Source: Candidatus Doudnabacteria bacterium (lineage in GTDB: Bacteria > Patescibacteriota > Doudnabacteria > UBA920 > O2-02-FULL-48-8). Taken from it: a stretch of DNA of 64,000 bases. Shown here piece by piece: positions 1 through 64,000 of the stretch. The notes beneath the pieces were generated by a model, which had not been told where the DNA came from, did not search any database, and worked only from the letters and a program-made list of their open reading frames with translations. The position numbers and the translations under genes are program-made. The stretch's first letter is position 1, and each line of letters starts with the position of its first letter. Where the stretch lies: assembly GCA_016199215.1 (NCBI GenBank), contig JACQHB010000006.1, forward strand, positions 3,642-67,641. The letters are read 5' to 3'.

Positions 1-54
1 AAAAAACAGGCCTTCCTGCCGCTCTTGCTGCAAAATCTTTTCTTGTTTAAGCAT
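1..54 (-). CDS. 5' end of an unidentified CDS running off the left edge
   Basis: ATG at 52-54 (minus) opens MLKQEKILQQERQEGLF with no stop before position 1. Only 18 codons are visible. Confidence 0.3.
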   Translation of the reverse strand, partial: MLKQEKILQQERQEGLFF

Positions 55-63
55 GGGGGTATA

Positions 64-1137
64 TTACTCCTTTAGTTTATCAACGTCCACTACCCGATCG
101 TATCTACGGCCGTTGAACATGATTGTTGGAATTTTTTTAGTCTCAATCTCGTCCTCTACCAGCCTATTATTCGCGGCGATGATTTCTTTGACTTGTTCCG
201 AATCAGCGGAAAGCCTGATGCTGACAACTTTATCAGCTGAATAGCCCATGTCAAAAAGCCACGATTCCAGTCTTTCACTGACCTGCTGTTCATTATCAAC
301 CAAATTAAACTCCTCCTGGAAAGTCAGCCCATTGGAATTTCTTTGCGTGAAGATTTTCTCCAAAATCTGCCAATCTGCCGGAGTTTGGGATGCCAAGGGT
401 TGGAGCTTTACAGCTTCAAGGTAGGAGGCGACAAGATAAGAATGCGGAAATTTATAACCAGTGCCGGTTGTCTGATCCGAAATCGGGTAAGCTATGTAAG
501 TTAAATTATACCGCTCCTCAAAACCCGCCTGCTTGATATTGCCGAAAAGCTGGGCGCAAAATTTGCACCCCGGGTCAATAATTTCCAAGGCGATTGGTTT
601 TTGCTCATCAAACGGCTTGTAATAAGTATTCCTTTCATTGACATAATCAGCAGGATTCCAATTCTTAAATCTATTCGGGATATTGGAAACAGTTTCCCCG
701 AAAGTCAGGGCGGTATCCTTGCCCCAAATCAAAATTTTGCCCTGCTTAAGCGAATCCCAAAACCCCGGTTTTGCGGAACCAATGGAGCATGTTTGTCCGC
801 CAAAAGCGCAGGACTCGGCGTCATTCGGGTTGCATGTATCATAGACCAATAAACTTAAGCCGCTGTTTAAAACAACCAAAAAACTCCAGATCGTAAGCAC
901 GACAAAAACAAAAGCCAGGACATCAATCCACCTGTCGAAAGATTTTGCCAGACGCGGTTTTGTCAGAATAATTCTCGAAAGCAGCCTGGACTTCAGCTCT
1001 TCCTTAAAACCGATTTCGCAAGGCTTGAAAGTAATTCTTTTAACCACGCATTGCCAGGCTTTTTTGGCCAAGCTTCTGTAACTTGCCGAAAAAATCCCAA
1101 GGATGGCAAAAATAATAAACGCGGCGATGCAAAACAT
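64..1137 (-). CDS. membrane-anchored thioredoxin-fold / DsbA-like thiol:disulfide oxidoreductase
   Basis: 357-aa ORF with N-terminal hydrophobic segments, then a thioredoxin-like region carrying CxxC (DPGCKFCAQ). Family assignment is by recalled motif only. Confidence 0.6.
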   Translation of the reverse strand: MFCIAAFIIFAILGIFSASYRSLAKKAWQCVVKRITFKPCEIGFKEELKSRLLSRIILTKPRLAKSFDRWIDVLAFVFVVLTIWSFLVVLNSGLSLLVYDTCNPNDAESCAFGGQTCSIGSAKPGFWDSLKQGKILIWGKDTALTFGETVSNIPNRFKNWNPADYVNERNTYYKPFDEQKPIALEIIDPGCKFCAQLFGNIKQAGFEERYNLTYIAYPISDQTTGTGYKFPHSYLVASYLEAVKLQPLASQTPADWQILEKIFTQRNSNGLTFQEEFNLVDNEQQVSERLESWLFDMGYSADKVVSIRLSADSEQVKEIIAANNRLVEDEIETKKIPTIMFNGRRYDRVVDVDKLKE

Positions 1138-1139
1138 AT

Positions 1140-2291
1140 TTAAACTTTGCTAAAAATACTTTTAAGAATTGCTGACAACGAGTCAACCTGTTCTTGAGAA
1201 TTATGCAAACCAAGAGATATGCGCAAAAGCGGAGGGTATTGTTTGAGATTTTTAAGATAATAATGGCAACAAAAATAGCCGCTTCTGGCCATGGCATTCT
1301 GCGCGGATAGGAAAATAGCCAGACGATGGGCTTCAATTTTTTCTGAATAAAAACCCAAGACGGGACTGGCTTGCTTATTAATCAATTTAACTGGCAGCTG
1401 GCTTACTTGTTCAAAAAGGCTTTTGGACAGAACTTCACGGCTTTCCTTTGGCTTAAACGCGGCGATCCAATCCAAAGCCGCGCCAAAACCAATAATTTGG
1501 GCGAAGCTCTGCAAACCAGGCTCCAGCCTGCTGGCCAAGTCTTCTGTTGCCAGGACAAAATCATGTTCGAAAACATCATCCACCGTGCCTCCGCCAATAA
1601 ATGAAAACTCCAATTTTTCAATCAATGATTTTTTTACCACCATTACGCCCAGGCTTGGGCCATAAAATTTATGGGCGGAGAAAAATAATCCGTCAAAATC
1701 CAGTTTATTAAGAATCTGCGGAGCATGGACAAAAGTTTGCGCCGCGTCAAACAAAACCAGGCCCCCCTGCTCGTGCGCGTCTTTGCAGATTTGGCCGGCG
1801 TTTCCAAGCATACGCCCGTCAATATTTGAGGTGGTATTTAAAATGACAACACTTTTTTCCAAATCTTTCTTTTCATAAATCAGGTTCCCTCGATCGTCCC
1901 GACTTAAAACCCTGGTGGGGATCCCGAGTCTTTTTCCGGCTGTTTGCGCTGGCAGAAAAACGGAATTATGCTCAATTTCAGAAGTAATAATCTGATCTGC
2001 GACAGACGACTTAAGCTGGCTTAAAATTAAATTAATGCCATATGTCGTATTCAGTGTAAACGCGACCACGTAATCTTTTCTCGATTTTTCCAGCGATTTT
2101 AAAACTTTCTCTTTGGTCTGCAAAATCTTTTCATCGACATTTATTCCCCAGTCGTATTTCACTCGTCCGCCACAAGCGTTGTATTCATGATAATACTGGC
2201 TCATTGCGTCAATAACCTGCTGCGGCCGAAGCGTCTGGCAGGAAGAGTCAAAATATAAAACACTTTTGTCCAAGTATTCGAAATCTTTCAT
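1140..2291 (-). CDS. class V aminotransferase / cysteine desulfurase-like PLP enzyme
   Basis: Track ORF is 1140..2315. Start moved to ATG 2289-2291 (MKDFEYL), which lies 6 nt after a TATAAT (2298-2303, minus). The PLP-lysine context SAHKFYGPSLG is typical of NifS/SufS-type enzymes. Confidence 0.75.
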   Translation of the reverse strand: MKDFEYLDKSVLYFDSSCQTLRPQQVIDAMSQYYHEYNACGGRVKYDWGINVDEKILQTKEKVLKSLEKSRKDYVVAFTLNTTYGINLILSQLKSSVADQIITSEIEHNSVFLPAQTAGKRLGIPTRVLSRDDRGNLIYEKKDLEKSVVILNTTSNIDGRMLGNAGQICKDAHEQGGLVLFDAAQTFVHAPQILNKLDFDGLFFSAHKFYGPSLGVMVVKKSLIEKLEFSFIGGGTVDDVFEHDFVLATEDLASRLEPGLQSFAQIIGFGAALDWIAAFKPKESREVLSKSLFEQVSQLPVKLINKQASPVLGFYSEKIEAHRLAIFLSAQNAMARSGYFCCHYYLKNLKQYPPLLRISLGLHNSQEQVDSLSAILKSIFSKV

Positions 2292-2376
2292 ACTCACATT
2301 ATAGCAGAAAAGCAAAGGTTAGGGCCGGATCAAACTGCTGATCCGGCCCGGCAACCCAAGCCACGTGAGGCCAATC

Positions 2377-3861
2377 CTAATTGCTCTGGACTGACCGCGC
2401 GACTCGATGCAGATGATCCCAATATATCACGTTTTTGACCACGACTGGAAAAGCTCTAAGGTTACCAGAGGTCTTGATCAGGAGCTTCCAATAGCGCCAA
2501 TTGGCCCCAGACCAGATCCCGATAAACCAAAGGCTCTTCACCACCGCGAGCAGCTCGTTCCACGATAAGTGAGTGCTTCGCGTTTTGGGCCGGTAGTTCT
2601 TGATCAGCGTCTCAATCCTTGCGAAATAACTCTTGGCGGAAAACAGCGCCAAAAGCAGTTCGCGGTGGCCCTTGACCAGCTTCTCAAGCCCCATTGTCGG
2701 TAAGAAATTTACCTGACCCGACGTGTTGTCGCCGTTTGCTTCAAGCAACAACCGTCCTTCCGCGCGCAGTCTATGCCACAGCCTGGTCCCGGGAATTGCC
2801 ATAACTATCCCGACCATTGCCATAGGCACGCCAATTGCCTGGATGAACTCAAACTGGTCGCGGAAGATGGTTTCGGCTTTGTCATTGTCGAAACCGACCA
2901 TGAACCCGCCCATCACATGCAACCCGCGCCGCTGAATCTTGATCACCGCCTCTCGCAGATCGCGGCTCGTGTTCTGGGTCTTGCCGGCTTCCTTCAGGCT
3001 GTCCATACATGGGGTCTCCAGTCCGAGGAAAACGTCGCCGAAGTTGGCAAGGCTCATAAGTCCCAATAGTTCGTCATCATCCGCCAGATTCACGCTGGCT
3101 TCGGTGAAAAACTTGAATGGGTATCGATGGCGCTTCTGCCATGCGACCAGCTCAACCAACATCTGCTTGACAGCGCGCTTGTTGCCAATGAAGTTGTCAT
3201 CAACAACAAACACCGCTCCCCGATAGCCCAAGTCGAACAGCAACTGCAGCTCTGCCATCATCTGGCGAGGAGTTTTGACGCGCGGCACGCGGCCGTTCAT
3301 GACCGTGATGTCGCAGAACTCGCAGTCATACGGACAACCGCGAGAATACTGCACGAGCATGGTGGCGTAGTCCTTCAACCGGATCAGCGCCCACATTGGA
3401 AGCGGCGTTGCGGTAATATCCGGCCGAAGGCCAGACGAATACTTATGCTTCGCGCTTCCGCTTGCCAAATCTTCCAAAAACAGCGGTAGCGTTACTTCTG
3501 CCTCGCCCAGGACCAAGTGGTCAACTTCGGGAAACTTTTCCGGCTCAGCGTTGAACAGCGGACCTCCGGCAACGACCGTTTTACCGAAAGCCTTACAGCG
3601 TTCAATTACAGCGAGAGCTGACGACTTCTGCACAATCATGGCGCTTACAAACACCATATCCGCCCACGCAAGCTGGCTATCGGTAATCGGCGCGACGTTC
3701 TCGTCGGCAAGCTTCTTGGCCCACTCCGTGGGCAATATCGAAGCGATCGTGAGCAAGCCCAGGGGTGGAAAAGCCGCCTTCCTCGATATATATCTCAGCG
3801 CGCCGCTGAAACTCCAAAATGTCGTCGTCGGGTATTTGGGGTATATCAAAAGAACATTCAT
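2377..3861 (-). CDS. B12-binding-domain radical SAM protein
   Basis: 494 aa with radical SAM CxxxCxxC (RGCPYDCEFC) preceded by an N-terminal Rossmann-like B12-binding segment. SD is GAGGAGG, 7 nt before the ATG. Visibly GC-richer than neighbours. Confidence 0.85.
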   Translation of the reverse strand: MNVLLIYPKYPTTTFWSFSGALRYISRKAAFPPLGLLTIASILPTEWAKKLADENVAPITDSQLAWADMVFVSAMIVQKSSALAVIERCKAFGKTVVAGGPLFNAEPEKFPEVDHLVLGEAEVTLPLFLEDLASGSAKHKYSSGLRPDITATPLPMWALIRLKDYATMLVQYSRGCPYDCEFCDITVMNGRVPRVKTPRQMMAELQLLFDLGYRGAVFVVDDNFIGNKRAVKQMLVELVAWQKRHRYPFKFFTEASVNLADDDELLGLMSLANFGDVFLGLETPCMDSLKEAGKTQNTSRDLREAVIKIQRRGLHVMGGFMVGFDNDKAETIFRDQFEFIQAIGVPMAMVGIVMAIPGTRLWHRLRAEGRLLLEANGDNTSGQVNFLPTMGLEKLVKGHRELLLALFSAKSYFARIETLIKNYRPKTRSTHLSWNELLAVVKSLWFIGIWSGANWRYWKLLIKTSGNLRAFPVVVKNVIYWDHLHRVARSVQSN

Positions 3862-3971
3862 CTGATTCTCCTCCTCTTTGTTCTCTCCAGTTCTTTTACT
3901 TTATACTCCCGTTTTCCTCTTGTCTAGAAAAAACAGCCTTTTTACGGCTGACTTAAATTAATAACTTATTC

Positions 3972-3999
3972 TTATTCGCTTATTCGTACGAATTAGACC
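3972..3999 (-). repeat. junction repeat copy A (TTATTCGCTTATTCGTACGAATTAGACC on plus strand)
   Basis: Lies between the TspO stop and the hairpin terminator (3934-3956) preceding the radical SAM gene. Core palindrome is ATTCGTACGAAT. The same word recurs at 4609-4629 and 4746-4758. Confidence 0.85.
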
Positions 4000-4013
4000 A
4001 GGTATTAATTCGA

Positions 4014-4556
4014 TTAGCGATTGAGAATCCAAACAGAATAATTCAAATACGCGGCAAAAGTGACCCAAAAAATGTATGGAATCAAAAGTGCGGCTGAAAC
4101 TTTAGATACGCGGTAAAAGTTGATGATTGTGTAAAGTATCGCAAACCAGAGCGCGACGAGTTCAAAAAAAGCCAGACCAATTTGGTGGCGGCCAAAAAAT
4201 ATGTATGACCAGAGCGCGTTCAGGACCAATTGAATGACAAAGATCGCAATCAGGTTTTGCTTCTGCCAATCCCCTGTCCAAAGTTTTCCGGACCATTTAT
4301 TCCAGGCTTTCTTTTTGGGAACCAAAAACTTATTCCTTACTTTCCATTTATTCTTCCAAACGAGGAAAATCGAAATACCCATAAGGATGTAAAGTGCTGT
4401 CCAAACAGGACCAAAAAGCCAAGCAGGAGGATTAAGACTAGGTTTGGTAAGAGCGACATACCAGCCAGGGATGGCTTCTGCTGTATACAAACTTCCTACC
4501 GCGCCAACGGACAGGCAGATAAGCACAAACAGAACCAAAATTAGTATTTGTTTCAT
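4014..4556 (-). CDS. tspO: TspO/MBR family tryptophan-rich sensory protein
   Basis: 180 aa, multi-TM and Trp-rich. The WYVALTKPSLNPPAWLFGPVWTALYILMG signature is characteristic of TspO. Confidence 0.85.
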   Translation of the reverse strand: MKQILILVLFVLICLSVGAVGSLYTAEAIPGWYVALTKPSLNPPAWLFGPVWTALYILMGISIFLVWKNKWKVRNKFLVPKKKAWNKWSGKLWTGDWQKQNLIAIFVIQLVLNALWSYIFFGRHQIGLAFFELVALWFAILYTIINFYRVSKVSAALLIPYIFWVTFAAYLNYSVWILNR

Positions 4557-4608
4557 ATAGTTTCGTCTTCATTTCATTTTATCACAAGCTAAACAAGGAC
4601 CAAAGTGC

Positions 4609-4629
4609 TTATTCGCTTATTCGTACGAA
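4609..4629 (-). repeat. junction repeat copy B1 (left half through the palindrome: TTATTCGCTTATTCGTACGAA)
   Basis: Identical to the first 21 nt of copy A. It stops inside the TTCGTACGAA palindrome, where the arsR fragment begins. Confidence 0.8.
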
Positions 4630-4748
4630 GTCGAACGAAAAGATAACCTGATCTCTTCAGCGATATTGCCAACTGATGCTCCCCTTTTTTGCTTAAGCAC
4701 TTTGATAATCGCAAGCCTTCTTCGATTTGCTAAAGCTTTCAAAGTTAC
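4617..4748 (-). pseudogene. truncated arsR-family paralogue (43 codons, no start, premature stop inside the repeat)
   Basis: My minus-strand translation is VTLKALANRRRLAIIKVLKQKRGASVGNIAEEIRLSFRSTSYE*. It matches residues ~8-49 of the intact ArsR at 5787-6047 at about 28 of 42 positions. It lacks the N-terminus and the whole C-terminal half. Confidence 0.7.
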
Positions 4749-4758
4749 GAATTAGACC
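4746..4758 (-). repeat. junction repeat copy B2 (right half: TACGAATTAGACC)
   Basis: Identical to the last 13 nt of copy A. B1 and B2 share the hexamer TACGAA, so the arsR fragment sits inside a split repeat. Confidence 0.75.
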
Positions 4759-4770
4759 TTGAGCAAAGCC

Positions 4771-5067
4771 TTACCAAATCTGGTAAATCTCGCGCCTTCC
4801 GGTCATGTACATATCAGTATAGTGCTCCCACTGCTTGGCGACTTCCGGATCCACGTCCTGATCCATCTTGCCGGATTTGTAGTCTTCCATCATTTTGTCG
4901 AAATCAGCAAGACTGTCCATCTCGCTTTCTACAACGACAGTATTGTAATTACCGGTCAGGTCTGTCATAACCCTGCTTTTCCCCTTCATAAACGAGCCCT
5001 TCATTATCTTGGCAAACTTGGACGCCATGCCAGGCTTGCAAGTAAATATCTCACGAACTATTATCAT
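4771..5067 (-). CDS. small hypothetical protein (98 aa), possibly dimeric alpha/beta-barrel-like
   Basis: Intact ORF with SD TAGGAGG 4 nt upstream. No motif that I can name with confidence. Confidence 0.5.
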   Translation of the reverse strand: MIIVREIFTCKPGMASKFAKIMKGSFMKGKSRVMTDLTGNYNTVVVESEMDSLADFDKMMEDYKSGKMDQDVDPEVAKQWEHYTDMYMTGRREIYQIW

Positions 5068-5207
5068 AAACCTCCTAAGATTGTTTAATTAGACTAATCT
5101 TAAGAAGTAAAAAAAATTAACTCAATTGTAAACAAAAACGAAAGAGCTTCCACTGTTTTGATTTGACTGAAAACGACGTTTCGTCAACGGCGGGTTTGGA
5201 TTAAATT

Positions 5208-5762
5208 CTATAAAACTCCAAAACTTATCAGTTTACTTTTCAAAGAATCAAAATCTTTCCAAACGATCCCTTGCATTCCCACCTCTTCAGCTCCTTTTAC
5301 ATTCTGCTGGGTATCATCAATAAAAATGCATCCCTGAGGAGAAACTTGAAGTTTTTGGCAGGCAAGATGATATATATTTGGCGCCGGCTTCTCAAGCTTC
5401 ACTTCTGACGAGTTTATAAAGATTTCGAAAAATTGCGAAAAAGGATATTGCTTTTTGAAGTAAGGAATAGTAATGCTCGTGCCGTTATTAACTACGGCTA
5501 ACTTATACTTCTGTCCAAGCCCAGGCAGGAGCTCTTGCCAGACTTCCTCCACCTGGCAAAATTTCCCCGTAACTCTTTCGGCGATTTCTTGAACACTAAA
5601 ATTTTTAGTGATTTCATTTTGCTTCAGAGCATGAATGAAGTCATATGGATCCAGGATCCTATCACTTAACTCTTCCGCGATTTGGATTACTTCGTCAAAC
5701 TTATAATTTGGCCGTTTCTTAAGCAATGGCCCGACCATGTCAAAAATTATTGCCTTAATCAT
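5208..5762 (-). CDS. HAD-superfamily hydrolase-like protein
   Basis: N-terminal IIFDMVGPLL (HAD motif I with the second Asp replaced by Val) and C-terminal IFIDDTQQNVKGAEEVGM (motif IV). Confidence 0.7.
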   Translation of the reverse strand: MIKAIIFDMVGPLLKKRPNYKFDEVIQIAEELSDRILDPYDFIHALKQNEITKNFSVQEIAERVTGKFCQVEEVWQELLPGLGQKYKLAVVNNGTSITIPYFKKQYPFSQFFEIFINSSEVKLEKPAPNIYHLACQKLQVSPQGCIFIDDTQQNVKGAEEVGMQGIVWKDFDSLKSKLISFGVL

Positions 5763-5772
5763 AAACTACTCT

Positions 5773-5793
5773 CCTATTCGCGCGAATTAGAGA
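5773..5793 (-). repeat. junction repeat copy C (CCTATTCGCGCGAATTAGAGA)
   Basis: Contains the ArsR stop codon (minus-strand CTC TAA) and ends 10 nt before the HAD ATG. Core palindrome is ATTCGCGCGAAT. Confidence 0.85.
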
Positions 5794-6047
5794 TCGCTGA
5801 GAAGTGATTTCACAAACTGGGGTAGGTCTAATGCTAAGTAATAAAAAACAACCAGACTCCTTTGCTCTTTATCAAGCAAGTTTGCCCTGGCCAGAATATT
5901 CAGATGCTTGGAGGTTGCCTTAAACGACAATCTGATCTGTCCCGCAATTTCGCCCACCGAGGCTTCTTTCCGAGTCCTCAGAAATTTAATAATCGCCAAG
6001 CGCCGCCGGTTAGCCAAAGCCTTCAAAATTATTTCCTGCTGTTTCAT
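5787..6047 (-). CDS. ArsR/SmtB-family winged-helix transcriptional regulator
   Basis: 86 aa. LKALANRRRLAIIKFL...SVGEIAGQIRLSFKATSKHLNILARANLL is the classic ArsR HTH. TATAAT (6054-6059, minus) ends 6 nt before the ATG. Confidence 0.85.
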   Translation of the reverse strand: MKQQEIILKALANRRRLAIIKFLRTRKEASVGEIAGQIRLSFKATSKHLNILARANLLDKEQRSLVVFYYLALDLPQFVKSLLSDL

Positions 6048-6062
6048 AAAACCATTATACTA

Positions 6063-6096
6063 TTATTCGCCTATTCGCGCGAATTAGAGAAGGTTA
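6063..6096 (-). repeat. junction repeat copy D (TTATTCGCCTATTCGCGCGAATTAGAGAAGGTTA)
   Basis: 34 nt, 33/34 identical to copy E. It contains the HIT stop codon (minus-strand AAC CTT CTC TAA) and is followed directly by the arsR -10 box. Confidence 0.9.
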
Positions 6097-6542
6097 TGCT
6101 TTTTGATTTTATCGGCAAGTTGATTTAGCTCTTCAAGATTTTTTTGAGGACCAAGTTGCGTGGAAATATATCCTTCGTATTTCTCAAAATACACTTTCTC
6201 TTTCGCCCAAATTTCTTCGAATTTCTCATCGATCCCATATAAAGGATAAAGCTTTATATGGGCATGATTAATCCCCATCCCCTCCATGACCATAGACACT
6301 CGTTTTACGTTCAATCCTTTTTCTAACAAACCAGCAACTTTTCTAGCGGCTAAAAATGAATCCGTATAATCCTGATCAGAGAAATCAAACATGTACGAAT
6401 CAAAGTGTTTTTTGGTCAAAACCAAAGTCATTCCCTCGACATTTGGGTTAATATCAAGGATAGCCAAGAAATTTTCATCTTCCCAGATCTTTGCGGAATC
6501 AATCTCCCCACTGACAATTTTGCAAAATATACAGTCTTTCAT
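6084..6542 (-). CDS. HIT-family nucleotide hydrolase/transferase
   Basis: 152 aa with N-terminal CIFCKI and the histidine triad INHAHIKLYP. Confidence 0.85.
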   Translation of the reverse strand: MKDCIFCKIVSGEIDSAKIWEDENFLAILDINPNVEGMTLVLTKKHFDSYMFDFSDQDYTDSFLAARKVAGLLEKGLNVKRVSMVMEGMGINHAHIKLYPLYGIDEKFEEIWAKEKVYFEKYEGYISTQLGPQKNLEELNQLADKIKKHNLL

Positions 6543-6802
6543 AATTTTACTACAGGAGTTAATGCTTTTATAAGTTTTAATTTCTCAACTCGGGATAATT
6601 GCTTGATTCGGTATTCGGCCTTGGAAGCACTGGACCTGTTGCGGAATCTTTGGGTGAAAACCAACTTCACCGGCCTTCGGGCCTGCGTATATCTTGCTCC
6701 CAGCTTGGAAAGATTATGCTCCGAGACCCTGCGAGGCAAATCCGTCGTGATCCCAGTATAAAGCGTCTTATCCGAGCATTTGAGGATATAAAGATGGTAC
6801 AT
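6539..6802 (-). CDS. GIY-YIG nuclease-domain protein (UPF0213-like)
   Basis: 87 aa. YHLYILKCSDKTLYTGITTDLPRRVSEHN is the GIY-YIG signature. It overlaps the HIT start by 4 nt. Confidence 0.85.
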   Translation of the reverse strand: MYHLYILKCSDKTLYTGITTDLPRRVSEHNLSKLGARYTQARRPVKLVFTQRFRNRSSASKAEYRIKQLSRVEKLKLIKALTPVVKL

Positions 6803-6803
6803 G

Positions 6804-6837
6804 TTATTCGCCTATTCGAGCGAATTAGAGAAGGTTA
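6804..6837 (-). repeat. junction repeat copy E (TTATTCGCCTATTCGAGCGAATTAGAGAAGGTTA)
   Basis: Abuts the GIY-YIG ATG. It retains the minus-strand AACCTTCTCTAA that forms the last codons of the HIT gene at copy D, although no ORF precedes it here. Confidence 0.9.
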
Positions 6838-6838
6838 A

Positions 6839-6943
6839 CGGCTCATTGAGGGGTTTCGTTGAGCCGTTGGACAGGCATTATTTCCCGTTCACTGGATTCC
6901 CGATCGGGTCGGGAATGACAGAAGAATATGCTTTAATAATGCC
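6839..6943. other. non-coding segment with nested hairpins at the end of the repeat array
   Basis: Three pairings are visible: CGGCTCA(6839-6845)/TGAGCCG(6860-6866); GGCATTAT(6874-6881)/ATAATGCC(6936-6943), which encloses TTCCCGA(6897-6903)/TCGGGAA(6909-6915). No ORF. Confidence 0.4.
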
Positions 6944-7080
6944 ACAGGAAAGGGAAAAAGTAAAAATAGGGGGCAGGGTTGAGGGTGAAGGGACATGATT
7001 CTTTATATTAGGATTATTTTGGGTTATACTAAAAGCACCATCAGTCACCACTTCTCGTTACTCGTTTCAGGAGGATTGTC

Positions 7081-7294
7081 ATGCCTCGTTTCAAGGTCAA
7101 GGACGGCCAGTTCGTGAAGTCCAGCTACAGTCACCCGGGCGGCATCGTCACCAGATGTGTGTCGGTGGCCATCACCCGCAAGGGAGTCGCGGTCCGCGAC
7201 ACGAAGGACCCGTCCAAGAAGGACCCAATGGTACACGCGTGCCGAGTGGGATGCCTTCATCAAGGGCGTGAAGAACGGCGAGTTCGATCTCTGA
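7081..7294 (+). pseudogene. DUF397-domain gene with a frameshift
   Basis: Frame 1 gives MPRFKVKDGQFVKSSYSHPGG..CVSVA..KGVAVRDTKDPSKKDP. The +1 frame from 7232 gives YTRAEWDAFIKGVKNGEFDL* (stop at 7292-7294). Together they form a complete DUF397 pattern. The frame break lies around 7222-7232. GC-rich, with SD CAGGAGG. Confidence 0.6.
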
Positions 7295-7307
7295 GACGGA
7301 CCGCGGT

Positions 7308-7350
7308 GAGCACCAGGGCGGCATTCTGCCGTCCCTGGTGCTCATTTTAT
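7308..7350. terminator. hairpin terminator between the DUF397 gene and tfoX-like gene
   Basis: GAGCACCAGGG(7308-7318)/CCCTGGTGCTC(7333-7343), followed by ATTTTAT. Confidence 0.7.
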
Positions 7351-7355
7351 ATGTT

Positions 7356-7658
7356 TTAATAAATTACCGCTAACGAAAGCCTTGCCCACTCTTTTAGCTT
7401 TACTAAATCATCAATGATCTCCGGGGGGACTTCGTAATAGTTTTTTAAAATCTGCTTTGGGCTTGGGGCGAAGGGTTTACTGCCAAAGGCTTCGTAATCC
7501 TTTCTTGTTTGCTCGTTTGTTTTGAAAAACAGCTGGTCTTGGTAGATTATCGCAAAAAACTTTCCGTCCAAATATAAGCCGTAGGCGTCGAACATGCGGC
7601 GGCCCTTGATGTTAAGACTTGAAAGTTGCTCAAGAATGTAAGACTCAAAAGAAGACAT
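7356..7658 (-). CDS. TfoX N-terminal-domain protein
   Basis: 100 aa. The RRMFDAYGLYLDGKFFAIIYQDQLFFKT pattern is typical of TfoX_N. Confidence 0.65.
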   Translation of the reverse strand: MSSFESYILEQLSSLNIKGRRMFDAYGLYLDGKFFAIIYQDQLFFKTNEQTRKDYEAFGSKPFAPSPKQILKNYYEVPPEIIDDLVKLKEWARLSLAVIY

Positions 7659-7689
7659 AGAAAAAAACGGCTTCGCGCCGCCTTTTTAT

Positions 7690-7962
7690 CTAAGAAATAG
7701 ATACTTCCAGTTCGGCATCAAGCGCACGAGCAATTCTTTGTAAAAATTTAAGCGAGGGATTATAAGCCCCGCTCTCTAATCTTGAAATCAGGGGTTGTTT
7801 GGTTCCAATTTTCTTAGCCAACTCTTTCTGGGTCAATCCCTTTTTAAGGCGTCTTTCAATAACCATTTCTATAACGGCAAATTCAGGCTCGAGTTCTTTG
7901 TACGCCTTTTTAACAGCCTTGTTCTTAAGCAGTCGTGTTTTAAAACCTTTGTAATCCTTCAT
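7690..7962 (-). CDS. XRE-family HTH protein, HigA-like antitoxin
   Basis: 90 aa. GLTQKELAKKIGTKQPLISRLESG is an HTH_3 motif. It lies directly downstream of the decayed toxin gene. Confidence 0.8.
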   Translation of the reverse strand: MKDYKGFKTRLLKNKAVKKAYKELEPEFAVIEMVIERRLKKGLTQKELAKKIGTKQPLISRLESGAYNPSLKFLQRIARALDAELEVSIS

Positions 7963-7983
7963 GCCAAGATTATAACTTATAAG

Positions 7984-8224
7984 TTATATCCCTGTCAAGG
8001 ACCTAAATTTATCCAATGCTTTTTCCAGGTCTTTTTTGGGCATTTTTTGGGATTGTTTTATAAACCCAGAAAGCAAACAAGCGCTATTTTCGTGGAAACA
8101 GTAGAATATTCTGACTTCTTGCTGTCCTCTGATCCTCAGCAATTGTCCGCAATATTTTTGCTATCGTTTGCTTTTCAGGGGTAGAAATAAATTTTTAAAC
8201 TTCGGTGTCTATTTTTATTTTCAT
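7984..8224 (-). pseudogene. decayed RelE/HigB (Gp49-like) toxin gene
   Basis: My minus-strand translation is MKIKIDTEV*KFISTPEKQTIAKILRTI, with an in-frame TAA at 8195-8197. A second frame then gives LLRIRGQQEVRIFYCFHENSACLLSGFIKQSQKMPKKDLEKALDKFRSL*. The C-terminal half is a recognisable Gp49/HigB pattern; the middle is missing. Confidence 0.55.
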
Positions 8225-8231
8225 AAAAATC

Positions 8232-8597
8232 CTATCCTTTAAAGTCAACCTGGTACTCGGGGATGCCGAGGGTTAGGCCGTATTCCCTAGCCTCTTGGTA
8301 AAGGTAAGGATTCGCGCGATCAACCTGGAAAATCTTGCCGTGAAAAATGATGTAGTGCCACTTATCGTTTTTGTAATCCGCGTACCAGTAATTTTTCTGC
8401 AAATCTTCAGAAAGCATACGGTTGATTTCCTCAACCTTGTCCTCATCAATTTCAACTTTGTGCAAAGTCCATTGCTTAAGCCAAGGCGTCTGGTGCCGAT
8501 CAGTAATAGGCTCGACCTTAGTAGAAAGGATTTTGAGCAGGCCAAGCACTTCCTTATTCTCAAGGCTCTCCTCGATTATGGTTCCTAAATATGGCAT
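8232..8597 (-). CDS. hypothetical protein (121 aa)
   Basis: Intact ORF with no recognisable motif. Confidence 0.5.
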   Translation of the reverse strand: MPYLGTIIEESLENKEVLGLLKILSTKVEPITDRHQTPWLKQWTLHKVEIDEDKVEEINRMLSEDLQKNYWYADYKNDKWHYIIFHGKIFQVDRANPYLYQEAREYGLTLGIPEYQVDFKG

Positions 8598-8667
8598 AAA
8601 AAAGACGGCTTTCTGGAACGTCGAACGTCCCGAGCCGCCTATTTTAAAATTTTAATTTAATCCGATT

Positions 8668-9450
8668 CTACCTGTCCCAAATGACGAATGTATAGACTTT
8701 TTTTCCTCGGCCCAAATCTTTTTCGTGCAGAGAATTTTTGCCGTCTTTATCCTTCTTAAGAACCCTGCCCCAGCTATCCGGGTCGTCCGTGACTTCATCC
8801 TTGGCCCTCGACGAAGAAATAGACGAGCTGACAGTGTTGATGCTGTCCAAATGCGAATAAATTAACGAGAGCTGATCGTAGTCGTGCTGGTTTGGCTGCT
8901 GATTGGTGGAAGGATCATTGGTATAATCCATGCAAGTGCCAAGATTAGGATTGGTAAAGTCTTCATCCTGATGATTCAAACCAAAAGTATGCCCGATCTC
9001 CTGGCACATTACAAACTGTTTCCAAGCCAGCGTATTGTACTTTGGGGTATTAAAGTAAGTATCATTAAGCTTGACAGTGCCTTGAACAATATGGCTTCCT
9101 GAAACCCAAACTGACGCAACCCCCAGCCAGCCATTTTTGCCATATTTGCTGTTGCAAACTTCAACTCTGCCTGTTCTGGCACGGCAATTCCTTGGAGTAG
9201 TAGTGCCTGTGACGACTGACGTGTCTAAAACCTCGGAAACACTCCAATCAGTTGAGGCTGCGGCCAGGCGCGCGTCCCAATTCAAGGAAACGTTATCCCC
9301 AAGTTTTAAAGTAAACGGACTTACAGTACGTCCCCAGTGATAATTTCCCCAAGAATGGGAGGCGGATACAGAAAAAGCGCCTGCGAAAAATAAAGAAATG
9401 ACCGCAATGAGCGCTACAAAACGTGTAAATATATACATAAGTATATACAA
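8668..9450 (-). CDS. secreted zinc metalloprotease (HExxHxxGxxH metzincin-like)
   Basis: N-terminal signal-like segment FVALIAVISLFFAGAFSVSA. Zinc site is QEIGHTFGLNHQDE. Confidence 0.7.
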   Translation of the reverse strand: MYILMYIFTRFVALIAVISLFFAGAFSVSASHSWGNYHWGRTVSPFTLKLGDNVSLNWDARLAAASTDWSVSEVLDTSVVTGTTTPRNCRARTGRVEVCNSKYGKNGWLGVASVWVSGSHIVQGTVKLNDTYFNTPKYNTLAWKQFVMCQEIGHTFGLNHQDEDFTNPNLGTCMDYTNDPSTNQQPNQHDYDQLSLIYSHLDSINTVSSSISSSRAKDEVTDDPDSWGRVLKKDKDGKNSLHEKDLGRGKKVYTFVIWDR

Positions 9451-9596
9451 TTGTATTTTCTTTAAATTGAAATGTCAAATCTGCGGCGAAATTTTTAATC
9501 AATTATCTACTTATATCTACTTACGGGATCAAATTTTTGCGAATAAAAAAAGGCTGCCGGCAAACGTTCCGGCAACCTTCTGTGTCGTGCCCGCTG

Positions 9597-10145
9597 TTAC
9601 CTGACGAGTTGGATCTGCACAAAGACTAGATCAACAACCTCTTCAGGCGTCAGCTGGGTTGTGTCAACGCGGATTACCCGCTGGGTGTCGGATAGGGCAT
9701 TTTCGTATCCCTGTCGGACGAGATGGAATCTTCCTAGCATCCTGACGTCGCCTGGCGACATCTCCCGTTTCGCCATGCGTTCCCGTTGGACTTCTGGCGA
9801 TACCGTGAGATAGACAGTGGCGTCAGGCATGACGATGTTCCCGAAATCCCGAATGTCAGCCGCAACCCCCATGACGCGGTGGTATACGACGGTGGTCATC
9901 CAGTACCGATCGAGGACAACGTTTTGGAACTTCGAAACCTCGCGTATTTCGGCGGAAGCCTGCTGAACGACTCCGACGAAGTACCTGTAGTGGTCTTGGT
10001 CAGTGGCGCTGGCATTGATGCGGTTCTGTTCCTCCCGCATGTGTTCTGGCGGCGTTTTGTAAAGAATCGCGCCGAGCCTTCGAGCAAGCCGTGGACAAAC
10101 CTCACCCTTGCCGGCAAAGTCGATGCCCTCAACAGCGAGAATCAT
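9597..10145 (-). CDS. thymidylate/deoxynucleotide kinase-like P-loop protein
   Basis: 182 aa. ILAVEGIDFAGKG resembles the Tmk P-loop (EGxDGxGKT) but lacks the Thr/Ser after GKG. GC-rich. Followed by the terminator TGCCGG..CCGGCA plus a T-run at ~9545-9575. Confidence 0.6.
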   Translation of the reverse strand: MILAVEGIDFAGKGEVCPRLARRLGAILYKTPPEHMREEQNRINASATDQDHYRYFVGVVQQASAEIREVSKFQNVVLDRYWMTTVVYHRVMGVAADIRDFGNIVMPDATVYLTVSPEVQRERMAKREMSPGDVRMLGRFHLVRQGYENALSDTQRVIRVDTTQLTPEEVVDLVFVQIQLVR

Positions 10146-10630
10146 ACCACCTCCACTGGCATCCTGATCCGCTCAAGGGTGACTTGCTTCCGTTTCCCGC
10201 CAACATCGATCTTGACGCTGTGCCCCTCCTCCTTGCCGATAAACGGCTGGATAAGAGGGGCCAAATAGCTGATCACGGGGGGGCTTGCAGTTGGCTCAGA
10301 ATCTTCGAACCCGCCAACCAGATACTCTCTCAGCTCGCCCTCGATACTCACCAGGGCCATATGCCCGATCCGCAGCTTGTCAGTGCTTTCAGGCGGCTGA
10401 TCGATCACCACCATCTGCCCGATTTTCCGATTGACCTCGGCAATCTGGGCATTGATCATATCCTCGTCGCGCATGAGCTGCTCGAACGTGAAGTTGTCGT
10501 GCCAGACGTTGCCGCCGACTTCCGCGGCTTCGCCCTTCTGGCCCTGAGTCGCCTTCAGCTTATCCATAAGGTCGAGCTTCCGTCGATAGATCCTATCCGC
10601 GCCCTTGCGGGTAAAATACAGCTTTGACAC
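10142..10630 (-). CDS. GreA/GreB-family (Rnk-like) protein
   Basis: Start placed at GTG 10628-10630, 6 nt after AGGAGG. The sequence FTRKGADRIYRRKLDLMDKLK...GNVWHDNFTFEQL...KLRIGHMALV resembles a Gre-factor C-terminal-domain protein. It overlaps the downstream kinase-like gene by 4 nt. Confidence 0.55.
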   Translation of the reverse strand: MSKLYFTRKGADRIYRRKLDLMDKLKATQGQKGEAAEVGGNVWHDNFTFEQLMRDEDMINAQIAEVNRKIGQMVVIDQPPESTDKLRIGHMALVSIEGELREYLVGGFEDSEPTASPPVISYLAPLIQPFIGKEEGHSVKIDVGGKRKQVTLERIRMPVEVV

Positions 10631-10716
10631 TTGGTTCCTCCTATCGCAACCCTTTGAAAAAAAGCGGTCAATCGTTTCTGACTGGCCGCTCATCCTAACA
10701 CAAGCAAAGATTCTAG

Positions 10717-12048
10717 TCAATGCTGCACTTGCAGTTGGGATTGTAATTTCCTTAATGTTTCAATGTTAAAAAATTCAACTGCTCTCGGCGATTTAATTAT
10801 AGCGTCCAATGATTCAAAAGCCTGCTGTTTTGTCTGTTTTCTTAAAGCCAAAATCTGTTTACCGTCTTCTTCTGGACTATCGATAACTTGCCTTAAATAT
10901 CTGTTGTAATAATCTCGAGGAGCCACTGCGACATCTTCAATGCCAGACGGCAGTAGAATGGCGGCAGATTTTTTGCCAGCCTGAATAGACATCTGAAATA
11001 AATCGGTAAAATTTCCATATAAATAATGCTCCAAGCCCTCTCGTTCTTTCCACCCATTTATCAATCCTTGAAAACTTTTTGCGCTCCCGTCTTCTTGATT
11101 TAAACTAGCGAAAAAATCTTCCAAAGATTCATCAAAAAGCCGGTCGAAATCATCTGAATCGCCGCGGTAAACATCTCCATCATTGGAAGTATGTTTTTCG
11201 AAACGGCTTAAGTCAAGCTTATTACTGAGAGCATCCGAAACTGTAAATGTTACGGCTTTTAGTCCCGCGCTTTGGTCAATCCAATCCGCTCTTATCAAAT
11301 TAATTCCGTATTCATTGCTTTTAACATTCAAAAAATAGTCTCTCAGCATTAAATAATGCCTTTGAAGTTCTCGATGCAATCCGGCAGGGGCTGTTAGAGA
11401 AAAGTCTTGTCCATTTTCCTCGACTTTAAACTTATCCTTCTCATAAACCTTTGGTTCCGCGTTCAAAAACGCTTCTAAAAACCAGTTAGCAAACAGTTGC
11501 CAAGATCTTTTCTTATAATTAACTTTTTTATTGTTCCCGATTCCTTCACGCGGAGCCAAGACATCCCTGTATCCAACAACTCCTCCTGGCAAAAGAACTC
11601 TATTTAATTCCTGCAAAGTTTGCTCAATTGCCGGGCGGCCATATAAAATTGATGCTTCTTTTTTGTTTCCTGCTTTTGTGCCGTAAGAGCTGATTTCATG
11701 GAATATAGCCGATGCATTTACAGCGCTTAAAGAATTGTCCTCGAAAGGAAGATTTCCCGCATCAGCGGCCAATGATTCGACATTCGTTTCCTTTTTTAAA
11801 GACGCAGCTAAGCTGGGGATAATATCTACAGCGATTAGCTCTAAATTATCGATGCCGGCTGTATCTTGTTTTAATCTCCTTAAAGATTCTCCCCCGCCCG
11901 TGCCAAGCTCAACAATTATCATCTTGCCTTTGATATTTGTGGGCAGTTTGCCGCTTGCTATGGCATTACCTAAAATCTCTGTCTTTTCCTCCGAATTATT
12001 TCTTATTTGGGCCAGATAATCCCCTGATTCCTTTCCGTGATTTAACAT
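10717..12048 (-). CDS. class I SAM-dependent methyltransferase with a long uncharacterised C-terminal region
   Basis: 443 aa. Motif I is IIVELGTGGGESL. About 250 further residues have no motif I recognise. Confidence 0.7.
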   Translation of the reverse strand: MLNHGKESGDYLAQIRNNSEEKTEILGNAIASGKLPTNIKGKMIIVELGTGGGESLRRLKQDTAGIDNLELIAVDIIPSLAASLKKETNVESLAADAGNLPFEDNSLSAVNASAIFHEISSYGTKAGNKKEASILYGRPAIEQTLQELNRVLLPGGVVGYRDVLAPREGIGNNKKVNYKKRSWQLFANWFLEAFLNAEPKVYEKDKFKVEENGQDFSLTAPAGLHRELQRHYLMLRDYFLNVKSNEYGINLIRADWIDQSAGLKAVTFTVSDALSNKLDLSRFEKHTSNDGDVYRGDSDDFDRLFDESLEDFFASLNQEDGSAKSFQGLINGWKEREGLEHYLYGNFTDLFQMSIQAGKKSAAILLPSGIEDVAVAPRDYYNRYLRQVIDSPEEDGKQILALRKQTKQQAFESLDAIIKSPRAVEFFNIETLRKLQSQLQVQH

Positions 12049-12057
12049 ATATTTTAA

Positions 12058-12621
12058 TTACTCAAATTTATCAAACGTAAACCATTTCATGTTGCCAACA
12101 GGAATATTATACTTGTTTTCGATAATGATTCTAGCGTTTTCAAAAACAACTTCATTCCAATCAAGATCGAGTTGACTGGCAGCAGCTTTCAAATCTTCTT
12201 CGCTCTCCCCTTCCAATTCTACATATGTTGGTATCCTTGGCCATCTATCTATCTCAATAAGGACTCTTCCCAGCTTAAAAGTGTGCCTTAATTTTTGCTG
12301 ATGGCGATAAGCCATAAATCCAAGCCGTTCCAAAAAGTGTTCAGCCTTAACCATGTCTGAAACCTCAAACTCTATCTCCTCTGTCCCATCGGCTGTTTCA
12401 GATGCGTGATTCTTGTATGTTAAAAAGGCTTGATTTTTTTGCTTTCTTAAACGCACAAATTTTTTATCGTCCTGCCACCGAAGTCCTTTGTCATAAAAAA
12501 TTATCTCCTCCAGCAAATCCTCTCCCAAATCCTGCGCTCCCAAATCAGCCAACTTTTTAAGAAAAGGGCCTTTGTCGATTTCCAAAAAACGGACTTCTAC
12601 TTCCTTGTGGTGTTTGTTCAT
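12058..12621 (-). CDS. CYTH-domain (triphosphate tunnel metalloenzyme / class IV adenylate cyclase-like) protein
   Basis: The N-terminal EVEVRFLEI matches the ExExK-type CYTH signature. Start chosen at ATG 12619-12621; the track ORF extends to a GTG at 12660. The stop lies 9 nt before the methyltransferase start. Confidence 0.7.
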   Translation of the reverse strand: MNKHHKEVEVRFLEIDKGPFLKKLADLGAQDLGEDLLEEIIFYDKGLRWQDDKKFVRLRKQKNQAFLTYKNHASETADGTEEIEFEVSDMVKAEHFLERLGFMAYRHQQKLRHTFKLGRVLIEIDRWPRIPTYVELEGESEEDLKAAASQLDLDWNEVVFENARIIIENKYNIPVGNMKWFTFDKFE

Positions 12622-12699
12622 ATTCTTCTTAATCAAATCTAGGCAATAACATTTTGCCACTTTTATTCATTAAAAGCAAAAGAGTCCGAAAAGAAACTT

Positions 12700-12728
12700 T
12701 TGACTAGACTAGACTTAGAGATTACAAT
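12700..12728 (+). promoter_or_regulatory. sigma-70-type promoter TTGACT-17 nt-TACAAT
   Basis: TTGACT at 12700-12705, a 17-nt spacer, then TACAAT at 12723-12728. The predicted start at ~12735 coincides with the start of the structured region. Confidence 0.55.
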
Positions 12729-12731
12729 TTT

Positions 12732-12900
12732 GCCAGGCGAGTGTTGCCTGCCGTCAGAGTTTTGGGTCAAGCGGAGGACGAAAAACCCCGCACGAGGACC
12801 CGGTCAAAACCTCAATATGGGGATGAGGAGTGTCGTGGAACCGGGGCACCTGTTTAGGTGGAAACTCATCCAACTCCCTGACGGCTTTTTCTTTTTATTT
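12732..12900 (+). ncRNA. candidate structured small RNA or riboswitch-like leader, family unknown
   Basis: Helices read by eye: CAGGC(12734-38)/GCCTG(12746-50); CCGTCAG(12751-57)/CTGACGG(12878-84), which encloses GTTTTGGGTC(12759-68)/GACCC-GGT-CAAAAC(12797-810), GCGG(12771-74)/CCGC(12788-91), GGATGAG(12821-27)/CTCATCC(12865-71) and CACC(12847-50)/GGTG(12857-60). A U-tract (CTTTTTCTTTTTATTTTTTT) follows directly. The overlapping 79-aa track ORF starts at a TTG inside the -35 box. Confidence 0.5.
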
Positions 12901-13001
12901 TTTTGTTTCCCAAAGCCCCATGGACTGCATTTGTGCTAAAATCGTATTCATCCCTTGATTATAGAAAGGTAGAATATTTCTATAATCAACAAGGAGGGAA
13001 C

Positions 13002-13298
13002 ATGCCACTGATTCCCAGCTGGCCGTTTTGGACGCTTTCACTGACCGCAGGAGCGGTGTTCGGTTTCTGTTCAGCGATGATACATCATCCCATGTCCAAT
13101 CTACGGAATAACCTCCTGCTTGGACGTCGACAGCTCAGCTCTGTGATCGTGGCAGTCCTGCTGACAGCCGGAAGTTTGGAAGGCTACCTAATCTTCGCGG
13201 CAAGTTCTAGGCTGACCCAACCCATGATCCTTGCGGCAATCGCCGCCACGGTTATCGCGTCCTGGCTCACAGGAGTTCTTATGAACCGTAAGGCATGA
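13002..13298 (+). CDS. small membrane protein (98 aa), GC-rich
   Basis: ATG at 13002 follows AAGGAGGGAAC. Two to three hydrophobic segments. Followed by the terminator AACAGCGCGGAAC..GTTCCGCGCTGTT. Confidence 0.5.
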   Translation: MPLIPSWPFWTLSLTAGAVFGFCSAMIHHPMSNLRNNLLLGRRQLSSVIVAVLLTAGSLEGYLIFAASSRLTQPMILAAIAATVIASWLTGVLMNRKA

Positions 13299-13430
13299 GG
13301 AATTTCTAATTCAAAAAGGTCAGTGCACGATTTGTAAACAGCGCGGAACCTGTTCCGCGCTGTTCTTGTTTACTTTATCAACTTTTTTTCGACATTAATC
13401 GAATGCCCCGACAAAGTTATTTCAAATTGC

Positions 13431-13505
13431 TGGCTGGGGCGGTAGGATTCGAACCTACGAATGGGGGCTCCAAAGGCCCCTGCCTTACCACTTGGCTACG
13501 CCCCA
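13431..13505 (-). tRNA. tRNA-Gln (anticodon UUG), CCA encoded
   Basis: The reverse complement folds as a cloverleaf. The acceptor stem is TGGGGCG/CGCCCCA with U1-A72. The anticodon stem is GGGGC/GCCCC with loop CTTTGGA. The T arm is GTAGG-TTCGAAT-CCTAC, followed by G-CCA. Confidence 0.9.
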
Positions 13506-13559
13506 CCCAGCAACCGAAAATCATTTGAATTTTACTACTCCCCAATCAATAACAAAAAT

Positions 13560-15119
13560 CTATTTTTCCACTTCCCCGCCTAGGATTTTAAGCGCTGATT
13601 CCACGGGACTGCTCGCGTGCTCAATGTCTTTTGCAAGAACTGGCTTAACCATAACCTTTATGCCTGTAATTTCCTCAATCGCCTGGTCAATCACTATCCT
13701 GTTCTTGCGCTGGGCTATGGCGTCCTGATGGAACTTATAAGGAAACAGCAGGATCAATTCATTGCCTTCCAACGATTTAATGTTTGCCAGCTTCATGCTT
13801 GAGATAAGCGAATGGTTGTAGTCTTTGATTTTTTCAAGAACTTGCGGCCAGGCTTGCTTGATTTTCTCAAAATTTGATTGGTTGTCTAATGTCTGAATCT
13901 TCGCGAAATCCTGACGGAAGTCAGGATCTTTTTTTTGAGATTCTAAAACAAGTTCAGCATGTTCAGAATGACGAGGATTTATTTTTTTACTTTCTCCTGT
14001 TATCTCTACCACGGCCAGCTCCAGAGGCAGGCTCTGGACAGGGCTCGTCTTGAAATCATTGGCGGCTTTCTGGAAAACCTCGATAATTTGCCTTAATCGC
14101 TGCAGCGAAATTTGGGAAGCAATCTGTTCCAGCGATTGTTTGGTATGGTCCGTAAGGTCGCTTGAAGAAAAACTTCCCAGCTTCAAAAGCAAGACCCTGC
14201 GCAAGTACTCAAGAAAATCTTTCAAAAACTGGTATAAATCCACCCCGCCATAAACCAGTTTGTTCACAAAATCCAAACCCGCCTTGCTGTCGTTGTTTGA
14301 AAGGATGCCAAGAAATTCATTCACTGTCGCAGCACTGGTCAGTCCCAGCACCTGCTCAACCAAATCAGTGCTGATTTGGTTTGAACTGAAGCTTAATATC
14401 TGGTCAAGAAGCGACAAGCCGTCCCGGAAACTCCCATCCGCGGCCTGGGCAATCATAACCAAGGCCTCGTCGTCTGCTTTCGCCGAGAGGTCCGCTAGGA
14501 CTTTCCTAAGCAATTCCACGAGATCTTTGAGAGTAACTTTTTTGAAATCAAATCTTTGCGTGCGCGAGATAATGGTAGCCGGAACCTTGTGAACTTCCGT
14601 CGTGGCAAGAATAAAAATCGCGTGCTTGGGCGGCTCTTCCAAAGTCTTAAGCAGGGCGTTGAAAGCGCCTTTGGAAAGCATGTGGACCTCGTCAATGATA
14701 ATGACTTTGTATGAAGCGCTGGTCGGGGAAAATTTGAGATGATCAATGATTTCCCGGATGTTGTCCACTCCCGTATGGGAAGCCGCGTCAATTTCGAGCA
14801 GGTCGAGGGAGGAGGAGGCTTGAAACGATTTGCAAATCTCGCACTCGTTGCAAGGTTCGCCCGTCCGCCACGGCTCGTTTTCAGCTCCTGTTCGAGGCGT
14901 GCCGGGCGGGCCATTTTTTCCAACAGGACAATTGACCGCGCGCGCAAAAATCCTGGCTATTGTTGTTTTGCCCACGCCCCGAGGGCCGGTGAACAAATAA
15001 GCGTGCCCGGGCTTTTGGGCCGAGACCGCGTTAGCCAGCGTAGTTTTCACATGCTCCTGATTGATCACTTCCGCGAATTTCTGCGGGCGATATTTGCGAT
15101 AGAGAACAAGGTTAGACAT
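13560..15119 (-). CDS. dnaX: DNA polymerase III subunit gamma/tau
   Basis: YRKYRPQKF..., Walker A GPRGVGKTT, DEVHML, SRTQRF. Confidence 0.9.
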   Translation of the reverse strand: MSNLVLYRKYRPQKFAEVINQEHVKTTLANAVSAQKPGHAYLFTGPRGVGKTTIARIFARAVNCPVGKNGPPGTPRTGAENEPWRTGEPCNECEICKSFQASSSLDLLEIDAASHTGVDNIREIIDHLKFSPTSASYKVIIIDEVHMLSKGAFNALLKTLEEPPKHAIFILATTEVHKVPATIISRTQRFDFKKVTLKDLVELLRKVLADLSAKADDEALVMIAQAADGSFRDGLSLLDQILSFSSNQISTDLVEQVLGLTSAATVNEFLGILSNNDSKAGLDFVNKLVYGGVDLYQFLKDFLEYLRRVLLLKLGSFSSSDLTDHTKQSLEQIASQISLQRLRQIIEVFQKAANDFKTSPVQSLPLELAVVEITGESKKINPRHSEHAELVLESQKKDPDFRQDFAKIQTLDNQSNFEKIKQAWPQVLEKIKDYNHSLISSMKLANIKSLEGNELILLFPYKFHQDAIAQRKNRIVIDQAIEEITGIKVMVKPVLAKDIEHASSPVESALKILGGEVEK

Positions 15120-15258
15120 GACGGAGAGTTTATAAAGTTAAAAAGTAAAAAGTTATAAAGTAAGTTATCAATTTCAAGTTATCCCATTTTAGCATAAAAA
15201 ACAAGGGTACTAAACCCTTATTGCTTTACAAACTTTAAAAACTTTATAACTTTATAAA

Positions 15259-15705
15259 CTACTTCTTGAACACAAAAAGCTTATAACCTATAAAGTTCCA
15301 AATCAAGCTTGCGCCAGTTGCCGCGATTTTGGCAACGTTAACCCAGAGGGTTTGCGACAGCCCGAACATCGGGTCTATATTTGTTGATCCTATCCTGACA
15401 ATGGCCGTGTTAATTAGCGCTCCAATGACGCTGATGACAAGAAAACTGGTAAACTTCTTTGCCGTATCCCCGCTGGCCTGATCCTTAAACGCCCAGCGCT
15501 TATTCAAGACATAACTGTTGATTACGGCAACGGTAAACGAAACAACGTTCAACGGAATCAAGCCGTTCCCTTCCCGAATCCCGGTAAGCGCCATCAGCAG
15601 GTTTAAGATCAAAAAATCAATGCCGGTATTGATGCCGCCAATAATAGCGAAGCGCAAAAATTGAGCGATAAGCAAGCTAACTTTAGGTTTTATATCTGCT
15701 TCCAC
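15259..15705 (-). CDS. GtrA-family membrane protein
   Basis: 148 aa, 4 TM. FLRFAIIGGINTGIDFLILNLL is typical of GtrA. GTG start. Confidence 0.8.
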   Translation of the reverse strand: MEADIKPKVSLLIAQFLRFAIIGGINTGIDFLILNLLMALTGIREGNGLIPLNVVSFTVAVINSYVLNKRWAFKDQASGDTAKKFTSFLVISVIGALINTAIVRIGSTNIDPMFGLSQTLWVNVAKIAATGASLIWNFIGYKLFVFKK

Positions 15706-15778
15706 TGGTATTATCGCTTTCTACGAACTTACGAATATTTTACGAAATTACGAACAGTACCAACCCTAATTTCGTAGA
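15706..15778 (-). repeat. cluster of TACGAA/TTCGTA hexamers upstream of the gtrA-like gene
   Basis: The plus strand reads cTACGAActTACGAAtattTTACGAAatTACGAAcag...taatTTCGTAgat. That is four direct copies and one inverted copy within 73 bp. Confidence 0.6.
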
Positions 15779-16372
15779 TTATAGCTCTTCCAATTCTGTC
15801 TCGTCGCTTGATCTTTTAACCACGCCGCCTTCCTCAGACGCGCCCTTCTTGATCACGTTTTCAACCGCGGCCCACGTGGCGTCGGTGTCTTTTGGCAAAA
15901 CCAGCGTGACTTCGTCTCCTGATTCCGCTTTAAAATAAGTCAGGCTTGCCAACAAAACTTTGTAAGTTTTACCCTCGCCAACAACCCTATATTCGCCTTT
16001 TTGATCCTGGGTAAGCACTCCCAAAACCTTTTTCCTCTCGACCGGGCCGATTTGCTTGTAAATAAACGAGCCGTCCTCGGCTATTGTCAGCTTGAGCACG
16101 TCGCCTTCCACGAGTTTGCTCTTGGAAGCGTAGTTGGCCGGAACCGGGTATTGCTTGCCGTCCGGGCCGATCATGTTTTGGCCGTCAAACACGCCTTCTA
16201 TAATTTTTCCGCCTTCGGAAACAGTGAGGACCTGGGCTTTCCTGGCCGCGTCAGCGGACGGAGAAGGCGCCCCTCCCAGCATCTCGCGAAGCAGTTGTTT
16301 GGCTGATTGGATATTTTTTTCAGCGGACTCGATCATTTGGGCGATTACCGCCAGGTTTGTGAGGTTGTCCAT
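15779..16372 (-). CDS. hypothetical protein (197 aa)
   Basis: Intact ORF with an N-terminal helical segment and a beta-rich C-terminal part. No named motif. Confidence 0.5.
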   Translation of the reverse strand: MDNLTNLAVIAQMIESAEKNIQSAKQLLREMLGGAPSPSADAARKAQVLTVSEGGKIIEGVFDGQNMIGPDGKQYPVPANYASKSKLVEGDVLKLTIAEDGSFIYKQIGPVERKKVLGVLTQDQKGEYRVVGEGKTYKVLLASLTYFKAESGDEVTLVLPKDTDATWAAVENVIKKGASEEGGVVKRSSDETELEEL

Positions 16373-16508
16373 ATTGGTTTATATTTTGCTAACTAATATT
16401 AGCAATTATCCACAAGGGATCAATCGGTAAATTAACTAATTTGATATTTGTTTCTTGCTGTTTTTAACTTAAAACTATAATAGCAGAAGAATGGAAAATT
16501 TGCAATTG

Positions 16509-16709
16509 CTAATTTTTGTCATCGTCGGAAATCAAATTTTTGACCCAGGCAACAAAAACCTGCAACCCGTGCAGGAAGCTGCCGTCTGAGGGCTCTTCCA
16601 AAAGTTCAGCCCCTCGGATCAAGTCATCCTCAACTTCGGATTTTGACTCTAAAGATCGCCCGGCCTGCGCCTCACCTTTTTCCAGTTCTAAACTTTCATT
16701 GGGATTCAT
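16509..16709 (-). CDS. small acidic hypothetical protein (66 aa)
   Basis: ORF whose ATG lies inside the left inverted repeat of the 16708-16813 element. Coding status is uncertain. Confidence 0.3.
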   Translation of the reverse strand: MNPNESLELEKGEAQAGRSLESKSEVEDDLIRGAELLEEPSDGSFLHGLQVFVAWVKNLISDDDKN

Positions 16710-16813
16710 CCCGTTAGAAATTGCACTTAGTTAATTTTTTCCGCATATTTATAATCATCGCTTTAAAGTATAATATATTCACTAAATCCGCTACTCAATA
16801 TTTCTAACGGGAT
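16708..16813. repeat. 106-bp element bounded by 14-bp perfect inverted repeats ATCCCGTTAGAAAT / ATTTCTAACGGGAT
   Basis: IRs at 16708-16721 and 16800-16813. The left end CATCCCGTTAGAAATTGCAC is identical to the left end of the 38500-38606 element. Confidence 0.75.
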
Positions 16814-16816
16814 TCA

Positions 16817-17239
16817 TTATTTTTTCTCCTTTAAGAATTGGCTAAACTTGGGAAACAGCTGGCAAAGCCTTGATGTGTCAGCGCTTTCTTTAACAGCTTC
16901 CGAAAGCAGGCCAACCGCTTGCGGCATGTCGTTGACAAGATTCAAAATCACAAAATCCCTCACAGCCTGCTCCATAGAGGAGCGCTTGGTTTCCTCCACG
17001 TAAAAGAAAGTCCTCTTTTCCAATCCTAATAGTTCTTCAAAATCTTTGGACAGTTCCGAGACAAGGCGCAGGAAATCCTCTTCAGACTCGACCAGGTTGA
17101 TGTTGTCCAAAACTTTCTGGCCAATCTCACAGGCGCGCCGCAGACTGATCTTATGCACCCTTAGCTGTTCGGCAAGAAAAAAGCAGACTAATTTAGCATA
17201 CTCTTCTTTTTTGTCCTTGGTTGGGTCTAAATTAGCCAT
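16817..17239 (-). CDS. hypothetical protein (140 aa)
   Basis: Intact, helical-looking ORF with no named motif. Confidence 0.5.
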   Translation of the reverse strand: MANLDPTKDKKEEYAKLVCFFLAEQLRVHKISLRRACEIGQKVLDNINLVESEEDFLRLVSELSKDFEELLGLEKRTFFYVEETKRSSMEQAVRDFVILNLVNDMPQAVGLLSEAVKESADTSRLCQLFPKFSQFLKEKK

Positions 17240-17366
17240 AAAGATAGTTCAAAAGGCAAAAATCAAAAGTCAAAAGTATAAGTTAAAAGTAAAAAGTCTA
17301 ATGCGGCGGTTCGCTTTTGAATTTTGCCTTAAAATTTTGCATTTTGCCTTTTAACTTTTGACTTGG

Positions 17367-19910
17367 CTAAAAAGTTCTTTCAGTACTAATTGGCCCAGTA
17401 ACAGCCGGCGCTCCGAGTCTGGTGCGATCCAAAATCTCCCGCTCAACATCTTTTTTCGGCCTGCCAAATTTGAGCCTGGACAAATTGCGCACGATCCCTG
17501 CCAGTTCCAAACTGCCCCCGGGAGGCTTGGGATAAGTCTGCATATTAAACGGCCTCGAGGCTGTTCCTTTCACCATAAGCTTCACATAAGCGTTGTACCG
17601 CTCGATATTCACCAAATCAAATTCATTAAACACCGGAGCAAATTCTTTGGCCATGATTTCGGCATCCTCAACACCGATCCGGAAGCAGATCATACTGCCG
17701 GCATTGCCGAATACCGCGTCGCGCATCCTTGAGTCCATTGCCGAACTGCCTTCTTTTTCCACGCTTAGCTGGGACAAAAACTGGTGGGCCATGATCAGGT
17801 TTAGCCGGTACTTTCTTGCCTCGGACAAAATCGTGGCAAAACTGTCAGTGACAAAATTCTGGAACTCATCCACATACAGGTAGAAGTCGCGGCGGTTTTC
17901 TTCCGGAATGTCGGAGCGGGACAAAGCCGCCATCTGAAGTTTGGAGACTATAATCAGGCCAAGCAGCTTGGCATTGACCTCGCCGGTTTTTCCTTTTGAC
18001 AAATTGATCAGCAGGATTTTGCCCTGATCCATCACCTCCCTGAAATCAAACGAACTTGTCGGCTGGCCGATAATGTTTCTCATCATTTCGTTTTCCACAA
18101 ACCTGCCGACTTTGGAAATCAGGTACCCCAGCATTTCAGATTTGTGAAAGTCCGAAGTTTTGGCCATTTCTTTTTCCCAAAACGAGCGGACAATCGGATC
18201 TTTGACCTTGGACAGCTTGTATTTCTGAAAATCCGTGTCAGTGAACATCCTCGGGATGTCCGCGATCGTGCCGGGATACTGTTTGTCTTCCATCAGTGTA
18301 AGCATGACATTGCGCATATTATGCTCAAACATAGGCCCGATCATTTCCGGCGGAAACAGCTTGTAGAAAATCGCGATCATTTCCTGGATCGCAAAATCTT
18401 TTTGTTCCGGACCCTTGACCTGGAGCATATTTAATCCAACCGGCCGCTCGGTGTCAAACGGCTCAAACAAAATCACGTCGTCGGCCCGCTCTTTGGGAAT
18501 GTATTGCAGAACATCTTCCACAAAATCGCCGTGCGGATCCACGATGCATAACCCTTCGCCGTTGCGGATATCCTGAATCGCCATGTTTTTCATAAGTTCC
18601 GTTTTGCCAGTGCCCGTGCGCCCGATGATGTATTTGTGCCTTCTCCTGTCATCCGCCTGAATGAAAATTTTGGTCTCAACCCCTCGGTAAACGCTTCGAC
18701 CCAATAGCATGCCGGAGTCCGGCAGGGTTGGGGGCGGAGCCGCTTTTTTCGCGTGCAACCATTTAATATTCGGAGTTTCGGTAAATTTGGTCGGCGGATG
18801 CCAGATGCTTGAAAGCTCTTCGGTGTTCAAAATCGCGGAAGTGTTGCGGAAAACCCGAAAAATGTAATCAACGATAATCTTATTAGTTTTCCGTTTAATC
18901 ACGCGCAGGCCGTTGAACGGGGGCATGGAGTACTGCATAAACGACGCCATGATGCTGCGAATATTGGTGTCGGCCGCTTCCTGCGAAGTGCTTGAAGTTA
19001 CAACGCGCAAATTGAATTTGTACCCGGGCCGTGACGCTTTTTCCTCAAACCTCTTTACCATCTCCTGCTGCATGGGAGTTAAGTGTATGGGTTTATACAT
19101 CCCGGAGGGATCGTAGTGCCCCGGCTGCATTTGAGGTTTGTTTTTTTCAAAAAACAATTCGTTGAACGCCATGCCGGTCCACTTGAACAACCCGTTGAAA
19201 AATTTTTCAAGCGGTGATGCCGTTACGAGCCCGGGATTACGGCCCTGCTGGATTTCAAGCGCGTATCTTCTGGGCTTGCTTTGCCAGCCTACTTGAGCCG
19301 GACTGATCAGAAGCTGAATTGCCGCCCCTTCGCCTTGGCCAAGCTTGGAAAGGCTGTTGGTTAAGGAGTTGATCGGATCCGACTCCATATTTTTGTAAGT
19401 GCGCAAGGGAAAAACATATTTTTTTTGCAAAGTTAATTCAGCCGCGGCCACAAAAGATTCGGAAGTAAAAATATTATAAGGCTTCACCTGGTCGATCTGG
19501 GCTTTGGGATATTGCGCGTGAAGCTGTTTTTCGACCAAAGATTGCAGTCTTTTCGGCACATTCAGAAAAAAAGAAATTTTCTTGCCGACCGCGCCCATTT
19601 CCAGGCTTATATAATCATTGATCCCAAAAATGGACTTGACGTTATAATCCTGGGACGCCTGCATGATAGTGGCAAAAAACTGTTCGGCGATGCCAATCAT
19701 TTCTTTTTCCTGTTTTTGCGGATCCTTTTCCGCGTCCGCGTTTTCTTTGGGCACGGAAACTTCCAAAAAAACAGAATCCAGAATTCTGGGGCCCCAGCTC
19801 TTCTTTCTCAGATTTTCCGAAATCAGGAAATACAAAAGCAATCCTGTCAGCCCTAAAATGGCTATTAGGATCAGCCAAAAAACTACAAATGTTCCGTTTA
19901 ACAAGTCCAC
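17367..19910 (-). CDS. membrane-anchored P-loop ATPase, VirD4/TraD coupling-protein-like or HerA-like
   Basis: 847 aa with an N-terminal TM (VVFWLILIAILGLTGLLLYFLI). Walker A is IIGRTGTGKT, followed by CIVDPHGDF. Walker B-like FYLYVDEFQNF. Also ARKYRLNLIMAHQFLSQL. Confidence 0.7.
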   Translation of the reverse strand: MDLLNGTFVVFWLILIAILGLTGLLLYFLISENLRKKSWGPRILDSVFLEVSVPKENADAEKDPQKQEKEMIGIAEQFFATIMQASQDYNVKSIFGINDYISLEMGAVGKKISFFLNVPKRLQSLVEKQLHAQYPKAQIDQVKPYNIFTSESFVAAAELTLQKKYVFPLRTYKNMESDPINSLTNSLSKLGQGEGAAIQLLISPAQVGWQSKPRRYALEIQQGRNPGLVTASPLEKFFNGLFKWTGMAFNELFFEKNKPQMQPGHYDPSGMYKPIHLTPMQQEMVKRFEEKASRPGYKFNLRVVTSSTSQEAADTNIRSIMASFMQYSMPPFNGLRVIKRKTNKIIVDYIFRVFRNTSAILNTEELSSIWHPPTKFTETPNIKWLHAKKAAPPPTLPDSGMLLGRSVYRGVETKIFIQADDRRRHKYIIGRTGTGKTELMKNMAIQDIRNGEGLCIVDPHGDFVEDVLQYIPKERADDVILFEPFDTERPVGLNMLQVKGPEQKDFAIQEMIAIFYKLFPPEMIGPMFEHNMRNVMLTLMEDKQYPGTIADIPRMFTDTDFQKYKLSKVKDPIVRSFWEKEMAKTSDFHKSEMLGYLISKVGRFVENEMMRNIIGQPTSSFDFREVMDQGKILLINLSKGKTGEVNAKLLGLIIVSKLQMAALSRSDIPEENRRDFYLYVDEFQNFVTDSFATILSEARKYRLNLIMAHQFLSQLSVEKEGSSAMDSRMRDAVFGNAGSMICFRIGVEDAEIMAKEFAPVFNEFDLVNIERYNAYVKLMVKGTASRPFNMQTYPKPPGGSLELAGIVRNLSRLKFGRPKKDVEREILDRTRLGAPAVTGPISTERTF

Positions 19911-19932
19911 TTTTGTTTTAGATAATGTTTTA

Positions 19933-20053
19933 CCATTTCGAGCGCGAAGCGCGAGAAATCTCGGTGTTAACTTATTTGATTATATAAATCTTGCCATGAT
20001 GTAAACATAAAACATAGTTTAAACACCGGGATCTCTCACTTCGTTCGAGATGG
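19933..20053. repeat. imperfect ~32-36-bp inverted repeats flanking a 53-bp AT-rich spacer
   Basis: CCATTTCGAGCGCGAAGCGCGAGAAATCTCGGTGTT (19933-19968) pairs with the reverse complement of 20022-20053 (CCATCTCGAACGAAGTGAGAGATCCCGGTGTT). Confidence 0.55.
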
Positions 20054-20068
20054 AATAAATAGTGTTCT

Positions 20069-20443
20069 TTAGGCTGATTTTTTTTGTTCTTCTGTTTCGT
20101 CTCCTTCAACATTTGAACCCAAAAAGTCCACAGCATTGCTATAGTCATCACCCAATTGAGCCATTACTTCGTCCAAGCTTCGGCCCTGCTGCAAAAACAA
20201 ATTAGCCTTGTTACGAACCGCTCTGTCCGTAAGCTTTTCTGCTTCGGCTTTTTTGGCCGGTTGATTAAGCCGCTCCTTAATATCAGGAAAATTCACAACT
20301 TCACTTGGAATTTCTGGTTTAACATCGGGCGCGCGAAAACCAGGCGCTGTCTTCTCTTTTTCTGACAGCACTTCCCCGGCCTGTTCCCGGGCTTGTTCCT
20401 GCTGGGCCAATCTGGCTCTTTGTTCTTCAGTCAATTCTTGCAT
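20069..20443 (-). CDS. hypothetical acidic protein (124 aa)
   Basis: Intact ORF of low complexity (Q/E/A-rich). Confidence 0.45.
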   Translation of the reverse strand: MQELTEEQRARLAQQEQAREQAGEVLSEKEKTAPGFRAPDVKPEIPSEVVNFPDIKERLNQPAKKAEAEKLTDRAVRNKANLFLQQGRSLDEVMAQLGDDYSNAVDFLGSNVEGDETEEQKKSA

Positions 20444-20486
20444 AACGGATGATTATATATTAATTCCCGGGTCCGGTCAAGGATAA

Positions 20487-20801
20487 TTATTCTTTAAGGA
20501 TATCTTGGACTCTTCCTGCCAATTCCCGCTTAATTTTAAGCACTTCCTCACCAATCCAATCCGGGAAGCTGGGGGCGTTCCTCTGCATGAACTCCTGGAT
20601 CCTTTGTTGGTTCTGTTCTGTGAGCAGGTTTTCGAACTGTTTTCCTTGCTCTTCTGAAAGCGATTCCATCAGGCGCAGAGTCAGGCGTTTCTGCGCGAGA
20701 TCGACAATTTTCTCGACTATCAAAATTTTCTGCTCATCAGGCAAAGATTCGATCCCTAAAAGCTTAATTATATTTTCCTGCGCACCTTGCGGTAAATTCA
20801 T
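20487..20801 (-). CDS. small helical protein, DUF5663-like
   Basis: 104 aa. LPDEQKILIVEKIVDLAQKRLTLRLMESLSEEQ resembles the DUF5663 family as I recall it. Confidence 0.45.
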   Translation of the reverse strand: MNLPQGAQENIIKLLGIESLPDEQKILIVEKIVDLAQKRLTLRLMESLSEEQGKQFENLLTEQNQQRIQEFMQRNAPSFPDWIGEEVLKIKRELAGRVQDILKE

Positions 20802-20812
20802 ATTGCGATTAA

Positions 20813-23296
20813 TTAATTCTCAAATTTGCGCTTCAGCGCGATTTTTGTGATTATAGCGTGCATCTTATCCGAATTATTAAACTCAACCCCGGCCCGCAAC
20901 TGTGAAAAACTTTTCCCGAATTCGGAATATTTCTCGCCGAATGACCCAGGCGCTTTGAGTCTTCCTGAAAACTGGTCAAATGTCAGATCTTTTATTTTAT
21001 TCAGGCTTCGAGCGGACAAATGCAAGTTTTTTTCCAAAAACTCTTTATAGCCATCGCCAAGGATAACATGGAGGGCTTCAGAAGTGTTAATTTTCGCTCC
21101 AACCATTGCAAAATCCCTTGCCTTTTCTATTGTAAGCGCTTCGTGCGCGGCTTTCAGAGCTTCAGTTGATTTCGGCCCAATCGCCTCAACTGGATGTAAA
21201 TACCCCCTTATCGGACGGGTCTTTAATGGATCTTCAGTTACGTCCAAGATATCCTGAATATCTTGTTGTGGATTCTCTGGAGGAAAATCTACAGCAGAAG
21301 GCGGCTTTGTTTCTTGGACAATATCGCTGGTCTTTGAAGCGACAGTCGCGCTCTCATTTAAAGTTTCATGAGGTGGAATAAATTTGACAGGATTTATTTC
21401 CAATTGCCCGTCCGCGGCAATATGAATCTTCGCCCCCAGGATTTCGTTCAGGTCTTTTGTATTGCCTCCGACAGTAAACCCGCGCTCCTTCGCATAATCC
21501 AAAACATATTTATGAACCAGCCCTGAATCGTCGCCGCTGTAACCCGGGTATTCTGATTTTAATTTCGCAATCATCTTTGCGTATATTTGGGGGTCTGTTT
21601 CCTTTAGATCAAGGACGGCTCCCTCTATCCCACGCCTGCCAGCCGAAAGCATTGCCTCTCCCTTTGCGGTTGTTTCCAAGGTTGCCCCAGTCGCCTTCCC
21701 ATGGTGCATGATTTCCGCGTTCTTCGGAGTCTCTACAGCCTTTGGAGATACTTCTTGCCCGACAGCCGGATGATCAGCAAGCCCTGTGGTTTTTGGCGCT
21801 GCCTGCTCAAACGGCTTGTACCCTTCGGTCAAATCAGCATTCTGCTGATAAACAAGTGGTTTAAGAGGCTTGAGAGGTGCCTGTTCTGCCATAATCGGGC
21901 CAGGCATATTCGTTTCGGGGACAGAAGGTGCTGAAGGAAGCTCTTTATCGCTTAAATTGATATCCGAAGTATGCATAATCCCGCGAGGCGGCCGCATATC
22001 TTTTGGAATTGCCGTCTTATTGCCAAACAATTCCGCAAGCAGGCCAGATCCTACAATAGTGCCAACACCAATACCAACAAAATTGGCTATCCCCCTGTTA
22101 ACCCGTTCGTTATATTTGCCGTTCTTTAGTAAAGATTCCGCGCGCTGAGTTTCTTCTGCTAAATACTGGTCAACCATTTTTTGGAATTCTCCTGGTTTTT
22201 CTCTGGTTAAAACTGAAATCTCCAAGGATCTCAACATCTCATAAAGCTGCTCCAGTCTTGGATCATTAGCTCTGTATTCTAAGGGTTCATCGTGTAATTC
22301 TTCGCGGACAGCTTCTATCTGATCCCAAATGGAATTATATCTTGCTTTATCCTGCTCATTCAAACTTGAATAAACTCCTTGGCTTTGATCAACCGATAGA
22401 CTTAATTTTACGCTTTTCTTTAATTCTTTTTGTTTCCTCACTAATTCCAAATATAATTGGTCCTTTTCAAGATCAGCTCCAGAAAGTCCATCAAGGGCGG
22501 CTCTGGCATAAAAATCGCTAACCAATCTATCCACCTGTTCGGCAAATTGGGCGTTGTCCAAACGTTTCTTCAAAGTATTTCTGTCCATTTTATTCAAACC
22601 AGCAAGCAGTAGCTCTCTTGAACCAACTCCGCTGCCAATTCCTGATAATAACCTTCTCCCTACAATCGCTCCCCAGCCGATTGCTGATCCTGCGCCAAAT
22701 CCAACTGCTACCCCCAATAAACCGGCGCTTACCGCTGTCCTCACGTTTATCATTCTCAGCGCTCCCCGTTTAAAGCGGCCTTCAACTCTTACTCCGTGTT
22801 CTTCCAGCTTGCTAAGTAAATTGTAATTGCCCAGTCCCTTATACCAATCCAAGGCTCTCTTGCCAACGCTCCGGTCCCCCTTGGTCAATTCAAGCCGTGC
22901 CAAGACAAGCTTATGAGTTTCGGCATCAAGCCGACCAATATCATGCGAAACATATTCAGCCAAAGCTTTTTTATATTCATCTTCCGCCTCGGTGTGCGCT
23001 GTGGCAACAGTATCTTTTGAGGAACGCGATAAAAATTCTTTAAGCCTGCCCTTAATTCCTTGGGTAGCTTCTAAATCTTTTTTTGCTTTTATAAAATCAA
23101 TCCGCAGCTCGTCCAAAGACTTTGCCGACGCTGATGCTTCCGGCGCAATTTCTTCAATCCGCGCTTCAGCCGGCATATCAACCCTTGGAGACTCATCCGC
23201 CACCGCGGAAGGACCCTCTTCAGGAGGTTTGGCCTGTCCATCTAGACGCGCTTGCGCCGCTCTTAATTTGTCTCTTAACCGTTCGGCGTTTCCCAT
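20813..23296 (-). CDS. large uncharacterised membrane-associated protein (827 aa)
   Basis: Long intact ORF with two glycine-zipper-like hydrophobic stretches (AGLLGVAVGFGAGSAIGWGAIVG and NFVGIGVGTIVGSGLLAELFG). Confidence 0.6.
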   Translation of the reverse strand: MGNAERLRDKLRAAQARLDGQAKPPEEGPSAVADESPRVDMPAEARIEEIAPEASASAKSLDELRIDFIKAKKDLEATQGIKGRLKEFLSRSSKDTVATAHTEAEDEYKKALAEYVSHDIGRLDAETHKLVLARLELTKGDRSVGKRALDWYKGLGNYNLLSKLEEHGVRVEGRFKRGALRMINVRTAVSAGLLGVAVGFGAGSAIGWGAIVGRRLLSGIGSGVGSRELLLAGLNKMDRNTLKKRLDNAQFAEQVDRLVSDFYARAALDGLSGADLEKDQLYLELVRKQKELKKSVKLSLSVDQSQGVYSSLNEQDKARYNSIWDQIEAVREELHDEPLEYRANDPRLEQLYEMLRSLEISVLTREKPGEFQKMVDQYLAEETQRAESLLKNGKYNERVNRGIANFVGIGVGTIVGSGLLAELFGNKTAIPKDMRPPRGIMHTSDINLSDKELPSAPSVPETNMPGPIMAEQAPLKPLKPLVYQQNADLTEGYKPFEQAAPKTTGLADHPAVGQEVSPKAVETPKNAEIMHHGKATGATLETTAKGEAMLSAGRRGIEGAVLDLKETDPQIYAKMIAKLKSEYPGYSGDDSGLVHKYVLDYAKERGFTVGGNTKDLNEILGAKIHIAADGQLEINPVKFIPPHETLNESATVASKTSDIVQETKPPSAVDFPPENPQQDIQDILDVTEDPLKTRPIRGYLHPVEAIGPKSTEALKAAHEALTIEKARDFAMVGAKINTSEALHVILGDGYKEFLEKNLHLSARSLNKIKDLTFDQFSGRLKAPGSFGEKYSEFGKSFSQLRAGVEFNNSDKMHAIITKIALKRKFEN

Positions 23297-25734
23297 TATT
23301 CTTTGATTAATTCTAAGTTGCCTTCCCTTATCCTAATGGAAGAAAGTTTGCCGTAAGATGATTCAAAAAATCTTTTTACTTCCAGTGGCAGTCTTGTCAG
23401 AGCATTTTTTATTCTTCCTTGCGCCAAAAAACTGGCTCTTGATTGAATATGGCTGAAGTCCAGATTATTTTCATTATTCCGGATTTCGCCCTGCAATTTA
23501 ATCTTAAATCCGGAATAAACGAACTGGGCGTCAACTGAAGCCTTGTCTTTGCTGGAAGTCAGTTCAAAATTTTCAATCCTCGCAGCGCCTCCAATCCCGG
23601 CCATAATCAACCTTTTCAACTCATCCATTGGAACAATTATTTTCTTTTCCAGACTTTTTTCAAGAAAATCTTTCAGGACTTCTGCGGGGTTGTCAACATT
23701 AAAAGCAACCATGCCATCCGAATATATCAAATCCGCGTTATTTGGCTGGAAATATTTTCCCCTCAATTTTTCCGGCGGAAACTGGGGCAGGACTTGCTCC
23801 AGGAGTTTTGCGCCTTTTTCGTTATCCGACGCGGAACTTCGTGGCGCCTCAATTATCTTGATCCCGTAACTATGTTCAAGTTGCGCAAATATTCCCCTTG
23901 CCCGCTCCCAAGCAGCCGGGCCGGCCTCTTCTTTCGCTTCTACCAAATCAAGCCCGAGATCTTCATATGCGGAACCGAGGACTTGCCGCAATTTGTCCTC
24001 TGGCACTCTTTCGATTAATCTTCGCTTAAGCTGTCTAATCTGGGCTTCGGCATCTTTCAAAGATTCAATCTGTCTGCCAGCAACAGATTCTTTGTAAACA
24101 TCAGAGTCTCCCCGGATTAGGGCGGCAAACCTTGGCCCAAACACTTCCTGGATTGCTTCAATGCTCACGCCGAATTCTTTTGCCAATTCTGCACCCCAAT
24201 TTTTAATTTCAGCTTCAACCGCTCTTCGTTGAGTTTCCTCCTCCCCCGACCCCAAAAGCTCTTTTTCTTTGTTGGCATATTCAATGGAAAGAATTATATA
24301 TCTTGTCGCAAGTTGTAGATTTTTAAGCTGGTCTTCGTATTTTTGAGCGAAATGAAAAATTGCCAGCCTTGTTTGGGCAAAGTCTTCTGGGCTTTTTGAG
24401 CTTTCAAGAATTTCTTTAAGTTTTTCTATATCTTCAAATGCCCTTTCCAGTGCCCTTTCCAGCCTTCCATCAGTTTTCTCGACTGGAGCCGTTTCAGCTT
24501 GCACCCTTGGAACGTCAGGGGCAATTTCCCTCCTCTTTCTGATCAAATCCCTGACGTTTTCATATTCCGCGCCCAAAAACATTTCTTGTTCGGTTTTTGG
24601 ATCAGTAATTGAGCCGAAATCCCTTTCTGCTCTTTCTTTCCAGGACTCGATCAATGCATGGATTTGCTCTAGTTGCTTCTTATTCGCGTTTTTGATCAAA
24701 AACTCCAGTTCCCTCAGCTCACCTATCAGGAGTTCTTCTTTTTGCCGCTTATCTGTTTTATCGTTTTTAACCCAAACCAAGCTTTCTTGGGCGGCAACAG
24801 GGGCAGGTCTTTTGTCTCCTAATTTTTGAGTTTTATTTTCGCCTAGCCACCGGCGATTCGCTGCCGCTATTTTTTCCTCACCCTCTTCCTCCTCCGATAG
24901 TTCTTCTGGCTCAGGATGTTTTGAAGCTCTTTCTTGAGCTTTTTCAGCGGCTTGTTTTACAGCATTTTCAAATTCCTTCTGAAATCTTTTTGCTTTTTTT
25001 TCCGCAAGCGGCGCATTAACTTTCGTTTCATAATGCCGACGGTATGTTTCGAGCTCTTTTATCATGTCCTCCAAGTATTTCCTTCGATCCTCGCTTAACC
25101 CTGCGGCAACTCCATTTTTCCGGCCAGTGTCAGAAAGCCTTTCTCTAAACGCGCTAATAAGGCTGTTGATCGCGTAAAGCCTCTCACGGTCGGAAATTTT
25201 ATTTGTATCCGCCCTGATCTTGTCCCATAATTTTTTTATTTGTTCATTATAGCCAATCCCTTCAGGCTTCTTGGCTTCAACCGCAAGAGGCTGGATTGCT
25301 TCCATGTTTCTAACTGGTTCTAGGACATCTTCCCGTTCAAAAGCATCTTGTGTCCGAACCTGGTCTTTTTTAAACCTCTGGTTAACTCTTTCTTTCAGTT
25401 GCTTAAGATTTAAAGCCTTGAGCTTTTGGAATTCCTCCTCGTCAAAAAAGCCTCGGGCTGAAGAAAGAAGGGCTAGTTTCTCTCGCTCAGTTTCGGCTTT
25501 TGTTTTCCGCAATTTTTTTGCTTTTGGTTCTGTCTGCGCAACATCTGGGGCTTGCTGTGCTTCTGCGAGTTTTTCCGCTGGTTCTTCAACTTGGGATACT
25601 GGGGCGATAACCTGAGGATCAGAAGATTCAGGCTCGCTATGATGTCGCTTTTCATTTGGCAATCCATTGGCAAAAACAGACTTTAACTGGCTTGCCAGGC
25701 TTTCGTTGAACGGTTTGTCATTGTTTCTGCTCAT
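23296..25734 (-). CDS. large uncharacterised, highly charged coiled-coil-like protein (812 aa)
   Basis: Long intact E/K/R/A-rich ORF. It shares nucleotide 23296 with the start of the downstream 827-aa ORF. Confidence 0.6.
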   Translation of the reverse strand: MSRNNDKPFNESLASQLKSVFANGLPNEKRHHSEPESSDPQVIAPVSQVEEPAEKLAEAQQAPDVAQTEPKAKKLRKTKAETEREKLALLSSARGFFDEEEFQKLKALNLKQLKERVNQRFKKDQVRTQDAFEREDVLEPVRNMEAIQPLAVEAKKPEGIGYNEQIKKLWDKIRADTNKISDRERLYAINSLISAFRERLSDTGRKNGVAAGLSEDRRKYLEDMIKELETYRRHYETKVNAPLAEKKAKRFQKEFENAVKQAAEKAQERASKHPEPEELSEEEEGEEKIAAANRRWLGENKTQKLGDKRPAPVAAQESLVWVKNDKTDKRQKEELLIGELRELEFLIKNANKKQLEQIHALIESWKERAERDFGSITDPKTEQEMFLGAEYENVRDLIRKRREIAPDVPRVQAETAPVEKTDGRLERALERAFEDIEKLKEILESSKSPEDFAQTRLAIFHFAQKYEDQLKNLQLATRYIILSIEYANKEKELLGSGEEETQRRAVEAEIKNWGAELAKEFGVSIEAIQEVFGPRFAALIRGDSDVYKESVAGRQIESLKDAEAQIRQLKRRLIERVPEDKLRQVLGSAYEDLGLDLVEAKEEAGPAAWERARGIFAQLEHSYGIKIIEAPRSSASDNEKGAKLLEQVLPQFPPEKLRGKYFQPNNADLIYSDGMVAFNVDNPAEVLKDFLEKSLEKKIIVPMDELKRLIMAGIGGAARIENFELTSSKDKASVDAQFVYSGFKIKLQGEIRNNENNLDFSHIQSRASFLAQGRIKNALTRLPLEVKRFFESSYGKLSSIRIREGNLELIKE

Positions 25735-25801
25735 AAATCTCTTATATTTTCTGTTTCAACTGCTGTTTCTTTTGCCTAATTATACCATAAATTCCTATTT
25801 T

Positions 25802-25830
25802 TTGACAAACACCAACATTATTGTTAGAAT
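25802..25830 (+). promoter_or_regulatory. sigma-70-type promoter TTGACA-17 nt-TAGAAT upstream of the CorA-like gene
   Basis: TTGACA at 25802-25807 and TAGAAT at 25825-25830. The ~50-nt leader contains the hairpin TCCCCG/CGGGGA. Confidence 0.6.
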
Positions 25831-25885
25831 TTGTTTACTGATCCCCGATCCAACCGGGGATGACAAACCCGAAATAAAAAACCAA

Positions 25886-26803
25886 ATGAGTTTAAAAATA
25901 ATTCACACGAAAAATCTGAAGTGGATTGATATTGTAAACCCGGGCGAAGAAGATATCGGGTATCTGAAGAACCATTTTCGCTTCCATCCGCTTGATTTTG
26001 ATGATGTGAAAACTCCGTCAACCAGAACCAAAATAGACGAATACGATCAATACCACTTTCTAATCCTGCTTTTCCCCAGGCTTGAAAAAAATACAAATGA
26101 ACTGAAGCCCGCGGAAGTTGATTTTTTTGTCGGAGACGGTTTCGTGATTACCATCCACGACGGGAAAATTAAAACTCTTGCCAATTTGGTCCACAACGTC
26201 TCGCAGTACGACAATTTAAGATTGCAATATACGTCGGATAATTCCGGTTTCCTTCTGTTTTCCATTTTGGAGCTTTTGTTCAAACGCAGCTTCCCCATCC
26301 TGGATACGATCAACCGCGAGATGGAAGCCGCTGGCAAAGAAATTTTTGAATCAAACGGCAAAATTTTGCAGGAATTGTCCCGCTTGAAAAAAAATATCAT
26401 TGTTTACCGGAGAGTCATGAAAATGCACAAATACGTGCTGACCAAGCTCATGCGCTCCAAAAATGAATATCTGGATTTTAAACTGGCGCGCAATTCTTTC
26501 CAAAACTTGATTGAATATGTGGAAAATATTTGGGACGTGCTGGCATCCGACAAGGAAACCGCGGAAAGTTACGAGGAAACAAACCAATCCCTGGCCGCGC
26601 ATCGCATGAACGATGTCCTCAAAACCCTCACTATTTTTTCAGTCATAATTTTCTTGCTGACTTTGATTGTTAATATTTTGGTTTTTGCTGACTACTCGTT
26701 TAAGTTTGCTTCTGTCCCCTTCGCGTTCCCCGCAAGCCTGATTTTGCTTGGTATAGTCACCCTAATTATGCTCGCGTTCTTCAAAAACAGACGCTGGCTC
26801 TAA
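25886..26803 (+). CDS. CorA-family divalent-cation transporter homologue lacking the GMN motif
   Basis: Start moved to ATG 25886 (MSLKIIHTKNLKWIDI). The CorA-like cytoplasmic domain is followed by RMNDVLKTLTIFSVIIFLLTLIVNILVFADYSF and a second TM. No G-M-N is present after TM1. Confidence 0.7.
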   Translation: MSLKIIHTKNLKWIDIVNPGEEDIGYLKNHFRFHPLDFDDVKTPSTRTKIDEYDQYHFLILLFPRLEKNTNELKPAEVDFFVGDGFVITIHDGKIKTLANLVHNVSQYDNLRLQYTSDNSGFLLFSILELLFKRSFPILDTINREMEAAGKEIFESNGKILQELSRLKKNIIVYRRVMKMHKYVLTKLMRSKNEYLDFKLARNSFQNLIEYVENIWDVLASDKETAESYEETNQSLAAHRMNDVLKTLTIFSVIIFLLTLIVNILVFADYSFKFASVPFAFPASLILLGIVTLIMLAFFKNRRWL

Positions 26804-26811
26804 TTTTCTGC

Positions 26812-26837
26812 AAAATTCCCGCGAAAGCGGGAATTTT
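26812..26837 (+). terminator. intrinsic terminator of the CorA-like gene
   Basis: AAAATTCCCGC-GAAA-GCGGGAATTTT, a perfect stem with a GAAA loop and a T-run. Confidence 0.8.
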
Positions 26838-26851
26838 GTTATACTATCACT

Positions 26852-28213
26852 ATGTTTAAGCTTTATAATTCCCTTTCAAGAAAAATAGAAGAATTCAAGC
26901 CGATCAAGAGCAAAAAAGTTGGCCTTTATACTTGTGGACCGACTGTTTATGATTACGCGCATATTGGCAATCTGCGGGCTTATATTTTTGGAGATATTCT
27001 AAAAAGAGTGCTTGATTACAATGGGTATAAAATTCAACACGTAATGAATATAACAGACGTGGATGACAAGACGATCAAAAAGTCACAAGAAGAAAAAAAG
27101 CCGCTTCCTCAAGTTACTGAATTTTTTACCGAAAAATTTTTGGAAGACCTCAAAGATTTAAACATCCTTCCTCCAGATAAGCTGGTGCGAGCAACTTCCG
27201 AAATATCCGGAATGATAGAGATGGTCAAAGTTTTGCTCGATAAAGGATTTGCCTATCAAACAAAAGAGGGTGACGTCTATTTTTCAATCGCAAAACTTCC
27301 CGATTACGGCAAACTTGCAAACATAAGCAAACAGGAACTTAAAACAAACGCCGAGGGAAGACTTTCGGATGCTGATGAGTACGACAAGGAAAACATCCAC
27401 GACTTCGCGCTTTGGCGCGCCCACGATTCTTCAGACAAAGATGTCTTCTGGGAAAGTCCTTTTGGCAAAGGCCGCCCAGGTTGGCACATTGAATGCTCGG
27501 TTATGTCTTCAAAATATTTGGGACAGCCTTTCGATATCCATGCTGGAGGAGTTGATTTAATCTTCCCGCATCATACGAATGAGATTGCCCAATCCGAAGC
27601 GGCAAATGGAAAACCTTTGGCAAATTACTGGATCCATTTTGAGCATCTGCTTGTTGATGGCAAGAAAATGGCAAAATCAGCGAAGAACTTTTTCAAGCTT
27701 GCTGATATTACAGATAAAGAATTTGCCCCCCTTGCTTTCCGTTATCTGCTGCTGACCACGCATTATCGCTCAAAGGTCAACTTTACTTGGGAGAGTTTGA
27801 CAGCCGCGCAAAACGCCCTGAATAATTTGTATGAACAAATATCCGCTTTTGAGCCCGCCGCGGTGGGATGCGCTGAATACGAACAAAACTTTCTGGACGC
27901 GATCAATGATGATCTGGATACACCCAAGGCTCTGGCAATCGTCTGGGACTTGGTTAGATCTGATTATCCCGGATCTGCTAAATTGCAAAGCCTGATTAAA
28001 TTTGACCAGGTCCTCGGACTTAGAATCAAAGAAGTTTGGGAAGAAGCAAAAGCAATTCCCGAATCGGTACAAAAACTGGTTAAGCAGCGAGAAACAGCGC
28101 GCGAAACAAAAGACTTCGCCAAAGCAGATGAGCTAAGGAAAAAAATTGAATCAAATGGGTATTTGGTCGAAGATACTGAAACGGGATTCAGATTAAAAAA
28201 GAAATATACTTGA
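26852..28213 (+). CDS. cysS: cysteine--tRNA ligase
   Basis: CGPTVYDYAHIGNLR (HIGH region), KMAKSAKN (KMSKS), and a zinc-site Cys pattern. Confidence 0.92.
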   Translation: MFKLYNSLSRKIEEFKPIKSKKVGLYTCGPTVYDYAHIGNLRAYIFGDILKRVLDYNGYKIQHVMNITDVDDKTIKKSQEEKKPLPQVTEFFTEKFLEDLKDLNILPPDKLVRATSEISGMIEMVKVLLDKGFAYQTKEGDVYFSIAKLPDYGKLANISKQELKTNAEGRLSDADEYDKENIHDFALWRAHDSSDKDVFWESPFGKGRPGWHIECSVMSSKYLGQPFDIHAGGVDLIFPHHTNEIAQSEAANGKPLANYWIHFEHLLVDGKKMAKSAKNFFKLADITDKEFAPLAFRYLLLTTHYRSKVNFTWESLTAAQNALNNLYEQISAFEPAAVGCAEYEQNFLDAINDDLDTPKALAIVWDLVRSDYPGSAKLQSLIKFDQVLGLRIKEVWEEAKAIPESVQKLVKQRETARETKDFAKADELRKKIESNGYLVEDTETGFRLKKKYT

Positions 28214-28353
28214 CCGATAAGCAAATATGCCAATAATTAAAGCATAAAAAGGCGGGCTTTTTGGGCCGCTTTTAGTTATCCACAAAAGAGTCCACTATTC
28301 ATCCCCATTTCCACATTGCTTTAGTTAAAACAGCTAAATATAATCATTGCAGT

Positions 28354-29766
28354 ATGGCTAAACGATCAACGGAAACAAACGAAATTGACCGCATAACTAA
28401 TAGGGTTCCCCCTCAGAATCTAGAGGCTGAACAGTCGGTTTTGGGCTCTTTGCTGCTGGATAAAGACGCGGTGATCAAAATCGCGGACATTGTGTATCCG
28501 GACGACTTTTACGATGAAAAGCACAAAATCATCTATCAGGCAATCCTGCGGCTTTATGATGAACGAAGCTCAATTGACGTGCTTACCGCTTCCAACAAAT
28601 TGGAAGAAGGAGCGTCCCTTGAAAAAATCGGCGGCCTAAGCTATCTGACCACATTGGTAAACTCCGTGCCGTCCGCGGCCCACGTTGCCCATTACGCCCA
28701 AATCGTAAGACGCAAAGGCACGCTTCGGCGATTGATTTCCCAAGCCACTGACATTGTCGCCTTAGGCTATCAGGAAGAGCAGGATTTGGAAACCCTGCTT
28801 GACCAGGCCGAGCAAAAACTTTTTTCAGTCTCCCAAAAATATCTCAAGCAAAATTTTGTCCCGATCAGCGATGTCTTGCACGAAACTTTTGACCGGTTGG
28901 ATGAGCTGCATAGGGAAAAAGGCAAACTTCGCGGTGTGCCTACTGGATTCAAGGATTTGGACAACAAACTGGGCGGCATGCAAAAATCGGATCTTCTAAT
29001 TCTCGCGGCCCGTCCTTCCATGGGAAAAACTTCCCTAGCGCTGGACATTGTCCGCAATGTTGCCATTACCGGGAAAAGGCCGGTCGCCATGTTTTCTTTG
29101 GAAATGAGCAAGGATCAGTTGGTGGACCGCCTGCTTGCGGCTGAAGCGGACGTGGATCTTTGGCGCATGCGCACTGGCGGGCTTTCTGATGTAGGCCCAA
29201 ACAATGATTTTGAAAGAATAGGGCACGCTTTAGGAAGGCTTTCGGAAGCGCAGATTTTTATCGACGATTCAGGATCATTGAACATCATGGAACTGCGGAC
29301 CAAGGCTCGCAGGCTGCAGTCAGAGCATGAACTGGACCTGATTGTGGTTGACTACCTTCAGTTAATGCAAGGAAGGTCTACGGAAAACCGGGTTCAGGAA
29401 GTTTCCGAAATCTCTAGATCCCTAAAAATTTTGGCCAAAGAATTGAACGTGCCCGTGCTGGCTATTTCCCAGTTATCCCGCGCGGTGGAACAGCGCGGCG
29501 GAGACAAAAAACCGCAATTGTCCGACCTTCGCGAATCAGGATCAATCGAACAGGATGCTGACGTGGTTATGTTTATTTACCGTGATGAGATGTACACTGG
29601 CAAAGAATCAAGAAAACCGCACATTGCCGAAATCCTGATCCGCAAGCACAGAAACGGCCCAACCGGAGAAGTGGAGCTTTTCTTTGACAGCGAAAAGACT
29701 TCGTTTAAAAATCTTTCCAAAACCCAAACCCCCGAAGAAGTCATGATGGACCAGATAATGGAATAA
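28354..29766 (+). CDS. dnaB: replicative DNA helicase
   Basis: PPQNLEAEQSVLGSLLLD at the N-terminus, Walker A ARPSMGKTS, and the RecA-like C-terminal domain. Confidence 0.92.
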   Translation: MAKRSTETNEIDRITNRVPPQNLEAEQSVLGSLLLDKDAVIKIADIVYPDDFYDEKHKIIYQAILRLYDERSSIDVLTASNKLEEGASLEKIGGLSYLTTLVNSVPSAAHVAHYAQIVRRKGTLRRLISQATDIVALGYQEEQDLETLLDQAEQKLFSVSQKYLKQNFVPISDVLHETFDRLDELHREKGKLRGVPTGFKDLDNKLGGMQKSDLLILAARPSMGKTSLALDIVRNVAITGKRPVAMFSLEMSKDQLVDRLLAAEADVDLWRMRTGGLSDVGPNNDFERIGHALGRLSEAQIFIDDSGSLNIMELRTKARRLQSEHELDLIVVDYLQLMQGRSTENRVQEVSEISRSLKILAKELNVPVLAISQLSRAVEQRGGDKKPQLSDLRESGSIEQDADVVMFIYRDEMYTGKESRKPHIAEILIRKHRNGPTGEVELFFDSEKTSFKNLSKTQTPEEVMMDQIME

Positions 29767-29767
29767 T

Positions 29768-30457
29768 ATGAAATTGATTGACAAAGGAGAATTAGCCAGA
29801 GAAAAAGGCCAAAATGAAAAGGCTTTATCGGTTTTAGATAAAGCTGTTTTCGTCGCTTCCCAGAAGAAAAATTACCCTTCCCTGCTCCAAGCCCTCGCGC
29901 ATAAACTTCTGGTCTGGAAGCATTTGTATTTGAAAACAAAAGATCCGGCTTTCCTTGAGCTGATGAAATCAGACGCGGAAGCTGGACTTGCGATCGCGAA
30001 AGAAAAAAAAGTTTCAAAAGAATTTCAGGCCGTTTTTTTGCTTCGAATCGGCCACTATTACCAATACGTTTCCAAATACAAGGAAGCGGTGAAGTTTACA
30101 AAACAAGCTGTAAATCTTATCGATGAAAAGAAATCAGGAAAATACGCGGAATATCTTGGGCATAATGGCTTGTCATTGACTTTATCAGGACAAAAACAAG
30201 GGTTAGCTATCCTTAGGAAAAGCTTGGAGATTATAAAAAAAGCTAAGAACCTTCGGCCTTTCCACAAACTTGTAATCCACACCGGGATTCTGATGCGCCT
30301 TGCCATAAGCTTGAACAAATTCAACAAAAAATCAGAAGCCAAAGACATGCTCGCGTCTGCTGAAAAATTGGCAATGATTTTGGCGAAAAAATACAAGATG
30401 CCTTTTCGGCTGTTCCAGTTAAACGAAATTAAAAAGAACAAATTAATTGTTTTCTAA
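29768..30457 (+). CDS. hypothetical helical-repeat (TPR-like) protein
   Basis: 229 aa, starting 1 nt after the dnaB stop. Repetitive helical pattern. Confidence 0.5.
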   Translation: MKLIDKGELAREKGQNEKALSVLDKAVFVASQKKNYPSLLQALAHKLLVWKHLYLKTKDPAFLELMKSDAEAGLAIAKEKKVSKEFQAVFLLRIGHYYQYVSKYKEAVKFTKQAVNLIDEKKSGKYAEYLGHNGLSLTLSGQKQGLAILRKSLEIIKKAKNLRPFHKLVIHTGILMRLAISLNKFNKKSEAKDMLASAEKLAMILAKKYKMPFRLFQLNEIKKNKLIVF

Positions 30458-30459
30458 CT

Positions 30460-30489
30460 ACAATTTTTGCTCGATCGAGCAAAAATTGT
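30460..30489. terminator. 30-bp perfect palindrome, bidirectional hairpin
   Basis: ACAATTTTTGCTCGA|TCGAGCAAAAATTGT, starting 2 nt after the stop at 30455-30457. Confidence 0.6.
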
Positions 30490-30510
30490 ACATCTTAATA
30501 TTTATCTTTT

Positions 30511-30565
30511 TAATTAAAACCGAAGAGCCGCGCTCATGGGAAGAACTCCCTAAGAGCGCGGCTCT
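30511..30565 (-). terminator. terminator of the 523-aa GC-rich gene
   Basis: 12-bp stem AGAGCCGCGCTC(30524-35)/GAGCGCGGCTCT(30554-65), followed on the minus strand by TCGGTTTTAATT. Confidence 0.6.
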
Positions 30566-30593
30566 GTTGTTGCCGCTTGCACACTCGCGGACC

Positions 30594-32165
30594 TTACGGA
30601 ACGCTGACCGCAAAGCCTGTGCCGAACGACCAACCTGGCTTGTCGCGATTCTGCTCGCGGCTTACTGCGGTTACGCGCAGCGCCTTGAGCGTGAGGCGTG
30701 GATTCAGTGTGAGATCCAGATCTCCGACAATCCTGCCCATGGTCATCTCCCGAAACGCGAAGAGTCCGGTTTCGTGCAGAACCGAGACGTCCACTGAAAC
30801 TGCTATCCTCCTTCCTGCTTTCCAGGCCGATCGCACGCCTGCCCAGAATTGAGTGGTCGAATTCTTGGCTGTATCGCGGGTCACGATCAGCCGATCGATT
30901 TCGGCATACGGAGTGAACGTGTGCCCTCGGATGCCAGTCGTTGCGAAGACCTGGCCTCCGAGCTGAACGATATTCCCCCCGCTGGTCAGCTCCACCCCTT
31001 GGACGAAGACCTTGCCGCGCTTGCCGATCCACCCGACGGTTCCGTCAAGCTCATCCCCAAAGGAATGATTGCTCGTGAATGTCTTCGAACCCCAGGCGTC
31101 CACAAACCAGCCGCTATGATGCTTGAAAAACACATCGGTCTGTACCACGGGCCCCCTGTATGCTTCGATACCGTTCATAGTCTGGTACCTATCGCGAACA
31201 AGGGTCATAACTTGAAGCGTGAACTGAGGTTGGTTGTCTGAGGGCGATCCGATCAACACGATCGGCGCCTGCTTCTTCTTGCCGCCGTCATCCTTCTTGA
31301 TCTGGGCCGACGCGGTTGCCGGCAGGAACGACAGCATGGCCGATAGTACGAAGGCAAGCCTTCTTGTTGCCGCGGCAATTGCCTTGGCTGGCTCTCCTGA
31401 CGGATAGAACCAAATGCCAGCCGGCCAGAAGAACATCCATAAGGCCGTCATATCCGGCGTCCGCAGCAGCATCCATGGGTCGATCTCCAAAAGCTGCATG
31501 CGCAGGGCAAACAAGCCCAGCGACAAGACCATGGACATCAGCTGGCTGGTCAGGAGCCACCACCCCACCTGGCCCCAGTGCAGCTCGAAGTCTGAATCTC
31601 CCTGATAGGCAATTTTGTCGACGCCTGACTCCCTCATCATTCGGGTAAAATCATCCGCGTCTTTCCCGTACGACTTGGAGTTTAGCAGGCCGCCATCCCT
31701 AGCCAGGAAGTTTGCCAGATCGTTTGTCGCAAAATTGATCGCGCCGCGAAGCTCGGTTTCAAGCCCGATCGTCTGATGCAGCTCGCATCCTGTTGGCCAC
31801 TTCGGGTCATCTCCCGCAATCCGAGCACCCGGGTCAGCCGCAATGCCTCGGGCATCGGCCAGGGAACTCTTGCCATGCGGCAGCGACTTCTCAAGCAGCA
31901 CCAGCCTCTTCATATTCTCGAAGTGCTGCTTGCCGGTATAGGGGCCCCTCCAGTCAGTGATCCTCAACCGCAGGTCGTTGACTTCATGCACCGCTGCGTG
32001 CATCTCCTTTTCGCTCAGCCAATGGCCAAGCGCCGGAGAATAGTAGGTAGTGGTCGACAAGTTGAAATTGCTGGCATTAACCCAGCCGATCGCAACTATG
32101 CCTACCAAGCACAACAACGCAAGAACTAAGTGTTTCCGCACTGATTCTCTCCTTTTAGTTGGCAT
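30594..32165 (-). CDS. hypothetical protein (523 aa), GC-rich, with an internal signal-peptide-like segment
   Basis: N-terminal TM (LVLALLCLVGIVAIGWV), mid-protein TMs, then RRLAFVLSAMLSFLPATASAQ. A ~230-aa region with alternating beta-strand-like pattern follows. Confidence 0.55.
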   Translation of the reverse strand: MPTKRRESVRKHLVLALLCLVGIVAIGWVNASNFNLSTTTYYSPALGHWLSEKEMHAAVHEVNDLRLRITDWRGPYTGKQHFENMKRLVLLEKSLPHGKSSLADARGIAADPGARIAGDDPKWPTGCELHQTIGLETELRGAINFATNDLANFLARDGGLLNSKSYGKDADDFTRMMRESGVDKIAYQGDSDFELHWGQVGWWLLTSQLMSMVLSLGLFALRMQLLEIDPWMLLRTPDMTALWMFFWPAGIWFYPSGEPAKAIAAATRRLAFVLSAMLSFLPATASAQIKKDDGGKKKQAPIVLIGSPSDNQPQFTLQVMTLVRDRYQTMNGIEAYRGPVVQTDVFFKHHSGWFVDAWGSKTFTSNHSFGDELDGTVGWIGKRGKVFVQGVELTSGGNIVQLGGQVFATTGIRGHTFTPYAEIDRLIVTRDTAKNSTTQFWAGVRSAWKAGRRIAVSVDVSVLHETGLFAFREMTMGRIVGDLDLTLNPRLTLKALRVTAVSREQNRDKPGWSFGTGFAVSVP

Positions 32166-32303
32166 CCGGGTGTGCGTACCCGAAGCTCATAATCTTACAT
32201 CAAAACCGCAAGCATTTCAAGACTTAAAAAACGAACAAGCCCTGGCTGTCGCGACACATTTCGTCGCGAACAGCCGGGGCTTCTTGCAGAGTTCATGGCA
32301 GGA

Positions 32304-32675
32304 CTACTCCTCTCTGCACCGCCGATTCTTCCGGTTGGCGTAGAGAGTCGTCAGCTTGACCTCACGGTCCAGCCATTCCTCGGGGTTTCGTCCGGCGTGC
32401 TCAACAGCGCACATCCAGACGTATACGGTGGCTTCACCGACACCCTTGATCGAGAACAGGTCTTCGATGTCAACGCGCGCCGCCAGCTCCTTGATGCTCC
32501 GAGGCTCAAACCGCTTGAGCACCCAATCGAGGTTGGCAGCTGCGGACATATTGCCGCAATGCAAATCATCGATCAGCTGCCGGCGTGTAAATGTGTCCTT
32601 CCCGATTTCGAGGATCACCTCATCAAGCCTGTCGAGGAAAGCCTTGCCGACCTTCCGTTCCCATTTTCTGCTCAT
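32304..32675 (-). CDS. hypothetical protein (123 aa) with helix-hairpin-helix-like motif, GC-rich
   Basis: Start chosen at ATG 32673-32675 (MSRKWERK). IKGVGEATVYV is HhH-like. Followed by the terminator GGCTGTTCGCGAC..GTCGCGACAGCC plus a T-run. Confidence 0.45.
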   Translation of the reverse strand: MSRKWERKVGKAFLDRLDEVILEIGKDTFTRRQLIDDLHCGNMSAAANLDWVLKRFEPRSIKELAARVDIEDLFSIKGVGEATVYVWMCAVEHAGRNPEEWLDREVKLTTLYANRKNRRCREE

Positions 32676-32829
32676 ATCCCCCTCTTGGTTTTGACCAGTC
32701 GTTCGCAGCAGCAGCATGCCCTGCGAAACAGCCAAGCATATCAAAAAAGCCTTCAACGGTCAAACCTCATTCGTGAATGCGGAAATTAAGCCTTGTTTTT
32801 TTAGAATTATTTACCTAAAATACTCTAGC

Positions 32830-33438
32830 ATGAATCTCCCGAAATCCATCCAAAACCTAATCAATGAACTGTCCAAACTGCCAGGGATCGGGCCCAAGAC
32901 CGCGTCCCGGCTGGCTTTTTATCTGCTCAAACAACCCCCTGCCGAACTTACCAACCTCGCAAACGCGGTGGCTAATTTGCACAACAATATAATCTACTGC
33001 TCAACCTGCTTCAACATGGCCGAAACAGATCCGTGCAAAACTTGCTCGGATCATGGAAGAAACAAAAATCTGATCTGCGTAGTCGAAGATCCCCTGGACG
33101 CGCAAGCCATGGACCAGATCCAAAGCTTTAACGGGGTATTCCATATTTTGGGCGGCGCAATTTCTCCCCTGGACGGGATTGGTCCGGATCAGCTCAAAAT
33201 CGATCAACTGCTTTCAAGATTGTCTGAAAACAATGAACCAAAAGAAATAATCCTGGCCACCAATCCTTCTTTGGAAGGTGAAGCCACTGCCATGTTCATT
33301 TCAAGAAAAATCAAAGACCCGAAATTCGCCCACATAAAAGTTACTCGAATAGGAAGAGGCCTGCCAATGGGAGCCGAGCTTGAGTACGCGGATGAAACCA
33401 CGCTTTCCAAAGCCTTGGAAGGCAGGCGGGAATTTTAA
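32830..33438 (+). CDS. recR: recombination protein RecR
   Basis: Start at ATG 32830. LSKLPGIGPKTASRLAFYLL (HhH), C4 zinc finger CSTCFN...CKTC, and a Toprim segment. Confidence 0.9.
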   Translation: MNLPKSIQNLINELSKLPGIGPKTASRLAFYLLKQPPAELTNLANAVANLHNNIIYCSTCFNMAETDPCKTCSDHGRNKNLICVVEDPLDAQAMDQIQSFNGVFHILGGAISPLDGIGPDQLKIDQLLSRLSENNEPKEIILATNPSLEGEATAMFISRKIKDPKFAHIKVTRIGRGLPMGAELEYADETTLSKALEGRREF

Positions 33439-33514
33439 AAAAAGCCGCTCTTCGCGGTTTTTTGATTAGACGCGTGAAGGGGTCAGCGCAGCTTTCGCTT
33501 AACGCAAAACCCCT

Positions 33515-33799
33515 TCACCAAAAAAGCTTGTACAGCAGTGCAACCAGCCCGAAAGTGGGCAGCTTGGGAAAGAAAACAACCACGATTACGGCCCTTATCA
33601 TCCATTTATCCCTGAGTGGCCAGGGAACGCCCCATCGAATCAAGGCTCGGGTAAGCCTCTTTTCGTTTTCGATATAGGCGTCACGTGTCCAACGAGCCAC
33701 GCGGCCCAAGGACAGGTGCAGAACCCTGATGGTCTGTTGCGTTTGGGCGGCGATCAAAAAAACACCAATCAGCAGCACGGCTGTGCCAAGAATCTTCAT
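33515..33799 (-). CDS. small membrane protein (94 aa), GC-rich
   Basis: ATG at 33797-33799 follows CAGGAGGGAGAG. Two hydrophobic segments. Flanked on both sides by hairpin terminators. Confidence 0.5.
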   Translation of the reverse strand: MKILGTAVLLIGVFLIAAQTQQTIRVLHLSLGRVARWTRDAYIENEKRLTRALIRWGVPWPLRDKWMIRAVIVVVFFPKLPTFGLVALLYKLFW

Positions 33800-33836
33800 C
33801 TCTCCCTCCTGAACTTTTGCCAAAGACCTACAACTC

Positions 33837-33867
33837 AAAAAGGAATTCCCAACAAGGAATTCCTTTT
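33837..33867 (-). terminator. terminator of rplU
   Basis: AAAAGGAATTCC-caacaa-GGAATTCCTTTTT. Confidence 0.7.
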
Positions 33868-33873
33868 TGTTTT

Positions 33874-34182
33874 CTAGGAAATGGATTCTATCTTCACGAT
33901 TGTCTGCTGCTGGCGATGCCCGGTCTTTCTTCGGTAACGGGATTTGGCCCGATATTTAAAGATAACCAGTTTATCCGCTTTTGATTGCTCAAGAATTTTC
34001 CCGACTACTTTTGCCCCCAAAACATATGGCTTGCCGATTTTCACATTGTCTTTGTCCGCAACAAGCAAAACCTTGTCAAAAGCAATGGTTTCATCAGCAT
34101 TGCCGGGAAGCTTTTCCACTGTCACTTTGTCATTTGGGGAAACCAAGTATTGCTTTCCACCAGTTTCTATAATAGCTTGCAT
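33874..34182 (-). CDS. rplU: 50S ribosomal protein L21
   Basis: MQAIIETGGKQYLVSPNDKVTVEKL... ends with the RKTGHRQ pattern. Confidence 0.9.
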   Translation of the reverse strand: MQAIIETGGKQYLVSPNDKVTVEKLPGNADETIAFDKVLLVADKDNVKIGKPYVLGAKVVGKILEQSKADKLVIFKYRAKSRYRRKTGHRQQQTIVKIESIS

Positions 34183-34208
34183 AGCTTTGATAGTTTAACA
34201 AAATTTAA

Positions 34209-34925
34209 CTATTTAATCAAGGGCAGTACCTGACTGAGCGAGTAGACTATAAACTTAGGTTTTTCTGCGATTTTTGTGCCAACCAAATCAGCATATCTGC
34301 CACCATGTCGGACCAGCTGGACCGATACGCATCCAAGTTTATTGGCATGTACGATATCTTTATCAAGTCTGTCTCCAACAACCAAAACATGCTCAGGGTT
34401 AACCTTTAGCTTTTTCAATGCCGCTGCGAGTGGCTTAGAAGTGAACTTGTTGTGACCAATCTCCTCCGAAATAATCACAACATTAATGAACTTATTTAAG
34501 CCTAAGCGCTTAATTATAGCTTTCTCTCGTTTGATACTGCCATCAATAACTAAGGCGGTTTTTATTTTTCTATTCTTTAAAGTTTTTAACAACCTTACAG
34601 CATCTGGATATAAATTTGCATTTCGCACGAAACTGCCGCTAACCTGTCCTAAAAGTTTATGAAATTGCTTATCAACTAATCTTAATCCTAGTTTTTTTAA
34701 TAAGGCTGCAATAAAAATCGGAGTAGCATCATAGATTTTTTTATTTTTGGCAATCTTCCGCTTGTGCTCCTTAATCACTAGCGCATTCATTCTCAACAGG
34801 TCTTTTTCCGAAATTTTAATTCCTTTTCTGATAACAAAATTCCAAACCGAGCGGTTCATGGCTTTGTACCCGCGATCCACTTTAAGCAATGTGTCTCGAA
34901 AATCAAAGGCTACTGCTTTAATCAT
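34209..34925 (-). CDS. HAD-superfamily hydrolase
   Basis: AVAFDFRDTLL (motif I region) and VLVVGDRLDKDIVHANKLG (motif IV). Confidence 0.7.
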   Translation of the reverse strand: MIKAVAFDFRDTLLKVDRGYKAMNRSVWNFVIRKGIKISEKDLLRMNALVIKEHKRKIAKNKKIYDATPIFIAALLKKLGLRLVDKQFHKLLGQVSGSFVRNANLYPDAVRLLKTLKNRKIKTALVIDGSIKREKAIIKRLGLNKFINVVIISEEIGHNKFTSKPLAAALKKLKVNPEHVLVVGDRLDKDIVHANKLGCVSVQLVRHGGRYADLVGTKIAEKPKFIVYSLSQVLPLIK

Positions 34926-35391
34926 TTAAATTCAAAGTTATCTTATCTCCAATCTTTAGGCCATTCCGTTCTGCCCACCCGGCGTTGATTTCAAGCACAG
35001 TGTCGGCTCGTTGGCTCGGGGAATATTTCATCAACTGCTCATCTGGCGCGCCCGGCTGGGGCTGGACGTTTCGCGTAATATCCACCACCGTGTCAGCGTC
35101 GATCCAGACAATATCAATTGGGAAATTCATATCCTTCATCCAAAAAGTCCAGGCTGATGATTTTTCCCAAAGCAGAAAAAGCATTCCCTTATCCTCGCCT
35201 AATGACGCTGATCCGGACAAACCCTGAACGTATTCAAAGGAATCGTCAGCAATTTCAACCGATATTTTTTTGCCCGCAATCGTCACGTAGCTTCCTGGTT
35301 TGTTTTTCTCTTTAAATCCATAATTTAGCGCAATCAAAATTAGAACTGTTATCGTTATGGTTATCGTTATCGTTAAATTTGTTTTATTCAT
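34918..35391 (-). CDS. DUF192-domain protein
   Basis: N-terminal TM. GMLFLL...FWMKDMNFPIDIVWID is typical of DUF192. Confidence 0.75.
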   Translation of the reverse strand: MNKTNLTITITITITVLILIALNYGFKEKNKPGSYVTIAGKKISVEIADDSFEYVQGLSGSASLGEDKGMLFLLWEKSSAWTFWMKDMNFPIDIVWIDADTVVDITRNVQPQPGAPDEQLMKYSPSQRADTVLEINAGWAERNGLKIGDKITLNLND

Positions 35392-36439
35392 TTAACTTTT
35401 GCCTAACTTTTGACAAGACAAAAATCAGTATCAGCAACGCGATTGTGAAAAGGACTAGCACGCCAAGCGCAACCAGCTTACCCAATGATTGCAAAAGCAA
35501 AGCAGTCGCGCCGAATATTCCGGTTAAAGCGTAAAGAAACAACACGGCTTGCGGCTGCGAAAAGCCCAGGTCCAGCAGCTTAAAATGCAAGTGCTTGCGG
35601 TCCCCTTTGAATGGCGACTGTTTGCTAAATAGCCTCTGGAGAATGACCCAGACCATATCCAGGAGCGGAATGCCCATAACAAGAACGGCGGTAGCGATTT
35701 TGCCGCCGGAAATTACGGCAAGCACAGCCAGCATAAATCCGGTGAAAGTGCTCCCCGCCTCCCCCAAAAAAATCTTTGCCGGATGGAAATTCAAAATCAA
35801 AAACCCAAAAAGGCTTCCGGCAAAAGTAATCGCAAGAAGCGCTGTATGGGGCTGACGGACCTGGGAAGTCAGGGACAAGGCAAATATCACGAGAGCCGCT
35901 ATGCCGGAAATGCCGGTTACCAAACCGTCCATGCCATCAAGAAATTTAGTGGTATAGGTCATGGTCATCACCCAAATAAAGACAATGACCACTGACAATA
36001 ACGATGACACCGACACAATATTCCCGGTCAATGGATTGTGCACGCTGACTGCTTGGATTCCCGAAGATATAATGGAGAGGGTAGCGAGGATTGGAAACAA
36101 GATAGAATACTGCGGAGGCAGCTGGTATTTATCATCCAAATATCCGCCGATCATCAAAATCAATCCTCCCGCCCATATGCCGATCATGTTCCTTAAGGGA
36201 ATATTTCCAGAACTAAGGTATCCGGCAAGCAGGCCGATTGTCAAAGTGACCAAAAAGAAACTGCCAAAAATCGCCATGCCGCCAAGAGTCGGAGTGGGTT
36301 GCTCATGGAATTTCCGCCTCCCATCCGGATAATCCATGATTTTCCGGCGAACCGCGATTCTTGCCACCAAAAAAGTGCCGACAAAAGAAATAAGCAAGGC
36401 CAAGGCAAACGAAATAAAATAAATAAATTTAGCCGGCAT
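35384..36439 (-). CDS. polyprenyl-phosphate N-acetylhexosamine-1-phosphate transferase (MraY/WecA family, GT4)
   Basis: Multi-TM. Carries DDKYQLPP and TKFLDGMDGL motifs. Confidence 0.8.
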   Translation of the reverse strand: MPAKFIYFISFALALLISFVGTFLVARIAVRRKIMDYPDGRRKFHEQPTPTLGGMAIFGSFFLVTLTIGLLAGYLSSGNIPLRNMIGIWAGGLILMIGGYLDDKYQLPPQYSILFPILATLSIISSGIQAVSVHNPLTGNIVSVSSLLSVVIVFIWVMTMTYTTKFLDGMDGLVTGISGIAALVIFALSLTSQVRQPHTALLAITFAGSLFGFLILNFHPAKIFLGEAGSTFTGFMLAVLAVISGGKIATAVLVMGIPLLDMVWVILQRLFSKQSPFKGDRKHLHFKLLDLGFSQPQAVLFLYALTGIFGATALLLQSLGKLVALGVLVLFTIALLILIFVLSKVRQKLNE

Positions 36440-38084
36440 AATTGATTGTGGTTTGCTCCGAAGAAATCTCTACCTTGGTTTTTCTAAACTTAGGCGTGAC
36501 GTAAAATTCCATATACTTGCCGAGCATAAGCCTGGTTTGAGCGTCTATTGCCGGAAGCGATCCGAAAATGGACGAGACAATTGGCGAGAAAACCCATTGA
36601 AGAAGCATGGATAAAGTTTTCAGCTTTCCGTACTTGGCCGGACGAGGAGGCAAAATTACCATATTCACGTACATCGAAAACAATAGGAAGAAAGTGGCCA
36701 CGGTCATGATGATTTTTGTCATAAACGGCAGATTTACCGCCAAAACAGACTGCCCGAACCTGTCTCCGCCCAAAAGCAGAGGCAGCCAGCCAAGCAGGGC
36801 AATCAGCAGTGAGGCAGTGGCCCAAAAATAGTGCCCTTCAACCAGCCGTTCTCCGTAAACCAATTTTTTCCAGAGAGGAATTTTTTTATTCCTCAAAAAC
36901 TCCGGGAACAGCATGGAAATCTCAAGAACTCCCCACGCCCACCGCCTTTTCTGCTTGTACTGGGCGACCAATGTTCCAAAATAGCTTTCACCGAGCACGG
37001 CATCCATATAAAGAGTCGTAAACAAGGGCTGGGCGCGATAATCGCCGTTGAAATGAGCAAAACATTGCCAGAAAATGTGCGAGTCGTCAGGAATTAGGTC
37101 CTTCCTCCAGAAGCCGACATCCACCAAAGTTTTAAAACTCATGGAATGGGAAGAAAAAGTTACGAGCCGGTCTGGGCGCGATGCTTCCACCAACTGCCAA
37201 AAGGATGAAGAAACTGCGATCACCCGGGCAATGGCCGGAGTGTCCCAAATATTGTTAAGAAACATAGGCATTGGCTGATAACTGGTTTGAAGGGGCTTTT
37301 TGGCCGTAAGAAAATCGTAAGTTAAGTGCGCGAAATAATTCTTTGAAGCGATTGTGTCTGAATCAAACGCTGAGACAATCACGTCCTCGTATGGAATCTT
37401 TAATTCATCAAACAGTTTTTGGGCCTTGATTGCGGAGTAGGTAATGTTGGCCCCTTTGACTTTGGCTTCCCCCGAAAGCCCGTCAGGGTGGACTACTGTA
37501 ATAAATTTATAAAATGCGCTTCCGAATTTTTCCGAAAGCAGTTTGGCGTTCTCAGCCGTTTCCGCTCCTCCCCGCTCTTCAACCGCCAATATAACAATCA
37601 TCTTCTCTTTAGAATAATCAGCGGCAACGCAAGAAGCGATCGAAGATTCCAAAACCTGCAGGCTTTCCTTATAGGTTGGAAGAATGATTAAATGATAAAT
37701 CCGGCTTGCGTCCAAATTTCTGTTGGCTGGAATTTTTTCAACCCTTTCCATCTGACTTTGGTAAAAATTTCTCAACTTCCGCGAGGAAGCCTGGGTAAAG
37801 CATAGTCGCAGATTATTTTTGAATTTCTCCAAATCAGATAATTTCGAAAGATAATCGCGCCAGTCTATTTTTTCATGAGTTTTAAGATTCCGATACGAAT
37901 GCATTAAGTGGATGGCTACGTTTCCAGCCTTCAGAAACCAATACAGATCGAACAAAATAATGTAAACGGCAACCCAAGCGGGATGGAAATACGAAAAAAG
38001 CGGAGCGCCGATCAAAGTCGCCCAGGTCAGAATCCCCGGAACAATTTCAAAAAATCTTGTAATGCTGTCTTTTTTCGCTGTCAT
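36429..38084 (-). CDS. membrane-bound family 2 glycosyltransferase (synthase-type)
   Basis: 551 aa with N- and C-terminal TM bundles around a GT-A domain (ILPTYKE, SAFDSDT, QKRRWAWG QxxRW-like). Confidence 0.7.
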   Translation of the reverse strand: MTAKKDSITRFFEIVPGILTWATLIGAPLFSYFHPAWVAVYIILFDLYWFLKAGNVAIHLMHSYRNLKTHEKIDWRDYLSKLSDLEKFKNNLRLCFTQASSRKLRNFYQSQMERVEKIPANRNLDASRIYHLIILPTYKESLQVLESSIASCVAADYSKEKMIVILAVEERGGAETAENAKLLSEKFGSAFYKFITVVHPDGLSGEAKVKGANITYSAIKAQKLFDELKIPYEDVIVSAFDSDTIASKNYFAHLTYDFLTAKKPLQTSYQPMPMFLNNIWDTPAIARVIAVSSSFWQLVEASRPDRLVTFSSHSMSFKTLVDVGFWRKDLIPDDSHIFWQCFAHFNGDYRAQPLFTTLYMDAVLGESYFGTLVAQYKQKRRWAWGVLEISMLFPEFLRNKKIPLWKKLVYGERLVEGHYFWATASLLIALLGWLPLLLGGDRFGQSVLAVNLPFMTKIIMTVATFFLLFSMYVNMVILPPRPAKYGKLKTLSMLLQWVFSPIVSSIFGSLPAIDAQTRLMLGKYMEFYVTPKFRKTKVEISSEQTTINYAG

Positions 38085-38467
38085 GAATTTGCCAAAACCA
38101 GCACGATGCTAGCAATCAGAAACACGACCTGGACCGCTATCGTGGAAAAATTTAAAAAATAACTCGCGGACCTTTCCTTGCTGAAATAAAAATTCGACAG
38201 CAATGAATTCCCAACCAAAAAAATCAGCGCGACCAGCGGAATCAAGTAAGCAAACTTTGCTTTCTGGACGAAATCCGCCCCGTAAATTACGTTGTAGTGG
38301 ATAAGAATATCCACGTTTGATCCCGCTTTAATCTTGAAAAGCAGAATAAGCCAATGTATAATGTTTACAGCAATGGCAATCAACAAGCTTATCAGGTTAA
38401 GCTTGTCGGAATAAAAAGATTTCTTGCTAGAAACAAGTTGGTTTAATTGCTCTAAAAACATTGCCAT
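38081..38467 (-). CDS. small membrane protein
   Basis: 4 TM. TATAAT (38469-38474, minus) sits 1 nt before the first ATG and 7 nt before the second ATG (38459-38461). The true start may therefore be the second ATG. Confidence 0.5.
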   Translation of the reverse strand: MAMFLEQLNQLVSSKKSFYSDKLNLISLLIAIAVNIIHWLILLFKIKAGSNVDILIHYNVIYGADFVQKAKFAYLIPLVALIFLVGNSLLSNFYFSKERSASYFLNFSTIAVQVVFLIASIVLVLANS

Positions 38468-38499
38468 TATTATAGCTTTTCCTTTGCGTTAAGTAAAAT

Positions 38500-38606
38500 T
38501 CATCCCGTTAGAAATTGCACGTTGTTACTATTGAATAAACGCTAAATCAACGGGATAAATTTAATCGATCTAAGTATCCATCTAATCACTATTTCTAACG
38601 GGATGA
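38500..38606. repeat. 107-bp element bounded by 16-bp perfect inverted repeats TCATCCCGTTAGAAAT / ATTTCTAACGGGATGA
   Basis: IRs at 38500-38515 and 38591-38606. The right IR contains the ATG (38603) of the GT39 gene. Same family as 16708-16813. Confidence 0.8.
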
Positions 38607-40180
38607 AAAAATTCCTAAAATCTAACTGGATCCTGCTCTCAATTTTAGCCATTGCCGCGCTGTTCCGCTTCTGGCAAATCGGGCATTTGCCCGGAGGTTT
38701 GTTTCCTGACGAAGCCGCCAACGGGCTTGACCTCAATTCGATTCTTAAGGGCCAAATCCAGCCGTTTTTCGAAAGAGGCAACGGGCGCGAATCCTTGTTT
38801 TTTTATTTCTTGGCGATTCCGGTTTCACTGTTTGGACGCGGCGTCTGGCAGCACCACATTGTATCAGCCGCCTTCGGCCTTGCTTCAACCTTGCTCACAT
38901 ACTTCATAACCAAAAGGTGTTTCTCCAAAAACGTGGCGCTCTTGGCCACTTTTTTCATGGCCATCTCAAGTTTCGCCGTTACCATTTCCCGCACGGCCTT
39001 TAGAGCAAACACGGTTCCATTGTTTGCCACGCTGACCCTTTTATTATTGATTAAATTTTTCCAGGAGACGGACAATAAAAAACGCCTCTGGCTTGCTTTG
39101 TTCTCCGGGGTGAGCTTGGGGTTGAATTTTTACACCTATATTTCATCCCGAATGCTGATACCGCTGATTTTGTTTTTTGGAATAATCCTTGCTTACTCTC
39201 AAAGACATAGAATCAAGGAATTAATCAAGCAATACTGGAAGCCTAAACTGGCGTTTGCCTCAGGCTTCGTTTTATCCTTCGCGTGGATCGGAATTTATTT
39301 CCTTAAGCATCCGGGAACTTTCGGTGGCAGGGCGGGACAAGTCTCTATTTTCTCCCCTGACTTGAATCAGGGAGACGTGGTGGGAACCTTCATATTAGTT
39401 TTCAAAAAAACAATCCTTTCGTTTTTCACGCAAGGCGACCTGAATTGGCGGCACAATGTTTCAGGCGCCCCCTTCCTGTCCCCCTTTCTCTCGCCGTTTT
39501 TCGCCCTTGCGCTTGTGATCTTTACCGCGGCGATTTTCAAACTGGTTTATGACGCGCATAAAAGACGGGTTGACGAAAAAACATGCTATCAGGCGCTGAT
39601 AGCGGTATGGTTTTGGTCAATGCTCGCTCCCGAACTGGTTACAGCCGAAGGCATACCCCACGGACTCCGCCTAATTGGCGTTATACCTTCCATATTCATT
39701 TTGTCAGCTTACGGGATTTATCTTGTCTGGCAAAAAATTTCGTCTTTCAAATATTTCTATAATTCTAAAGTCGCCTTTGCCGCGATTATTTTGGCAAGTC
39801 TTTTCCTTTATAATTTCTACCTTTATTTCGCGGTCGCGGCTTACTCGCCTGAATATTATTACGCCTTTCGCTCAGACCTAACTGAGGTTTCAAACTATCT
39901 AAACGTAAGAAACGACAAAAGCAAGACCTTCCTTTCTCTTGACGCCTTTTCCGTCCAGACTGTTGATTATCTGACCACGGAAAAAGGCAATCCGTATATT
40001 TTGGTCGTGCCGGAAAATACATACCAGCTCAAACTGGCCAAGAATGACCAGGTCGTATTCACGCAAAGCACAATTTTTGACGTGGTCAAATTTCTTAAAT
40101 TCCACCCAGAAGCAAAACTGGTCAAAGAGAGCAAAAACAAATGGGATCAAACTGTTATGCTCGTGTATGAGCAGAAGTAG
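38603..40180 (+). CDS. family 39 glycosyltransferase (ArnT/PMT-like)
   Basis: 525 aa, polytopic. GGLFPDEAANGLD sits in the first loop. Confidence 0.75.
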   Translation: MKKFLKSNWILLSILAIAALFRFWQIGHLPGGLFPDEAANGLDLNSILKGQIQPFFERGNGRESLFFYFLAIPVSLFGRGVWQHHIVSAAFGLASTLLTYFITKRCFSKNVALLATFFMAISSFAVTISRTAFRANTVPLFATLTLLLLIKFFQETDNKKRLWLALFSGVSLGLNFYTYISSRMLIPLILFFGIILAYSQRHRIKELIKQYWKPKLAFASGFVLSFAWIGIYFLKHPGTFGGRAGQVSIFSPDLNQGDVVGTFILVFKKTILSFFTQGDLNWRHNVSGAPFLSPFLSPFFALALVIFTAAIFKLVYDAHKRRVDEKTCYQALIAVWFWSMLAPELVTAEGIPHGLRLIGVIPSIFILSAYGIYLVWQKISSFKYFYNSKVAFAAIILASLFLYNFYLYFAVAAYSPEYYYAFRSDLTEVSNYLNVRNDKSKTFLSLDAFSVQTVDYLTTEKGNPYILVVPENTYQLKLAKNDQVVFTQSTIFDVVKFLKFHPEAKLVKESKNKWDQTVMLVYEQK

Positions 40181-40213
40181 TAATTAGTAAATAGTAATAA
40201 ATAAATAGAAGTT

Positions 40214-41647
40214 ATGAAAAAAATAATCCTACCTCTAATTTTACTCACAGGCTTATTACTGCGGCTCTACCACAATACCTCCATCGCGCTTTGGCATGAT
40301 GAGGCTTTTTCCGCCCTGTATATCAAATACGGATGGGCGGAAATGATGCACCGAATCGCTCTGGACGTCCACCCCCCGCTTTATTATCTGGTTCTGCGAT
40401 TATGGAACTATATATTAGGCAACGGCCTGTTGTCCTTGCGCCTTATGTCCATTGCCTTTGGAATAGCCACTATTTACGCTGGTTACCTCCTCGTCAAACA
40501 AATATCCAAGAACGAAACTTGGGCGCTCGTCACCGCCTTCGCTCTGGCCTTAAATCCGTTCCAAATCCAATACGCGCTAGAGGCCAGAATGTATACTCTG
40601 GGGACCTTCTTGGCGCTCTTATCATCTTATTATCTCCTAAAATCTCTTGAGACAAACAGACGGAAAGACTGGGTTATTTACGGCGTGCTAATCGCGGCCT
40701 CTATCTATACCCATTATTATCTTGTTTTTACAGTGGCCGCCCAAGCCTTATACGCTCTTTACGTGATGGTTAAAGATAAAAAAATCAATTTCCACCTGAT
40801 CGGCGCGTACCTACTTTCGGTAATTTTGTTTTTGCCCTGGCTTAAAGTATTCTTTCGTCAATTAAACCAGGTTGAACAATCTTTTTGGATACCCGCGGCT
40901 GACCGCTGGTCAGTTCCGGGCACAATCTGGAAAATGATTTTTGGCGGCAGCGGTCAAACACATGGAATCCTTATAATCACCCTGATCATCACCGCGATTG
41001 CTTTGGGTTATTTTATTAAACTTAAACAACAGCAGAAGTGGTTGATTTTGCTGGGTTTGGTTGTTCCGTTTTTTGGATCAATCTTGATTTCTTTAAAAAC
41101 CTCCATTTACCTTGATCGGTATTTCGTGTTTGCTTCATTGTTTTTTTCCATAGTAATCGGCATGACATTTTCCGAAATCAAAAATTATGCCGCAAGGCGA
41201 ACCTTGCTCGCGGTATTTTTTGCCTTAAGCGCTATCTGGTTTTTCAAGAATTGGCAGGAAATCAAATTAGGTCCCGGAATGGCCGCGGCAGCGGAACAGA
41301 TCAATGAAAACGCGACCCCCAATGATAAAATTTACGTGGGGTCCAGTTTTGTTTATTTTACTTTTAAATATTACAACCACACTCAGATCAAGCCGCTTTT
41401 AGTTTCCAGCGGACCGCTTGAGACTATTCCGCATTTTTCAGGAACCGCGCTCCTTAACGATGATGATTTAATCCTAGACTTTAAACCCACGGCCAAAGGA
41501 AGCCAGGTTTGGCTTGTCTGGACAACCGGTTTTGGCGGAAGCAAGCCGCTGGTACCTGGCAACTGGCGCTTGGTTGAAGAAAATGCTTATACTGACACCC
41601 CTGATTTTAAAGGGCAAATATTCATCGACCAATACCGAGTGAATTAG
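40214..41647 (+). CDS. family 39-like glycosyltransferase (PMT_2-like)
   Basis: 477 aa, polytopic. ALWHDEAFSALY sits in the first loop. Confidence 0.7.
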   Translation: MKKIILPLILLTGLLLRLYHNTSIALWHDEAFSALYIKYGWAEMMHRIALDVHPPLYYLVLRLWNYILGNGLLSLRLMSIAFGIATIYAGYLLVKQISKNETWALVTAFALALNPFQIQYALEARMYTLGTFLALLSSYYLLKSLETNRRKDWVIYGVLIAASIYTHYYLVFTVAAQALYALYVMVKDKKINFHLIGAYLLSVILFLPWLKVFFRQLNQVEQSFWIPAADRWSVPGTIWKMIFGGSGQTHGILIITLIITAIALGYFIKLKQQQKWLILLGLVVPFFGSILISLKTSIYLDRYFVFASLFFSIVIGMTFSEIKNYAARRTLLAVFFALSAIWFFKNWQEIKLGPGMAAAAEQINENATPNDKIYVGSSFVYFTFKYYNHTQIKPLLVSSGPLETIPHFSGTALLNDDDLILDFKPTAKGSQVWLVWTTGFGGSKPLVPGNWRLVEENAYTDTPDFKGQIFIDQYRVN

Positions 41648-41932
41648 CTTTCAGAAAATTAACCCAGCCCAAAAAATTAACGCCAGTGGCAAAGGTTTTG
41701 AGAATAATCTTGCTTGGATGAAGCCTTAGCCCAAGCCTTTGTTTTAGAAATACTGTAATATCGCTTCCAAAGCTCCCGATAGTCTTTTCAAGCAGCCACA
41801 ATATCCCGAGTAAGACATCGTGATCAATGCTCTCAAAGAATTTTTTGATGTCCAACTTAAGCACCCAGCAAGTCCTGGTATTATTTTGCTGACTTTTATA
41901 AACATCTGCCGCAGACGATTGCATAGCATTTG
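41622..41932 (-). pseudogene. reverse transcriptase remnant (N-terminus and catalytic core missing)
   Basis: The minus-strand translation contains NNTRTCWVLKLDIKKFFESIDHDVLLGIL (RT motif 2 region). It then jumps to FLKQRLGLRLHPSKIILKTFATGVNFLGW (the post-YxDD region). No YxDD and no N-terminal motifs are present. Confidence 0.6.
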
Positions 41933-41982
41933 CAAAAAAGAAAAAGACCCGGTGCATCACGCGATGTGAAATGCACCAGGTC
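41933..41982 (-). terminator. terminator of the 42037-42690 gene, abutting the RT remnant
   Basis: GACCTGGTGCAT..ATGCACCGGGTC followed by TTTTTCTTTTTT on the minus strand. Confidence 0.7.
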
Positions 41983-42036
41983 CGAAGTGCCCTAGAGCTC
42001 AAGGACTTAAGGGTCCAGAAGCCAAGGCTCCGAAGC

Positions 42037-42690
42037 CTAAGCGCCTTCGACTTGCTCGAGGACCAACCACAGGCAGACCCCACTGAAGACGCTGCCAGAG
42101 AAGCCGAAGACCAGGCTCCACGCGCTGCCGCTGCTCCAGTCGCCGAGACAGGCAACGCGGCGGCCACGGCCGAAGTCCTGCCACTCGTTTCCGCCGAGAA
42201 CAATCAGGCGGTTGTTGTGGCGCGGGTATTTCGCCATAAACGCTTCGCGCGCCTGGCCAGGAGCCATCACGCATTTCGGCTCCTTAGTCTTGGCCGCATT
42301 GCGTGCGGCCTTGAGATTGAGTTGGTCGCCCAACTCAACGAGCTTGGCGCGGTAAGTCCGCTTCCCTTTCAGAAACACCGGCCCCAACAGCTTCCAGCCC
42401 GACGGCGCGATGTCCAAATCGCCGTCGATCTCAAGCTCGAACCACTCGCCGACTGCCGGCACCGGCGGGTGCGTGGGGACTTCTGGCTGCGGTTGTTCCG
42501 TTTGCACTTCGCCAGCCGGTCGGACACCTTCGAACTGGCTCTCCATGATGAGCTGGATCGAGTCGTTCACTCGGTCCAAGTCCAACAGGCTGGTCCGGTC
42601 TGCTCGGTGCACACGGCTCGACAGCTCCCGAAACCGGTCGTAGAACGTGAGGAGCTGGTCGTCCGTAACAGCAAAGGCTTTTGCCGTCAT
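42037..42690 (-). CDS. hypothetical protein (217 aa), GC-rich island gene 1
   Basis: ATG at 42688-42690 follows AAGGAGG. The C-terminus GRRVACLGDWSSGSAWSLVFGFSGSVFSGVCLWLVL is partly alignable with the C-terminus of the neighbouring gene. Confidence 0.55.
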   Translation of the reverse strand: MTAKAFAVTDDQLLTFYDRFRELSSRVHRADRTSLLDLDRVNDSIQLIMESQFEGVRPAGEVQTEQPQPEVPTHPPVPAVGEWFELEIDGDLDIAPSGWKLLGPVFLKGKRTYRAKLVELGDQLNLKAARNAAKTKEPKCVMAPGQAREAFMAKYPRHNNRLIVLGGNEWQDFGRGRRVACLGDWSSGSAWSLVFGFSGSVFSGVCLWLVLEQVEGA

Positions 42691-42801
42691 AACAACCTCC
42701 TTAAAGCATCCGGAATATTCCGGAGACGTGTCTTGTTTTCGACAAGACCACAATTCTAGGCACGATAAATGCCCAAAGCCGCAGTTTCATCGAAACAATA
42801 T

Positions 42802-42830
42802 ATACTACTCCTTTTTGACAAAATTGTCAA
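42802..42830 (-). promoter_or_regulatory. promoter TTGACA-17 nt-TAGTAT with overlapping TTGACA/TGTCAA inverted repeat
   Basis: Minus strand has TTGACA (42825-42830), a 17-nt spacer and TAGTAT (42802-42807). The plus strand reads TTGACAAAATTGTCAA at 42815-42830. Confidence 0.6.
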
Positions 42831-42952
42831 GCCGAACAAGAAGCCATTGGATTATATACGGCTTAAAAAAAACGGCCTGCACTATTGTTGATGCAGGCCG
42901 AAAAGTAACCAGTGCATAGAGCTCAATGGTCCAAAACAAAGGACCAAAGAAC

Positions 42953-43669
42953 CTAGGCAGCTGTGAGAAGAGCCGACGGCCAGGGGGTATAGAACCCACC
43001 GCTAAGCGGGGAATAGTTCCAGTACCATAGCCCGCCGCTGAAGTAGAGGTAGAGGACATAGCGGCGGCCACCCGGGCTGCGAAGAATTGTGCCGTCGAAG
43101 CACACCCGGCCGACACGTCTCCACGACTTCGGGATTAACACCATGATCTCCCAGAGGGTCTGGAAGACCAACGCATCTAACCGGATGTCGGCAAGCGCCT
43201 TGAGCCGACGGAGCCGTTCCTCGCCCTGAACTTCGCCTTCCCGACGGCGCAGAGTGTTTTCTAACCTGACTTCCGCCAGGTCAATCTGGGTCAAAGCCAG
43301 CACGCGCTGATCCTCATCCTCTTCGCCTTCAAGACCTAGGCCATCCGCAGACCCACGCCAGATCGTCCAATTTACTCCGAAAAATAATACTGGATCGAAC
43401 TTACGCGAGCGATCTACCGCCAAAATCTGCGGCAGAGTCGGCTTAGTGATCGCTGGTGTCCTGGTCGGTTTTTGCACCGCAACCTTGGTCTCAAACGGAT
43501 TGCGATGCTCGACGAAGGTTTGGCCATGATCAAGGGTCAAACCCTTTCCGGGATCTTTGAGACCCAAGCGAAACTGTCGCCTGATTTCCCGAATGATCCC
43601 GTCTTCCTTGTCAAGCCACTTCTCCCAGTCCGGCGTCAGATCCGGACCCACGACCTTGGTTTCTCCCAT
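42953..43669 (-). CDS. hypothetical protein (238 aa), GC-rich island gene 2
   Basis: ATG at 43667-43669 follows TAAGGAGG. The C-terminus GRRYVLYLYFSGGLWYWNYSPLSGGFYTPWPSALL is aromatic- and Gly/Ser-rich. Confidence 0.55.
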   Translation of the reverse strand: MGETKVVGPDLTPDWEKWLDKEDGIIREIRRQFRLGLKDPGKGLTLDHGQTFVEHRNPFETKVAVQKPTRTPAITKPTLPQILAVDRSRKFDPVLFFGVNWTIWRGSADGLGLEGEEDEDQRVLALTQIDLAEVRLENTLRRREGEVQGEERLRRLKALADIRLDALVFQTLWEIMVLIPKSWRRVGRVCFDGTILRSPGGRRYVLYLYFSGGLWYWNYSPLSGGFYTPWPSALLTAA

Positions 43670-43811
43670 GGCCGTATCCTCCTTAGATTGTCCGGTTTGC
43701 CCGCCGGACTTTGTCGGGGTTGTCTCCAAACTAGACTCGAAATTATTCACTTGCTTACGGGCCCGTAAGCAAGTGTCCAAATCCCAATCTTATTTTTATT
43801 AATAATATACA

Positions 43812-43841
43812 ATTTTACTCCTTTTTTGACAAAATTGTCAA
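43812..43841 (-). promoter_or_regulatory. second copy of the same promoter cassette (TTGACA-18 nt-TAAAAT)
   Basis: The plus strand TACTCCTTTTTTGACAAAATTGTCAA matches 42805-42830 apart from one extra T. Confidence 0.6.
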
Positions 43842-43861
43842 TGCGAAAAGGGCTGGGTCTG

Positions 43862-43894
43862 AAAAAATATCCCGCTTGTTAGCGGGATATTTTT
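43862..43894 (-). terminator. terminator after the 504-aa gene
   Basis: ATATCCCGC-ttgtta-GCGGGATAT flanked by A- and T-runs. Confidence 0.75.
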
Positions 43895-45409
43895 TTACAT
43901 GCCCATTTTTTCCAAGGGCATCGGATACGGAACATTTTGATTATTTAGAAACTCCTTGATCAGGGGCACCACTACGGTCTTTCGATAATATAGCTCATCA
44001 GGAGCGTTCAGAATCGGGAACACAACCGATGGAATCAGAAGCTCCTGCGATTGATTATCCCGATAATTCCACATTTTAACCGGCTGGATGATCGGACTTC
44101 CCAATTCAACTTCCACAATCTTACAAGCTGATTTCGGGCTTATCGACCGTCCATCAGGCGTGATCAAAGGAGTCGAGCATTCAGAAGGATAATACCCGTA
44201 CACGCCGCCGCGTCCCGCCACTTCTATAATCTTGGCGGCATCAGTTTCCGCGTCATACAGCGAGGACTGGTAATTGCGCGTGCTTAGGTCCCACACGCTG
44301 GCCACCTTTTTGTTCCGTATATCAACAGCAACCACAATACCAGTTTTGTTTCCGGACTCATCAAGCACAACTTGGTCGTTTATTTTAAGAGGATAGACCA
44401 CGTTTATAACTTCAGGAAAATAAATTGGCGATCCCTGTTTGACGGACATCTCATAAAAGAGCTTCCATTCATCCAAAACCTCCGGTTCTGAGTACCCTTC
44501 CAGTGAAATCCCGTGCGCTGACATAAAATCATTTGCGATCCCGATTAGTATTTGGTTTTCTGGAACATCTGCAAGCTCGGGCTGCTGCGCGGCGCCGGTC
44601 TCCATCATAAGCGTTTTGGGCCAATAACCTGAAATGCTGATGCTGCCGTTAACCGCGTCAACATTTATAGAATAACCGTTTTCCTCGCCAAGGCTGATTG
44701 ACTGAAGTTTTGAATTGCCAAAACTCCTAAGATTCACCATGCCGAGTCCCAGCGCGTCCATAAGGCCCGAAAGATCCGCCAAATTATCCGGCTTCATCCG
44801 TTTCAAAACAGGACGCTTATCGTCTGCAAATGCCAAAGGCTCGCCTTTGTAAACATATTTGTAATAAACAGGCTGGAAATCAGGCGGGACTATCATGCCG
44901 ATATCGCTTCCGCCTCCTCCGCCCAAGCCGAGAGGAGCTTGAGTGGCAATATTGTCTGCTTGTTTGGAATCGGCTGTCGCTTCCGCGCTGTCGGTCGTCT
45001 TAGGCGTTTCCACGGTTAATTGATTAAGCTCTCCAAACGCGCGCTCTCCCGCTTGGGTAATCCTTACTCCAGGCGAAAGGAAAGTGATCTGGCTGCCGTT
45101 TTTGCGGTTGACGTAAAGCGTGGTCGCGATCACTACCAAAAACACGGCTGTCAAAGCTCCCGCAAAAGTCATCCGGCGGAAAAAAGCATGTTTGATTTCC
45201 AAAAGCGAGCCGCGGCTTGGTTGGGGTATCCTAAGGTCTTGCGTCATCAGCCGCCTTCGTAAGCCTTCGGCAAAATCTTCGTCAAACTTCGTGTCCGGTT
45301 TCGCCTCAAGCAAGCTGGTTATGATTCCAACCAACTGGTCTTCATGTTTTCGAAAAGCGGGATCCAGATTATACAGATCGGCAAGAATTTGATTCACTTT
45401 TTCTTCCAT
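43895..45409 (-). CDS. single-pass membrane protein downstream of the ECF sigma factor (putative anti-sigma/partner)
   Basis: 504 aa with a cytoplasmic N-terminal ~85 aa, one TM (FAGALTAVFLVVIATTLYV) and a large extracytoplasmic domain. 19-nt gap to the sigma gene. Confidence 0.5.
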   Translation of the reverse strand: MEEKVNQILADLYNLDPAFRKHEDQLVGIITSLLEAKPDTKFDEDFAEGLRRRLMTQDLRIPQPSRGSLLEIKHAFFRRMTFAGALTAVFLVVIATTLYVNRKNGSQITFLSPGVRITQAGERAFGELNQLTVETPKTTDSAEATADSKQADNIATQAPLGLGGGGGSDIGMIVPPDFQPVYYKYVYKGEPLAFADDKRPVLKRMKPDNLADLSGLMDALGLGMVNLRSFGNSKLQSISLGEENGYSINVDAVNGSISISGYWPKTLMMETGAAQQPELADVPENQILIGIANDFMSAHGISLEGYSEPEVLDEWKLFYEMSVKQGSPIYFPEVINVVYPLKINDQVVLDESGNKTGIVVAVDIRNKKVASVWDLSTRNYQSSLYDAETDAAKIIEVAGRGGVYGYYPSECSTPLITPDGRSISPKSACKIVEVELGSPIIQPVKMWNYRDNQSQELLIPSVVFPILNAPDELYYRKTVVVPLIKEFLNNQNVPYPMPLEKMGM

Positions 45410-45428
45410 AAAAAATTCCTTTCTTATC

Positions 45429-46016
45429 TTAAATTAATGGTTTCGAAATAATGAGCATAATTAGGGCAAAGATTGCTTCGGCTTGGAGCTTGTGCATGAT
45501 CCGGCTGAAAGATACTTTGCAGGATGCCTCGCTTTTCCCCATAATTTCCCCTATCTCGCGGTAGGAAAGGCTGTCCCAAACTCTCATGATCACGAGCTCC
45601 CGCTGTTCTTTGGGCAGGAGCGCCAGATAACCATTTACTTTTTCGAGCTTCATCGCGGTATCCACGTCCCGCTCCACATTGGAATTGCTTGCCAGATCAA
45701 ACGCGTCAAAAATGTCCTTGGTGGATTTATTGGTCCGGTAATGGTCGATTACGCTGTTGCGGGCAATCCGATGGATCCAGGAAGAGAACGCGCCCACTGA
45801 CGGATCAAAACTTTGGATATTTGTTAAGGCCTTTGTGAAAGTCAAACTGGTCAGATCTTCAGCCGTTTCCTTATGGTGCGTGCGGTAATAAATGAAGTTA
45901 TAGATGCGCTTTACATAGGCATCGTACAAAATGCTGAAAGCGTGCAGTTGCCCTTGTTGGCAACTTGCAATGGCCGAAAGTTCTTGTTGTTCCATGGAAT
46001 TTTTTTCTCTTTCCAT
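45429..46016 (-). CDS. ECF-type RNA polymerase sigma-70 family factor
   Basis: Region 2 is YDAYVKRIYNFIYYRTHHKETAEDLTSLTFTKAL. Region 4 is LPKEQRELVIMRVWDSLSYREIGEIMGKSEASCKVSFSR. Confidence 0.85.
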   Translation of the reverse strand: MEREKNSMEQQELSAIASCQQGQLHAFSILYDAYVKRIYNFIYYRTHHKETAEDLTSLTFTKALTNIQSFDPSVGAFSSWIHRIARNSVIDHYRTNKSTKDIFDAFDLASNSNVERDVDTAMKLEKVNGYLALLPKEQRELVIMRVWDSLSYREIGEIMGKSEASCKVSFSRIMHKLQAEAIFALIMLIISKPLI

Positions 46017-46047
46017 AATTTACGAATCAGGCTTAAAAAGGTAACTT

Positions 46048-46085
46048 ACCCCGTTAGAAATTTTCTGAACTATTTCTAACGGGGT
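46048..46085 (-). terminator. 14-bp perfect-stem hairpin built from the CCCGTTAGAAAT repeat word
   Basis: ACCCCGTTAGAAAT(46048-61) - 10 nt - ATTTCTAACGGGGT(46072-85). It overlaps the last codons of pyrH. On the minus strand TTTTT follows 9 nt later. Confidence 0.65.
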
Positions 46086-46771
46086 GAAGAGATCACGGTG
46101 CCCAAAAAAGGCTTCCCGAACAACGCGTTCTTCAAATTATTAAGCTTTTTTCCGTTCATAATCATCACGCGGAGGTTTAATTTTTCCGCTAACTTCGATG
46201 CCACGGGGTCAAACGGCAGGTTTGCGCCGGGATCCCATTTATTCCCCACGATTTTCCTGAAATCGCTCCAAGAAATATTTTTTATGGGTGAAGCATCCGG
46301 GAATTTCTTCGGATCCTTGTCGTACACGTAATCAATGTTGCTCAAATTCAAAATAGTCTTAACCCCGTATTTTTTCGCCAACAGCACGGCCACATAATCA
46401 GTCGACCAGCCTGGACGGTATCCTGAGGCAATAACTATCGGTTCGCTGGCAGGCTCCTTATGGTTGGGATTGGTAATAATCCTCGGGTGGGCATGGGCGC
46501 GAAAAATCGTGCGTAAAAGGTGGCCATTGAGCCTTGTTGAATGAATACCAAGCCAATCAAGATCATCAGGGTTTAAGCAGCGCAATTTTTTTGCCGCTTC
46601 CGAATATTTGCGGGAAGTCCGGCCGCCCCCGGTAATTATCAAAAAATGTTCGCGTTTTTTTACCGCGTCCTCAATCACGGTTTTAAATCCGGCCAAAAAT
46701 TCAACATCAACCTCATCCGGCACGATCAATGACCCTCCTAAAGAAATAATAAACCGGCTATTTTGTGGCAT
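46076..46771 (-). CDS. pyrH: UMP kinase, archaeal-type (amino acid kinase family)
   Basis: Start at MPQNSRFIISLGGS. The layout ...LIITGGGRTSRKY...GYRPGWSTDYVAVLLA...NIDYVYDKDPKK matches archaeal PyrH as I recall it. Confidence 0.7.
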   Translation of the reverse strand: MPQNSRFIISLGGSLIVPDEVDVEFLAGFKTVIEDAVKKREHFLIITGGGRTSRKYSEAAKKLRCLNPDDLDWLGIHSTRLNGHLLRTIFRAHAHPRIITNPNHKEPASEPIVIASGYRPGWSTDYVAVLLAKKYGVKTILNLSNIDYVYDKDPKKFPDASPIKNISWSDFRKIVGNKWDPGANLPFDPVASKLAEKLNLRVMIMNGKKLNNLKNALFGKPFLGTVISSPR

Positions 46772-47696
46772 TTTTTTCCTGGTTAAGAATAGACTCTTCC
46801 TGCGGCTGGACTGAGCAGGGAGTTCCTTTAAAGCAGTAATACGCCCACTTCTCAAGACGGAGATCAATATATGCCAGCCTTGATCTGTCCTTAGGCGGCA
46901 CCTGACGGTTCAGTATTAGGGCTAAGCTTGAAAGCTGGGTCAGCACAGGCCGATTGATATCAAGAAGCGCGCTCCAGCCTTCAGAAGACACAAATTGGAC
47001 TTCAAGGCTTGCTTTGCCGGAAATCTTTGCTCCGGTGAGGCCAGTATTGACTTTCGAGCTCCACTGCCTCTGGACTGAAACGATAAAAGCCGCCAGCTTA
47101 GGGTTCAATGGCTCGTTGATTGCCACGTTTTCTTCCAAAAAATTGGCCACTTGCAATAATTCCTTCTCCTCGCTCGTCTGCTTGATTACCATCCCTTCCT
47201 CGTCCACCAAGTAATCCTGATTATTAGTCCTTAGGATAAACCCTTTGTTTCGCTCCGTTACGGTAAGGCTGATGCTGTCTGGCCAGGACCTTTTTGATTT
47301 GGAAATTTCTTTAACCATTGGAAGCTTGGCTGTAAGAAGACTGTTGACGTATCCCCGGCTCAAAAGGATGGAATGGTTTTTTGGTATCAAAAACGCTCGA
47401 TCTTCCCCGGCTCTGATCAGCGCGTCTCTTATCTGCTCGGAGCTTACCTGGGTGTTTCCTGAAACTGTCACGTTCACGACCCTGAAGGTTGACGCAAAAA
47501 ACAAAAAATAAATCAGAACAAGCAATAAGGCTATTGTTGTAAATCTTCCGACTTTCGATCTTATGAAAAAACGCAAAATCGGGAGCTTTTGCGATGGAAA
47601 AATCCGCTTGTAAGAAGCGGCAGCCTTAAGCTTTGTGCGGAATTCCTTGGAGCCAAAATCTCTTTTTGGTTTTCTCCTGTGTTTGGAAATGATCAC
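46758..47696 (-). CDS. ftsQ: cell division protein FtsQ/DivIB
   Basis: N-terminal TM then POTRA (FRVVNVTVSGNTQVSSEQIRDAL). GTG start. Confidence 0.75.
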   Translation of the reverse strand: MIISKHRRKPKRDFGSKEFRTKLKAAASYKRIFPSQKLPILRFFIRSKVGRFTTIALLLVLIYFLFFASTFRVVNVTVSGNTQVSSEQIRDALIRAGEDRAFLIPKNHSILLSRGYVNSLLTAKLPMVKEISKSKRSWPDSISLTVTERNKGFILRTNNQDYLVDEEGMVIKQTSEEKELLQVANFLEENVAINEPLNPKLAAFIVSVQRQWSSKVNTGLTGAKISGKASLEVQFVSSEGWSALLDINRPVLTQLSSLALILNRQVPPKDRSRLAYIDLRLEKWAYYCFKGTPCSVQPQEESILNQEKNATK

Positions 47697-47700
47697 GTTT

Positions 47701-47728
47701 AGAAATTAGATATTAGAAATTAGATATT
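47701..47728. repeat. tandem duplication of a 14-mer (AGAAATTAGATATT x2)
   Basis: Two perfect adjacent copies. They span the stop codon of the aminopeptidase gene and reach to within 4 nt of the ftsQ GTG start. Confidence 0.8.
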
Positions 47729-48781
47729 TATAACCATGCTTTTAAAATCCTTAGGGATTCTCGAAAGAACTTCTGTTTTCTCAGAAACCACTATCATATC
47801 CTCAATCCTGACTCCGAATTTACCCGGCAGATAAATGCCAGGCTCCATAGTCGCCACGTTATTGCGGCGTAAAACCTGATCTGAATCAGGCGACAGGCTG
47901 GGAAGTTCGTGTATCTGAAGCCCCACTCCATGGCCCGAATTATGGGTGAAAAACTTCCCATATCCGGCTTTTTGGATTGAGTCGTAAACCTGCGAATGGA
48001 CTTCTTTCGCCTCAATGCCTATTTTAGCAGATTTAATGCCTGAAGCCTGGGCATTAAGCACTATATTGTAAACCTTCTCGTGATGAGCGCTGGGGCGGCC
48101 AACAAACAGGGTTCTTGAGAAATCCGAATGGTAACCTTTGAATTTGAAGCCAAAATCAAGGAGTAAAAAATTATCCCGGCCGATTTTTTTATTCGAGCTG
48201 GAATGATGCGGCGCGGCGGCATTTGGCCCAAAAGCGATAATCGGATCGAAAGCGTTGGCCTCGGCTCCCAAATTTTTTCCTATTCGTTCGATCTTGTAAG
48301 CAATTTCGGCTTCAGAAGGATGTATATACTTAAGTATATACTTGCGTATATACTTAAAAGTTTCGTCTATAATTTGGCTCCCTTTTCTGATGAACGCGAT
48401 CTCTTGCGCCGTTTTTTGCGCGCGAAAGTTTTCTATGACATCATGCGTGATTGTCCATCTAAAGCCTGTGGGATTTTTAAGATTGTTAAACTCGCGGAGG
48501 CTGATGAGGTCTTCCACGCCAACTTTTTTTATTCCCGATCTTTTTAAAACAGAGGGGTATTGCTCCAGCGGCTTAACGGGAATGGCGGTTTCTTTTTTTG
48601 CGCGCAAAAAATATCTTGGATCCACAAAAAGCATGGCTGAATTTTTGGCAATCAAAAGCATCCCAGCCGACCCCGTAAAGCCTGACAAATATTGCCGGTT
48701 GTTTTTGGTCATTACCAAAAAAGCCTCCACGCCCAAGTCTTTAATTGTCTCTTGAATCTTTCGGATTTGTCCAGATGCCAT
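47720..48781 (-). CDS. M24-family Xaa-Pro aminopeptidase
   Basis: HNSGHGVGLQIHELP and EPGIYLPGKFGVRIEDMIVV are metal-ligand motifs of M24B. Confidence 0.85.
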   Translation of the reverse strand: MASGQIRKIQETIKDLGVEAFLVMTKNNRQYLSGFTGSAGMLLIAKNSAMLFVDPRYFLRAKKETAIPVKPLEQYPSVLKRSGIKKVGVEDLISLREFNNLKNPTGFRWTITHDVIENFRAQKTAQEIAFIRKGSQIIDETFKYIRKYILKYIHPSEAEIAYKIERIGKNLGAEANAFDPIIAFGPNAAAPHHSSSNKKIGRDNFLLLDFGFKFKGYHSDFSRTLFVGRPSAHHEKVYNIVLNAQASGIKSAKIGIEAKEVHSQVYDSIQKAGYGKFFTHNSGHGVGLQIHELPSLSPDSDQVLRRNNVATMEPGIYLPGKFGVRIEDMIVVSEKTEVLSRIPKDFKSMVINI

Positions 48782-48782
48782 A

Positions 48783-49910
48783 TTACTTGCCTAAAATCCT
48801 TGGGAGCAACGGATTAATTCTGGTCATTATTTCGTAATTGATCGTGCCGGCAATTAGGCCAAGTTCATCCGGCAGTATCTCCTGCCTGCCCTGTTTGCCG
48901 ATCAAAACTGCCTCGTCTCCTGATTTGACATTGGGAACATCGGTGACATCCGCGGAAACAAGATTCATATAAACTCTGCCGCGAATTTTGCAACGTTTCC
49001 CTCCGACTAAAACTTCGGCAAGATTCGAAAGCCTGCGGTCATATCCTTCGAAATATCCAACTGGTAAAATCGCGAGTTTTGTCTTTCTGGCCGTTTTGTA
49101 AGTCCGGCCATAGCCGACGTAGGCACCGCCCGGAAGATCCTTTACAGCCAAAATTTTTGCTTTCCAGGCCATTACAGGCTTGAGGCTAAAATCGGGATTG
49201 CGTTTCTTGACCAATGAATGGATTGATTTGTACGACTGGTGGCCGTAAATGCCGATCCCAATTCGCGCGAGGTTAAAATGGCTTTCCGGGAAAGACAAGG
49301 CTGACGCCGTGCAGGCAATATGCTTGATAGGGACCTGGATATTTGCCTTGTTGAGGTCATCAATAATTTTATTAAAATGCCCTAACTGAACCATGGTAAA
49401 CCCGGGGTCGTCTTCTGATGAGGCAAAATGGCTGAACAGTCCTTCAATTTTTATATTAGGAAATTTTTGGATTTGCCGAACAAGCCCCGCCACTTCGCGG
49501 GCGGCGACGCCCAGTCGTGAAAGCCCGGTCCCTGCTTTGATATGCACGATTGCTTTTTTCTTAAGCTTTGAGGCGGCGGATGAAATGGCCCGGGCTTGTC
49601 CTGTCTCGTAAACCACAAGCCGGATATTATTTTTGATAGCAAGGTCCGCCTCGCCCAACTTATAATAATTCAAAACCAAAATTGGTTTTTTGATTTTATT
49701 TGCCCGCAATTCCAGGGCTTCGGTCAGATTGGCCGTGCCAAACCAGTCAACATAAGGCTCAATCAGGCGCGAGACAAGCAATGAGTCATGGCCGTACGCG
49801 TTGCTTTTGACTACTGCCATCAAGGAAGCAGTCCCTAAAACTTTCCGGAACTGCTTGGCATTATGAATCAGGGCTGATTTCGAAATTTCCACCCAGGATA
49901 GATTCCCCAT
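48783..49910 (-). CDS. alr: alanine racemase
   Basis: AVVKSNAYGHD (PLP lysine) and an alanine racemase C-terminal domain. Confidence 0.9.
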   Translation of the reverse strand: MGNLSWVEISKSALIHNAKQFRKVLGTASLMAVVKSNAYGHDSLLVSRLIEPYVDWFGTANLTEALELRANKIKKPILVLNYYKLGEADLAIKNNIRLVVYETGQARAISSAASKLKKKAIVHIKAGTGLSRLGVAAREVAGLVRQIQKFPNIKIEGLFSHFASSEDDPGFTMVQLGHFNKIIDDLNKANIQVPIKHIACTASALSFPESHFNLARIGIGIYGHQSYKSIHSLVKKRNPDFSLKPVMAWKAKILAVKDLPGGAYVGYGRTYKTARKTKLAILPVGYFEGYDRRLSNLAEVLVGGKRCKIRGRVYMNLVSADVTDVPNVKSGDEAVLIGKQGRQEILPDELGLIAGTINYEIMTRINPLLPRILGK

Positions 49911-49929
49911 TTTGCTCTTTACACTCTTT

Positions 49930-50376
49930 TTATCCCTTTAATGTTTGCTTTAGAATTTCAATGCACTCGCCTCTTAAAACCCCGGAAACAACTTCGCAAT
50001 CTTTTGGCACAAGTTCAGAAATGCTTTTGGACCAATGGTTAGAGTGTTCAAAAAATTCCAAAGCATCCTTCCTGCTCATGCCATAAACAATTCGCCTGAT
50101 TTTCTCCCAAAGTGCGGCTCCGGTGCACATCATGCAAGGTTCAGCCGTAGAATACAGGACGCAGTCCGGCAAGTGTCTGCTTTTTAGAGCCCTGCATGCT
50201 TTGCTTATAGCTTTAATTTCCGCGTGCTGCGTGCCATCGTTGTCTTCATAAGTGGTTGAACAAGCCTTTGCCATAACCTTTCCATTGCAAACCACGACTG
50301 CTCCAAATCTTTTTGGGCCCATTCCTTTCTTTGCTTCCTCCAAAGCAACCATCATAAAATGCTCATCTTCTGTCAT
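49930..50376 (-). CDS. tadA: CMP/dCMP-type zinc deaminase (tRNA adenosine deaminase-like)
   Basis: HAE...PCMMCTGA zinc-binding motifs in a 148-aa protein. Confidence 0.75.
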   Translation of the reverse strand: MTEDEHFMMVALEEAKKGMGPKRFGAVVVCNGKVMAKACSTTYEDNDGTQHAEIKAISKACRALKSRHLPDCVLYSTAEPCMMCTGAALWEKIRRIVYGMSRKDALEFFEHSNHWSKSISELVPKDCEVVSGVLRGECIEILKQTLKG

Positions 50377-51622
50377 TCCTTATTTCCTTAAATCCCAAAG
50401 ACCTTTGCAAGACTTTTGGGACCTTGATCGAGCCATCTTTTTGCTGGTAGTTTTCGAAAATCGCGATTGGAAGCCTGGTAAGCGCGATTGCCGTGCCGTT
50501 CAAAGTATGGACGAATTCCGCGGATCCGTCGTCCTTTCTGTATTTAATATTCAGCCGCCTCGCTTGGTAATCAGTGCAGTTGCTGGTTGATGTAATTTCA
50601 CCATAGCCGCCATTTTCCCCGACCATGGTCATCCAGGCTTCAATATCAAACTTGCGATAAGCGGGCCCTCCCAAATCAGCCGAAGCTATATCGATGACGC
50701 GGAAAGGGATCTGCAACCCTTCGCAAATTTCCCGCTCGATTGCCAAAAGCTCTTTGTGCATTTTTTCACTCTCCTGAGGCTTGCAGTACACAAACATTTC
50801 TAACTTTGTGAATTGATGCACTCGATATAAACCTTTGCTCACCCTTCCATATGCCCCGCCCTCGGTCCGGAAGCAATGCGAGAGAGCCACGTATTTAACC
50901 GGCCCTTTTGATAGATCCAAAACTTCATTGCTGTGATATCCTCCAACCGTAATCTCCGCGGTCCCGATCAAGCTCAAATCCGTATTCTCTATAGAATAAA
51001 CCTGGGTCTCAGGACCCCTTGGGCTGAACCCTATTCCTTCCAATATTTGATTCTTTGCCAAATCCGGTGTTTCCATCAGCATATAACCGCGCTTGGTTGC
51101 TGTTTCAATCCCGTAATTTACAAGCGCCCGATTCAGCCGGACCAAGTCGTTTTTTAGAAAATAAAACTTTGCCCCAGCGACTTTCGCGCCTCGCTCAAAA
51201 TCTATCTGATCAAGTGCAAGCATCAACTGCTCATGATCCTTGGGCTTAAAATCAAATTTTGGAATTTTACCTGACTCCTCCAAAACCTTAAAATCCTCTT
51301 CGCCCCCGATCGGCGACTCGGGATGGGTAAGGTTCGGAGTTTTTTCAAGCAATATTTTGTATTCCGCCTCGACTTCTGCCAACTCTTTTTCGGCCAGGTC
51401 TATATCGCGGCCGACTTCCTTCATTTTTAGGATTTCTTCATCCAAGGGTTTGGTCTTGGATTTTTTGTTGCGCAATGCTCGCAGTTGGTCAATCTGAAGA
51501 ATTCTTTCCCGCCGCATAACATCCAATTCCAAAAGCCTGTCCACGTCAATATCGACTCCGCGATTCTGATTATTTTTCTTAACCAAATCTGCATTTTCTC
51601 TTATAAATTTTATGTCTAGCAT
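50363..51622 (-). CDS. serS: serine--tRNA ligase
   Basis: N-terminal coiled-coil arm (MLDIKFIRENADLVKKN) and class II core motifs (FRTEGG, GEITSTSNCTDYQARR). Confidence 0.92.
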   Translation of the reverse strand: MLDIKFIRENADLVKKNNQNRGVDIDVDRLLELDVMRRERILQIDQLRALRNKKSKTKPLDEEILKMKEVGRDIDLAEKELAEVEAEYKILLEKTPNLTHPESPIGGEEDFKVLEESGKIPKFDFKPKDHEQLMLALDQIDFERGAKVAGAKFYFLKNDLVRLNRALVNYGIETATKRGYMLMETPDLAKNQILEGIGFSPRGPETQVYSIENTDLSLIGTAEITVGGYHSNEVLDLSKGPVKYVALSHCFRTEGGAYGRVSKGLYRVHQFTKLEMFVYCKPQESEKMHKELLAIEREICEGLQIPFRVIDIASADLGGPAYRKFDIEAWMTMVGENGGYGEITSTSNCTDYQARRLNIKYRKDDGSAEFVHTLNGTAIALTRLPIAIFENYQQKDGSIKVPKVLQRSLGFKEIRNDRR

Positions 51623-51639
51623 ATTCTATTTCCTATTCC

Positions 51640-52242
51640 CTATTTACTATTTTCTAACTCCTTAAAAATATCTTTAATTTTCTCAATAGCGTGCTTGCGA
51701 TGATTCAAAATTTCGTGCTCCTCTTCCGTCAGATCACAGTAGTACTTTCCGTAATTAGGAAAATACATCAAGGACCTGTAAGGATAGCCCTGGATTCTCT
51801 TGTCAGAAGGATGGTCGGCAATTACCCCTTCCACGTCCGCGCGCGAAGTCATGACGCCGAACGGCGTTGCAAGCGCCAAAAAAACATTTAACCTGCACTT
51901 TTTATTTTCCTGGCTCTCCATTCTTTTATAAACCTCATCTATCAATTCTTCATCAGACGCGTCTCTCCCAAGCCACCGGCGGCTTTTGATTCCAGGCTCT
52001 CCATTTAAAGCATCTATTTCAAACCCACCGTCGTCTACCAGAGTCGGGATCTTGGACTGCTCATAATAATACTTAGCCTTAAGCAAAGCGTTCTCTTCAA
52101 AAGTCTTGCCAGTTTCTTCCGGCTCCTCAATATTCAAATCTTTAGGGCTCACGAATTCAAACTTGAAACCGAAATCAGTCAATAATTTCTTGTATTCCTC
52201 AAACTTCCCAGGATTAGTTGTGCCAATTAAAAGTTTGCGCAT
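51640..52242 (-). CDS. rdgB: non-canonical purine NTP pyrophosphatase (RdgB/HAM1)
   Basis: LLIGTTNPGKFEEYKKLL plus the FENALLKA and DDGGFEIDALNGEPG patterns. Confidence 0.85.
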   Translation of the reverse strand: MRKLLIGTTNPGKFEEYKKLLTDFGFKFEFVSPKDLNIEEPEETGKTFEENALLKAKYYYEQSKIPTLVDDGGFEIDALNGEPGIKSRRWLGRDASDEELIDEVYKRMESQENKKCRLNVFLALATPFGVMTSRADVEGVIADHPSDKRIQGYPYRSLMYFPNYGKYYCDLTEEEHEILNHRKHAIEKIKDIFKELENSK

Positions 52243-52263
52243 ATTGTTCGAACGAAGCGAGAA

Positions 52264-52818
52264 CTATAATCCTATCTCTCCCGCATGCTCTTTCATTGCA
52301 TCCATCGAAACTCCCACTGCTTCCGGCAACTCGATGCCCATATACTCTTTGCAAAGCAAAATTAGATCTCTCCTGACCCCTGCGGCAAAACTTTTTGACT
52401 TAAATTTCTTAAGCACCGATTCCATGGTAACTGAAGCCAATTTTTTGTCTGGCTGGATCAGAGCGGCCGCGGTAATTAAACCCGCAAGTTCATCCATGCA
52501 AAACAAAGTTTTCTCCATCATTGTTTCAGGTTTGATCCCATGAACCCAGTTATGGACATGCACCGCTTTTACGATCTCCGGCTTTAAATCTGTTTTCTCA
52601 AGAATTTCCTTGGCAACCAGGCTGTGTTTGTTAAAGTCATCCGCAGTTTTCTCCCAATCCAGATCATGAAGGATTCCTGCCAATTCCCAATCTTCCTCGT
52701 TTTCTCCAAATTTTTTGGCAAACGCTTTCATAATAAATCCAACAGCCAACCCGTGCTTGACCAAATTCGGATTCTTGATATGCTGATTTAAAAGCTTAAA
52801 TGCTTCCTGTCTTGTCAT
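52264..52818 (-). CDS. HD-domain phosphohydrolase
   Basis: Start at ATG 52816-52818 (MTRQEAF). HGLAV...GILHDLDWE is the HD motif. Confidence 0.75.
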   Translation of the reverse strand: MTRQEAFKLLNQHIKNPNLVKHGLAVGFIMKAFAKKFGENEEDWELAGILHDLDWEKTADDFNKHSLVAKEILEKTDLKPEIVKAVHVHNWVHGIKPETMMEKTLFCMDELAGLITAAALIQPDKKLASVTMESVLKKFKSKSFAAGVRRDLILLCKEYMGIELPEAVGVSMDAMKEHAGEIGL

Positions 52819-52840
52819 AATTTCTTTTTCCGCGAGGCAC

Positions 52841-52933
52841 TGTTGCAAAACCAGCCTTCGCAGATCGGCTCATCCGATCGAGAACGCAGGCGGCGTTGAG
52901 CGTAAGCGAAACGACCGCCGGTAGTTTTGCAAT
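52841..52933. repeat. 93-bp palindromic intergenic element, copy 1 (downstream of lysS)
   Basis: Ends are TGTTGCAAAAC...GTTTTGCAAT. The first 42 nt are 40/42 identical to 54545-54586. Internal hairpins are GATCGG..CCGATC and GGCGG..CCGCC. Confidence 0.8.
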
Positions 52934-52943
52934 CGGTGCCGAG

Positions 52944-54404
52944 CTAATCCTCCCTCATAGGCGGGAATATTACTGTCTCCCGCAAAGATTTGTTCATCAG
53001 CACCGCAAACACCCGCTCGCTCATGCCAAACCCTACTGCCGGAGGCATGCCGTATTCCAAGGCTTCCACAAAGTCCTCGTCCATCATTTGCGCTTCCTTG
53101 TCCCCTGCTTGCCGCAATTTCATCTGCTCCTCAAATCTTGAACGCTGGTCAAGCGGATCGTTCAATTCAGCAAATGCATTGCAAAGCTCAGTCCCGCCCG
53201 CCAAAATCTGGAACCGCAAAACTTTTTTTGGATCTTTCGGATCGCGCTTGGCTAAAGGGGTTGTTTCAACGGGATGCCCGACCAAAAAGCACGGCTGAAT
53301 CAGTTTGGAGCGGACCGTTTTTTTGTAAATTGCGTCAATCAGCCTGCCCTTGCCCATGCCAGGCTTTGCATCAGCTCCAATTTCTTTGGCTTTTGCCTCA
53401 AGCTTAGCAACATCTGCTTTGGCAATATCAAGACCGGTGGCATCTTGAAACGCTTTAAAATAGTCAATTTTGGCCCATTTGGCTCCCCAATTGATTTTAT
53501 GACCCTCGTATTCAGTTTCCATACCTCCGGTCACTTTTTTCACTATCTGCTTAAAAAGTTTTTCCGAAAGCTTCATGCCATCTTTATGGTCGGCGTAAGC
53601 CCAGTAAAATTCCATATCATCGTATTCCTGCAGGTGTTCGCGGTCTATTCCTTCGTTTCGGAAAAGCCTTCCTATTTCAAAAACTTTTTCATATCCGCCC
53701 ACCAAAAGCCGCTTAAGCGGAAGCTCCAAGGAAATTCTCAAATAAAAATCACGATTCAAAGCGTTGTGGTGAGTAATGAAAGGCTCTGCGTCAGCCCCTC
53801 CCGGAATATTTTCCAAAACCGGATTCCAGACTTCCAAAAACCCTTGCTTAACCATAAAGTCACGGGTCGCTTGCCAAAACAAAGCTTTCTTGCGGAACAA
53901 CTCGCGAGTTTCAGGATTGGCAATCAAATCCAAATATCGTTTCCGCAACCTGGTCTCTAAATCTTTGAGGCCAAAAAACTGTTGAGGAATAGGCAGGATG
54001 CTTTTAGCTATTAGCTTATAGCTTTGAGTTTCCAAAGTCTTTTCGTTTGTCTTTGATAACGCCAAAGTGCCTGTTGCTTCAATAAAATCGCCGATATCCA
54101 GAAGCTCGGAAAATTCCTTAAACGCTTTTTCGCCCAAAACATCTTCGCGAAGCAAAATTTGAATCGTCCCTGTCCCGTCTTCAATATTTCCGAAAGTCAG
54201 TTTGCCATGAGTCCGGATGCTTCGAACGCGCCCAGTTAAAATTATCTGTTTTTGTTGCTGACTAAGCTTGTCGAAGTCTGCAACAGCTTTTGCAATTTCA
54301 TGAGTCCTCCCAGTTTCAACCGGATAAGGATCAACTCCCTGCTCTTTGAGTTTTTTTAGTTTCTGGATTCGAACCTGCCTGAGTTCTTCTATTTTTTCGC
54401 TCAT
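52944..54404 (-). CDS. lysS: lysine--tRNA ligase (class II)
   Basis: OB-fold N-terminal domain and class II motifs (FRNEGID, GLGMGIDRL-like GFGMSERV). Confidence 0.92.
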   Translation of the reverse strand: MSEKIEELRQVRIQKLKKLKEQGVDPYPVETGRTHEIAKAVADFDKLSQQQKQIILTGRVRSIRTHGKLTFGNIEDGTGTIQILLREDVLGEKAFKEFSELLDIGDFIEATGTLALSKTNEKTLETQSYKLIAKSILPIPQQFFGLKDLETRLRKRYLDLIANPETRELFRKKALFWQATRDFMVKQGFLEVWNPVLENIPGGADAEPFITHHNALNRDFYLRISLELPLKRLLVGGYEKVFEIGRLFRNEGIDREHLQEYDDMEFYWAYADHKDGMKLSEKLFKQIVKKVTGGMETEYEGHKINWGAKWAKIDYFKAFQDATGLDIAKADVAKLEAKAKEIGADAKPGMGKGRLIDAIYKKTVRSKLIQPCFLVGHPVETTPLAKRDPKDPKKVLRFQILAGGTELCNAFAELNDPLDQRSRFEEQMKLRQAGDKEAQMMDEDFVEALEYGMPPAVGFGMSERVFAVLMNKSLRETVIFPPMRED

Positions 54405-54544
54405 GTCTTTTGACTTTTCCCCTTTTAACTTTTTCGCTTTTCATTATACCATAAATTGCCAGCGTTGACAAAAAAAACAAAATTAGCTCCTATTCCCTTC
54501 TTCCCTTCCCTTCAAACTCCAGCATTAAAAATTAAGCGAGCGAT

Positions 54545-54647
54545 TGTTGCAAAACTAGCCTCCGCAGATCGGCTCATCCGATCGAGGAATCAGGTTACAA
54601 AAAATCGGCTTCCATGCCGATTTTTTGATAACCGATAGTTTTGCAAT
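54545..54647. repeat. 103-bp palindromic intergenic element, copy 2 (upstream of lysS, downstream of greA)
   Basis: Same termini and the same first 42 nt as copy 1. The central part is replaced by the greA terminator hairpin. Confidence 0.8.
54599..54626 (-). terminator. greA intrinsic terminator (bidirectional)
   Basis: AAAAAATCGGC-ttccat-GCCGATTTTTT. Confidence 0.8.
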
Positions 54648-54662
54648 TCAATCGCGAGCGAA

Positions 54663-55124
54663 CTACTCTATGCTCACTATCTCATATTCAGTCATGCCCA
54701 CTGGAGTTTCTACTTTCACTGTCTGTCCGACTTTTGCCCCTAGCAACGACCTTCCGACCAATGATTCATTTGAAATTTTGCCCGCTGCGGGATTGGCCTC
54801 GTTTGAGCCAACAATCGTCCATCTCATGGAATTGCCATTAGCTTTCACGCTTACGGTTGAACCAATAGAAACCGACTGATGATTGCCGTTATGGGAAATA
54901 ATTTCGGCGTTCTTAATCATATCTTCAATTTCCTGAATCCTGCCTTCAATGAAGGCCTGCTCTTCCTTGGCCTGGGCGTAATCCGCGTTTTCTGAAAGAT
55001 CGCCGTGAGCCACCGCTTCTTGGATGCGCTCGATTATTTCCTTGCGCCGCTCATCCTTCAAAAGCTTAAGCTCATCCTGAAGTTTCTTTAGACCGTCTTC
55101 GGTCAATAATACTTTTCTTTGCAT
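54663..55124 (-). CDS. greA: transcription elongation factor GreA
   Basis: LTEDGLKKLQDELKLLK...HGDLSENADYAQAKEEQ is the canonical GreA N-terminal coiled coil. Confidence 0.9.
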   Translation of the reverse strand: MQRKVLLTEDGLKKLQDELKLLKDERRKEIIERIQEAVAHGDLSENADYAQAKEEQAFIEGRIQEIEDMIKNAEIISHNGNHQSVSIGSTVSVKANGNSMRWTIVGSNEANPAAGKISNESLVGRSLLGAKVGQTVKVETPVGMTEYEIVSIE

Positions 55125-55217
55125 GCTATATCTTTATCCTAAAAGATCCCCTTGCCGGGGACCAACCGTTAATAGTGAAGCAATACTAATCGAAAACCGT
55201 GCTTTTGTCAACACCCT

Positions 55218-55622
55218 TTAAACCTTCTTATTCGTGCTTTTAAGCCTGGTCTTTTGGCTCAACAAAACCCTAATTTCCACCAACTCCCGCTTGATATCCT
55301 CTATCTCCTTTTCCGCCTTCACATTAGTTTCGAAATCAAGCTCCGCCCGAAGCCTGTCTTTTTCCTCCATCCGGTTCTGGCTCATCAGAATTATCGGGAC
55401 CTCCACCGCGGCAGTCACTGACAGAACAAGATTCAATAAAATAAACGGATAAGGATCCCATCGCAGTTGGTACGCGTAAATATTCAGCACAATCCAGAAA
55501 AGCAAAACCAAAGCAACCAACATTATAAATTCCCAGCTGCCCAGGAAATCTGAAACCTTGTCCGCCATCCTGTCCCCCCTGGTTAACTTTTCTTCGTGAA
55601 TTTTATTTAAGTTTCTTGACAT
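55218..55622 (-). CDS. DUF1003-domain membrane protein
   Basis: WDPYPFILLNLVLS...ILMSQNRMEEKDR is typical of DUF1003. Confidence 0.75.
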   Translation of the reverse strand: MSRNLNKIHEEKLTRGDRMADKVSDFLGSWEFIMLVALVLLFWIVLNIYAYQLRWDPYPFILLNLVLSVTAAVEVPIILMSQNRMEEKDRLRAELDFETNVKAEKEIEDIKRELVEIRVLLSQKTRLKSTNKKV

Positions 55623-55694
55623 GATCGTTCTCGCTTAATACTCTAGCAATTCGAAATTCAAAAGTCAAAACCTGCGGCAAGCGAAGTCGAACTA

Positions 55695-57626
55695 TTATTT
55701 TTGGAGCCTGTTTTTAAACCACCAATCATAAACGCCTTTGGCAACCGGCACTGCCACGGAACTGCCTTCCCCTCCTGACTCAACCAGAATCGTGAGCGCG
55801 ATTTGAGGATCGGCTGATGGCGCGTACGAAGTAAACCAAGCATGGGTCCTGCTCATATTTTTGGCATCGAACTGCGCTGTTCCAGTTTTGCCGGAAATTT
55901 CCATTGGCAAAGTATTCAGAGATTGAGCAGAGCCGGCAGTTATAGTCTGGCGCATTCCGTCTTGCACGACCTTCAGCCATTTCGGATCCAAAAAATTTTC
56001 TGATAGAACTTCTGGCTCCTTTTTCAGCAAAATCTTCCCAGACTGGTCAGATGCTTCGGACACGACAATCGGCCGCATAATTTTACCCCCGCTGGCGATA
56101 GTCGCGGTCCAGCTGTTTACTTGCAGCGGGGTGGCCAAAAGATCCCCCTGGCCGATTGAGAAGTGGTAGGTATCCCCCAAATACCATTGCTCATTGCGCT
56201 CTTGCTGCTTCCAGTCAGGATCCGGAACCAATCCGTCTTTTTCCGAAGGCAGGTCAATCCCAAGCGCTTTCCCCAAATGGAATTTCCTGAACCATTCGGC
56301 CACCTTGTCCGGACCAAGCCCCTGAATTTTGTTTTTGGGGTTTCCGCCGCCAAGGGTATAAAAGAAAATGTCTGAAGACCGGGCGATCGCCGAATAAACA
56401 TCCATTAGCCCAAGACCGTTTCGGTCGTAGCCGTAAAAAGTAAAATTCCCGATTCTGATCACGCCGTCATCCAAAATTTTGGTTTCTGGGGTAATTGTTC
56501 CTTCAGTCAACGCGGCTTGGGCAAGCATAGGCTTTACTGTAGATCCGGGCGGGTATGTGCCGGACAAAACCCGGTTCAGCAACGGATTGTTGGGATCGGA
56601 GGCAAGAGATTGGTATTCGGCCGCGCTTATGCCTCGGGCAAACAAGTTGGAGTCAAAAGAAGGCAGGCTGATCAGCGACAAAACTTCACCGGTCTTGGGA
56701 TTTGTGGCCACAGCCGCGGCTCTTTTAGCCCTTCCCCTGCCCATCACGGAAATTAAGTTGTCATATATAACTTTTTGAAGATCATAATCAATGCTTGTTT
56801 TGATGTTGCTGCCTGGGGTGGATGGCACAATATGGAATTCGTCCTTAATTTTTCCGGTGGCATCCATCTCTGTTTGCTTTTGGCCGTGGCTTCCCCGCAA
56901 AAAATCCTCATAAAAAACTTCCAGCCCGGTTTTGCCTATAAAATCATTAAACAGGTAATCCTTATTTTGACGCGCCGCGAGTTCATCTTGACTAATTTTG
57001 CCCGTGTAGCCGGTCAGGTGAGCGAATACCAAAGGATCTTTATAGTCCCTGATGGGGCTATCCTGCACTTCGAAGCCGGGAAAATCCGAACTGGCGCTGA
57101 TCAGAACAAGGGCTTGCTCTTTAGGCAAATTCTGCAAAATTGTAATTGGCTGAAGTTCTGTTTTGCCCGCTTTGTTGATTTGGGCAGACAGCTCTTCGTA
57201 AGGTCGAGCGGTAATTTTGCTGATTTTAGTGATAATTTCCGTTAATCGCGGTTCCTCTTTCGGAAGATAAGCGGGAATAGCAATCAGCTCAAAACTCGGG
57301 ACGTTGCTCGCGATAATTTTGCCGAACCTGTCTAAGATCAAACCACGGGGCGCGAACAGATACTGAATCCTTAGCTTGTTCCCTTCTGCCATGCTCCTGT
57401 ATTCCTCACCCCTGATGGTCTGCAGATATATAACCCTCCCCGCCAACAAGGTAAACATCAAAATCACGCACAAACCCAAAAACCGATAGTTGAGCGCTAT
57501 CCGTTCGTCTTCAAGGACCCGGTCAGAGTCGGTCAGGCTATCCTTATAAACTTCATCAAACCCAAGCTCCTTGCCACGTTCGATTTTGCGGTTGATGTAA
57601 TCTATTTCCCGGAAGGGGTTGTTCAT
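55695..57626 (-). CDS. mrdA: penicillin-binding protein 2 (elongasome transpeptidase)
   Basis: N-terminal TM, dimerisation domain, transpeptidase STVKP (PPGSTVKP), and KTGTA. Lies directly downstream of mreBCD. Confidence 0.85.
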   Translation of the reverse strand: MNNPFREIDYINRKIERGKELGFDEVYKDSLTDSDRVLEDERIALNYRFLGLCVILMFTLLAGRVIYLQTIRGEEYRSMAEGNKLRIQYLFAPRGLILDRFGKIIASNVPSFELIAIPAYLPKEEPRLTEIITKISKITARPYEELSAQINKAGKTELQPITILQNLPKEQALVLISASSDFPGFEVQDSPIRDYKDPLVFAHLTGYTGKISQDELAARQNKDYLFNDFIGKTGLEVFYEDFLRGSHGQKQTEMDATGKIKDEFHIVPSTPGSNIKTSIDYDLQKVIYDNLISVMGRGRAKRAAAVATNPKTGEVLSLISLPSFDSNLFARGISAAEYQSLASDPNNPLLNRVLSGTYPPGSTVKPMLAQAALTEGTITPETKILDDGVIRIGNFTFYGYDRNGLGLMDVYSAIARSSDIFFYTLGGGNPKNKIQGLGPDKVAEWFRKFHLGKALGIDLPSEKDGLVPDPDWKQQERNEQWYLGDTYHFSIGQGDLLATPLQVNSWTATIASGGKIMRPIVVSEASDQSGKILLKKEPEVLSENFLDPKWLKVVQDGMRQTITAGSAQSLNTLPMEISGKTGTAQFDAKNMSRTHAWFTSYAPSADPQIALTILVESGGEGSSVAVPVAKGVYDWWFKNRLQK

Positions 57627-58156
57627 GGGGCTAAAATTTTGAACACGCGGTTTTTAATTTGAAAAAGCCAGAACATTGGTTGGGTCAAGATCAGGGCGAA
57701 AATCAATTCAGGGAAAATCTTCCTCAAAACCTTGCTCCAAACAGTTGAAAGTGAGGCGAGGTCCAACACAGAAAGCGCCAAAGACAACAGCAAGACCAAA
57801 ACATTGAAGCATAAAATCCCAAAAAAGACGGCGATATAATTTATTAAGCGCGGGCTTGCTGGCGCGAGCACCGAATTTGCAAGAAAATAAACGGCAACAG
57901 CAGTCAGAATTAAGCTTAGGGTTAAAGTTCCGTCCACAAGCCCTGAATAAAAATCAAGCAGAATCCCTGAAAATATCACGACAAACGCCGATTCTTTCCG
58001 GCCTGAATGAATCACAGAAATGACCGAATAAATTAAGGCTAAATTAAATCCGGATAATAACGGAATCGTTGAAAACCCGGTTTGCAGCACAATCAGGACC
58101 GAAACTAAAAAAAACAATATAAGCCACTTATTGATCTGAAAAAATGGGAGCCTCAC
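57623..58156 (-). CDS. mreD: rod shape-determining protein MreD
   Basis: 177-aa polytopic protein between mreC and PBP2, with 4-nt overlaps on both sides. Confidence 0.7.
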   Translation of the reverse strand: MRLPFFQINKWLILFFLVSVLIVLQTGFSTIPLLSGFNLALIYSVISVIHSGRKESAFVVIFSGILLDFYSGLVDGTLTLSLILTAVAVYFLANSVLAPASPRLINYIAVFFGILCFNVLVLLLSLALSVLDLASLSTVWSKVLRKIFPELIFALILTQPMFWLFQIKNRVFKILAP

Positions 58157-58962
58157 TTGATTACGAAAACAAAGTTAAGATGCTTAAGATCAGCAGCCGG
58201 CGAGATAAACGCTTCCTGGAACAGCTGCGAAGAGTTGGACCGGACCGATGAAATTTCGCCAATCAACAAGCCTTGGGGAAAATCCCCCGACAATCCCGAA
58301 GTGACAACCCTATCCTGGACTTTAATCACTTCATTTTGGGTGACCAGGCCAAATATCAGGCCAAGTCCATGCTCCCCGGAAACCAAGCCGCGAGCCGCTG
58401 ATTCAGCGACTACCGCGTTTACCAAAATTTTGGGGTCGGTAATCAGCGTCGCTTCAGAATTTGACCCAGATACTTTTGTAATTTTTCCGACCAAAAGCCC
58501 GGGCGATGCGATTACCGCCGCATTTTCCCGCACTCCGTCGTTTGCTCCCTTATCAATGGAGATCAGCTGGGAAAAACCCGTGGGGTCGGCCATTATCACC
58601 TCCGCCGGGATCAAATCCAATTCGGAATCTTCTTGGAAATTTAAAGCCTTGCGCAAAGCGGAATTTTCCACTTTTGCCGACTGGAGCCTGGCGTTTTCGA
58701 AAGACAATTCATTGATTTTTTGATTTAAGGAAGCATTGTCTTTTGCCAAATTTTTTATGGTAAAAATAGTGGCAAAAATCTGCCTTACCCCGCTTGCCGC
58801 GGACGCCGTGCGATAAGTGGCCGCGCCGTAAGTTTTATTAAACCCGGCCTTGATAAAGCCCAAAAAACCGGTGGCGTCAAGAATAATAAACCCTGCAACC
58901 GCCACAAACAACACAAAGGCACGGAAAAATGTTTTAGTATAAATAAACCTCATGAAATGCAA
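58153..58962 (-). CDS. mreC: rod shape-determining protein MreC
   Basis: N-terminal TM, coiled coil (LNQKINELSFENARLQ), and beta-barrel domains. Confidence 0.8.
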   Translation of the reverse strand: MHFMRFIYTKTFFRAFVLFVAVAGFIILDATGFLGFIKAGFNKTYGAATYRTASAASGVRQIFATIFTIKNLAKDNASLNQKINELSFENARLQSAKVENSALRKALNFQEDSELDLIPAEVIMADPTGFSQLISIDKGANDGVRENAAVIASPGLLVGKITKVSGSNSEATLITDPKILVNAVVAESAARGLVSGEHGLGLIFGLVTQNEVIKVQDRVVTSGLSGDFPQGLLIGEISSVRSNSSQLFQEAFISPAADLKHLNFVFVIK

Positions 58963-59009
58963 AAGGAATAATAATTTTTAATTTTGCATTTTGACTTTTG
59001 CATTTTGAA

Positions 59010-60068
59010 TTACCTCGGGATTTGCTCAAACTCGGTAATCACCAAAACGTCCTTCAGGTTTTCCAAATCCTCCAAAACAATGCCCGCTCCCCGCACCACG
59101 GCTGTCAGGGGATCATCCGCTACCGTCACCGGCATTTGGGTTTCCTGCTCAATCAGTTTATCCAAACCCCGGAGCAGGGCCCCGCCGCCGGCAAGAGTGA
59201 TCCCTTTTTCCATGATGTCAGCAACCAGTTCCGGAGGGGTTTCTTCAACCGCGGCCTTGATGCTGTTGACAATGACCCGGATAGACCGCTGAAGCGCGGA
59301 TCGTATCTGGTCGTCCGTAACCGTAACTTCTTTAGGCAGTCCAGTGACCAAATCCCTTCCGCGAATCTGCGCCTTTAATTTCTCTTTAATAGCAGAAGCA
59401 GATCCTATCTTAATCTTTACTTCCTCGGCTGTGCGCTCGCCGAGCAAAAGGTTAAATTCATCCCTGGCGAATTGGATTATATTCTCGTTCATTTCATCCC
59501 CCGCGATCCGGATGCTTTTGGATATCACGATGCCGCCCAAAGATATAACCGCGATTTCCGAAGTGCCGCCGCCGATATCAACAATCAATGAACCTGTCGG
59601 GTCCTGCACTGGAAGCCTTGCTCCAATAGCCGCGGCCATCGGCTCCTCAATTAGAAAAGCAGACCGGGCGCCCGCGTTGAGAGTCGCGTCCTGCACCGCG
59701 CGCTTTTCAACTTCCGTAACCCCCGAAGGGATTCCCACCACAACCCTCGGCCGGGACAAAAAACTGAACGCGGCCTGGTTCACTTTTTCTATGAAATACC
59801 GCAACATCTGCTCCGTAATTTCAAAATCGGAGATTACGCCGTCCACCAAAGGCCGGTGCGCCACAATGTGGCCTGGGGTTCTCCCAACCATTCTTTTTGC
59901 TTCATCCCCAATTGCCAAAATCTGCTTGGTCTTCTGGTTTATCGCGACCACTGAAGGTTCATTAATAACAATACCCTTGCCATGGACATAGACAAGAGTA
60001 TTGGCTGTTCCCAAATCAATCCCTATATCTTTAGAAAATTTATCGTAAACAAGATCTAAAATAGCCAT
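59010..60068 (-). CDS. mreB: rod shape-determining protein MreB
   Basis: DIGIDLGTANTLVY, DIGGGTSEIAV and the actin-fold motifs. Confidence 0.92.
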   Translation of the reverse strand: MAILDLVYDKFSKDIGIDLGTANTLVYVHGKGIVINEPSVVAINQKTKQILAIGDEAKRMVGRTPGHIVAHRPLVDGVISDFEITEQMLRYFIEKVNQAAFSFLSRPRVVVGIPSGVTEVEKRAVQDATLNAGARSAFLIEEPMAAAIGARLPVQDPTGSLIVDIGGGTSEIAVISLGGIVISKSIRIAGDEMNENIIQFARDEFNLLLGERTAEEVKIKIGSASAIKEKLKAQIRGRDLVTGLPKEVTVTDDQIRSALQRSIRVIVNSIKAAVEETPPELVADIMEKGITLAGGGALLRGLDKLIEQETQMPVTVADDPLTAVVRGAGIVLEDLENLKDVLVITEFEQIPR

Positions 60069-60165
60069 TGTCGAATAATTACTGAAAAGGAATTGTTTTT
60101 ATATTTATTTTTTGACTCAGTATTTTTCTAAATTGTAATTTAAATCTAATTGATTGTAAAACTAG

Positions 60166-61623
60166 TTAATAGCTTTGCGCAAACAACCATTTCCTTCTGG
60201 CTTTTTTTCCACAGGCAAAGCACTTCAAATCTTCATTTTGATTGATATTTTCAAGCTCCAAAACGCGGGGAGTCGCTTTTGTGTCCGCCTTCACGCGATT
60301 TTCACATTCCAAATCTTCGCACCAAGGGACGCGGATAAAAGCCTTTTGCTTTCCAAGAATGCGCTTGAATTCGTGAATCTCGTCTGCTTCCAAAGTAAGC
60401 GCTAATTTAGTCTCTTCGGACTTTTTATATAAATCGGACTGGATTTGCTCAAGCAAATCTGCCACAGACTTTTCCAAACCGGCAAATTTTAATTGACCTT
60501 TTTCGAAATTATCCCGTCGAACATACTGTATGGTCTCGCTTTCCAATTCCTTAGCGCCCAATTCAAGCCTAAGGGATACTCCCTTAAGTTCCCATTTGTT
60601 AATTCTGAATCCCAAGGAAGATTTAAAATCATCATCTATTACCGCGTTAATGCCTTTCTCCACCAGTTCGCTGTGTATTTCAGCGGTTTTTTGAGAAATT
60701 TTCTCCTGAATTTTTACATCCTTGCTGACAATCGGCAATATAACAACTTGGGTAAAAGCGATTTTTGGCGGTAGAACCAAACCTGAATCATCGCCATGGG
60801 TCAAAACTAGACCACCGATTGCCCGAGTAGAAAGCCCCCACGACGTTTGGAACGGATTAACCTTTTTTCCGGTTTCATCCAAAAATTCAATGCCGAAAAC
60901 TTTGGAAAAATTATCAGACAAGTTATGAGAAGTCGCGGCCTGCAAAGCTTTTCCATCTGGCATTACCAATTCTATGGAATAAGTTTCCCTTGCTCCGGCA
61001 AAAGTTTCGCCTTTGCTTTTCAATCCAGCATAAACCGAAAGCGCAAAATAATCTTCATAAAATTTCTTGTACCAACCAAGCGCTTTCAGTACCATTTCTT
61101 CAGCCTCCCCCGGCGTGCGGTGCACAGTATGTCCTTCCTGCCATAGAAATTCAGATGTTCGAAGAAAAGGATAAGTCCGCTTCTCCCATCTGACAATATT
61201 GCACCATTGGTTGACTTTCAAAGGCAAATCACGCCAACTTTGAATCCAATCAACAAAAGTTTTGTACATTATGGTTTCCGAAGTCGGCCGAATAACCAGC
61301 GGTTCGCTAAGTTTTTCTCCACCAGCATGTTCAACTACGGCCAGCTCTGGTGAAAATCCTTGCAAATGCTCTTTTTCTTTTTTGATTAAAGAATAAGGAA
61401 TAAATAATGGAAAATAAACATTGCGCACGCCATCTTTTTTAAACCAAGAATCAAGTATGCTTTGCACTTTTTCCCAAATCGAATAACCATCAGGCTTGAT
61501 TATCATTGCACCTTTAACTTCGGAGTAATCAGCCAATCCCGCTCGCAAAACCACGTCATGATACCAGTCGGAAATGTTCTCTGATTTTTTTGTCAGCCCT
61601 TTTTTTTCGTATGTCTTAACCAT
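60166..61623 (-). CDS. proS: proline--tRNA ligase (archaeal/eukaryote-like type)
   Basis: Start at MVKTYEKK (ATG 61621-61623), 6 nt after TATAAT (61630-61635, minus). Class II motifs are present, plus a C-terminal zinc-ribbon-like CEDLECE...CFACGK. Confidence 0.9.
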   Translation of the reverse strand: MVKTYEKKGLTKKSENISDWYHDVVLRAGLADYSEVKGAMIIKPDGYSIWEKVQSILDSWFKKDGVRNVYFPLFIPYSLIKKEKEHLQGFSPELAVVEHAGGEKLSEPLVIRPTSETIMYKTFVDWIQSWRDLPLKVNQWCNIVRWEKRTYPFLRTSEFLWQEGHTVHRTPGEAEEMVLKALGWYKKFYEDYFALSVYAGLKSKGETFAGARETYSIELVMPDGKALQAATSHNLSDNFSKVFGIEFLDETGKKVNPFQTSWGLSTRAIGGLVLTHGDDSGLVLPPKIAFTQVVILPIVSKDVKIQEKISQKTAEIHSELVEKGINAVIDDDFKSSLGFRINKWELKGVSLRLELGAKELESETIQYVRRDNFEKGQLKFAGLEKSVADLLEQIQSDLYKKSEETKLALTLEADEIHEFKRILGKQKAFIRVPWCEDLECENRVKADTKATPRVLELENINQNEDLKCFACGKKARRKWLFAQSY

Positions 61624-61765
61624 AAGGCAATTATACATTATCTTGACCTAATGAGCAAAACACTATTTGATTTAATAATTCCACACCAAACGCACTTCCG
61701 AGCAACCCTGATAATGATCACGTTGCTGATGCCTGCGATCATTCTAGGTTTCCTGAAACAGCCAC

Positions 61766-61805
61766 CATACGTGTTTTAGACGATCGTCGATTTGACGTAT
61801 AATCG
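61766..61805. repeat. 40-bp direct repeat, copy 1 (CATACGTGTTTTAGACGATCGTCGATTTGACGTATAATCG)
   Basis: Perfectly identical to 62330-62369. Contains the near-palindrome TAGACGATCGTCGA. Confidence 0.9.
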
Positions 61806-61810
61806 TTTGA

Positions 61811-62332
61811 TCATTGAACTAAAACGCGGCCCTCGAGAACGCTCACATAAGGATCTATCTTCAACTCCGCAAGCAATTCCTTAAACTCCGGATGCAGTTC
61901 CCATGGCCCAATCATGACGCTCTTCTGCAGGTTTATAAATCCGTTGATCTTTAAAAATTGGCGTAAAAAATTTCGCGCCTTTCTTTTCTCTTCCGGTATG
62001 TCAAAAATCACGATGGTGGAAAAACCGTTGTCCTTGCGCTTTTTTCCCGCTTGGCTGTAACTGTACCGTAAACTTTTTGCTCTCCCTAAATCCGTGATGA
62101 TATAGTAAGCCTTTTTGTTCTTTTCAACCTTTTTCACTAATCCCTGGCGTTTCAGATCCCAAAAAGCGCGAGAAATCTTGTACCGTTCGTAATTGTTTAA
62201 CCTTCGTATATACTGATACTTGCCCTCAAACGGATACGGGACCATTTCACCAACATCGCGAAGAAAACAGAGGATCTCCTCAGTGATTCTTTTTGCGTAT
62301 CGCTTTATCTTTGTTTCTGGCGCCGCCTTCAT
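61811..62332 (-). CDS. PaaX-like winged-helix regulator (wHTH plus Cas2/PaaX_C-like C-terminal domain)
   Basis: 173 aa. N-terminal wHTH-like segment (ISRAFWDLKRQGLVKK). The C-terminal IVIFDIPEEKRKARNFLRQFLKINGFINLQKSVMIGPW matches the PaaX-type pattern as I recall it. Confidence 0.55.
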   Translation of the reverse strand: MKAAPETKIKRYAKRITEEILCFLRDVGEMVPYPFEGKYQYIRRLNNYERYKISRAFWDLKRQGLVKKVEKNKKAYYIITDLGRAKSLRYSYSQAGKKRKDNGFSTIVIFDIPEEKRKARNFLRQFLKINGFINLQKSVMIGPWELHPEFKELLAELKIDPYVSVLEGRVLVQ

Positions 62333-62369
62333 ACGTGTTTTAGACGATCGTCGATTTGACGTATAATCG
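62330..62369. repeat. 40-bp direct repeat, copy 2
   Basis: Starts exactly at the regulator start codon (CAT at 62330-62332 is ATG on the minus strand) and covers its immediate upstream region. Confidence 0.9.
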
Positions 62370-62371
62370 CT

Positions 62372-63499
62372 TTACAAAATGTTTTTGATCCGGTCCAGGA
62401 TATTAAACTTGCTTACGTCCTTTACCGTTACAAAAAGCATCAATAAAATCAACAAAGCAAAGCCTACCGTATTGGCAATCGCCTCGGCCTGCTGCGGCAG
62501 TTTTTTCCCTCGAATTTTCTCGATTGCCAAGAAAAGCACCCTTCCACCGTCCAAAGCCGGGAACGGAATGGCGTTGATTACCGCCAAATTAACAGAAAGC
62601 ACTGCCGTAAACTGCATTAGATAAACAAAACCAAGTTGGGCCACATCTCTGGTAAGAACCGCTATCCCGACTGGGCCTGCCAATCCTACGTTCACTCCCT
62701 GACCCGAAATCCAATGGCTTATAACGAACCAAAACGCGCTTATTGTGGCTACAAGCAACCGAAATGCCGCGACTATTCCCTGCGGGATAACTTGATACCA
62801 GGGATATCTTACATAGCCAACAGAGGCCAAAGCCACTCCCAAACGGCCTTCATCAGGCGGAGGGTCAAGCCTTGGCGTAATTGTTGCCCTTATCTCGTCC
62901 TTCCCCCGTTTAAACAAATACTCGGTTGCTTTTCCCGCGCTGACCTGGGTTGCTTCCTGCATCTGCTCAACAGAATCAATCGTAAGGCCATTGACTGCCA
63001 AAATCCTGTCTCCGACCTTTACCCCAGCTTCTTGAGCCGGGCTTGCAGGAGCCACGCTTATAATTGCCACGGAAACATCGCGAATTTGCGCGTTTTTTGG
63101 AAGCTGCTCGCCTTCAACCACTACCGTGGGCAAACCGATGCCTGCGCCGATGCTCATCAAAACCGCGGCCAGGACAAAATTCATTGAGACGCCGGCGATC
63201 AAAACCCAAAACCTTTTGCCAGCGCTCTTGCTGGCAAAACTTCGCGGATCCTCACTGTCTCCATTTTCGCCCAAAATTTTCACAAATCCCCCCAAAGGGA
63301 TCCAATTGATCGAATAGATTGTCTCTCCCCGCTTGAGTCCAAACATCCTTGGAGGGAAACCAAAGCCGAATTCCTCCACTTTCATTCCGGCTCTTTTGGC
63401 AACAATAAAATGGCCGAGCTCGTGCACAAACACGAGCAGGCCAAGAATTATTACAAAAATAACTATGGTAAGTAAAATCATGGCTAGTTGCAAGTTCAT
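62372..63499 (-). CDS. rseP: RIP zinc metalloprotease RseP (site-2 protease)
   Basis: HELGHFIVAKRAGMKVEEFGFGFPP, a PDZ segment, and the C-terminal NAIPFPALDGG. Confidence 0.85.
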   Translation of the reverse strand: MNLQLAMILLTIVIFVIILGLLVFVHELGHFIVAKRAGMKVEEFGFGFPPRMFGLKRGETIYSINWIPLGGFVKILGENGDSEDPRSFASKSAGKRFWVLIAGVSMNFVLAAVLMSIGAGIGLPTVVVEGEQLPKNAQIRDVSVAIISVAPASPAQEAGVKVGDRILAVNGLTIDSVEQMQEATQVSAGKATEYLFKRGKDEIRATITPRLDPPPDEGRLGVALASVGYVRYPWYQVIPQGIVAAFRLLVATISAFWFVISHWISGQGVNVGLAGPVGIAVLTRDVAQLGFVYLMQFTAVLSVNLAVINAIPFPALDGGRVLFLAIEKIRGKKLPQQAEAIANTVGFALLILLMLFVTVKDVSKFNILDRIKNIL

Positions 63500-63561
63500 A
63501 AAGTGACAAGTTATAAAGTCCCGGGACTTTACGAACTTTATAAACTTTATGAACTTTTTAC

Positions 63562-64000
63562 TTAAATCGTCATTACTTCCTTTTCCTTCGCTTCCGCGGC
63601 CTTTTTTATCTCCTCGTTATACTTGTCAACCATTTTTTGCAAATCTTCCTTGCCGCGAATCTTGTCATCTTCAGAAATTTTCCCGTCTTTTTCCAAGGCC
63701 TGTATCTGTTTCCAGGTTTCTTCCCGTATATTTCGGACTGAAACCCTGGCTTTCTCCGCGACCTGCCCGACAACTTTTACCAGTTCCCCCCGCCGCTCTT
63801 CGGTCATCTGCGGAATAGCAAGCCTTACAAAATTCCCGTCATTTGAAGGATTAATCCCGATGTTGGACGCCTGGATGGCTTTTTCTATATCTTTAATCGC
63901 GCTCTTATCGTAAGGCTGGATGGAAATAATCCTGGCTTCAGGAACCGTGATTTGCGCAAGCTGGATTAAGGGGGTTCTTGTCCCATAATAATCGATTTCC
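63562..64000 (-). CDS. frr: ribosome recycling factor (3' part; 5' end beyond the window)
   Basis: The reading frame stays open to position 64000. ...IGINPSNDGNFVRLAIPQMTEERRGELVKVVGQVAEKARVSVRNIRE is the canonical Frr sequence. Confidence 0.85.
   Translation of the reverse strand, partial: EIDYYGTRTPLIQLAQITVPEARIISIQPYDKSAIKDIEKAIQASNIGINPSNDGNFVRLAIPQMTEERRGELVKVVGQVAEKARVSVRNIREETWKQIQALEKDGKISEDDKIRGKEDLQKMVDKYNEEIKKAAEAKEKEVMTI

Follow-up and report, generated by a model that had tools for sequence, protein, structure and literature searches.

A palindromic junction repeat of Doudnabacteria as the likely operator of an autoregulated ArsR-family repressor

In the 64,000-nt stretch of a Candidatus Doudnabacteria contig analysed here (the window), small minus-strand genes with unrelated products are separated from one another by copies of a single palindromic repeat. 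This raises the question of whether the repeat is a recombination site, which would make the block a mobile cassette array (integron/CALIN or another site-specific system), as the original prediction proposed, or a portable stop-plus-operator-plus-promoter module of the ArsR encoded within it, which had been offered as an alternative. The comparisons described below strongly support the latter: the repeat is very likely the operator of an autoregulated ArsR-family repressor encoded at 5787-6047, and further copies of this operator front variable accessory genes.

Within 3972-6837 the repeat is present in four full copies and in one that is split, all on the minus strand and at the five junctions already located, whereas none occurs elsewhere in the 64 kb (Table 1). 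The other 61 kb thus being free of the motif, it is not a generic intergenic word. In a scan of the window, TAATTCGNNCGAATA was matched exactly at 3981-3995, 5775-5789, 6072-6086, and 6813-6827, and with two mismatches at 4618-4632 (B1); allowing up to two mismatches, there were nine matches versus 2.3 expected by chance. For CGAATARGCGAATAA, four matches (0.35 expected) were obtained, all inside the block. The gene identities first proposed (TspO, HAD, ArsR, HIT, and GIY-YIG) were confirmed by Pfam, and the stop codons of arsR and of the HIT gene are indeed the TAA that opens the element. A trace of a decayed copy suggested at 5087-5094 fared less clearly: by itself it is indistinguishable from chance, since 8-mers of its class are no more frequent in the window than chance predicts, but all three GTCTAATT of the window lie in the block and on the same strand.

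The full element is longer than first described, being an imperfect inverted repeat of about 30 bp, TTATTCTC-TAATTCG-NN-CGAATA-GG-CGAATAA, with four GAAT-type half-sites, two in each arm. The inner 12-bp palindrome ATTCG-NN-CGAAT is almost invariant and the central dinucleotide varies (CG, TA, CT, TG, or AG). The centres of the inner half-sites are only about 7 bp apart, a spacing not usually seen with winged-helix dimers, and the protein may therefore contact the DNA otherwise than this parsing implies. Copies from the same genome have lineage-specific flanks (62% identity within a locus versus 46% between loci), a pattern compatible both with copy-and-paste spread and with co-evolution of site and protein. 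In the window, copies A, B1, and B2 have a GGTC/TA/AAG variant in common. Below, O1 denotes the copy upstream of an arsR gene and O2 the copy at its stop codon. Copy D is orthologous to O1 of L137, a related Doudnabacteria genome, and copy C to O2 of L137 and L138, with which it has the left flank GATCTCTAATTCG in common. The near identity of D and E was borne out by comparison of the repeat family; moreover, copy E has the left flank GTTAACC of the L137 O1, to which it is 94% identical over 35 nt. The presence of AACCTTCTC in copy E had been taken as the footprint of a former HIT neighbour. This view was not upheld, because the left flank GTTAACCTTCTCTAATTCG also precedes arsR in L137, where the upstream gene is DUF1905; AACCTTCTC is simply the left arm of the site in this lineage.

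Table 1. Features of the repeat-bearing block, in window coordinates
Feature	Position	Strand	Description
Terminator-like hairpin, then T-run	3934-3950	-	Between copy A and a radical-SAM gene
Copy A	3972-3999	-	Full site GGTCTAATTCG-TA-CGAATAAGCGAATAA
TspO/MBR gene	4014-4556	-	PF03073, E = 2e-47; B1 upstream, A downstream
Copy B1	4609-4629	-	Dyad centre and right arm, TTCG-TA-CGAATAAGCGAATAA
arsR' fragment	4630-4745	-	Part of an ArsR paralog (codons 5-45) that occupies the dyad centre of copy B
Copy B2	4746-4758	-	Left arm and centre, GGTCTAATTCG-TA; 13/13 identical to copy A
98-aa protein gene	4771-5067	-	No match in the Pfam scan; family not recognised
Possible left-arm remnant GTCTAATT	5087-5094	-	19 nt upstream of the 98-aa gene start (ATG); weak evidence
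HAD-family hydrolase gene	5208-5762	-	Pfam
Copy C (O2 of arsR)	5766-5793	-	TCTCTAATTCG-CG-CGAATAGGAGAGTAG; contains the arsR stop TAA
arsR	5787-6047	-	86-aa ArsR/SmtB-type winged-helix regulator (Pfam HTH_5/HTH_20); proposed binder of the repeats
-10 box TATAAT	6054-6059	-	3' end 6 nt from the arsR ATG; promoter of leaderless type
Copy D (O1 of arsR)	6063-6096	-	TAACCTTCTCTAATTCG-CG-CGAATAGGCGAATAA; contains the HIT stop TAA
GIY-YIG (6539-6802) and HIT (6084-6542) genes	6084-6802	-	Ends overlapping; Pfam
Copy E	6804-6837	-	33/34 identical to D; ends 1 nt before the GIY-YIG ATG
Structured non-coding segment	6838-6950	-	Upstream of copy E

Outside this genome, the 24-mer TAATTCG-NN-CGAATARGCGAATAA was detected in 54 stretches, almost all from metagenome-assembled genomes (MAGs) of Patescibacteria (CPR) belonging to many classes. 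The flanks of the 24-mer are unrelated among these stretches and its borders are sharp. An ArsR homolog (50-65% identity) lies beside it in 30 of the 54 stretches, and each of these arsR genes has one copy upstream and one at the stop codon. The same bracketing was observed in a test set of 80 metagenomic loci picked by the ArsR protein alone, with the motif ignored: in 76 of 81 cases arsR is preceded within 100 nt by the core ATTCG-NN-CGAAT, and in 73 of 80 the core stands at or just past the arsR stop. In total, 298 cores were counted in 792 kb, against 0.76 expected. Arrays of four to eight copies are common, and in multi-copy loci 195 of 198 copies have one orientation. A co-directional ORF starts within 130 nt downstream of most copies (152/205), and a divergent ORF lies upstream of 39 of 205. 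The non-arsR ORFs that follow copies are very mixed, the 156 ORFs falling into 111 BLAST families and about 75 Pfam families, and no conserved core regulon beyond arsR was found among them.

The position of the site relative to the arsR promoter is similarly regular. A -10-like hexamer occurs between core and start codon in 72 of 89 arsR genes and lies 4-9 nt before the start in 50 of the 89 homologs, most often at 6 nt, whereas a Shine-Dalgarno sequence was found in only two. The spacing reported for the window, with 6 nt between the end of TATAAT and the arsR ATG and with copy E abutting the GIY-YIG ATG, was confirmed. In one class of arsR genes, the outer half-site ggTAGAATa is the -10 box itself. 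These features suggest that the arsR mRNA is leaderless and is transcribed from a TATAAT-like box whose usual distance to the ATG is 6 nt. O1 lies over or just upstream of this box and O2 overlaps the stop codon. In the proposed mechanism, binding of ArsR dimers, probably two per site, to O1 would block RNA polymerase and result in negative autoregulation. Extra copies in the same orientation, which precede variable accessory genes both close to arsR and at some places far from it, would occlude the promoters of those genes or act as roadblocks within operons. It is possible that O1 and O2, about 300 bp apart, cooperate via looping; their spacing (286-418 bp) has no obvious preferred distance, and looping therefore gains no support from it. 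Copy A, like the copies that follow TspO in other lineages, stands at a gene 3' end; it lies 14 nt past the TspO stop and is followed by a terminator-like hairpin, so that not every copy is a promoter operator. This hairpin also suggests that copy A does not control the radical-SAM gene beyond it.

The protein encoded by arsR is 100% identical to one from a Candidatus Doudnabacteria MAG and, in PDB, its sequence matched HlyU (E = 5e-9). Its AF2 model (pLDDT 93.6) has the topology alpha1-alpha2-alpha3-alphaR-beta-beta-alpha5, and Foldseek TM-scores of 0.78-0.85 were obtained with HlyU, CzrA, NolR, PagR, and SmtB; it is thus predicted to be a canonical ArsR/SmtB winged helix. It lacks Cys, and neither known metal-binding sites nor known sensor residues are present in it. 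The recognition helix LSFKATSKHL is the most conserved segment of the protein, as the inner palindrome is of the DNA. Two divergent paralogs serve as natural specificity controls: that of L041, with the recognition helix SFKATSNHL, has a different 30-bp palindrome, CATTGTACAATTCCATAGAATTGTACAATG, on both sides, and that of L137 (NFKTISEHTRRL) is likewise bracketed by its own, ATTCCAATATTCTTGAGAATGTGAGAATG. The link between ArsR and the repeat is built on co-occurrence and position, and the paralogs have different palindromes at the same two positions.

In an integron/CALIN-like array, the repeats would be recombined by a tyrosine or serine recombinase whose gene lies elsewhere, with arsR no more than a frequent cassette. 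Co-oriented copies at junctions of small unrelated genes, their homogeneity within a genome, the variable central dinucleotide, and a variable central hairpin in rare copies all fit such an array; however, the sites are 28-34 nt long rather than 57-141 nt, and no RYYYAAC/GTTRRRY (R''/R') core pairs were found in them (0.84 expected). The core had been considered hairpin-capable, but single-strand folding is weak and the copies barely fold (-4 to -8 kcal/mol, z-scores -0.1 to -2.3). No recombinase or transposase domain was detected in the scanned window ORFs of at least 150 aa, nor a recombinase among 103 representatives of the gene families following copies. O1 and O2 around arsR agree in the central dinucleotide in only 38 of 59 cases, which speaks for no rule of pairing. 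Recombination sites would not be expected to be tied to one regulator clade, with paralog-specific palindromes. O1 and O2 occupy orthologous positions in genomes with ArsR proteins of 66-69% identity. Site-specific recombination is therefore largely refuted and must be regarded as highly improbable. Scarcely more probable is that the motif is bound by another factor or acts in RNA as a terminator, processing site, or translation signal, with arsR merely linked. The element does place stops in two reading frames, forms part of the transcript at the arsR 3' end, and contains a Shine-Dalgarno-like AGGAG in some copies (copy C; L060), but its RNA or DNA hairpins are weak with no T-run after them, and no Rfam match was found for it. 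Its dyad symmetry, its place over the -35/-10 region, and the paralog palindromes on both sides argue instead for recognition of double-stranded DNA by the encoded dimer.

A rather unlikely possibility, which nevertheless deserves more weight than these two, is that the operators double as preferred break and join points, where genes at the site edges would be inserted, swapped, and deleted through breakage at the palindrome centre and through homologous or microhomology-mediated recombination, giving integron-like arrays without an integrase. The sites are palindromic and are the sole stretch of ~30 bp that divergent CPR genomes have conserved, and arrays of several copies are common, but 30 bp is short for RecA-dependent exchange. 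In the window, TspO lies between copies of the same variant (B and A), and GIY-YIG and HIT lie between E and D, both with the lineage O1 left flank. Copy B, whose left part is identical to A over 13 nt as reported, is more than a split site: an arsR fragment of 116 nt separates B2 from B1, exactly in the dyad centre, with TTCGTA at both joints. Its reading frame is open and lacks an ATG, and its DNA is nearer to a foreign arsR (75.7% identity, L055) than to the intact resident one (71%, 5980-6031). Among strains, a VKOR gene starting exactly after O2 is present or absent (L115 versus L117/L119); strain pairs also differ by another gene directly after O2, by an extra arsR module (L094 versus L113), and by a 1-kb indel that ends at the O1 left edge (L095 versus L111). 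GC-rich hairpins are inserted in the dyad centre of about six of 300 copies. However, at their far ends the indels retain no more than a TCTAAT remnant, and strain comparisons revealed no gene between two intact copies that one genome has and a close relative lacks. Indels are expected anyway in intergenic DNA by arsR and the loci are arsR-centred, which makes the coincidence in part a product of the sampling. Cargo genes common to lineages are only 28-71% identical in protein, giving no sign of recent transfer, and the motif was not found in viral contigs. The arsR fragment in copy B, the indels at site edges, and the dyad-centre insertions remain as cassette-like signs that the operator reading leaves unexplained.

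Some cargo recurs beside the repeat. TspO adjoins a copy also in L008, L018, L096/L099, and L115/L117/L119, and GIY-YIG homologs (66-71% identity) do so in L021, L060, L078, and L080. The Shine-Dalgarno sequence of the HAD gene, GGAGAG, takes the place of the outer right half-site of copy C. The segment upstream of copy E folds well (-35.9 kcal/mol, z = -3.9) and holds a variant palindrome, ATTCCCGA-N5-TCGGGAAT, and one stretch of it resembles the HIT 3' end plus motif; no Rfam match and no conservation in related loci were found for this segment, and its relation to the repeat is uncertain.

With the repeat read as the ArsR operator, the window shows an enlarged arrangement, E-(GIY-YIG, HIT)-D-arsR-C-(HAD, 98-aa gene)-B2/arsR'/B1-TspO-A, in which the relic arsR' is what is left of a second regulator module. 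Judging from the sequences compared, regulator and site most likely form a pair conserved almost letter for letter across Patescibacteria.

The junction element of the original prediction was found at each of its positions between 3972 and 6837, on the minus strand, which is also the strand of the genes. The sequence TAATTCGNNCGAATA is exact at copies A, C, D and E and carries two mismatches at B1; with up to two mismatches allowed, it gave nine matches in the window against 2.3 expected from shuffles, and the right-hand part CGAATARGCGAATAA gave four against 0.35 expected, all four of them inside the block. No copy was detected in the remaining 61 kb, and the repeat is therefore not a generic intergenic word of this genome, the explanation against which the prediction had asked to be held. 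Copies D and E are identical at 33 of 34 positions, and B2 and A at 13 of 13. Several details read from the sequence were borne out as well: the stop codons of arsR and of the HIT gene are the TAA opening the element, the TATAAT after copy D ends 6 nt before the arsR ATG, copy E ends 1 nt before the GIY-YIG ATG, and Pfam recovered TspO, HAD, ArsR (HTH_5/HTH_20), HIT and GIY-YIG as genes of the block. Copy B is otherwise A-like, with a fragment of a second arsR gene (arsR') sitting exactly in its dyad centre and TTCGTA at both sides; the 116-nt fragment between B2 and B1 corresponds to codons 5-45, with an open frame and no ATG, and its DNA shares 71% identity with the resident arsR and 75.7% with the arsR of L055 (L numbers denote compared loci from other genomes and metagenomes).

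Coordinates of the repeat copies, neighbouring features and compared loci
Feature	Locus	Position	Strand
B12-binding radical-SAM/DUF4070 gene	window	2377-3861	-
Copy A	window	3972-3999	-
Copy B1	window	4609-4629	-
arsR fragment (arsR')	window	4630-4745	-
Copy B2	window	4746-4758	-
Copy C (O2, at the arsR stop codon)	window	5766-5793	-
arsR	window	5787-6047	-
Copy D (O1, upstream of arsR)	window	6063-6096	-
Copy E	window	6804-6837	-
Non-coding segment 5' of copy E	window	6838-6950	-
DUF397-domain protein and nearby XRE-type HTH protein	window	7081-7359 and 7690-7962	+ and -
Segment of seemingly raised G+C	window	~7100-7300	
TfoX_N gene	window	7356-7658	-
VirD4/TraD-like homolog and two large proteins	window	17367-25734	-
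AsnRS/AspRS-like, Ham1, SerRS, Alr cluster	window	48783-54404	-
Syntenic cluster	L137	10520-15710	
Bracketed distant ArsR-like paralog	L137	6900-7275	
Bracketed ArsR-like paralog	L041	3787-4147	
Four motif copies with conserved upstream flank	L051	1126-5227	
Copies with a hairpin in the dyad centre	L033, L084, L123, L128, L137, L029	motif region (L033), 690 (L084), 3931 (L123), 600 (L128), 7588 (L137)	

A scan with TAATTCGNNCGAATARGCGAATAA, covering one genome per species, returned 54 stretches, almost all from metagenome-assembled genomes (MAGs) labelled as Patescibacteria/CPR, among them Saccharibacteria, Paceibacterota, Doudna-, Berkel-, Kaiser-, Nomura- and Harrisonbacteria and others; the rest were labelled only as 'bacterium', with two labelled as Gammaproteobacteria. 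The latter two contigs (L033 and L049) are both short, one of them (L033) also has an arsR homolog, and they are probably mis-binned CPR contigs. The flanks of the 54 stretches were unrelated and the borders sharp, with conservation continuing for 5-8 nt on the left side (ttCTC) and for 3-4 nt on the right. Once the left extension is included, the site forms an imperfect inverted repeat of ~30 bp, TTATTCTC-TAATTCG-NN-CGAATA-GG-CGAATAA, with two GAAT-type half-sites per arm, and in some lineages it is fully symmetric (e.g., TATTGTCTTATTCG-CG-CGAATTAGACAATA in L067). According to tblastn with the window proteins, an ArsR homolog of 86-93 aa (50-65% identity) adjoins the motif in 30 of the 54 stretches, and each of these genes is framed by one copy 25-60 nt ahead of the ATG (O1) and one at or just after the stop (O2), the last arsR codons (..ISLL and the stop) overlapping the left arm of the downstream copy. 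To remove the selection bias, 80 metagenome loci were chosen without regard to the motif, through matches of the protein to S[FV]K[AS]TSKHL, a peptide pattern that found 576 relatives. Among these protein-chosen loci, the exact core ATTCG-NN-CGAAT lay no more than 100 nt upstream of arsR in 76 of 81 genes, and it overlapped the stop or followed within ~70 nt in 73 of 80. Over all sequence examined, the core was counted 298 times in 792 kb, against 0.76 expected. The four copies in L051 each carry a conserved upstream flank of ~50 nt (aaataacatgagttatagaaatacgg...tttcctattctc), which makes a longer repeat unit containing the operator.

The position of the upstream site relative to the arsR promoter is also regular. 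In 76 of 81 loci the site, with its dyad symmetry, overlaps the arsR -35/-10 region, and a -10-like hexamer lies between the upstream core and the start codon in 72 of 89 non-redundant arsR genes, ending 4-9 nt before the start in 50 of the 89 (mode 6 nt). Since a Shine-Dalgarno sequence precedes only 2 of these 89 genes, this -10 placement suggests that the arsR mRNA is probably leaderless, with the site over the -35/spacer region, and copy D, which reads CGAATAA-TAG-TATAAT-GGTTTT-ATG, matches such a layout. In a large class of arsR genes, only 14-16 nt separate the core from the start codon, and the -10 box is formed by the outer half-site, ggTAGAATa, itself. Both layouts are classic positions for a repressor, as the protein is predicted to be. 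A fixed spacing between O1 and O2, looked for as a sign of looping, was not found, the distance ranging from 286 to 418 bp.

Further support for a protein-site pairing came from paralogs with palindromes of their own. In L041, one paralog has an altered recognition helix (SFKATSNHL), and its gene stands between two copies of another 30-bp palindrome, CATTGTACAATTCCATAGAATTGTACAATG: the upstream copy precedes a TATAAT belonging to the paralog, and the other follows immediately on the stop codon. A more distant paralog (NFKTISEHTRRL) in L137, a related Doudnabacteria genome, has ATTCCAATATTCTTGAGAATGTGAGAATG on both sides. The arrangement of palindrome, regulator gene and palindrome is therefore a family trait. 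Among main-clade proteins, invariant positions are concentrated in the recognition helix (S41, T45, S46, H48, and L49), and on the DNA side it is the inner palindrome that is invariant. A palindrome changing together with the protein is what a cognate protein-DNA pair would predict, and it would be hard to explain otherwise.

The window ArsR (86 aa) has a 100% identical counterpart in a Candidatus Doudnabacteria MAG and homologs in 630 protein clusters at E <= 1e-10, all with generic names only. It matches PF01022 (E = 4.7e-8; 33.2 bits, cutoff 22) and PF12840 (E = 2.5e-7; 31.0 bits, cutoff 27), and its sequence matches in the PDB are HlyU (E = 5e-9, 35-36% identity), NolR, and CzrA. The AF2 model (pLDDT 93.6) shows a winged helix of the order alpha1-alpha2-alpha3-alphaR-beta1-beta2-alpha5, with helices at residues 3-11, 14-26, 31-38, 42-54, and 77-85 and strands at 58-63 and 66-71, and Foldseek aligned it to HlyU, CzrA, NolR, PagR, SmtB, and CadC with TM-scores of 0.78-0.85. 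Judged by both sequence profiles and modelled fold, the protein is an ArsR/SmtB-family regulator. It lacks Cys, and its sole His (H48) belongs to SKHL of the invariant recognition helix; thus the known metal and thiol sensor sites (alpha3N Cys cluster, alpha5 His/Asp/Glu site, reactive Cys pair) are all absent, a sensor site being what defines the metal-sensing subgroup and not the whole ArsR/SmtB family.

Taken together, the repeats are most likely the operators of an ArsR-family repressor that occurs throughout the Patescibacteria, would control its own gene, is bracketed by a conserved pair of operators, and has extra targets varying between lineages, as predicted from comparative sequence analysis. 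The protein and the site belong to a known kind. Operators of the SmtB/CzrA/CadC type are 12-2-12 inverted repeats, and the present site is similarly an imperfect inverted repeat with a 2-bp centre and similar overall length that overlaps the promoter of its own regulator, which shares the Pfam families and the fold of these proteins (TM-scores 0.83-0.85). Unlike them, the window ArsR has no metal-binding residues, the site has two GAAT half-sites per arm and is nearly exact across a superphylum, a second operator covers the stop codon of the regulator in almost all lineages, and extra copies are arrayed before unrelated genes. The closest solved relatives by sequence and fold are HlyU (Vibrio), PagR (Bacillus anthracis), and NolR (Sinorhizobium), which are also small winged-helix proteins lacking the alpha3N and alpha5 metal sites and are dimeric, as the window ArsR would be, PagR having the same length (86 residues in the solved chain); however, their target DNA is unrelated, and HlyU, mainly an activator or anti-silencer, senses via Cys residues, which the window ArsR does not have. 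As with LexA/SOS and NrdR boxes, an autoregulated repressor gene carries its own box and the other targets shift by lineage, whereas the present sites are longer, far less variable, located on both sides of the regulator gene, and without a conserved functional core of targets. Literature searches on the motif string, on ArsR with Patescibacteria or Saccharibacteria, and on CPR with operator or palindrome retrieved no description of the motif or regulon; relative to the literature searched, what is new is the bracketing of the regulator gene, an operator built of four half-sites, the lack of any known sensor site, the formation of arrays, and the near-invariance across the superphylum.

Multi-copy arrays are common: L074 has eight copies in 2.1 kb, L075, L077, and L113 have six each, and L014, L051, and L090 four each, and 195 of the 198 copies in multi-copy loci point the same way. 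A co-directional ORF of at least 80 aa starts within 130 nt of 152 of 205 copies, and a divergent one was seen at 39 of 205. Of 266 ORFs located after a copy, 110 are arsR genes; the others represent 111 BLAST families and about 75 Pfam families, including nucleotide and phosphate hydrolases (HAD, NUDIX, CYTH), nucleic-acid enzymes (GIY-YIG, NYN, RNase H, ExoX-like exonuclease, PIF1, MgsA), redox and stress proteins (TspO, MsrA, VKOR, glyoxalase), and others (TfoX_N, DUF2196, MazE/HicB, TrpRS, Sua5). About half of the non-arsR genes have a -10-like box between copy and start and 9 of 93 have a Shine-Dalgarno sequence, and some copies therefore lie at separate promoters and others inside operons; copy C, whose outer half-site is replaced by the HAD Shine-Dalgarno GGAGAG, is an example of the latter. 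TspO, GIY-YIG, TfoX_N, DUF2196, and MsrA recur near arsR in distant lineages. The competence-regulator-like TfoX_N domain, recurrently associated with arsR and the motif, lies directly beside both in L023 and L073, and the window has a TfoX_N gene ~500 nt from copy E.

The original prediction had favored an integron/CALIN-like cassette array, to which the loci do bear some resemblance, since same-orientation imperfect palindromes separate small diverse genes that are mostly consecutive on one strand, and since, as in CALINs, the sites are homogeneous within a genome with no integrase seen nearby. Site length, attC cores, and folding argue against that reading, which is not supported. The copies span 28-34 nt, compared with about 57-141 bp and R''-L''...L'-R' boxes for attC, and no RYYYAAC...GTTRRRY core pair occurs on either strand of 3900-7000 (0.84 expected), in agreement with the absence of such cores noted at the outset. 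The core had been called hairpin-capable, but only weak hairpins resulted when the copies were folded on either strand (-4.4 to -7.7 kcal/mol, z from -0.1 to -2.3), and Rfam reported no family in 3000-9000 at E <= 1. Neither the scanned window ORFs of at least 150 aa, in which Pfam and NCBIfam matched housekeeping genes and function-unknown proteins only, nor the 103 representatives of gene families following copies included a recombinase, and no transposase domain was seen in the former. The window-type sites also differ from attC in being tied to one regulator gene and to promoter positions. Acinetobacter plasmid pdif modules offer another likeness, since there a Xer-dependent site of ~28 bp bounds each small group of unrelated genes. 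The pdif sites have an 11-6-11 XerC/XerD layout and alternate in orientation, whereas here the centre is 2 bp rather than 6, the copies run one way (195/198), and the setting is chromosomal, and Xer/dif-like sites were rejected. A REP/BIME-like repeat or terminator word was rejected because the other 61 kb lack the motif and because no copy carries a terminator-like site, and a transposon or MITE was rejected on inspection, the repeats being direct rather than inverted, with no transposase found and no target-site duplications noted. A looser motif pattern had no match in viral contigs, giving no sign of phage carriage.

A weaker version of the integron idea, in which the operators double as recombination junctions, draws on several cassette-like signs, and we consider it improbable. 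In strain pairs, a small sample biased to arsR neighborhoods, structural differences abut site edges: a VKOR gene starting exactly after O2 is present or absent (L115 compared with L117/L119), a different gene follows O2 directly together with an extra arsR module (L094 and L113), a 1-kb indel ends at the O1 left edge (L095 and L111), and homology is confined to O1-arsR-O2 (L072 and L090), with left-arm remnants TCTAAT at two of the junctions. In about 6 of 300 copies, a GC-rich hairpin (18-37 nt) interrupts the site exactly at its dyad centre and is G-rich at its end (...CAGG/CAAG; mostly GGCAGG, GGGCAAG in L084) before CGCGCGAAT, the right arm being lost in L029; reminiscent of the arsR' insertion in copy B, such hairpins could be small targeted insertions, repair filler at a fragile palindrome, or terminators evolved in place. 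Within the window, the closest variants of each other are B and A around TspO and E and D around GIY-YIG and HIT, and flank identity among copies is 62% within a locus versus 46% between loci; operators may spread by duplication, too. These features are read as signs that the sites are rearrangement hot spots providing short conserved homology and a fragile palindrome centre. On the other side, no strain-variable gene bounded by two intact copies was found among about 14 informative pairs, a small sample, and a match of the central dinucleotide between O1 and O2, as a rule of recombination compatibility, held in only 38 of 59 cases and was rejected. That near-invariant operators serve in Patescibacteria as portable gene-shuffling junctions, building conditionally repressed 'cassette' arrays beside arsR, is quite unlikely; recombination, microhomology joining, or palindrome-centre breakage would then insert, swap, and delete accessory genes at the sites, which would amount to an integrase-free integron analogue in which a captured gene arrives already under the regulator's control.

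A comparison with L137 (ArsR 69% identical) clarified the history of the window copies. There, O1 is GTTAACCTTCTCTAATTCGCGCGAATAGGAGAATAGTAGTATAATGGTATCATG and O2 is GATCTCTAATTCGCGCGAATAGGAGAATAA, with the left flanks of window copies D/E and C, respectively, so that D and C are orthologous to O1 and O2. The flank of copy E, AACCTTCTC, had been taken for the last HIT codons and a footprint of a former neighbour; the same flank precedes the L137 arsR, where another gene lies upstream, and a HIT relic was therefore rejected in favor of the O1 left arm of this lineage. GIY-YIG and HIT lie between two O1-type copies; of these, copy E shares the flank GTTAACC with L137 and would seem to be the original left border of O1. 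The aminoacyl-tRNA synthetase, Ham1, and Alr cluster is syntenic in both genomes, and because it is 2.3 kb from the arsR block in L137 and about 42 kb away in the window, the block has moved relative to housekeeping genes. The window is otherwise ordinary chromosome (DnaX, CysS, DnaB, RecR, SerRS, Alr, MreB/C, PBP2).

Several other features were observed around the block. The non-coding segment 5' of copy E folds strongly (-35.9 kcal/mol, z = -3.9, equalled by 0 of 200 shuffles), has no Rfam match and is not conserved among related loci, and carries a variant palindrome, ATTCCCGA-N5-TCGGGAAT, and a stretch resembling the motif together with the 3' end of HIT. The segment may represent a 5' leader of GIY-YIG/HIT or a decayed sixth copy. 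The radical-SAM gene beside copy A has a G+C of ~50-52% (in windows), compared with 39-42% for the repeat block. A pairing of DUF397 and XRE-type HTH proteins is typical of actinomycetes, and the pair in the window, where G+C by eye seems above the surroundings, may have been horizontally acquired. Behind the VirD4/TraD-like coupling-protein homolog (847 aa) come two large proteins of 827 and 812 aa, neither of which matched Pfam or NCBIfam, and the cluster may be type-IV-secretion-like or serve DNA translocation.

Gene regulation in CPR bacteria is little known; their genomes are tiny, regulators are few, and genetics is almost lacking. The conserved bracket, in which one operator precedes the promoter and the other sits at the stop codon, is an unusual design and may be a hint of looping, or of termination by a protein roadblock, in compact genomes. 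The genes behind the sites lean to nucleotide and nucleic-acid hydrolases (NUDIX, HIT, HAD, CYTH, GIY-YIG, exonucleases), redox and stress proteins (TspO, MsrA, VKOR), and TfoX, which hints at a stress or nucleotide-salvage response in organisms dependent on scavenged nucleotides. The ArsR and its site represent a concrete, testable candidate regulator-operator pair in hundreds of lineages (630 clusters; 576 metagenome loci), and, with a directly searchable site of ~30 bp, regulon members may be listed in any CPR genome.

Follow-up and report, generated by a model that had tools for sequence, protein, structure and literature searches.

In autoregulated operons of the ArsR/SmtB type, a palindromic site adjoins the -10 box of the regulator's own gene. 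A gene of this kind, arsR1 (5787-6047, minus strand), is found intact in the window, by which the whole analysed stretch of 64 kb is meant, and encodes an 86-aa protein with a KATS-type recognition helix. Like the repressors SmtB and CzrA, this protein has the winged helix-turn-helix fold, as indicated by its matches to Pfam HTH_5 (E 4.7e-8) and HTH_20, its best sequence matches in the PDB are HlyU (E 5e-9), NolR and CzrA, and a palindrome upstream of arsR1 adjoins the gene's own -10 box. The protein is 100% identical to one from a Candidatus Doudnabacteria MAG and has more than 600 homologues in Patescibacteria/CPR assemblies, nearly all of about 86 aa. Unlike the described ArsR/SmtB repressors, the CPR protein with its 86 aa lacks the canonical alpha3N and alpha5 metal sites. 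There is no cysteine in arsR1 and only a single histidine, which belongs to the KHL of the recognition helix, and the same holds for the homologues listed; neither an alpha3N CXC nor an alpha5 D/H-X-H site was found in arsR1 or in the CPR family. With no cysteine and one histidine, the protein is thus not a canonical metal sensor.

The DNA around these genes differs from the described systems as well. Unlike the 12-2-12 repeat of ArsR/SmtB operators, the motif around the 86-aa arsR genes in CPR contigs is about 30 nt long, TCTAATTCG-NN-CGAATAGGCGAATAG, with the consensus ttcTCTAATTCG-CG-CGAATAGGCGAATAG, and consists of a 5-2-5 palindrome (ATTCG-NN-CGAAT) and one or two extra direct half-sites; its role as an operator is predicted. 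Fully symmetric 30-nt versions occur in the contigs L102 and L220. Also unlike the ArsR/SmtB case, a second motif copy is located at the 3' end of arsR, and one is found at the 3' end of a TspO gene in the window (copy A, see below). In the Doudnabacteria contigs L002, L004 and L007, in L211 and in the window, two copies of cTCTAATTCGCGCGAATAGGAGAATAG flank arsR, with the palindromes at -36 of the ATG and +3 of the stop and a spacing of exactly 297 nt, and in all five loci the upstream copy is followed by a TATAAT box, whereas the downstream copy overlaps the stop codon (CTC TAA). Two flanking copies were present at all intact Doudnabacteria homologues examined, and over about 30 related CPR contigs the 86-aa arsR nearly always has the motif on either side. 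Among the matches listed there are about 28 CPR arsR genes; in nearly all of them the palindrome precedes the start by 21-71 nt, and most have a second copy in the region from 10 nt before to 94 nt after the stop. The gene neighbourhoods of arsR differ between CPR genomes, whereas the flanking direct repeats are constant.

A metagenome scan for CTAATTCGNNCGAATARGNGAATA gave at least 120 stretches, and the matches listed all appear to be CPR-type contigs. IMG/VR viral contigs contained no match, and a phage origin was rejected on that ground. Most copies are solitary, arsR being present at about 27 of the at least 120 metagenome loci listed, and the copies at these loci lie mainly in short junctions between co-oriented genes. 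In one contig, L129, 7 copies are packed into 3.4 kb, and beside one of them there is a duplicated remnant of a gene end. No description of the motif was found in the searchable literature on ArsR and CPR regulation.

In the window, the repeat is present five times, always in one orientation and confined to 3971-6837, and a 17-mer pattern of the repeat gives 5 matches, with 0.27 expected. The CG-type copy upstream of arsR1 (6062-6096, minus strand) has its palindrome at 6073-6084, is followed by TATAAT at 6054-6059, and contains the stop codon of a HIT gene (6084-6086). The CG-type copy downstream of arsR1 (5765-5791, minus strand; palindrome 5776-5787, 297 nt from the upstream copy) contains the arsR1 stop (CTC TAA), and its AGGAG precedes the start codon of a HAD gene. 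Copy E (6803-6837, minus strand), the central dinucleotide of which is AG on the plus strand, is situated directly upstream of the start codon of a GIY-YIG gene (6802), and foreign high-GC DNA adjoins it. In L004, too, a GIY-YIG gene is close to arsR. Copy A (3971-3999, minus strand) came up in repeat searches as an intact, solitary motif of the TA type, which reads GGTCTAATTCGTACGAATAAGCGAATAAG on the minus strand, and lies between the stop codon of a TspO/MBR family gene (4014-4556, minus strand; Pfam PF03073, E 2.3e-47) and a terminator-like hairpin (3934-3950). The TspO gene has TA-type motif copies on both sides, and downstream of the motif remnant that precedes it there is an extended -10-like element, TGATAAAAT (4576-4584, minus strand), which, by reading of the sequence, is a candidate for a promoter element of TspO; a consensus promoter scan passed over it, as it has no -35 hexamer. 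The idea that the motif itself is a core promoter was rejected because its distance to the -10 box varies from 3 to 45 nt, and the 3'-UTR position of copy A before a terminator also speaks against it.

The locus considered here, 4608-4758, lies upstream of TspO, and on its far side there is a gene for a 98-aa protein (4771-5067). On the plus strand it consists of CTTATTCGCTTATTCGTACGAA (4608-4629), 116 nt, and TACGAATTAGACC (4746-4758). The first piece is a 22-nt exact match to copy A (3971-3992), the second a 13-nt exact match to the same copy (3987-3999), and in the 64-kb window each of them occurs only there and at the locus itself, with no matches in shuffled sequence for the former (mean 0.00) and a mean of 0.01 for the latter. 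Read on the minus strand, 4746-4758 is GGTCTAATTCGTA and comprises the left part of a motif copy, flank and palindrome arm, as far as the central TA, and it abuts ArsR codon 7. The piece at 4608-4629 reads TTCGTACGAATAAGCGAATAAG on that strand and is nearly complete, with 22 of the 29 motif nucleotides, the whole 10-nt palindrome and two extra CGAATA half-sites, and from there it is 51 nt to the TspO start codon. Between these pieces there is a pseudogene fragment of 40 codons, arsR2 (4626-4745, minus strand; TLKALANRRRLAIIKVLKQKRGASVGNIAEEIRLSFRSTS), which was delimited by BLASTP and family column frequencies and covers residues 7-46 of the 86-aa family, comprising helices 1-3 and the first turn of the recognition helix.

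An alignment with 120 homologues was used to determine how far the ArsR sequence extends. The stretch with family-typical residues begins with T (4743-4745) and ends with S (4626-4628), while the residues F and V and the residues Y and E just outside are present in 0% of the 120 homologues. As the family-typical residues end at 4745 and 4626, both junctions are inside the palindrome TTCGTACGAA, within its central TTCG-TA-CGAA. The TTCG at 4626-4629 forms the first 4 nt of the downstream motif piece and at the same time overlaps the Thr-Ser codons of ArsR, and the duplication of TACGAA, which is present at 4624-4629 and at 4746-4751, thus amounts to 2-6 nt, down to 2 nt if TTCG is counted as Thr-Ser codons. 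The open frame of 41 codons has no internal stop or frameshift. The repeat supplies its stop (TAA, 4617-4619) as well as the in-frame stop that lies upstream of it (TAA, 4752-4754); there is an in-frame TTG at 4740-4742, three codons downstream of an in-frame TAA, and no ATG. Neither a Shine-Dalgarno sequence nor a promoter was found for the fragment by sequence reading and a consensus promoter scan, so that nothing of an expressible gene (promoter, ribosome-binding site, start codon) was detected. The winged helix-turn-helix is incomplete as well, with residues 7-46 of 86 left and the homology ending after LSFRSTS.

Compared with arsR1 (5787-6047), the minus-strand frame aligns without gaps over residues 6-46, with 28 of 41 residues identical (68%; BLASTP E 9e-18), and by this similarity 4626-4745 belongs to the ArsR/SmtB family; against Pfam HTH_20, the fragment alone scores 19.5 bits, below the cutoff of 27 bits. 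At the nucleotide level, 77 of 123 positions are identical (63%), and different codons are used at 20 of the 28 conserved residues, the differences being for the most part synonymous, which argues for an old, diverged paralogue and against a recent copy of arsR1. The source of the fragment is thus taken, on these codon comparisons, to be a long-diverged paralogue that evolved under protein-level constraint. Its identity to CPR homologues, 70-79%, is above that to the neighbouring arsR1, and the nearest genes with a known motif class are those in L220 (RS/TA) and L010 (RS/CA), both at 79%. Three residues of the fragment, V35, G41 and N46, are rare at conserved positions, each being present in at most 3% of the 120 aligned homologues, and these substitutions fit relaxed constraint. 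A near-identical full-length gene was found neither among 5.8e9 protein clusters nor in the proteome of this MAG, which is included there, and no copy of the fragment exists elsewhere in the window; the missing full-length gene fits an old remnant without a living donor. A protein search with the 41-aa fragment had as its sole match P0121 (79%), which is itself a nonsense-truncated arsR, and L010, where a nonsense-truncated arsR lies between two intact motif copies, is another decayed cassette.

Much of this structure had been read correctly in an earlier note on this DNA. The 13-nt match of the right half to the end of copy A (0.01 expected), the TACGAA in both halves, the lack of a start codon together with a stop supplied by the repeat, and the position of both junctions inside the palindrome core were all borne out. 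The left half had been given as the first 21 nt of copy A, which is right as to the match, and its extent is now 22 nt, beginning at 4608. The ArsR fragment had been described as 43 codons with about 67% identity to residues ~8-49; the similarity stands (68%, residues 6-46), while the ArsR-derived part is 40 codons, and the similarity is specific to the family and goes beyond a generic helix-turn-helix.

A hint at what the flanking pieces are comes from the recognition helix. Among 192 distinct palindromes listed, the arms ATTCG and CGAAT are conserved, and the central dinucleotide is CG in 129, CA/TG in 22, AG/CT in 18 and TA in 14. Genes with LSF-K/R-A-TS or TSTS helices have a CG centre in 21 of 24 cases, as against 0 of 8 for genes with K/R-S-TS (Fisher P 1.6e-5). 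KSTS helices pair with CA/TG centres, and homologues with LSFRSTSKHL have TA centres in L127 (three copies), L219 and L220 (three copies), the latter two of which were fetched as a test of the predicted RSTS/TA pairing. RS-type genes are TA-centred in 3 of 4 cases (binomial P at most 1.5e-3), a count to be read with the fact that they form a loose clade with few independent events, and the covariation of helix and centre is in part phylogenetic. The simpler rule that a serine in the helix alone gives a non-CG centre was rejected, since L223 and L225 (TSTS) are CG-centred; the rule holds for K/R-S types. In the window, arsR1 combines the KATS helix with CG-centred copies, and the fragment has the helix LSFRSTS, while both pieces at its flanks and copy A are TA-centred; helix type and flanking centres of the fragment thus belong to the same class, RSTS/TA, as in L127, L219 and L220, and the motif copies in L127 and L220 are almost identical to the GGTCTAATTCGTACGAATAAGCGAATAAG of the window. 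Since LSFRSTS pairs with TA in three independent contigs and the flanks of the fragment are TA-centred, fragment and flanks appear to be a cognate regulator/operator pair. Protein and motif would accordingly sort into the specificity classes KA/CG, KS/CA and RS/TA, and the dyad symmetry, the conserved place beside the -10 box and the covariation of centre and helix make it most likely that the motif is the operator of an ArsR dimer. The earlier note had taken the repeats as recombination substrates rather than only regulatory words, a view with which these operator-like properties do not agree.

It is therefore probable that 4608-4758 is a decayed second ArsR cassette that arose by ordinary gene decay in place. 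The canonical CPR unit consists of the ~30-nt motif, the 86-aa arsR and the same motif again; the upstream motif adjoins the -10 box of the gene, and the downstream one coincides with the stop or follows it closely and precedes the next gene. An ancestral second cassette of the RSTS/TA-centred class would have been located between the 98-aa gene and TspO. One deletion, about 48 nt long, would have had its ends in the centre of the upstream palindrome and at codon 6, taking with it the right arm and the extra half-sites together with the -10 box and the beginning of the gene (start codon and first codons). In the other, of about 127 nt, codon 46 would have been joined to the left arm of the downstream palindrome at a TTCG microhomology, in a slipped-strand or microhomology-mediated process. 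Both sizes assume the 297-nt geometry of the Doudnabacteria cassettes, and the two deletions would turn this spacing into the observed 122 nt. What would remain is the upstream left arm (4746-4758), 40 codons (4626-4745) and a near-complete downstream copy (4608-4629). The order, mechanism and sizes of the deletions we infer; at the 3' junction, the Thr-Ser codons (ACT TCG) have TTCG in common with the motif (AAT TCG), as is typical of a joint left by microhomology deletion.

Several features of the locus agree with such a decay. In the case of arsR1, one palindrome precedes the ATG and another is situated at the stop or beyond it, and the fragment keeps partial copies in this canonical order, its 5' end adjoining the TCTAA-side piece and its 3' end the CGAATAAG-side piece. 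Given the two-copy architecture in relatives, the two pieces are best read as remnants of an upstream and a downstream copy, and not as the one split repeat that had been proposed before. Even the repeat-supplied stop has parallels, as the motif also contains the end of full-length ORFs in L178 and L196, with the reading TCG CTC GAA TAA/TAG, and the end of the fragment, TCG TAC GAA TAA, has the same frame and stop position; a stop provided by the repeat is thus natural in the ArsR family. Like pseudogene remnants of microhomology-mediated (slipped-strand) deletion, the fragment is an internal piece without start, promoter or 3' end, with a 4-nt TTCG at the 3' junction and rare substitutions at conserved positions. 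Unlike such remnants, both of its extragenic endpoints lie in the centre of a short palindrome, and the leftovers therefore mimic one split repeat. That two deletions should leave complementary halves, which amount to one repeat with an overlap of 2-6 nt, is a mild coincidence, and a core that is a hot spot of breakage would account for both deletions having one end in a single palindrome centre of ~6 nt.

The intact second arsR cassette that the earlier note had suggested looking for in related genomes was not found: no relative was detected in which the 98-aa gene and TspO enclose an intact arsR2. When the two proteins were looked up as exact sequences, the same organism alone came up (L001). 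Homologues, which reach 70% at best for the 98-aa protein and 65% for TspO (the latter in other CPR phyla), show no synteny with the locus; a pair of a 96-aa gene and TspO in L004 was considered as a counterpart locus and turned out to be unrelated. As no syntenic relative with an intact copy was found, the ancestral state is one that we infer.

Instead of two deletions, a single insertion could have produced the locus. A piece of an RS-type arsR of 116-120 nt would have been captured as filler in a broken TA-type motif upstream of TspO, following a double-strand break in the palindrome centre, possibly with a staggered cut at G^TAC, and such an event would duplicate TA or up to TACGAA. This is attractive in that one event is more parsimonious than two deletions, and in that the two pieces rebuild exactly one motif A with an overlap of 2-6 nt. 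The TACGAA on both sides of an inserted-looking segment is also like the target-site duplication of a transposable element. Unlike in a transposon insertion, the segment is a colinear internal piece of ArsR coding sequence, and neither terminal inverted repeats nor a transposase was found; unlike in a target-site duplication, as many as 4 nucleotides of the duplicated 6 can belong to ArsR codons. It is known from L007, L131, L137, L152 (twice) and L219 that the motif can be interrupted inside the palindrome, and insertion into the core thus occurs, but these inserts are GC-rich, 25-60 nt in length, and 3 of the 5 that were folded give hairpins with the motif arms as closing stem (z -3.6 to -5.2), whereas the ArsR fragment has no such fold. 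Moreover, the protein database, in which this MAG is included, holds no donor gene, chance would have had to select a piece of the cognate RS/TA class and to place it in the canonical orientation, and the canonical architecture already provides two copies. A single insertion is thus unlikely.

The inserts touch on a related question. The motif core may be fragile or targeted, and it could be that motif cores in CPR genomes are hot spots of breakage and insertion that bound exchangeable cassettes, with 4608-4758 as a scar of such an exchange. This idea follows from the hairpin inserts in the core, the foreign DNA beside motif copies and the genes that lie between copies of the same type, and it is rather doubtful. 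The breakpoints of the inserts come after palindrome nucleotide 3, 5, 7 or 8 and the junctions in the window within the central 6 nt, which is a small sample. In L102, a partial left half is followed, after about 190 nt, by a full motif copy.

A further step would be to regard the motif as a site of site-specific recombination or integration, with motif-bounded mobile cassettes and the split copy as an aberrant product. In the window, the HAD, HIT, GIY-YIG and TspO genes are small, of diverse function and co-oriented, with a recurring repeat between them, as GNAT and glyoxalase genes are in relatives, and this resembles an integron array: the genes in 3971-6837 are delimited by co-oriented copies, TspO and arsR1 each lying between copies of the same type, and varied arsR neighbourhoods with constant flanking direct repeats are what the integration of circles would give. 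The 7 copies with the gene-end remnant in L129 and the high-GC DNA at copy E could be understood in the same way. Unlike in integron arrays, no integron integrase is present and the repeat covaries with the recognition helix of a DNA-binding protein, which points to ArsR. The attC sites of integrons are imperfect palindromes of 57-141 nt (R''-L''...L'-R'), and dif sites have 11-nt arms and a 6-nt spacer; the ~30-nt 5-2-5 motif, with its perfect 12-nt palindrome, has neither architecture. A Pfam search detected no recombinase, integrase, resolvase or transposase in the window ORFs of at least 130 aa and in the small ORFs around the locus, the few interruptions elsewhere appear to share no common cleavage site, and viral contigs have no copies of the motif. 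Site-specific recombination is therefore improbable; of the earlier proposal of illegitimate or site-specific recombination, some illegitimate joining is retained, and for the site-specific part no recombinase was detected in the 64-kb window.

That the fragment is functional, either as a 41-aa peptide from the TTG at 4742 with a dominant-negative or anti-repressor activity, or as a cis-regulatory RNA for TspO, is very improbable. Its position directly upstream of TspO and a frame of 41 codons kept without an internal stop or frameshift might suggest so, but there is neither a Shine-Dalgarno sequence nor a promoter, rare substitutions are found at conserved positions, and among about 130 CPR loci there is no comparable truncated form. 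For an RNA, there is no Rfam match and no significant predicted fold: within 3800-7000, nothing reached the gathering threshold or E <=1 apart from one chance snoRNA match, and the fragment with its halves folds no better than shuffled sequence (z -1.6), which is why an RNA element was rejected.

In related genomes, the Logan contigs L002, L003, L008 and L009 begin 43-45 nt upstream of arsR, that is, they break at the motif. The motif can thus confuse assemblers, but a chimeric read join at the multi-copy repeat is hardly credible as the origin of the locus, as both junctions are internal to the contig, the fragment copies no other sequence of the window, and an independent Logan assembly contig (L001, SRR12113385) has the same structure base for base and spans the 98-aa gene, the fragment, TspO and a radical SAM gene identically to the window.

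If 4608-4758 is a second cassette that decayed in place, TspO and any other TA-type sites have probably lost their dedicated regulator. The fragment itself is then a case of ordinary gene decay and no proof of recombination at the repeats, and the regulator-motif system belongs to a known kind, although this form of it has not been described before. That several contigs carry interrupted motifs, which may indicate a fragile or targeted palindrome, is a separate and more speculative lead. To our knowledge, transcriptional regulation in CPR bacteria is almost uncharacterised, and the covariation of recognition helix and palindrome centre offers a directly testable prediction of protein-DNA recognition in these organisms. 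The main value of the locus is thus that it points to a very small, cysteine-free ArsR-type protein that is conserved across CPR phyla and to its conserved ~30-nt palindromic motif, which is present also at other gene junctions.

The palindromic motif that flanks arsR genes of the CPR, a putative ArsR operator of about 30 nt, is built into genes of the window. The HIT gene and the intact ArsR gene arsR1 (5787-6047, minus strand) both receive their last codons and stop codon from the motif (..CTC TAA; copies 6062-6096 and 5765-5791, respectively), and the HAD gene apparently uses the AGGAG of copy 5765-5791 as its ribosome-binding site; thus the repeat supplies coding ends, stop codons, and apparent ribosome-binding sites. 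Copy A (3971-3999, minus strand) lies between the stop codon of the TspO gene (4014-4556, minus strand) and a terminator-like hairpin (3934-3950), which is the position of a 3'-UTR and not of a promoter. As copy A is located 3' of TspO, motif copies of the same type bracket this gene as they do arsR1.

Besides the arsR2 pseudogene fragment (4626-4745), a second decayed arsR was found in an unrelated CPR genome (contig L010, 10001-10260; JGI metagenome samples 3300020074-3300020603), where the conserved Gln after residue 61 is replaced by a TAG nonsense codon, while the remaining frame and both CA-type motif copies are intact. The same decayed sequence is present in 11 contigs.

In contig L129, seven motif copies lie within 3.4 kb (1987-5432) and separate small ORFs, a tRNA-like sequence and an arsR; they include a tandem pair (2058-2160) and a copy at 3100-3180 to which a duplicated remnant of the 3' end of a 59-aa ORF (..EAIELVNDL*) is joined. 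The Logan contigs L002, L003, L008 and L009 all start inside the motif, 43-45 nt upstream of arsR, and in these genomes the motif is repetitive enough to break short-read assemblies. Other CPR contigs contain otherwise normal motif copies in which the ATTCGNNCGAAT palindrome is split by GC-rich inserts of 25-60 nt, namely L131 (~10505-10590, -), L137 (1538-1612), L152 (two, 308-370 and 1495-1560), L007 (9585-9645) and L219 (1780-1830). Several of these inserts fold as hairpins with the motif arms closing the stem (z -3.6 to -5.2). The inserts may be expanded palindromes or members of one family of small hairpin elements.

GC-rich DNA is found also next to a motif copy of the window, as between copy E (6803-6837, minus strand) and the TfoX_N gene (7356-7658) there is an island (7081-7340, plus strand) of 64% GC versus a genome background of ~40%. 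A frameshifted ORF in it is DUF397-like (PF04149, E 1.8e-6), and this domain is typically found in actinobacteria; the island looks like foreign DNA adjoining copy E. Farther away, the domains of an 847-aa ORF (17367-19910, minus strand) resemble those of type IV secretion coupling proteins (TrwB_AAD_bind, T4SS-DNA_transf), and the Pfam comparison of the two ~820-aa ORFs after this ORF gave no match.

Across all arsR loci compared (5787-6047 of the window and those of L002-L225), the central dinucleotide of the flanking palindromes covaries with the type of recognition helix in the CPR ArsR family: CG goes with the KA, RA and TS types, CA/TG with KS, and TA with RS. This covariation is a predicted, testable protein-DNA specificity code.

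Follow-up and report, generated by a model that had tools for sequence, protein, structure and literature searches.

Between the CYTH gene block and the tRNA-Gln-dnaX pair of this Doudnabacteria genome lies a GC-rich segment with a promoter in front and a run of T residues behind, which raises the question of whether it encodes an RNA, and of what kind. The segment is considered here within the window, the whole 64-kb stretch of DNA that was analysed (Table 1). All sequence motifs listed in an earlier, sequence-only reading were found in place, and the promoter-to-terminator unit that it proposed is plausible as a promoter-to-U-tract unit on the + strand. That reading left two options, an independent sRNA or a terminator-type riboswitch or leader. 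The best explanation, which we hold tentatively and as somewhat short of probable, is the first: a stand-alone, lineage-specific sRNA gene of ~155-170 nt on the + strand, whose end-closing helix (P1) would double as an intrinsic terminator. From sequence signals and fold energetics we infer that the candidate RNA would be transcribed and terminated, and that it may have a function. Elsewhere in the window, two genes are competence- or DNA-transfer-related, one for a TraG/TrwB-type coupling-protein-like ATPase of 847 aa (17367-19910) and one for a TfoX N-domain protein (7356-7658); neither has an evident link to the candidate RNA.

Table 1. Positions in the window of the candidate RNA, its predicted parts and the neighbouring genes and signals
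Feature	Position	Strand	Remarks
Thymidylate kinase	9597-10145	-	
GreA-like protein	10142-10720	-	
SAM methyltransferase	10717-12048	-	
CYTH / class IV adenylate cyclase-like protein	12058-12621	-	
Sigma-70-type promoter, TTGACT-17-TACAAT	12700-12728	+	10/12 consensus match
-35 box TTGACT	12700-12705	+	followed by 17-nt spacer
-10 box TACAAT	12723-12728	+	
Candidate RNA	12735 to about 12895	+	
5' hairpin, CAGGC-GAGUGUU-GCCUG	12734-12750	+	pair probabilities 0.92-1.0; variant in the minimum free energy (MFE) fold, AGGCGA/UUGCCU
P1, 5' strand, GCCGUCAG	12750-12757	+	pair probabilities 0.86-1.0
GTTTTGGGTC; GACCC; CAAAAC	12759-12768; 12797-12801; 12805-12810	+	
Arm 1, UUGGGUC/GACCCGG	12762-12803	+	probabilities 0.85-0.99; stable from prefix 12808 on
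Arm 1 inner hairpin, GCGG(A)GG-ACGAAAAA-CCCCGC	12771-12791	+	
GCGG with CCGC	12771-12774; 12788-12791	+	
CCCCG; CGGGG	12786-12790; 12842-12846	+	
Small hairpin, CCUCA-AUA-UGGGG	12810-12822	+	in MFE fold; competes with P3 of the sequence-only reading
GGATGAG with CTCATCC	12821-12827; 12865-12871	+	
Arm 2	12821-12877	+	two competing closures
CACC with GGTG	12847-12850; 12857-12860	+	
Arm 2 apical hairpin, CACCU-GUUU-AGGUG	12847-12860	+	
P1, 3' strand, CUGACGGC	12878-12885	+	directly abuts U-tract
U-rich tract, U5CU5AU7GU3	12886-12908	+	20 T in 24 bases; presumed terminator tail
Candidate extended -10 element, TGCTAAAAT	12934-12942	+	no -35 box; read by eye
Perfect palindrome, TTGATTATAGAAA-N9-TTTCTATAATCAA	12955-12989		13-bp arms; ends one base before SD of 98-aa ORF
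98-aa ORF	13002-13298	+	3-4 hydrophobic helices; ATG 13002; SD AAGGAGGG at 12991-12998
Strong hairpin terminator	13337-13364	+	12 bp; 3' of 98-aa ORF
tRNA-Gln(UUG)	13431-13505	-	
dnaX	13560-15119	-	

The near-consensus promoter described in the sequence-only reading is present and is the sole + strand site of its quality within 12000-14000. Sites that match the consensus in at least 10 of 12 positions number 28 on both strands of the window. Non-coding DNA, which makes up 9% of the window, holds 15 of them, so that sigma-70-like sites of such quality are ~6-fold enriched there. Most of these non-coding sites precede a gene, with a predicted transcription start 2-110 nt from the start codon. 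For the promoter at 12700-12728, transcription is predicted to start at about A12735, and the next start codon (ATG 13002) follows 267 nt later, far beyond the other 5' UTRs in the window. Because the comparable promoters start so close to a start codon, something else fills the 267 nt. At the sequence level, a consensus promoter in intergenic DNA directly 5' of a structured body points to an sRNA gene, and the promoter is a credible one for the candidate RNA. Its quality, the enrichment of its class in non-coding DNA and the gap to the ATG all favour a stand-alone sRNA; the length of the gap is also an argument for a 5' leader of the 98-aa ORF, which is taken up below.

Near-consensus sigma-70 promoters of the window usually lie 2-57 nt from start codons. 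Examples on the - strand are found at 20452-20480, 43804-43841, 54443-54471, 55183-55211, and 60132-60160. From the promoter at 20452-20480, the gene at 20069-20443 would be transcribed into an essentially leaderless mRNA.

The gap could also be filled by a small protein, encoded either by a 79-aa ORF with a TTG start or by a 34-aa ORF with a GUG start at 12835. The frame is open from 12700 to 12939, and the GUG has an SD-like GAGGAG 4 nt in front of it. However, the 79-aa ORF (12700-12939) has no homologue even at E ≤ 10, its coding score of -0.125 falls within the off-frame range, and its TTG start sits inside the -35 box with no SD, while the T-tract would be read as poly-Phe. The earlier view of this ORF as spurious is therefore upheld, and a small protein is the least probable of the explanations considered here. 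The 34-codon frame at 12835-12939, which reads the T-tract as FFFLFFCF, is almost certainly fortuitous and would matter if the terminator were read through. That no protein-coding alternative emerges speaks for the sRNA.

The composition of the segment sets it apart from its surroundings. The 120 nt from 12731 have a GC content of 0.60, the highest among all intergenic regions, next to 0.57 for the tRNA region and ~45% for the whole window; this top position, alongside the tRNA region, is consistent with an sRNA gene. A second GC-rich island, at 16557 in the 444-nt gap 16373-16816, is explained not by an RNA but by a - strand ORF of 66 aa that had not been called (roughly 16515-16715). The same gap holds a near-consensus TATAAT region around 16740-16775.

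Fold strength gives a more divided picture. The MFE of the + strand is -58.8 kcal/mol, dinucleotide shuffles average -54, and the resulting z is -1.2. Across shuffle sets with G-U pairs allowed, z ranges from -1.2 to -1.8 (-1.4 to -1.8 in the second set), which counts against the sRNA. The + strand is rich in G and U, and its shuffles therefore pick up numerous G-U pairs. When pairing is restricted to Watson-Crick, z amounts to -2.6 to -2.9 for the + strand and to about -3.5 for the - strand, and no more than 1 of 300 shuffles folds equally well. The DNA is therefore self-complementary beyond its composition, which favours the sRNA. The description of the RNA as highly structured thus has to be tempered to moderately structured, given the weak z with G-U pairs and the better Watson-Crick-only values.

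These values also bear on the idea that the opposite strand gives rise to a functional RNA, which might be, for instance, the leader of the CYTH-methyltransferase operon. The - strand is equally able to fold (-59.6 kcal/mol), has the better z (-3.1 to -3.6 with G-U pairs allowed), and has CYTH downstream. However, the better z reflects composition, as C/A-rich shuffles fold worse, and the Watson-Crick-only scores of the two strands are similar. No promoter was found upstream on that strand, at 12890-13000. Read by eye, the stretch that separates the structure from CYTH holds a plausible promoter for this gene, and the relatives carry 91-490 nt of unrelated sequence upstream of CYTH. As judged from their sequence, the promoter and the T-tract fit the + strand only. 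An RNA from the - strand is accordingly very improbable. Conversely, the room that CYTH has for its own promoter, and the lack of any such leader upstream of CYTH in relatives, support a + strand sRNA.

The predicted structure of the candidate RNA is built from a few probable helices. In the Boltzmann ensemble these are the 5' hairpin, P1, GGGUC/GACCC, GCGG/CCGC, and CACC/GGUG (0.64-1.0); GGGUC/GACCC gains two U-G pairs, and GCGG/CCGC gains GG/CC. The 5' hairpin is the first to form in prefix folds. The closing helix, first drawn as CCGTCAG/CTGACGG (12751-57/12878-84), is present and extends to a perfect 8 bp. By our own arithmetic, the chance of finding a perfect complement to an 8-mer within ~130 nt is roughly 0.002-0.01. 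The two sides of P1 belong to an inverted repeat (I12) with 16-nt arms that are 81% complementary.

Inside P1, the helices of the sequence-only reading fare unevenly. In its first sub-domain, GGGUC/GACCC and the inner GCGG/CCGC are favoured, but the added GUUUU/AAAAC pairing has a probability of 0.0. In its second, the CACC/GGUG hairpin is probable, but GGAUGAG/CUCAUCC reaches only 0.16. The latter is one of two closures of arm 2 (12821-27/12865-71) and is outcompeted by the other, GGAGU/ACUCC (12828-32/12873-77), which occurs in the MFE fold and stacks on P1, as well as by the small CCUCA/UGGGG hairpin. A further pairing between the domains, CCCCG/CGGGG, had been suggested as an addition; three of its bases are already used by the 3' strand of GCGG/CCGC, so that it is an alternative to that helix and does not add to it. 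The full structure proposed earlier has an energy of -44.6 kcal/mol, compared with -58.8 kcal/mol for the MFE fold.

Downstream of P1, the long U-tract follows directly, as had been noted, with U5CU5AU7 abutting the helix. Only five comparably T-rich tracts occur in 128 kb, that is, on both strands of the window. A perfect P1 with high pair probabilities, followed at once by such a rare tract, speaks for the sRNA. A course of events can be proposed from these signals. RNA polymerase would start near A12735, and the 5' hairpin would form first in the nascent RNA, followed by the stable arm at 12762-12803, the small hairpin, and the second arm. When the 3' strand of P1 emerges, it would pair with the 5' strand to give an 8-bp GC-rich helix. 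Lying directly against U5CU5AU7, this closing helix would act as an intrinsic terminator and release the RNA.

Prefix folds are consistent with this sequence of steps. The 5' strand of P1 stays largely unpaired until its partner emerges, and when the 3' strand is added the MFE drops from -45.9 to -58.7 kcal/mol, a gain of ~13 kcal/mol. No antiterminator and no rival partner for either P1 strand appears in the prefix folds, and no second complement of GCCGUCAG or CUGACGGC was found on reading the local sequence. The lack of a competing helix implies constitutive termination and not a switch; together with the energy gain, it argues for an sRNA. The geometry is the weaker side of this reading. 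P1 is an 8-bp stem in front of the U-tract but spans ~120 nt, which is atypical among intrinsic terminators, and a terminator scan with loops of 3-8 nt makes no call. In addition, relative to a possible promoter further downstream the T-tract occupies -41 to -64, where an UP element would be expected, and it could serve the next gene in that capacity instead of being a terminator.

That next gene is the 98-aa ORF, and its status is borderline. A good SD, an ATG, hydrophobic helices, and a terminator speak for a real gene; a low coding score and an unconfident AlphaFold2 model speak against it. The coding score, 0.026, falls short of all true-gene windows (minimum 0.048) and lies at the upper end of the off-frame values, with the frame being the best of the six. 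The AlphaFold2 model (pLDDT 58.8, pTM 0.32) is not good enough to be used in a fold search. The ORF found only itself among 5.8 billion clustered proteins, and the same was true of an exhaustive HMMER search of 1.84 billion representatives. It has no match in NCBIfam, PHROGs, or PADLOC.

How this ORF would be expressed bears on whether the candidate RNA belongs to it. TATAAT at 12981-86 had been taken as the ORF's own promoter. That assignment is not sustained: a start from it would fall inside the SD, and it is part of the perfect palindrome at 12955-12989, so that it is unlikely to be a -10 box. The palindrome is the only one of its kind in the window (0 expected by chance), and its sequence suggests that it may be the operator of a dimeric regulator or a hairpin in the 5' UTR and not a -10 box. 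No canonical -35/-10 pair was found between the candidate RNA and the ORF. The element at 12934-42 is possibly the ORF's own promoter, with the T-tract at UP-element distance. The alternative route is read-through from the 12700 promoter, which keeps the leader hypothesis alive.

Under that hypothesis, the candidate RNA would be a cis-acting 5' leader of the 98-aa ORF, similar to an attenuator or riboswitch, in a single unit running from the 12700 promoter to the terminator at 13337-64, and the fraction of polymerase that gets as far as the ORF would be set by the P1/U-tract terminator. The RNA is oriented like the ORF, with 117 nt from the end of P1 (12885) to the ATG; no canonical -35/-10 pair was found between them, and a start from TATAAT would fall inside the SD. 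RNA and ORF are both orphan, GC-rich, and adjacent, which suggests one unit. However, with no antiterminator or alternative partner, P1 forms by default. No known riboswitch or leader family matches, and the element was found nowhere else, whereas riboswitch aptamers are normally widely conserved. The element at 12934-42, with the T-tract as UP element, could drive the ORF alone, and the ORF is itself of borderline coding status. Of the two options in the sequence-only reading, the leader thus ranks behind the sRNA, as possible but rather unlikely. A more specific version would be a new, narrowly distributed CPR regulatory leader that dispenses with a separate expression platform and uses the closing helix of its sensing domain as terminator stem. 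The two-arm core would be opened or locked by a ligand or protein, and transcription into the orphan membrane protein would be gated in this way; we regard this version as improbable.

The stand-alone sRNA, in turn, cannot be assigned to a family. A scan against Rfam 15 at gathering thresholds found only tRNA-Gln in the window, in agreement with the earlier failure to match any known family. At E ≤ 10, 12600-13050 on both strands gave four implausible matches of 11-20 bits, compared with thresholds of 35-55, and none of them overlaps the structure meaningfully. SRP, 6S, tmRNA, RNase P, riboswitches, T-boxes, and ribozymes are not among these matches. Comparison by eye with the cores of SRP domain IV, 6S, T-box, glycine, yybP-ykoY, ZTP, TPP, and cobalamin RNAs yielded no resemblance that held.

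Among known systems, a generic bacterial sRNA gene offers several likenesses: an intergenic promoter, a 5' hairpin at the predicted start, a GC-rich body, a 3' U-tract, and a length of ~160 nt. Unlike such genes, the candidate has a long-range helix around a ~120-nt multibranch before its U-tract in place of a local hairpin, and it has no identified Hfq-type seed or target and no conservation that could be found. Terminating riboswitch or attenuator leaders, of the Term-seq type, share with it a P1-like closed domain and a terminator 5' of a co-oriented membrane ORF, but the candidate has no antiterminator, no Rfam match, no ORF family, and no conservation. 6S RNA, small SRP RNA, and Y RNA are of a similar size class and also have their ends paired in a closing helix. 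The candidate is multibranched, whereas these RNAs are rod-like, and it matches none of them in Rfam even at E ≤ 10. In many Firmicutes, the SRP RNA gene adjoins dnaX. The candidate differs from a dnaX-linked SRP RNA in that it lies downstream of dnaX, in convergent orientation, and it is missing beside the dnaX of relatives.

Pairing with a nearby transcript was considered as well. A type I toxin-antitoxin arrangement is not supported, as the RNA shows no complementarity to the mRNA of the ORF and 98 aa is too long. No inverted repeat links 12734-12886 to 12945-13370, and the duplex of the RNA with the 5' region of the ORF is no better than that of 93 of 200 shuffles in RNAduplex, which is crude on long inputs. 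No antisense target was found nearby. Because there is neither an antiterminator nor a nearby antisense target, the default guess is that the candidate RNA acts in trans or binds a protein.

Conservation was sought on both sides of the locus. On the dnaX side, 80 dnaX loci from GTDB genomes were searched with blastn and nhmmer. For dnaX, the best relatives come from MAGs of Doudnabacteria and Patescibacteria (53-59% identity), and the nearest sequenced relatives are distant, at no more than 70% identity in CYTH. None of the 80 loci gave a match to the candidate RNA beside dnaX, and Rfam found nothing but tRNAs in the 12 closest. By tblastn, only the GtrA side of dnaX is syntenic, with GtrA kept upstream of dnaX in many relatives. 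The dnaX-tRNA-Gln pair is kept in some (L003, L007), and the sequence beyond the tRNA differs. An island at the 3' end of the tRNA was rejected, as no att-like repeat of tRNA-Gln was found.

On the CYTH side, 13 loci were collected, of which L081-L086 were compared by blastn, nhmmer, and a covariance model and L088-L093 were judged by gene layout only. The CYTH-methyltransferase-GreA-Tmk block is kept in all 13, with a different upstream neighbour each time, such as tRNA-Lys (L084/L085) or a Y1 transposase (L085/L086). The candidate RNA is absent from the loci compared, whose upstream regions are unrelated, too short, or rearranged. In L084, the sequence upstream of CYTH was read by eye as tRNA-like fragments.

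Wider searches gave the same outcome. When run on the window and on 27 Patescibacteria loci beside dnaX or CYTH, a single-sequence covariance model (R1) matched only itself. blastn against phages and plasmids returned noise only, two exact-word scans of viral contigs had 0 matches, and one metagenome scan with a stem-tolerant loop pattern gave a single chance match, of the pattern only and inside a coding region. With no homologue found, the candidate RNA has no covariation support, and its absence from the dnaX and CYTH loci, phages, plasmids, and viral and metagenome scans weighs against the sRNA.

Absence in relatives that keep both flanking genes had been put forward as grounds for giving up the RNA. 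The RNA is indeed missing beside either flank, but the comparison is not a clean one, as no relative keeps the flanks adjacent, and its absence is established at syntenic positions only. The region 12622-13430 is a synteny breakpoint, with dnaX-tRNA-Gln and CYTH-MTase-GreA-Tmk adjacent only in this window. The RNA and the 98-aa ORF would thus be a lineage-specific insert at this breakpoint.

Such a position raises the prospect that the segment is functionless filler at a rearrangement junction, either a MITE-like element or the decayed remains of foreign or mobile DNA, with signals that would be fortuitous or would produce only transcriptional noise. It is missing from all relatives examined, even though both flanking blocks are conserved separately, and the neighbours of the locus differ in every relative. 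The 16-nt imperfect inverted termini (I12), the weak + strand z, and the atypical coding score of the neighbouring ORF fit filler as well. A MITE- or REP-like repeat would resemble the segment in its ~136-bp unit, its terminal inverted repeats, its variable locus, and its orphan distribution. However, the segment differs from such repeats in being single-copy in the 64-kb window, in having no target-site duplication beside the inverted termini when read by eye, and in its well-placed promoter and terminator signals. A promoter, structure at the predicted start, an 8-bp helix, and a top-five T-tract are jointly unlikely by chance, and CPR genomes are compact and rarely retain filler DNA. Filler is therefore conceivable, though we consider it rather unlikely, and it is unlikely that the combination of signals at 12700-12908 is pure chance.

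The stand-alone sRNA remains the preferred reading of the locus. The candidate belongs to no known family, and because nothing comparable was found elsewhere, it can neither be called a new RNA class nor be set aside. It is confined to one MAG, and its value is that of a flagged locus for transcript mapping, not of a discovery. To our knowledge, next to nothing is known of the regulatory RNAs of Patescibacteria/CPR, and a text search of a literature collection found no description of sRNAs or natural riboswitches in this group. If verified, an sRNA that is terminated by its closing helix would add modestly to the map of CPR regulatory RNAs and would offer a handle for expression tools in Patescibacteria/CPR.
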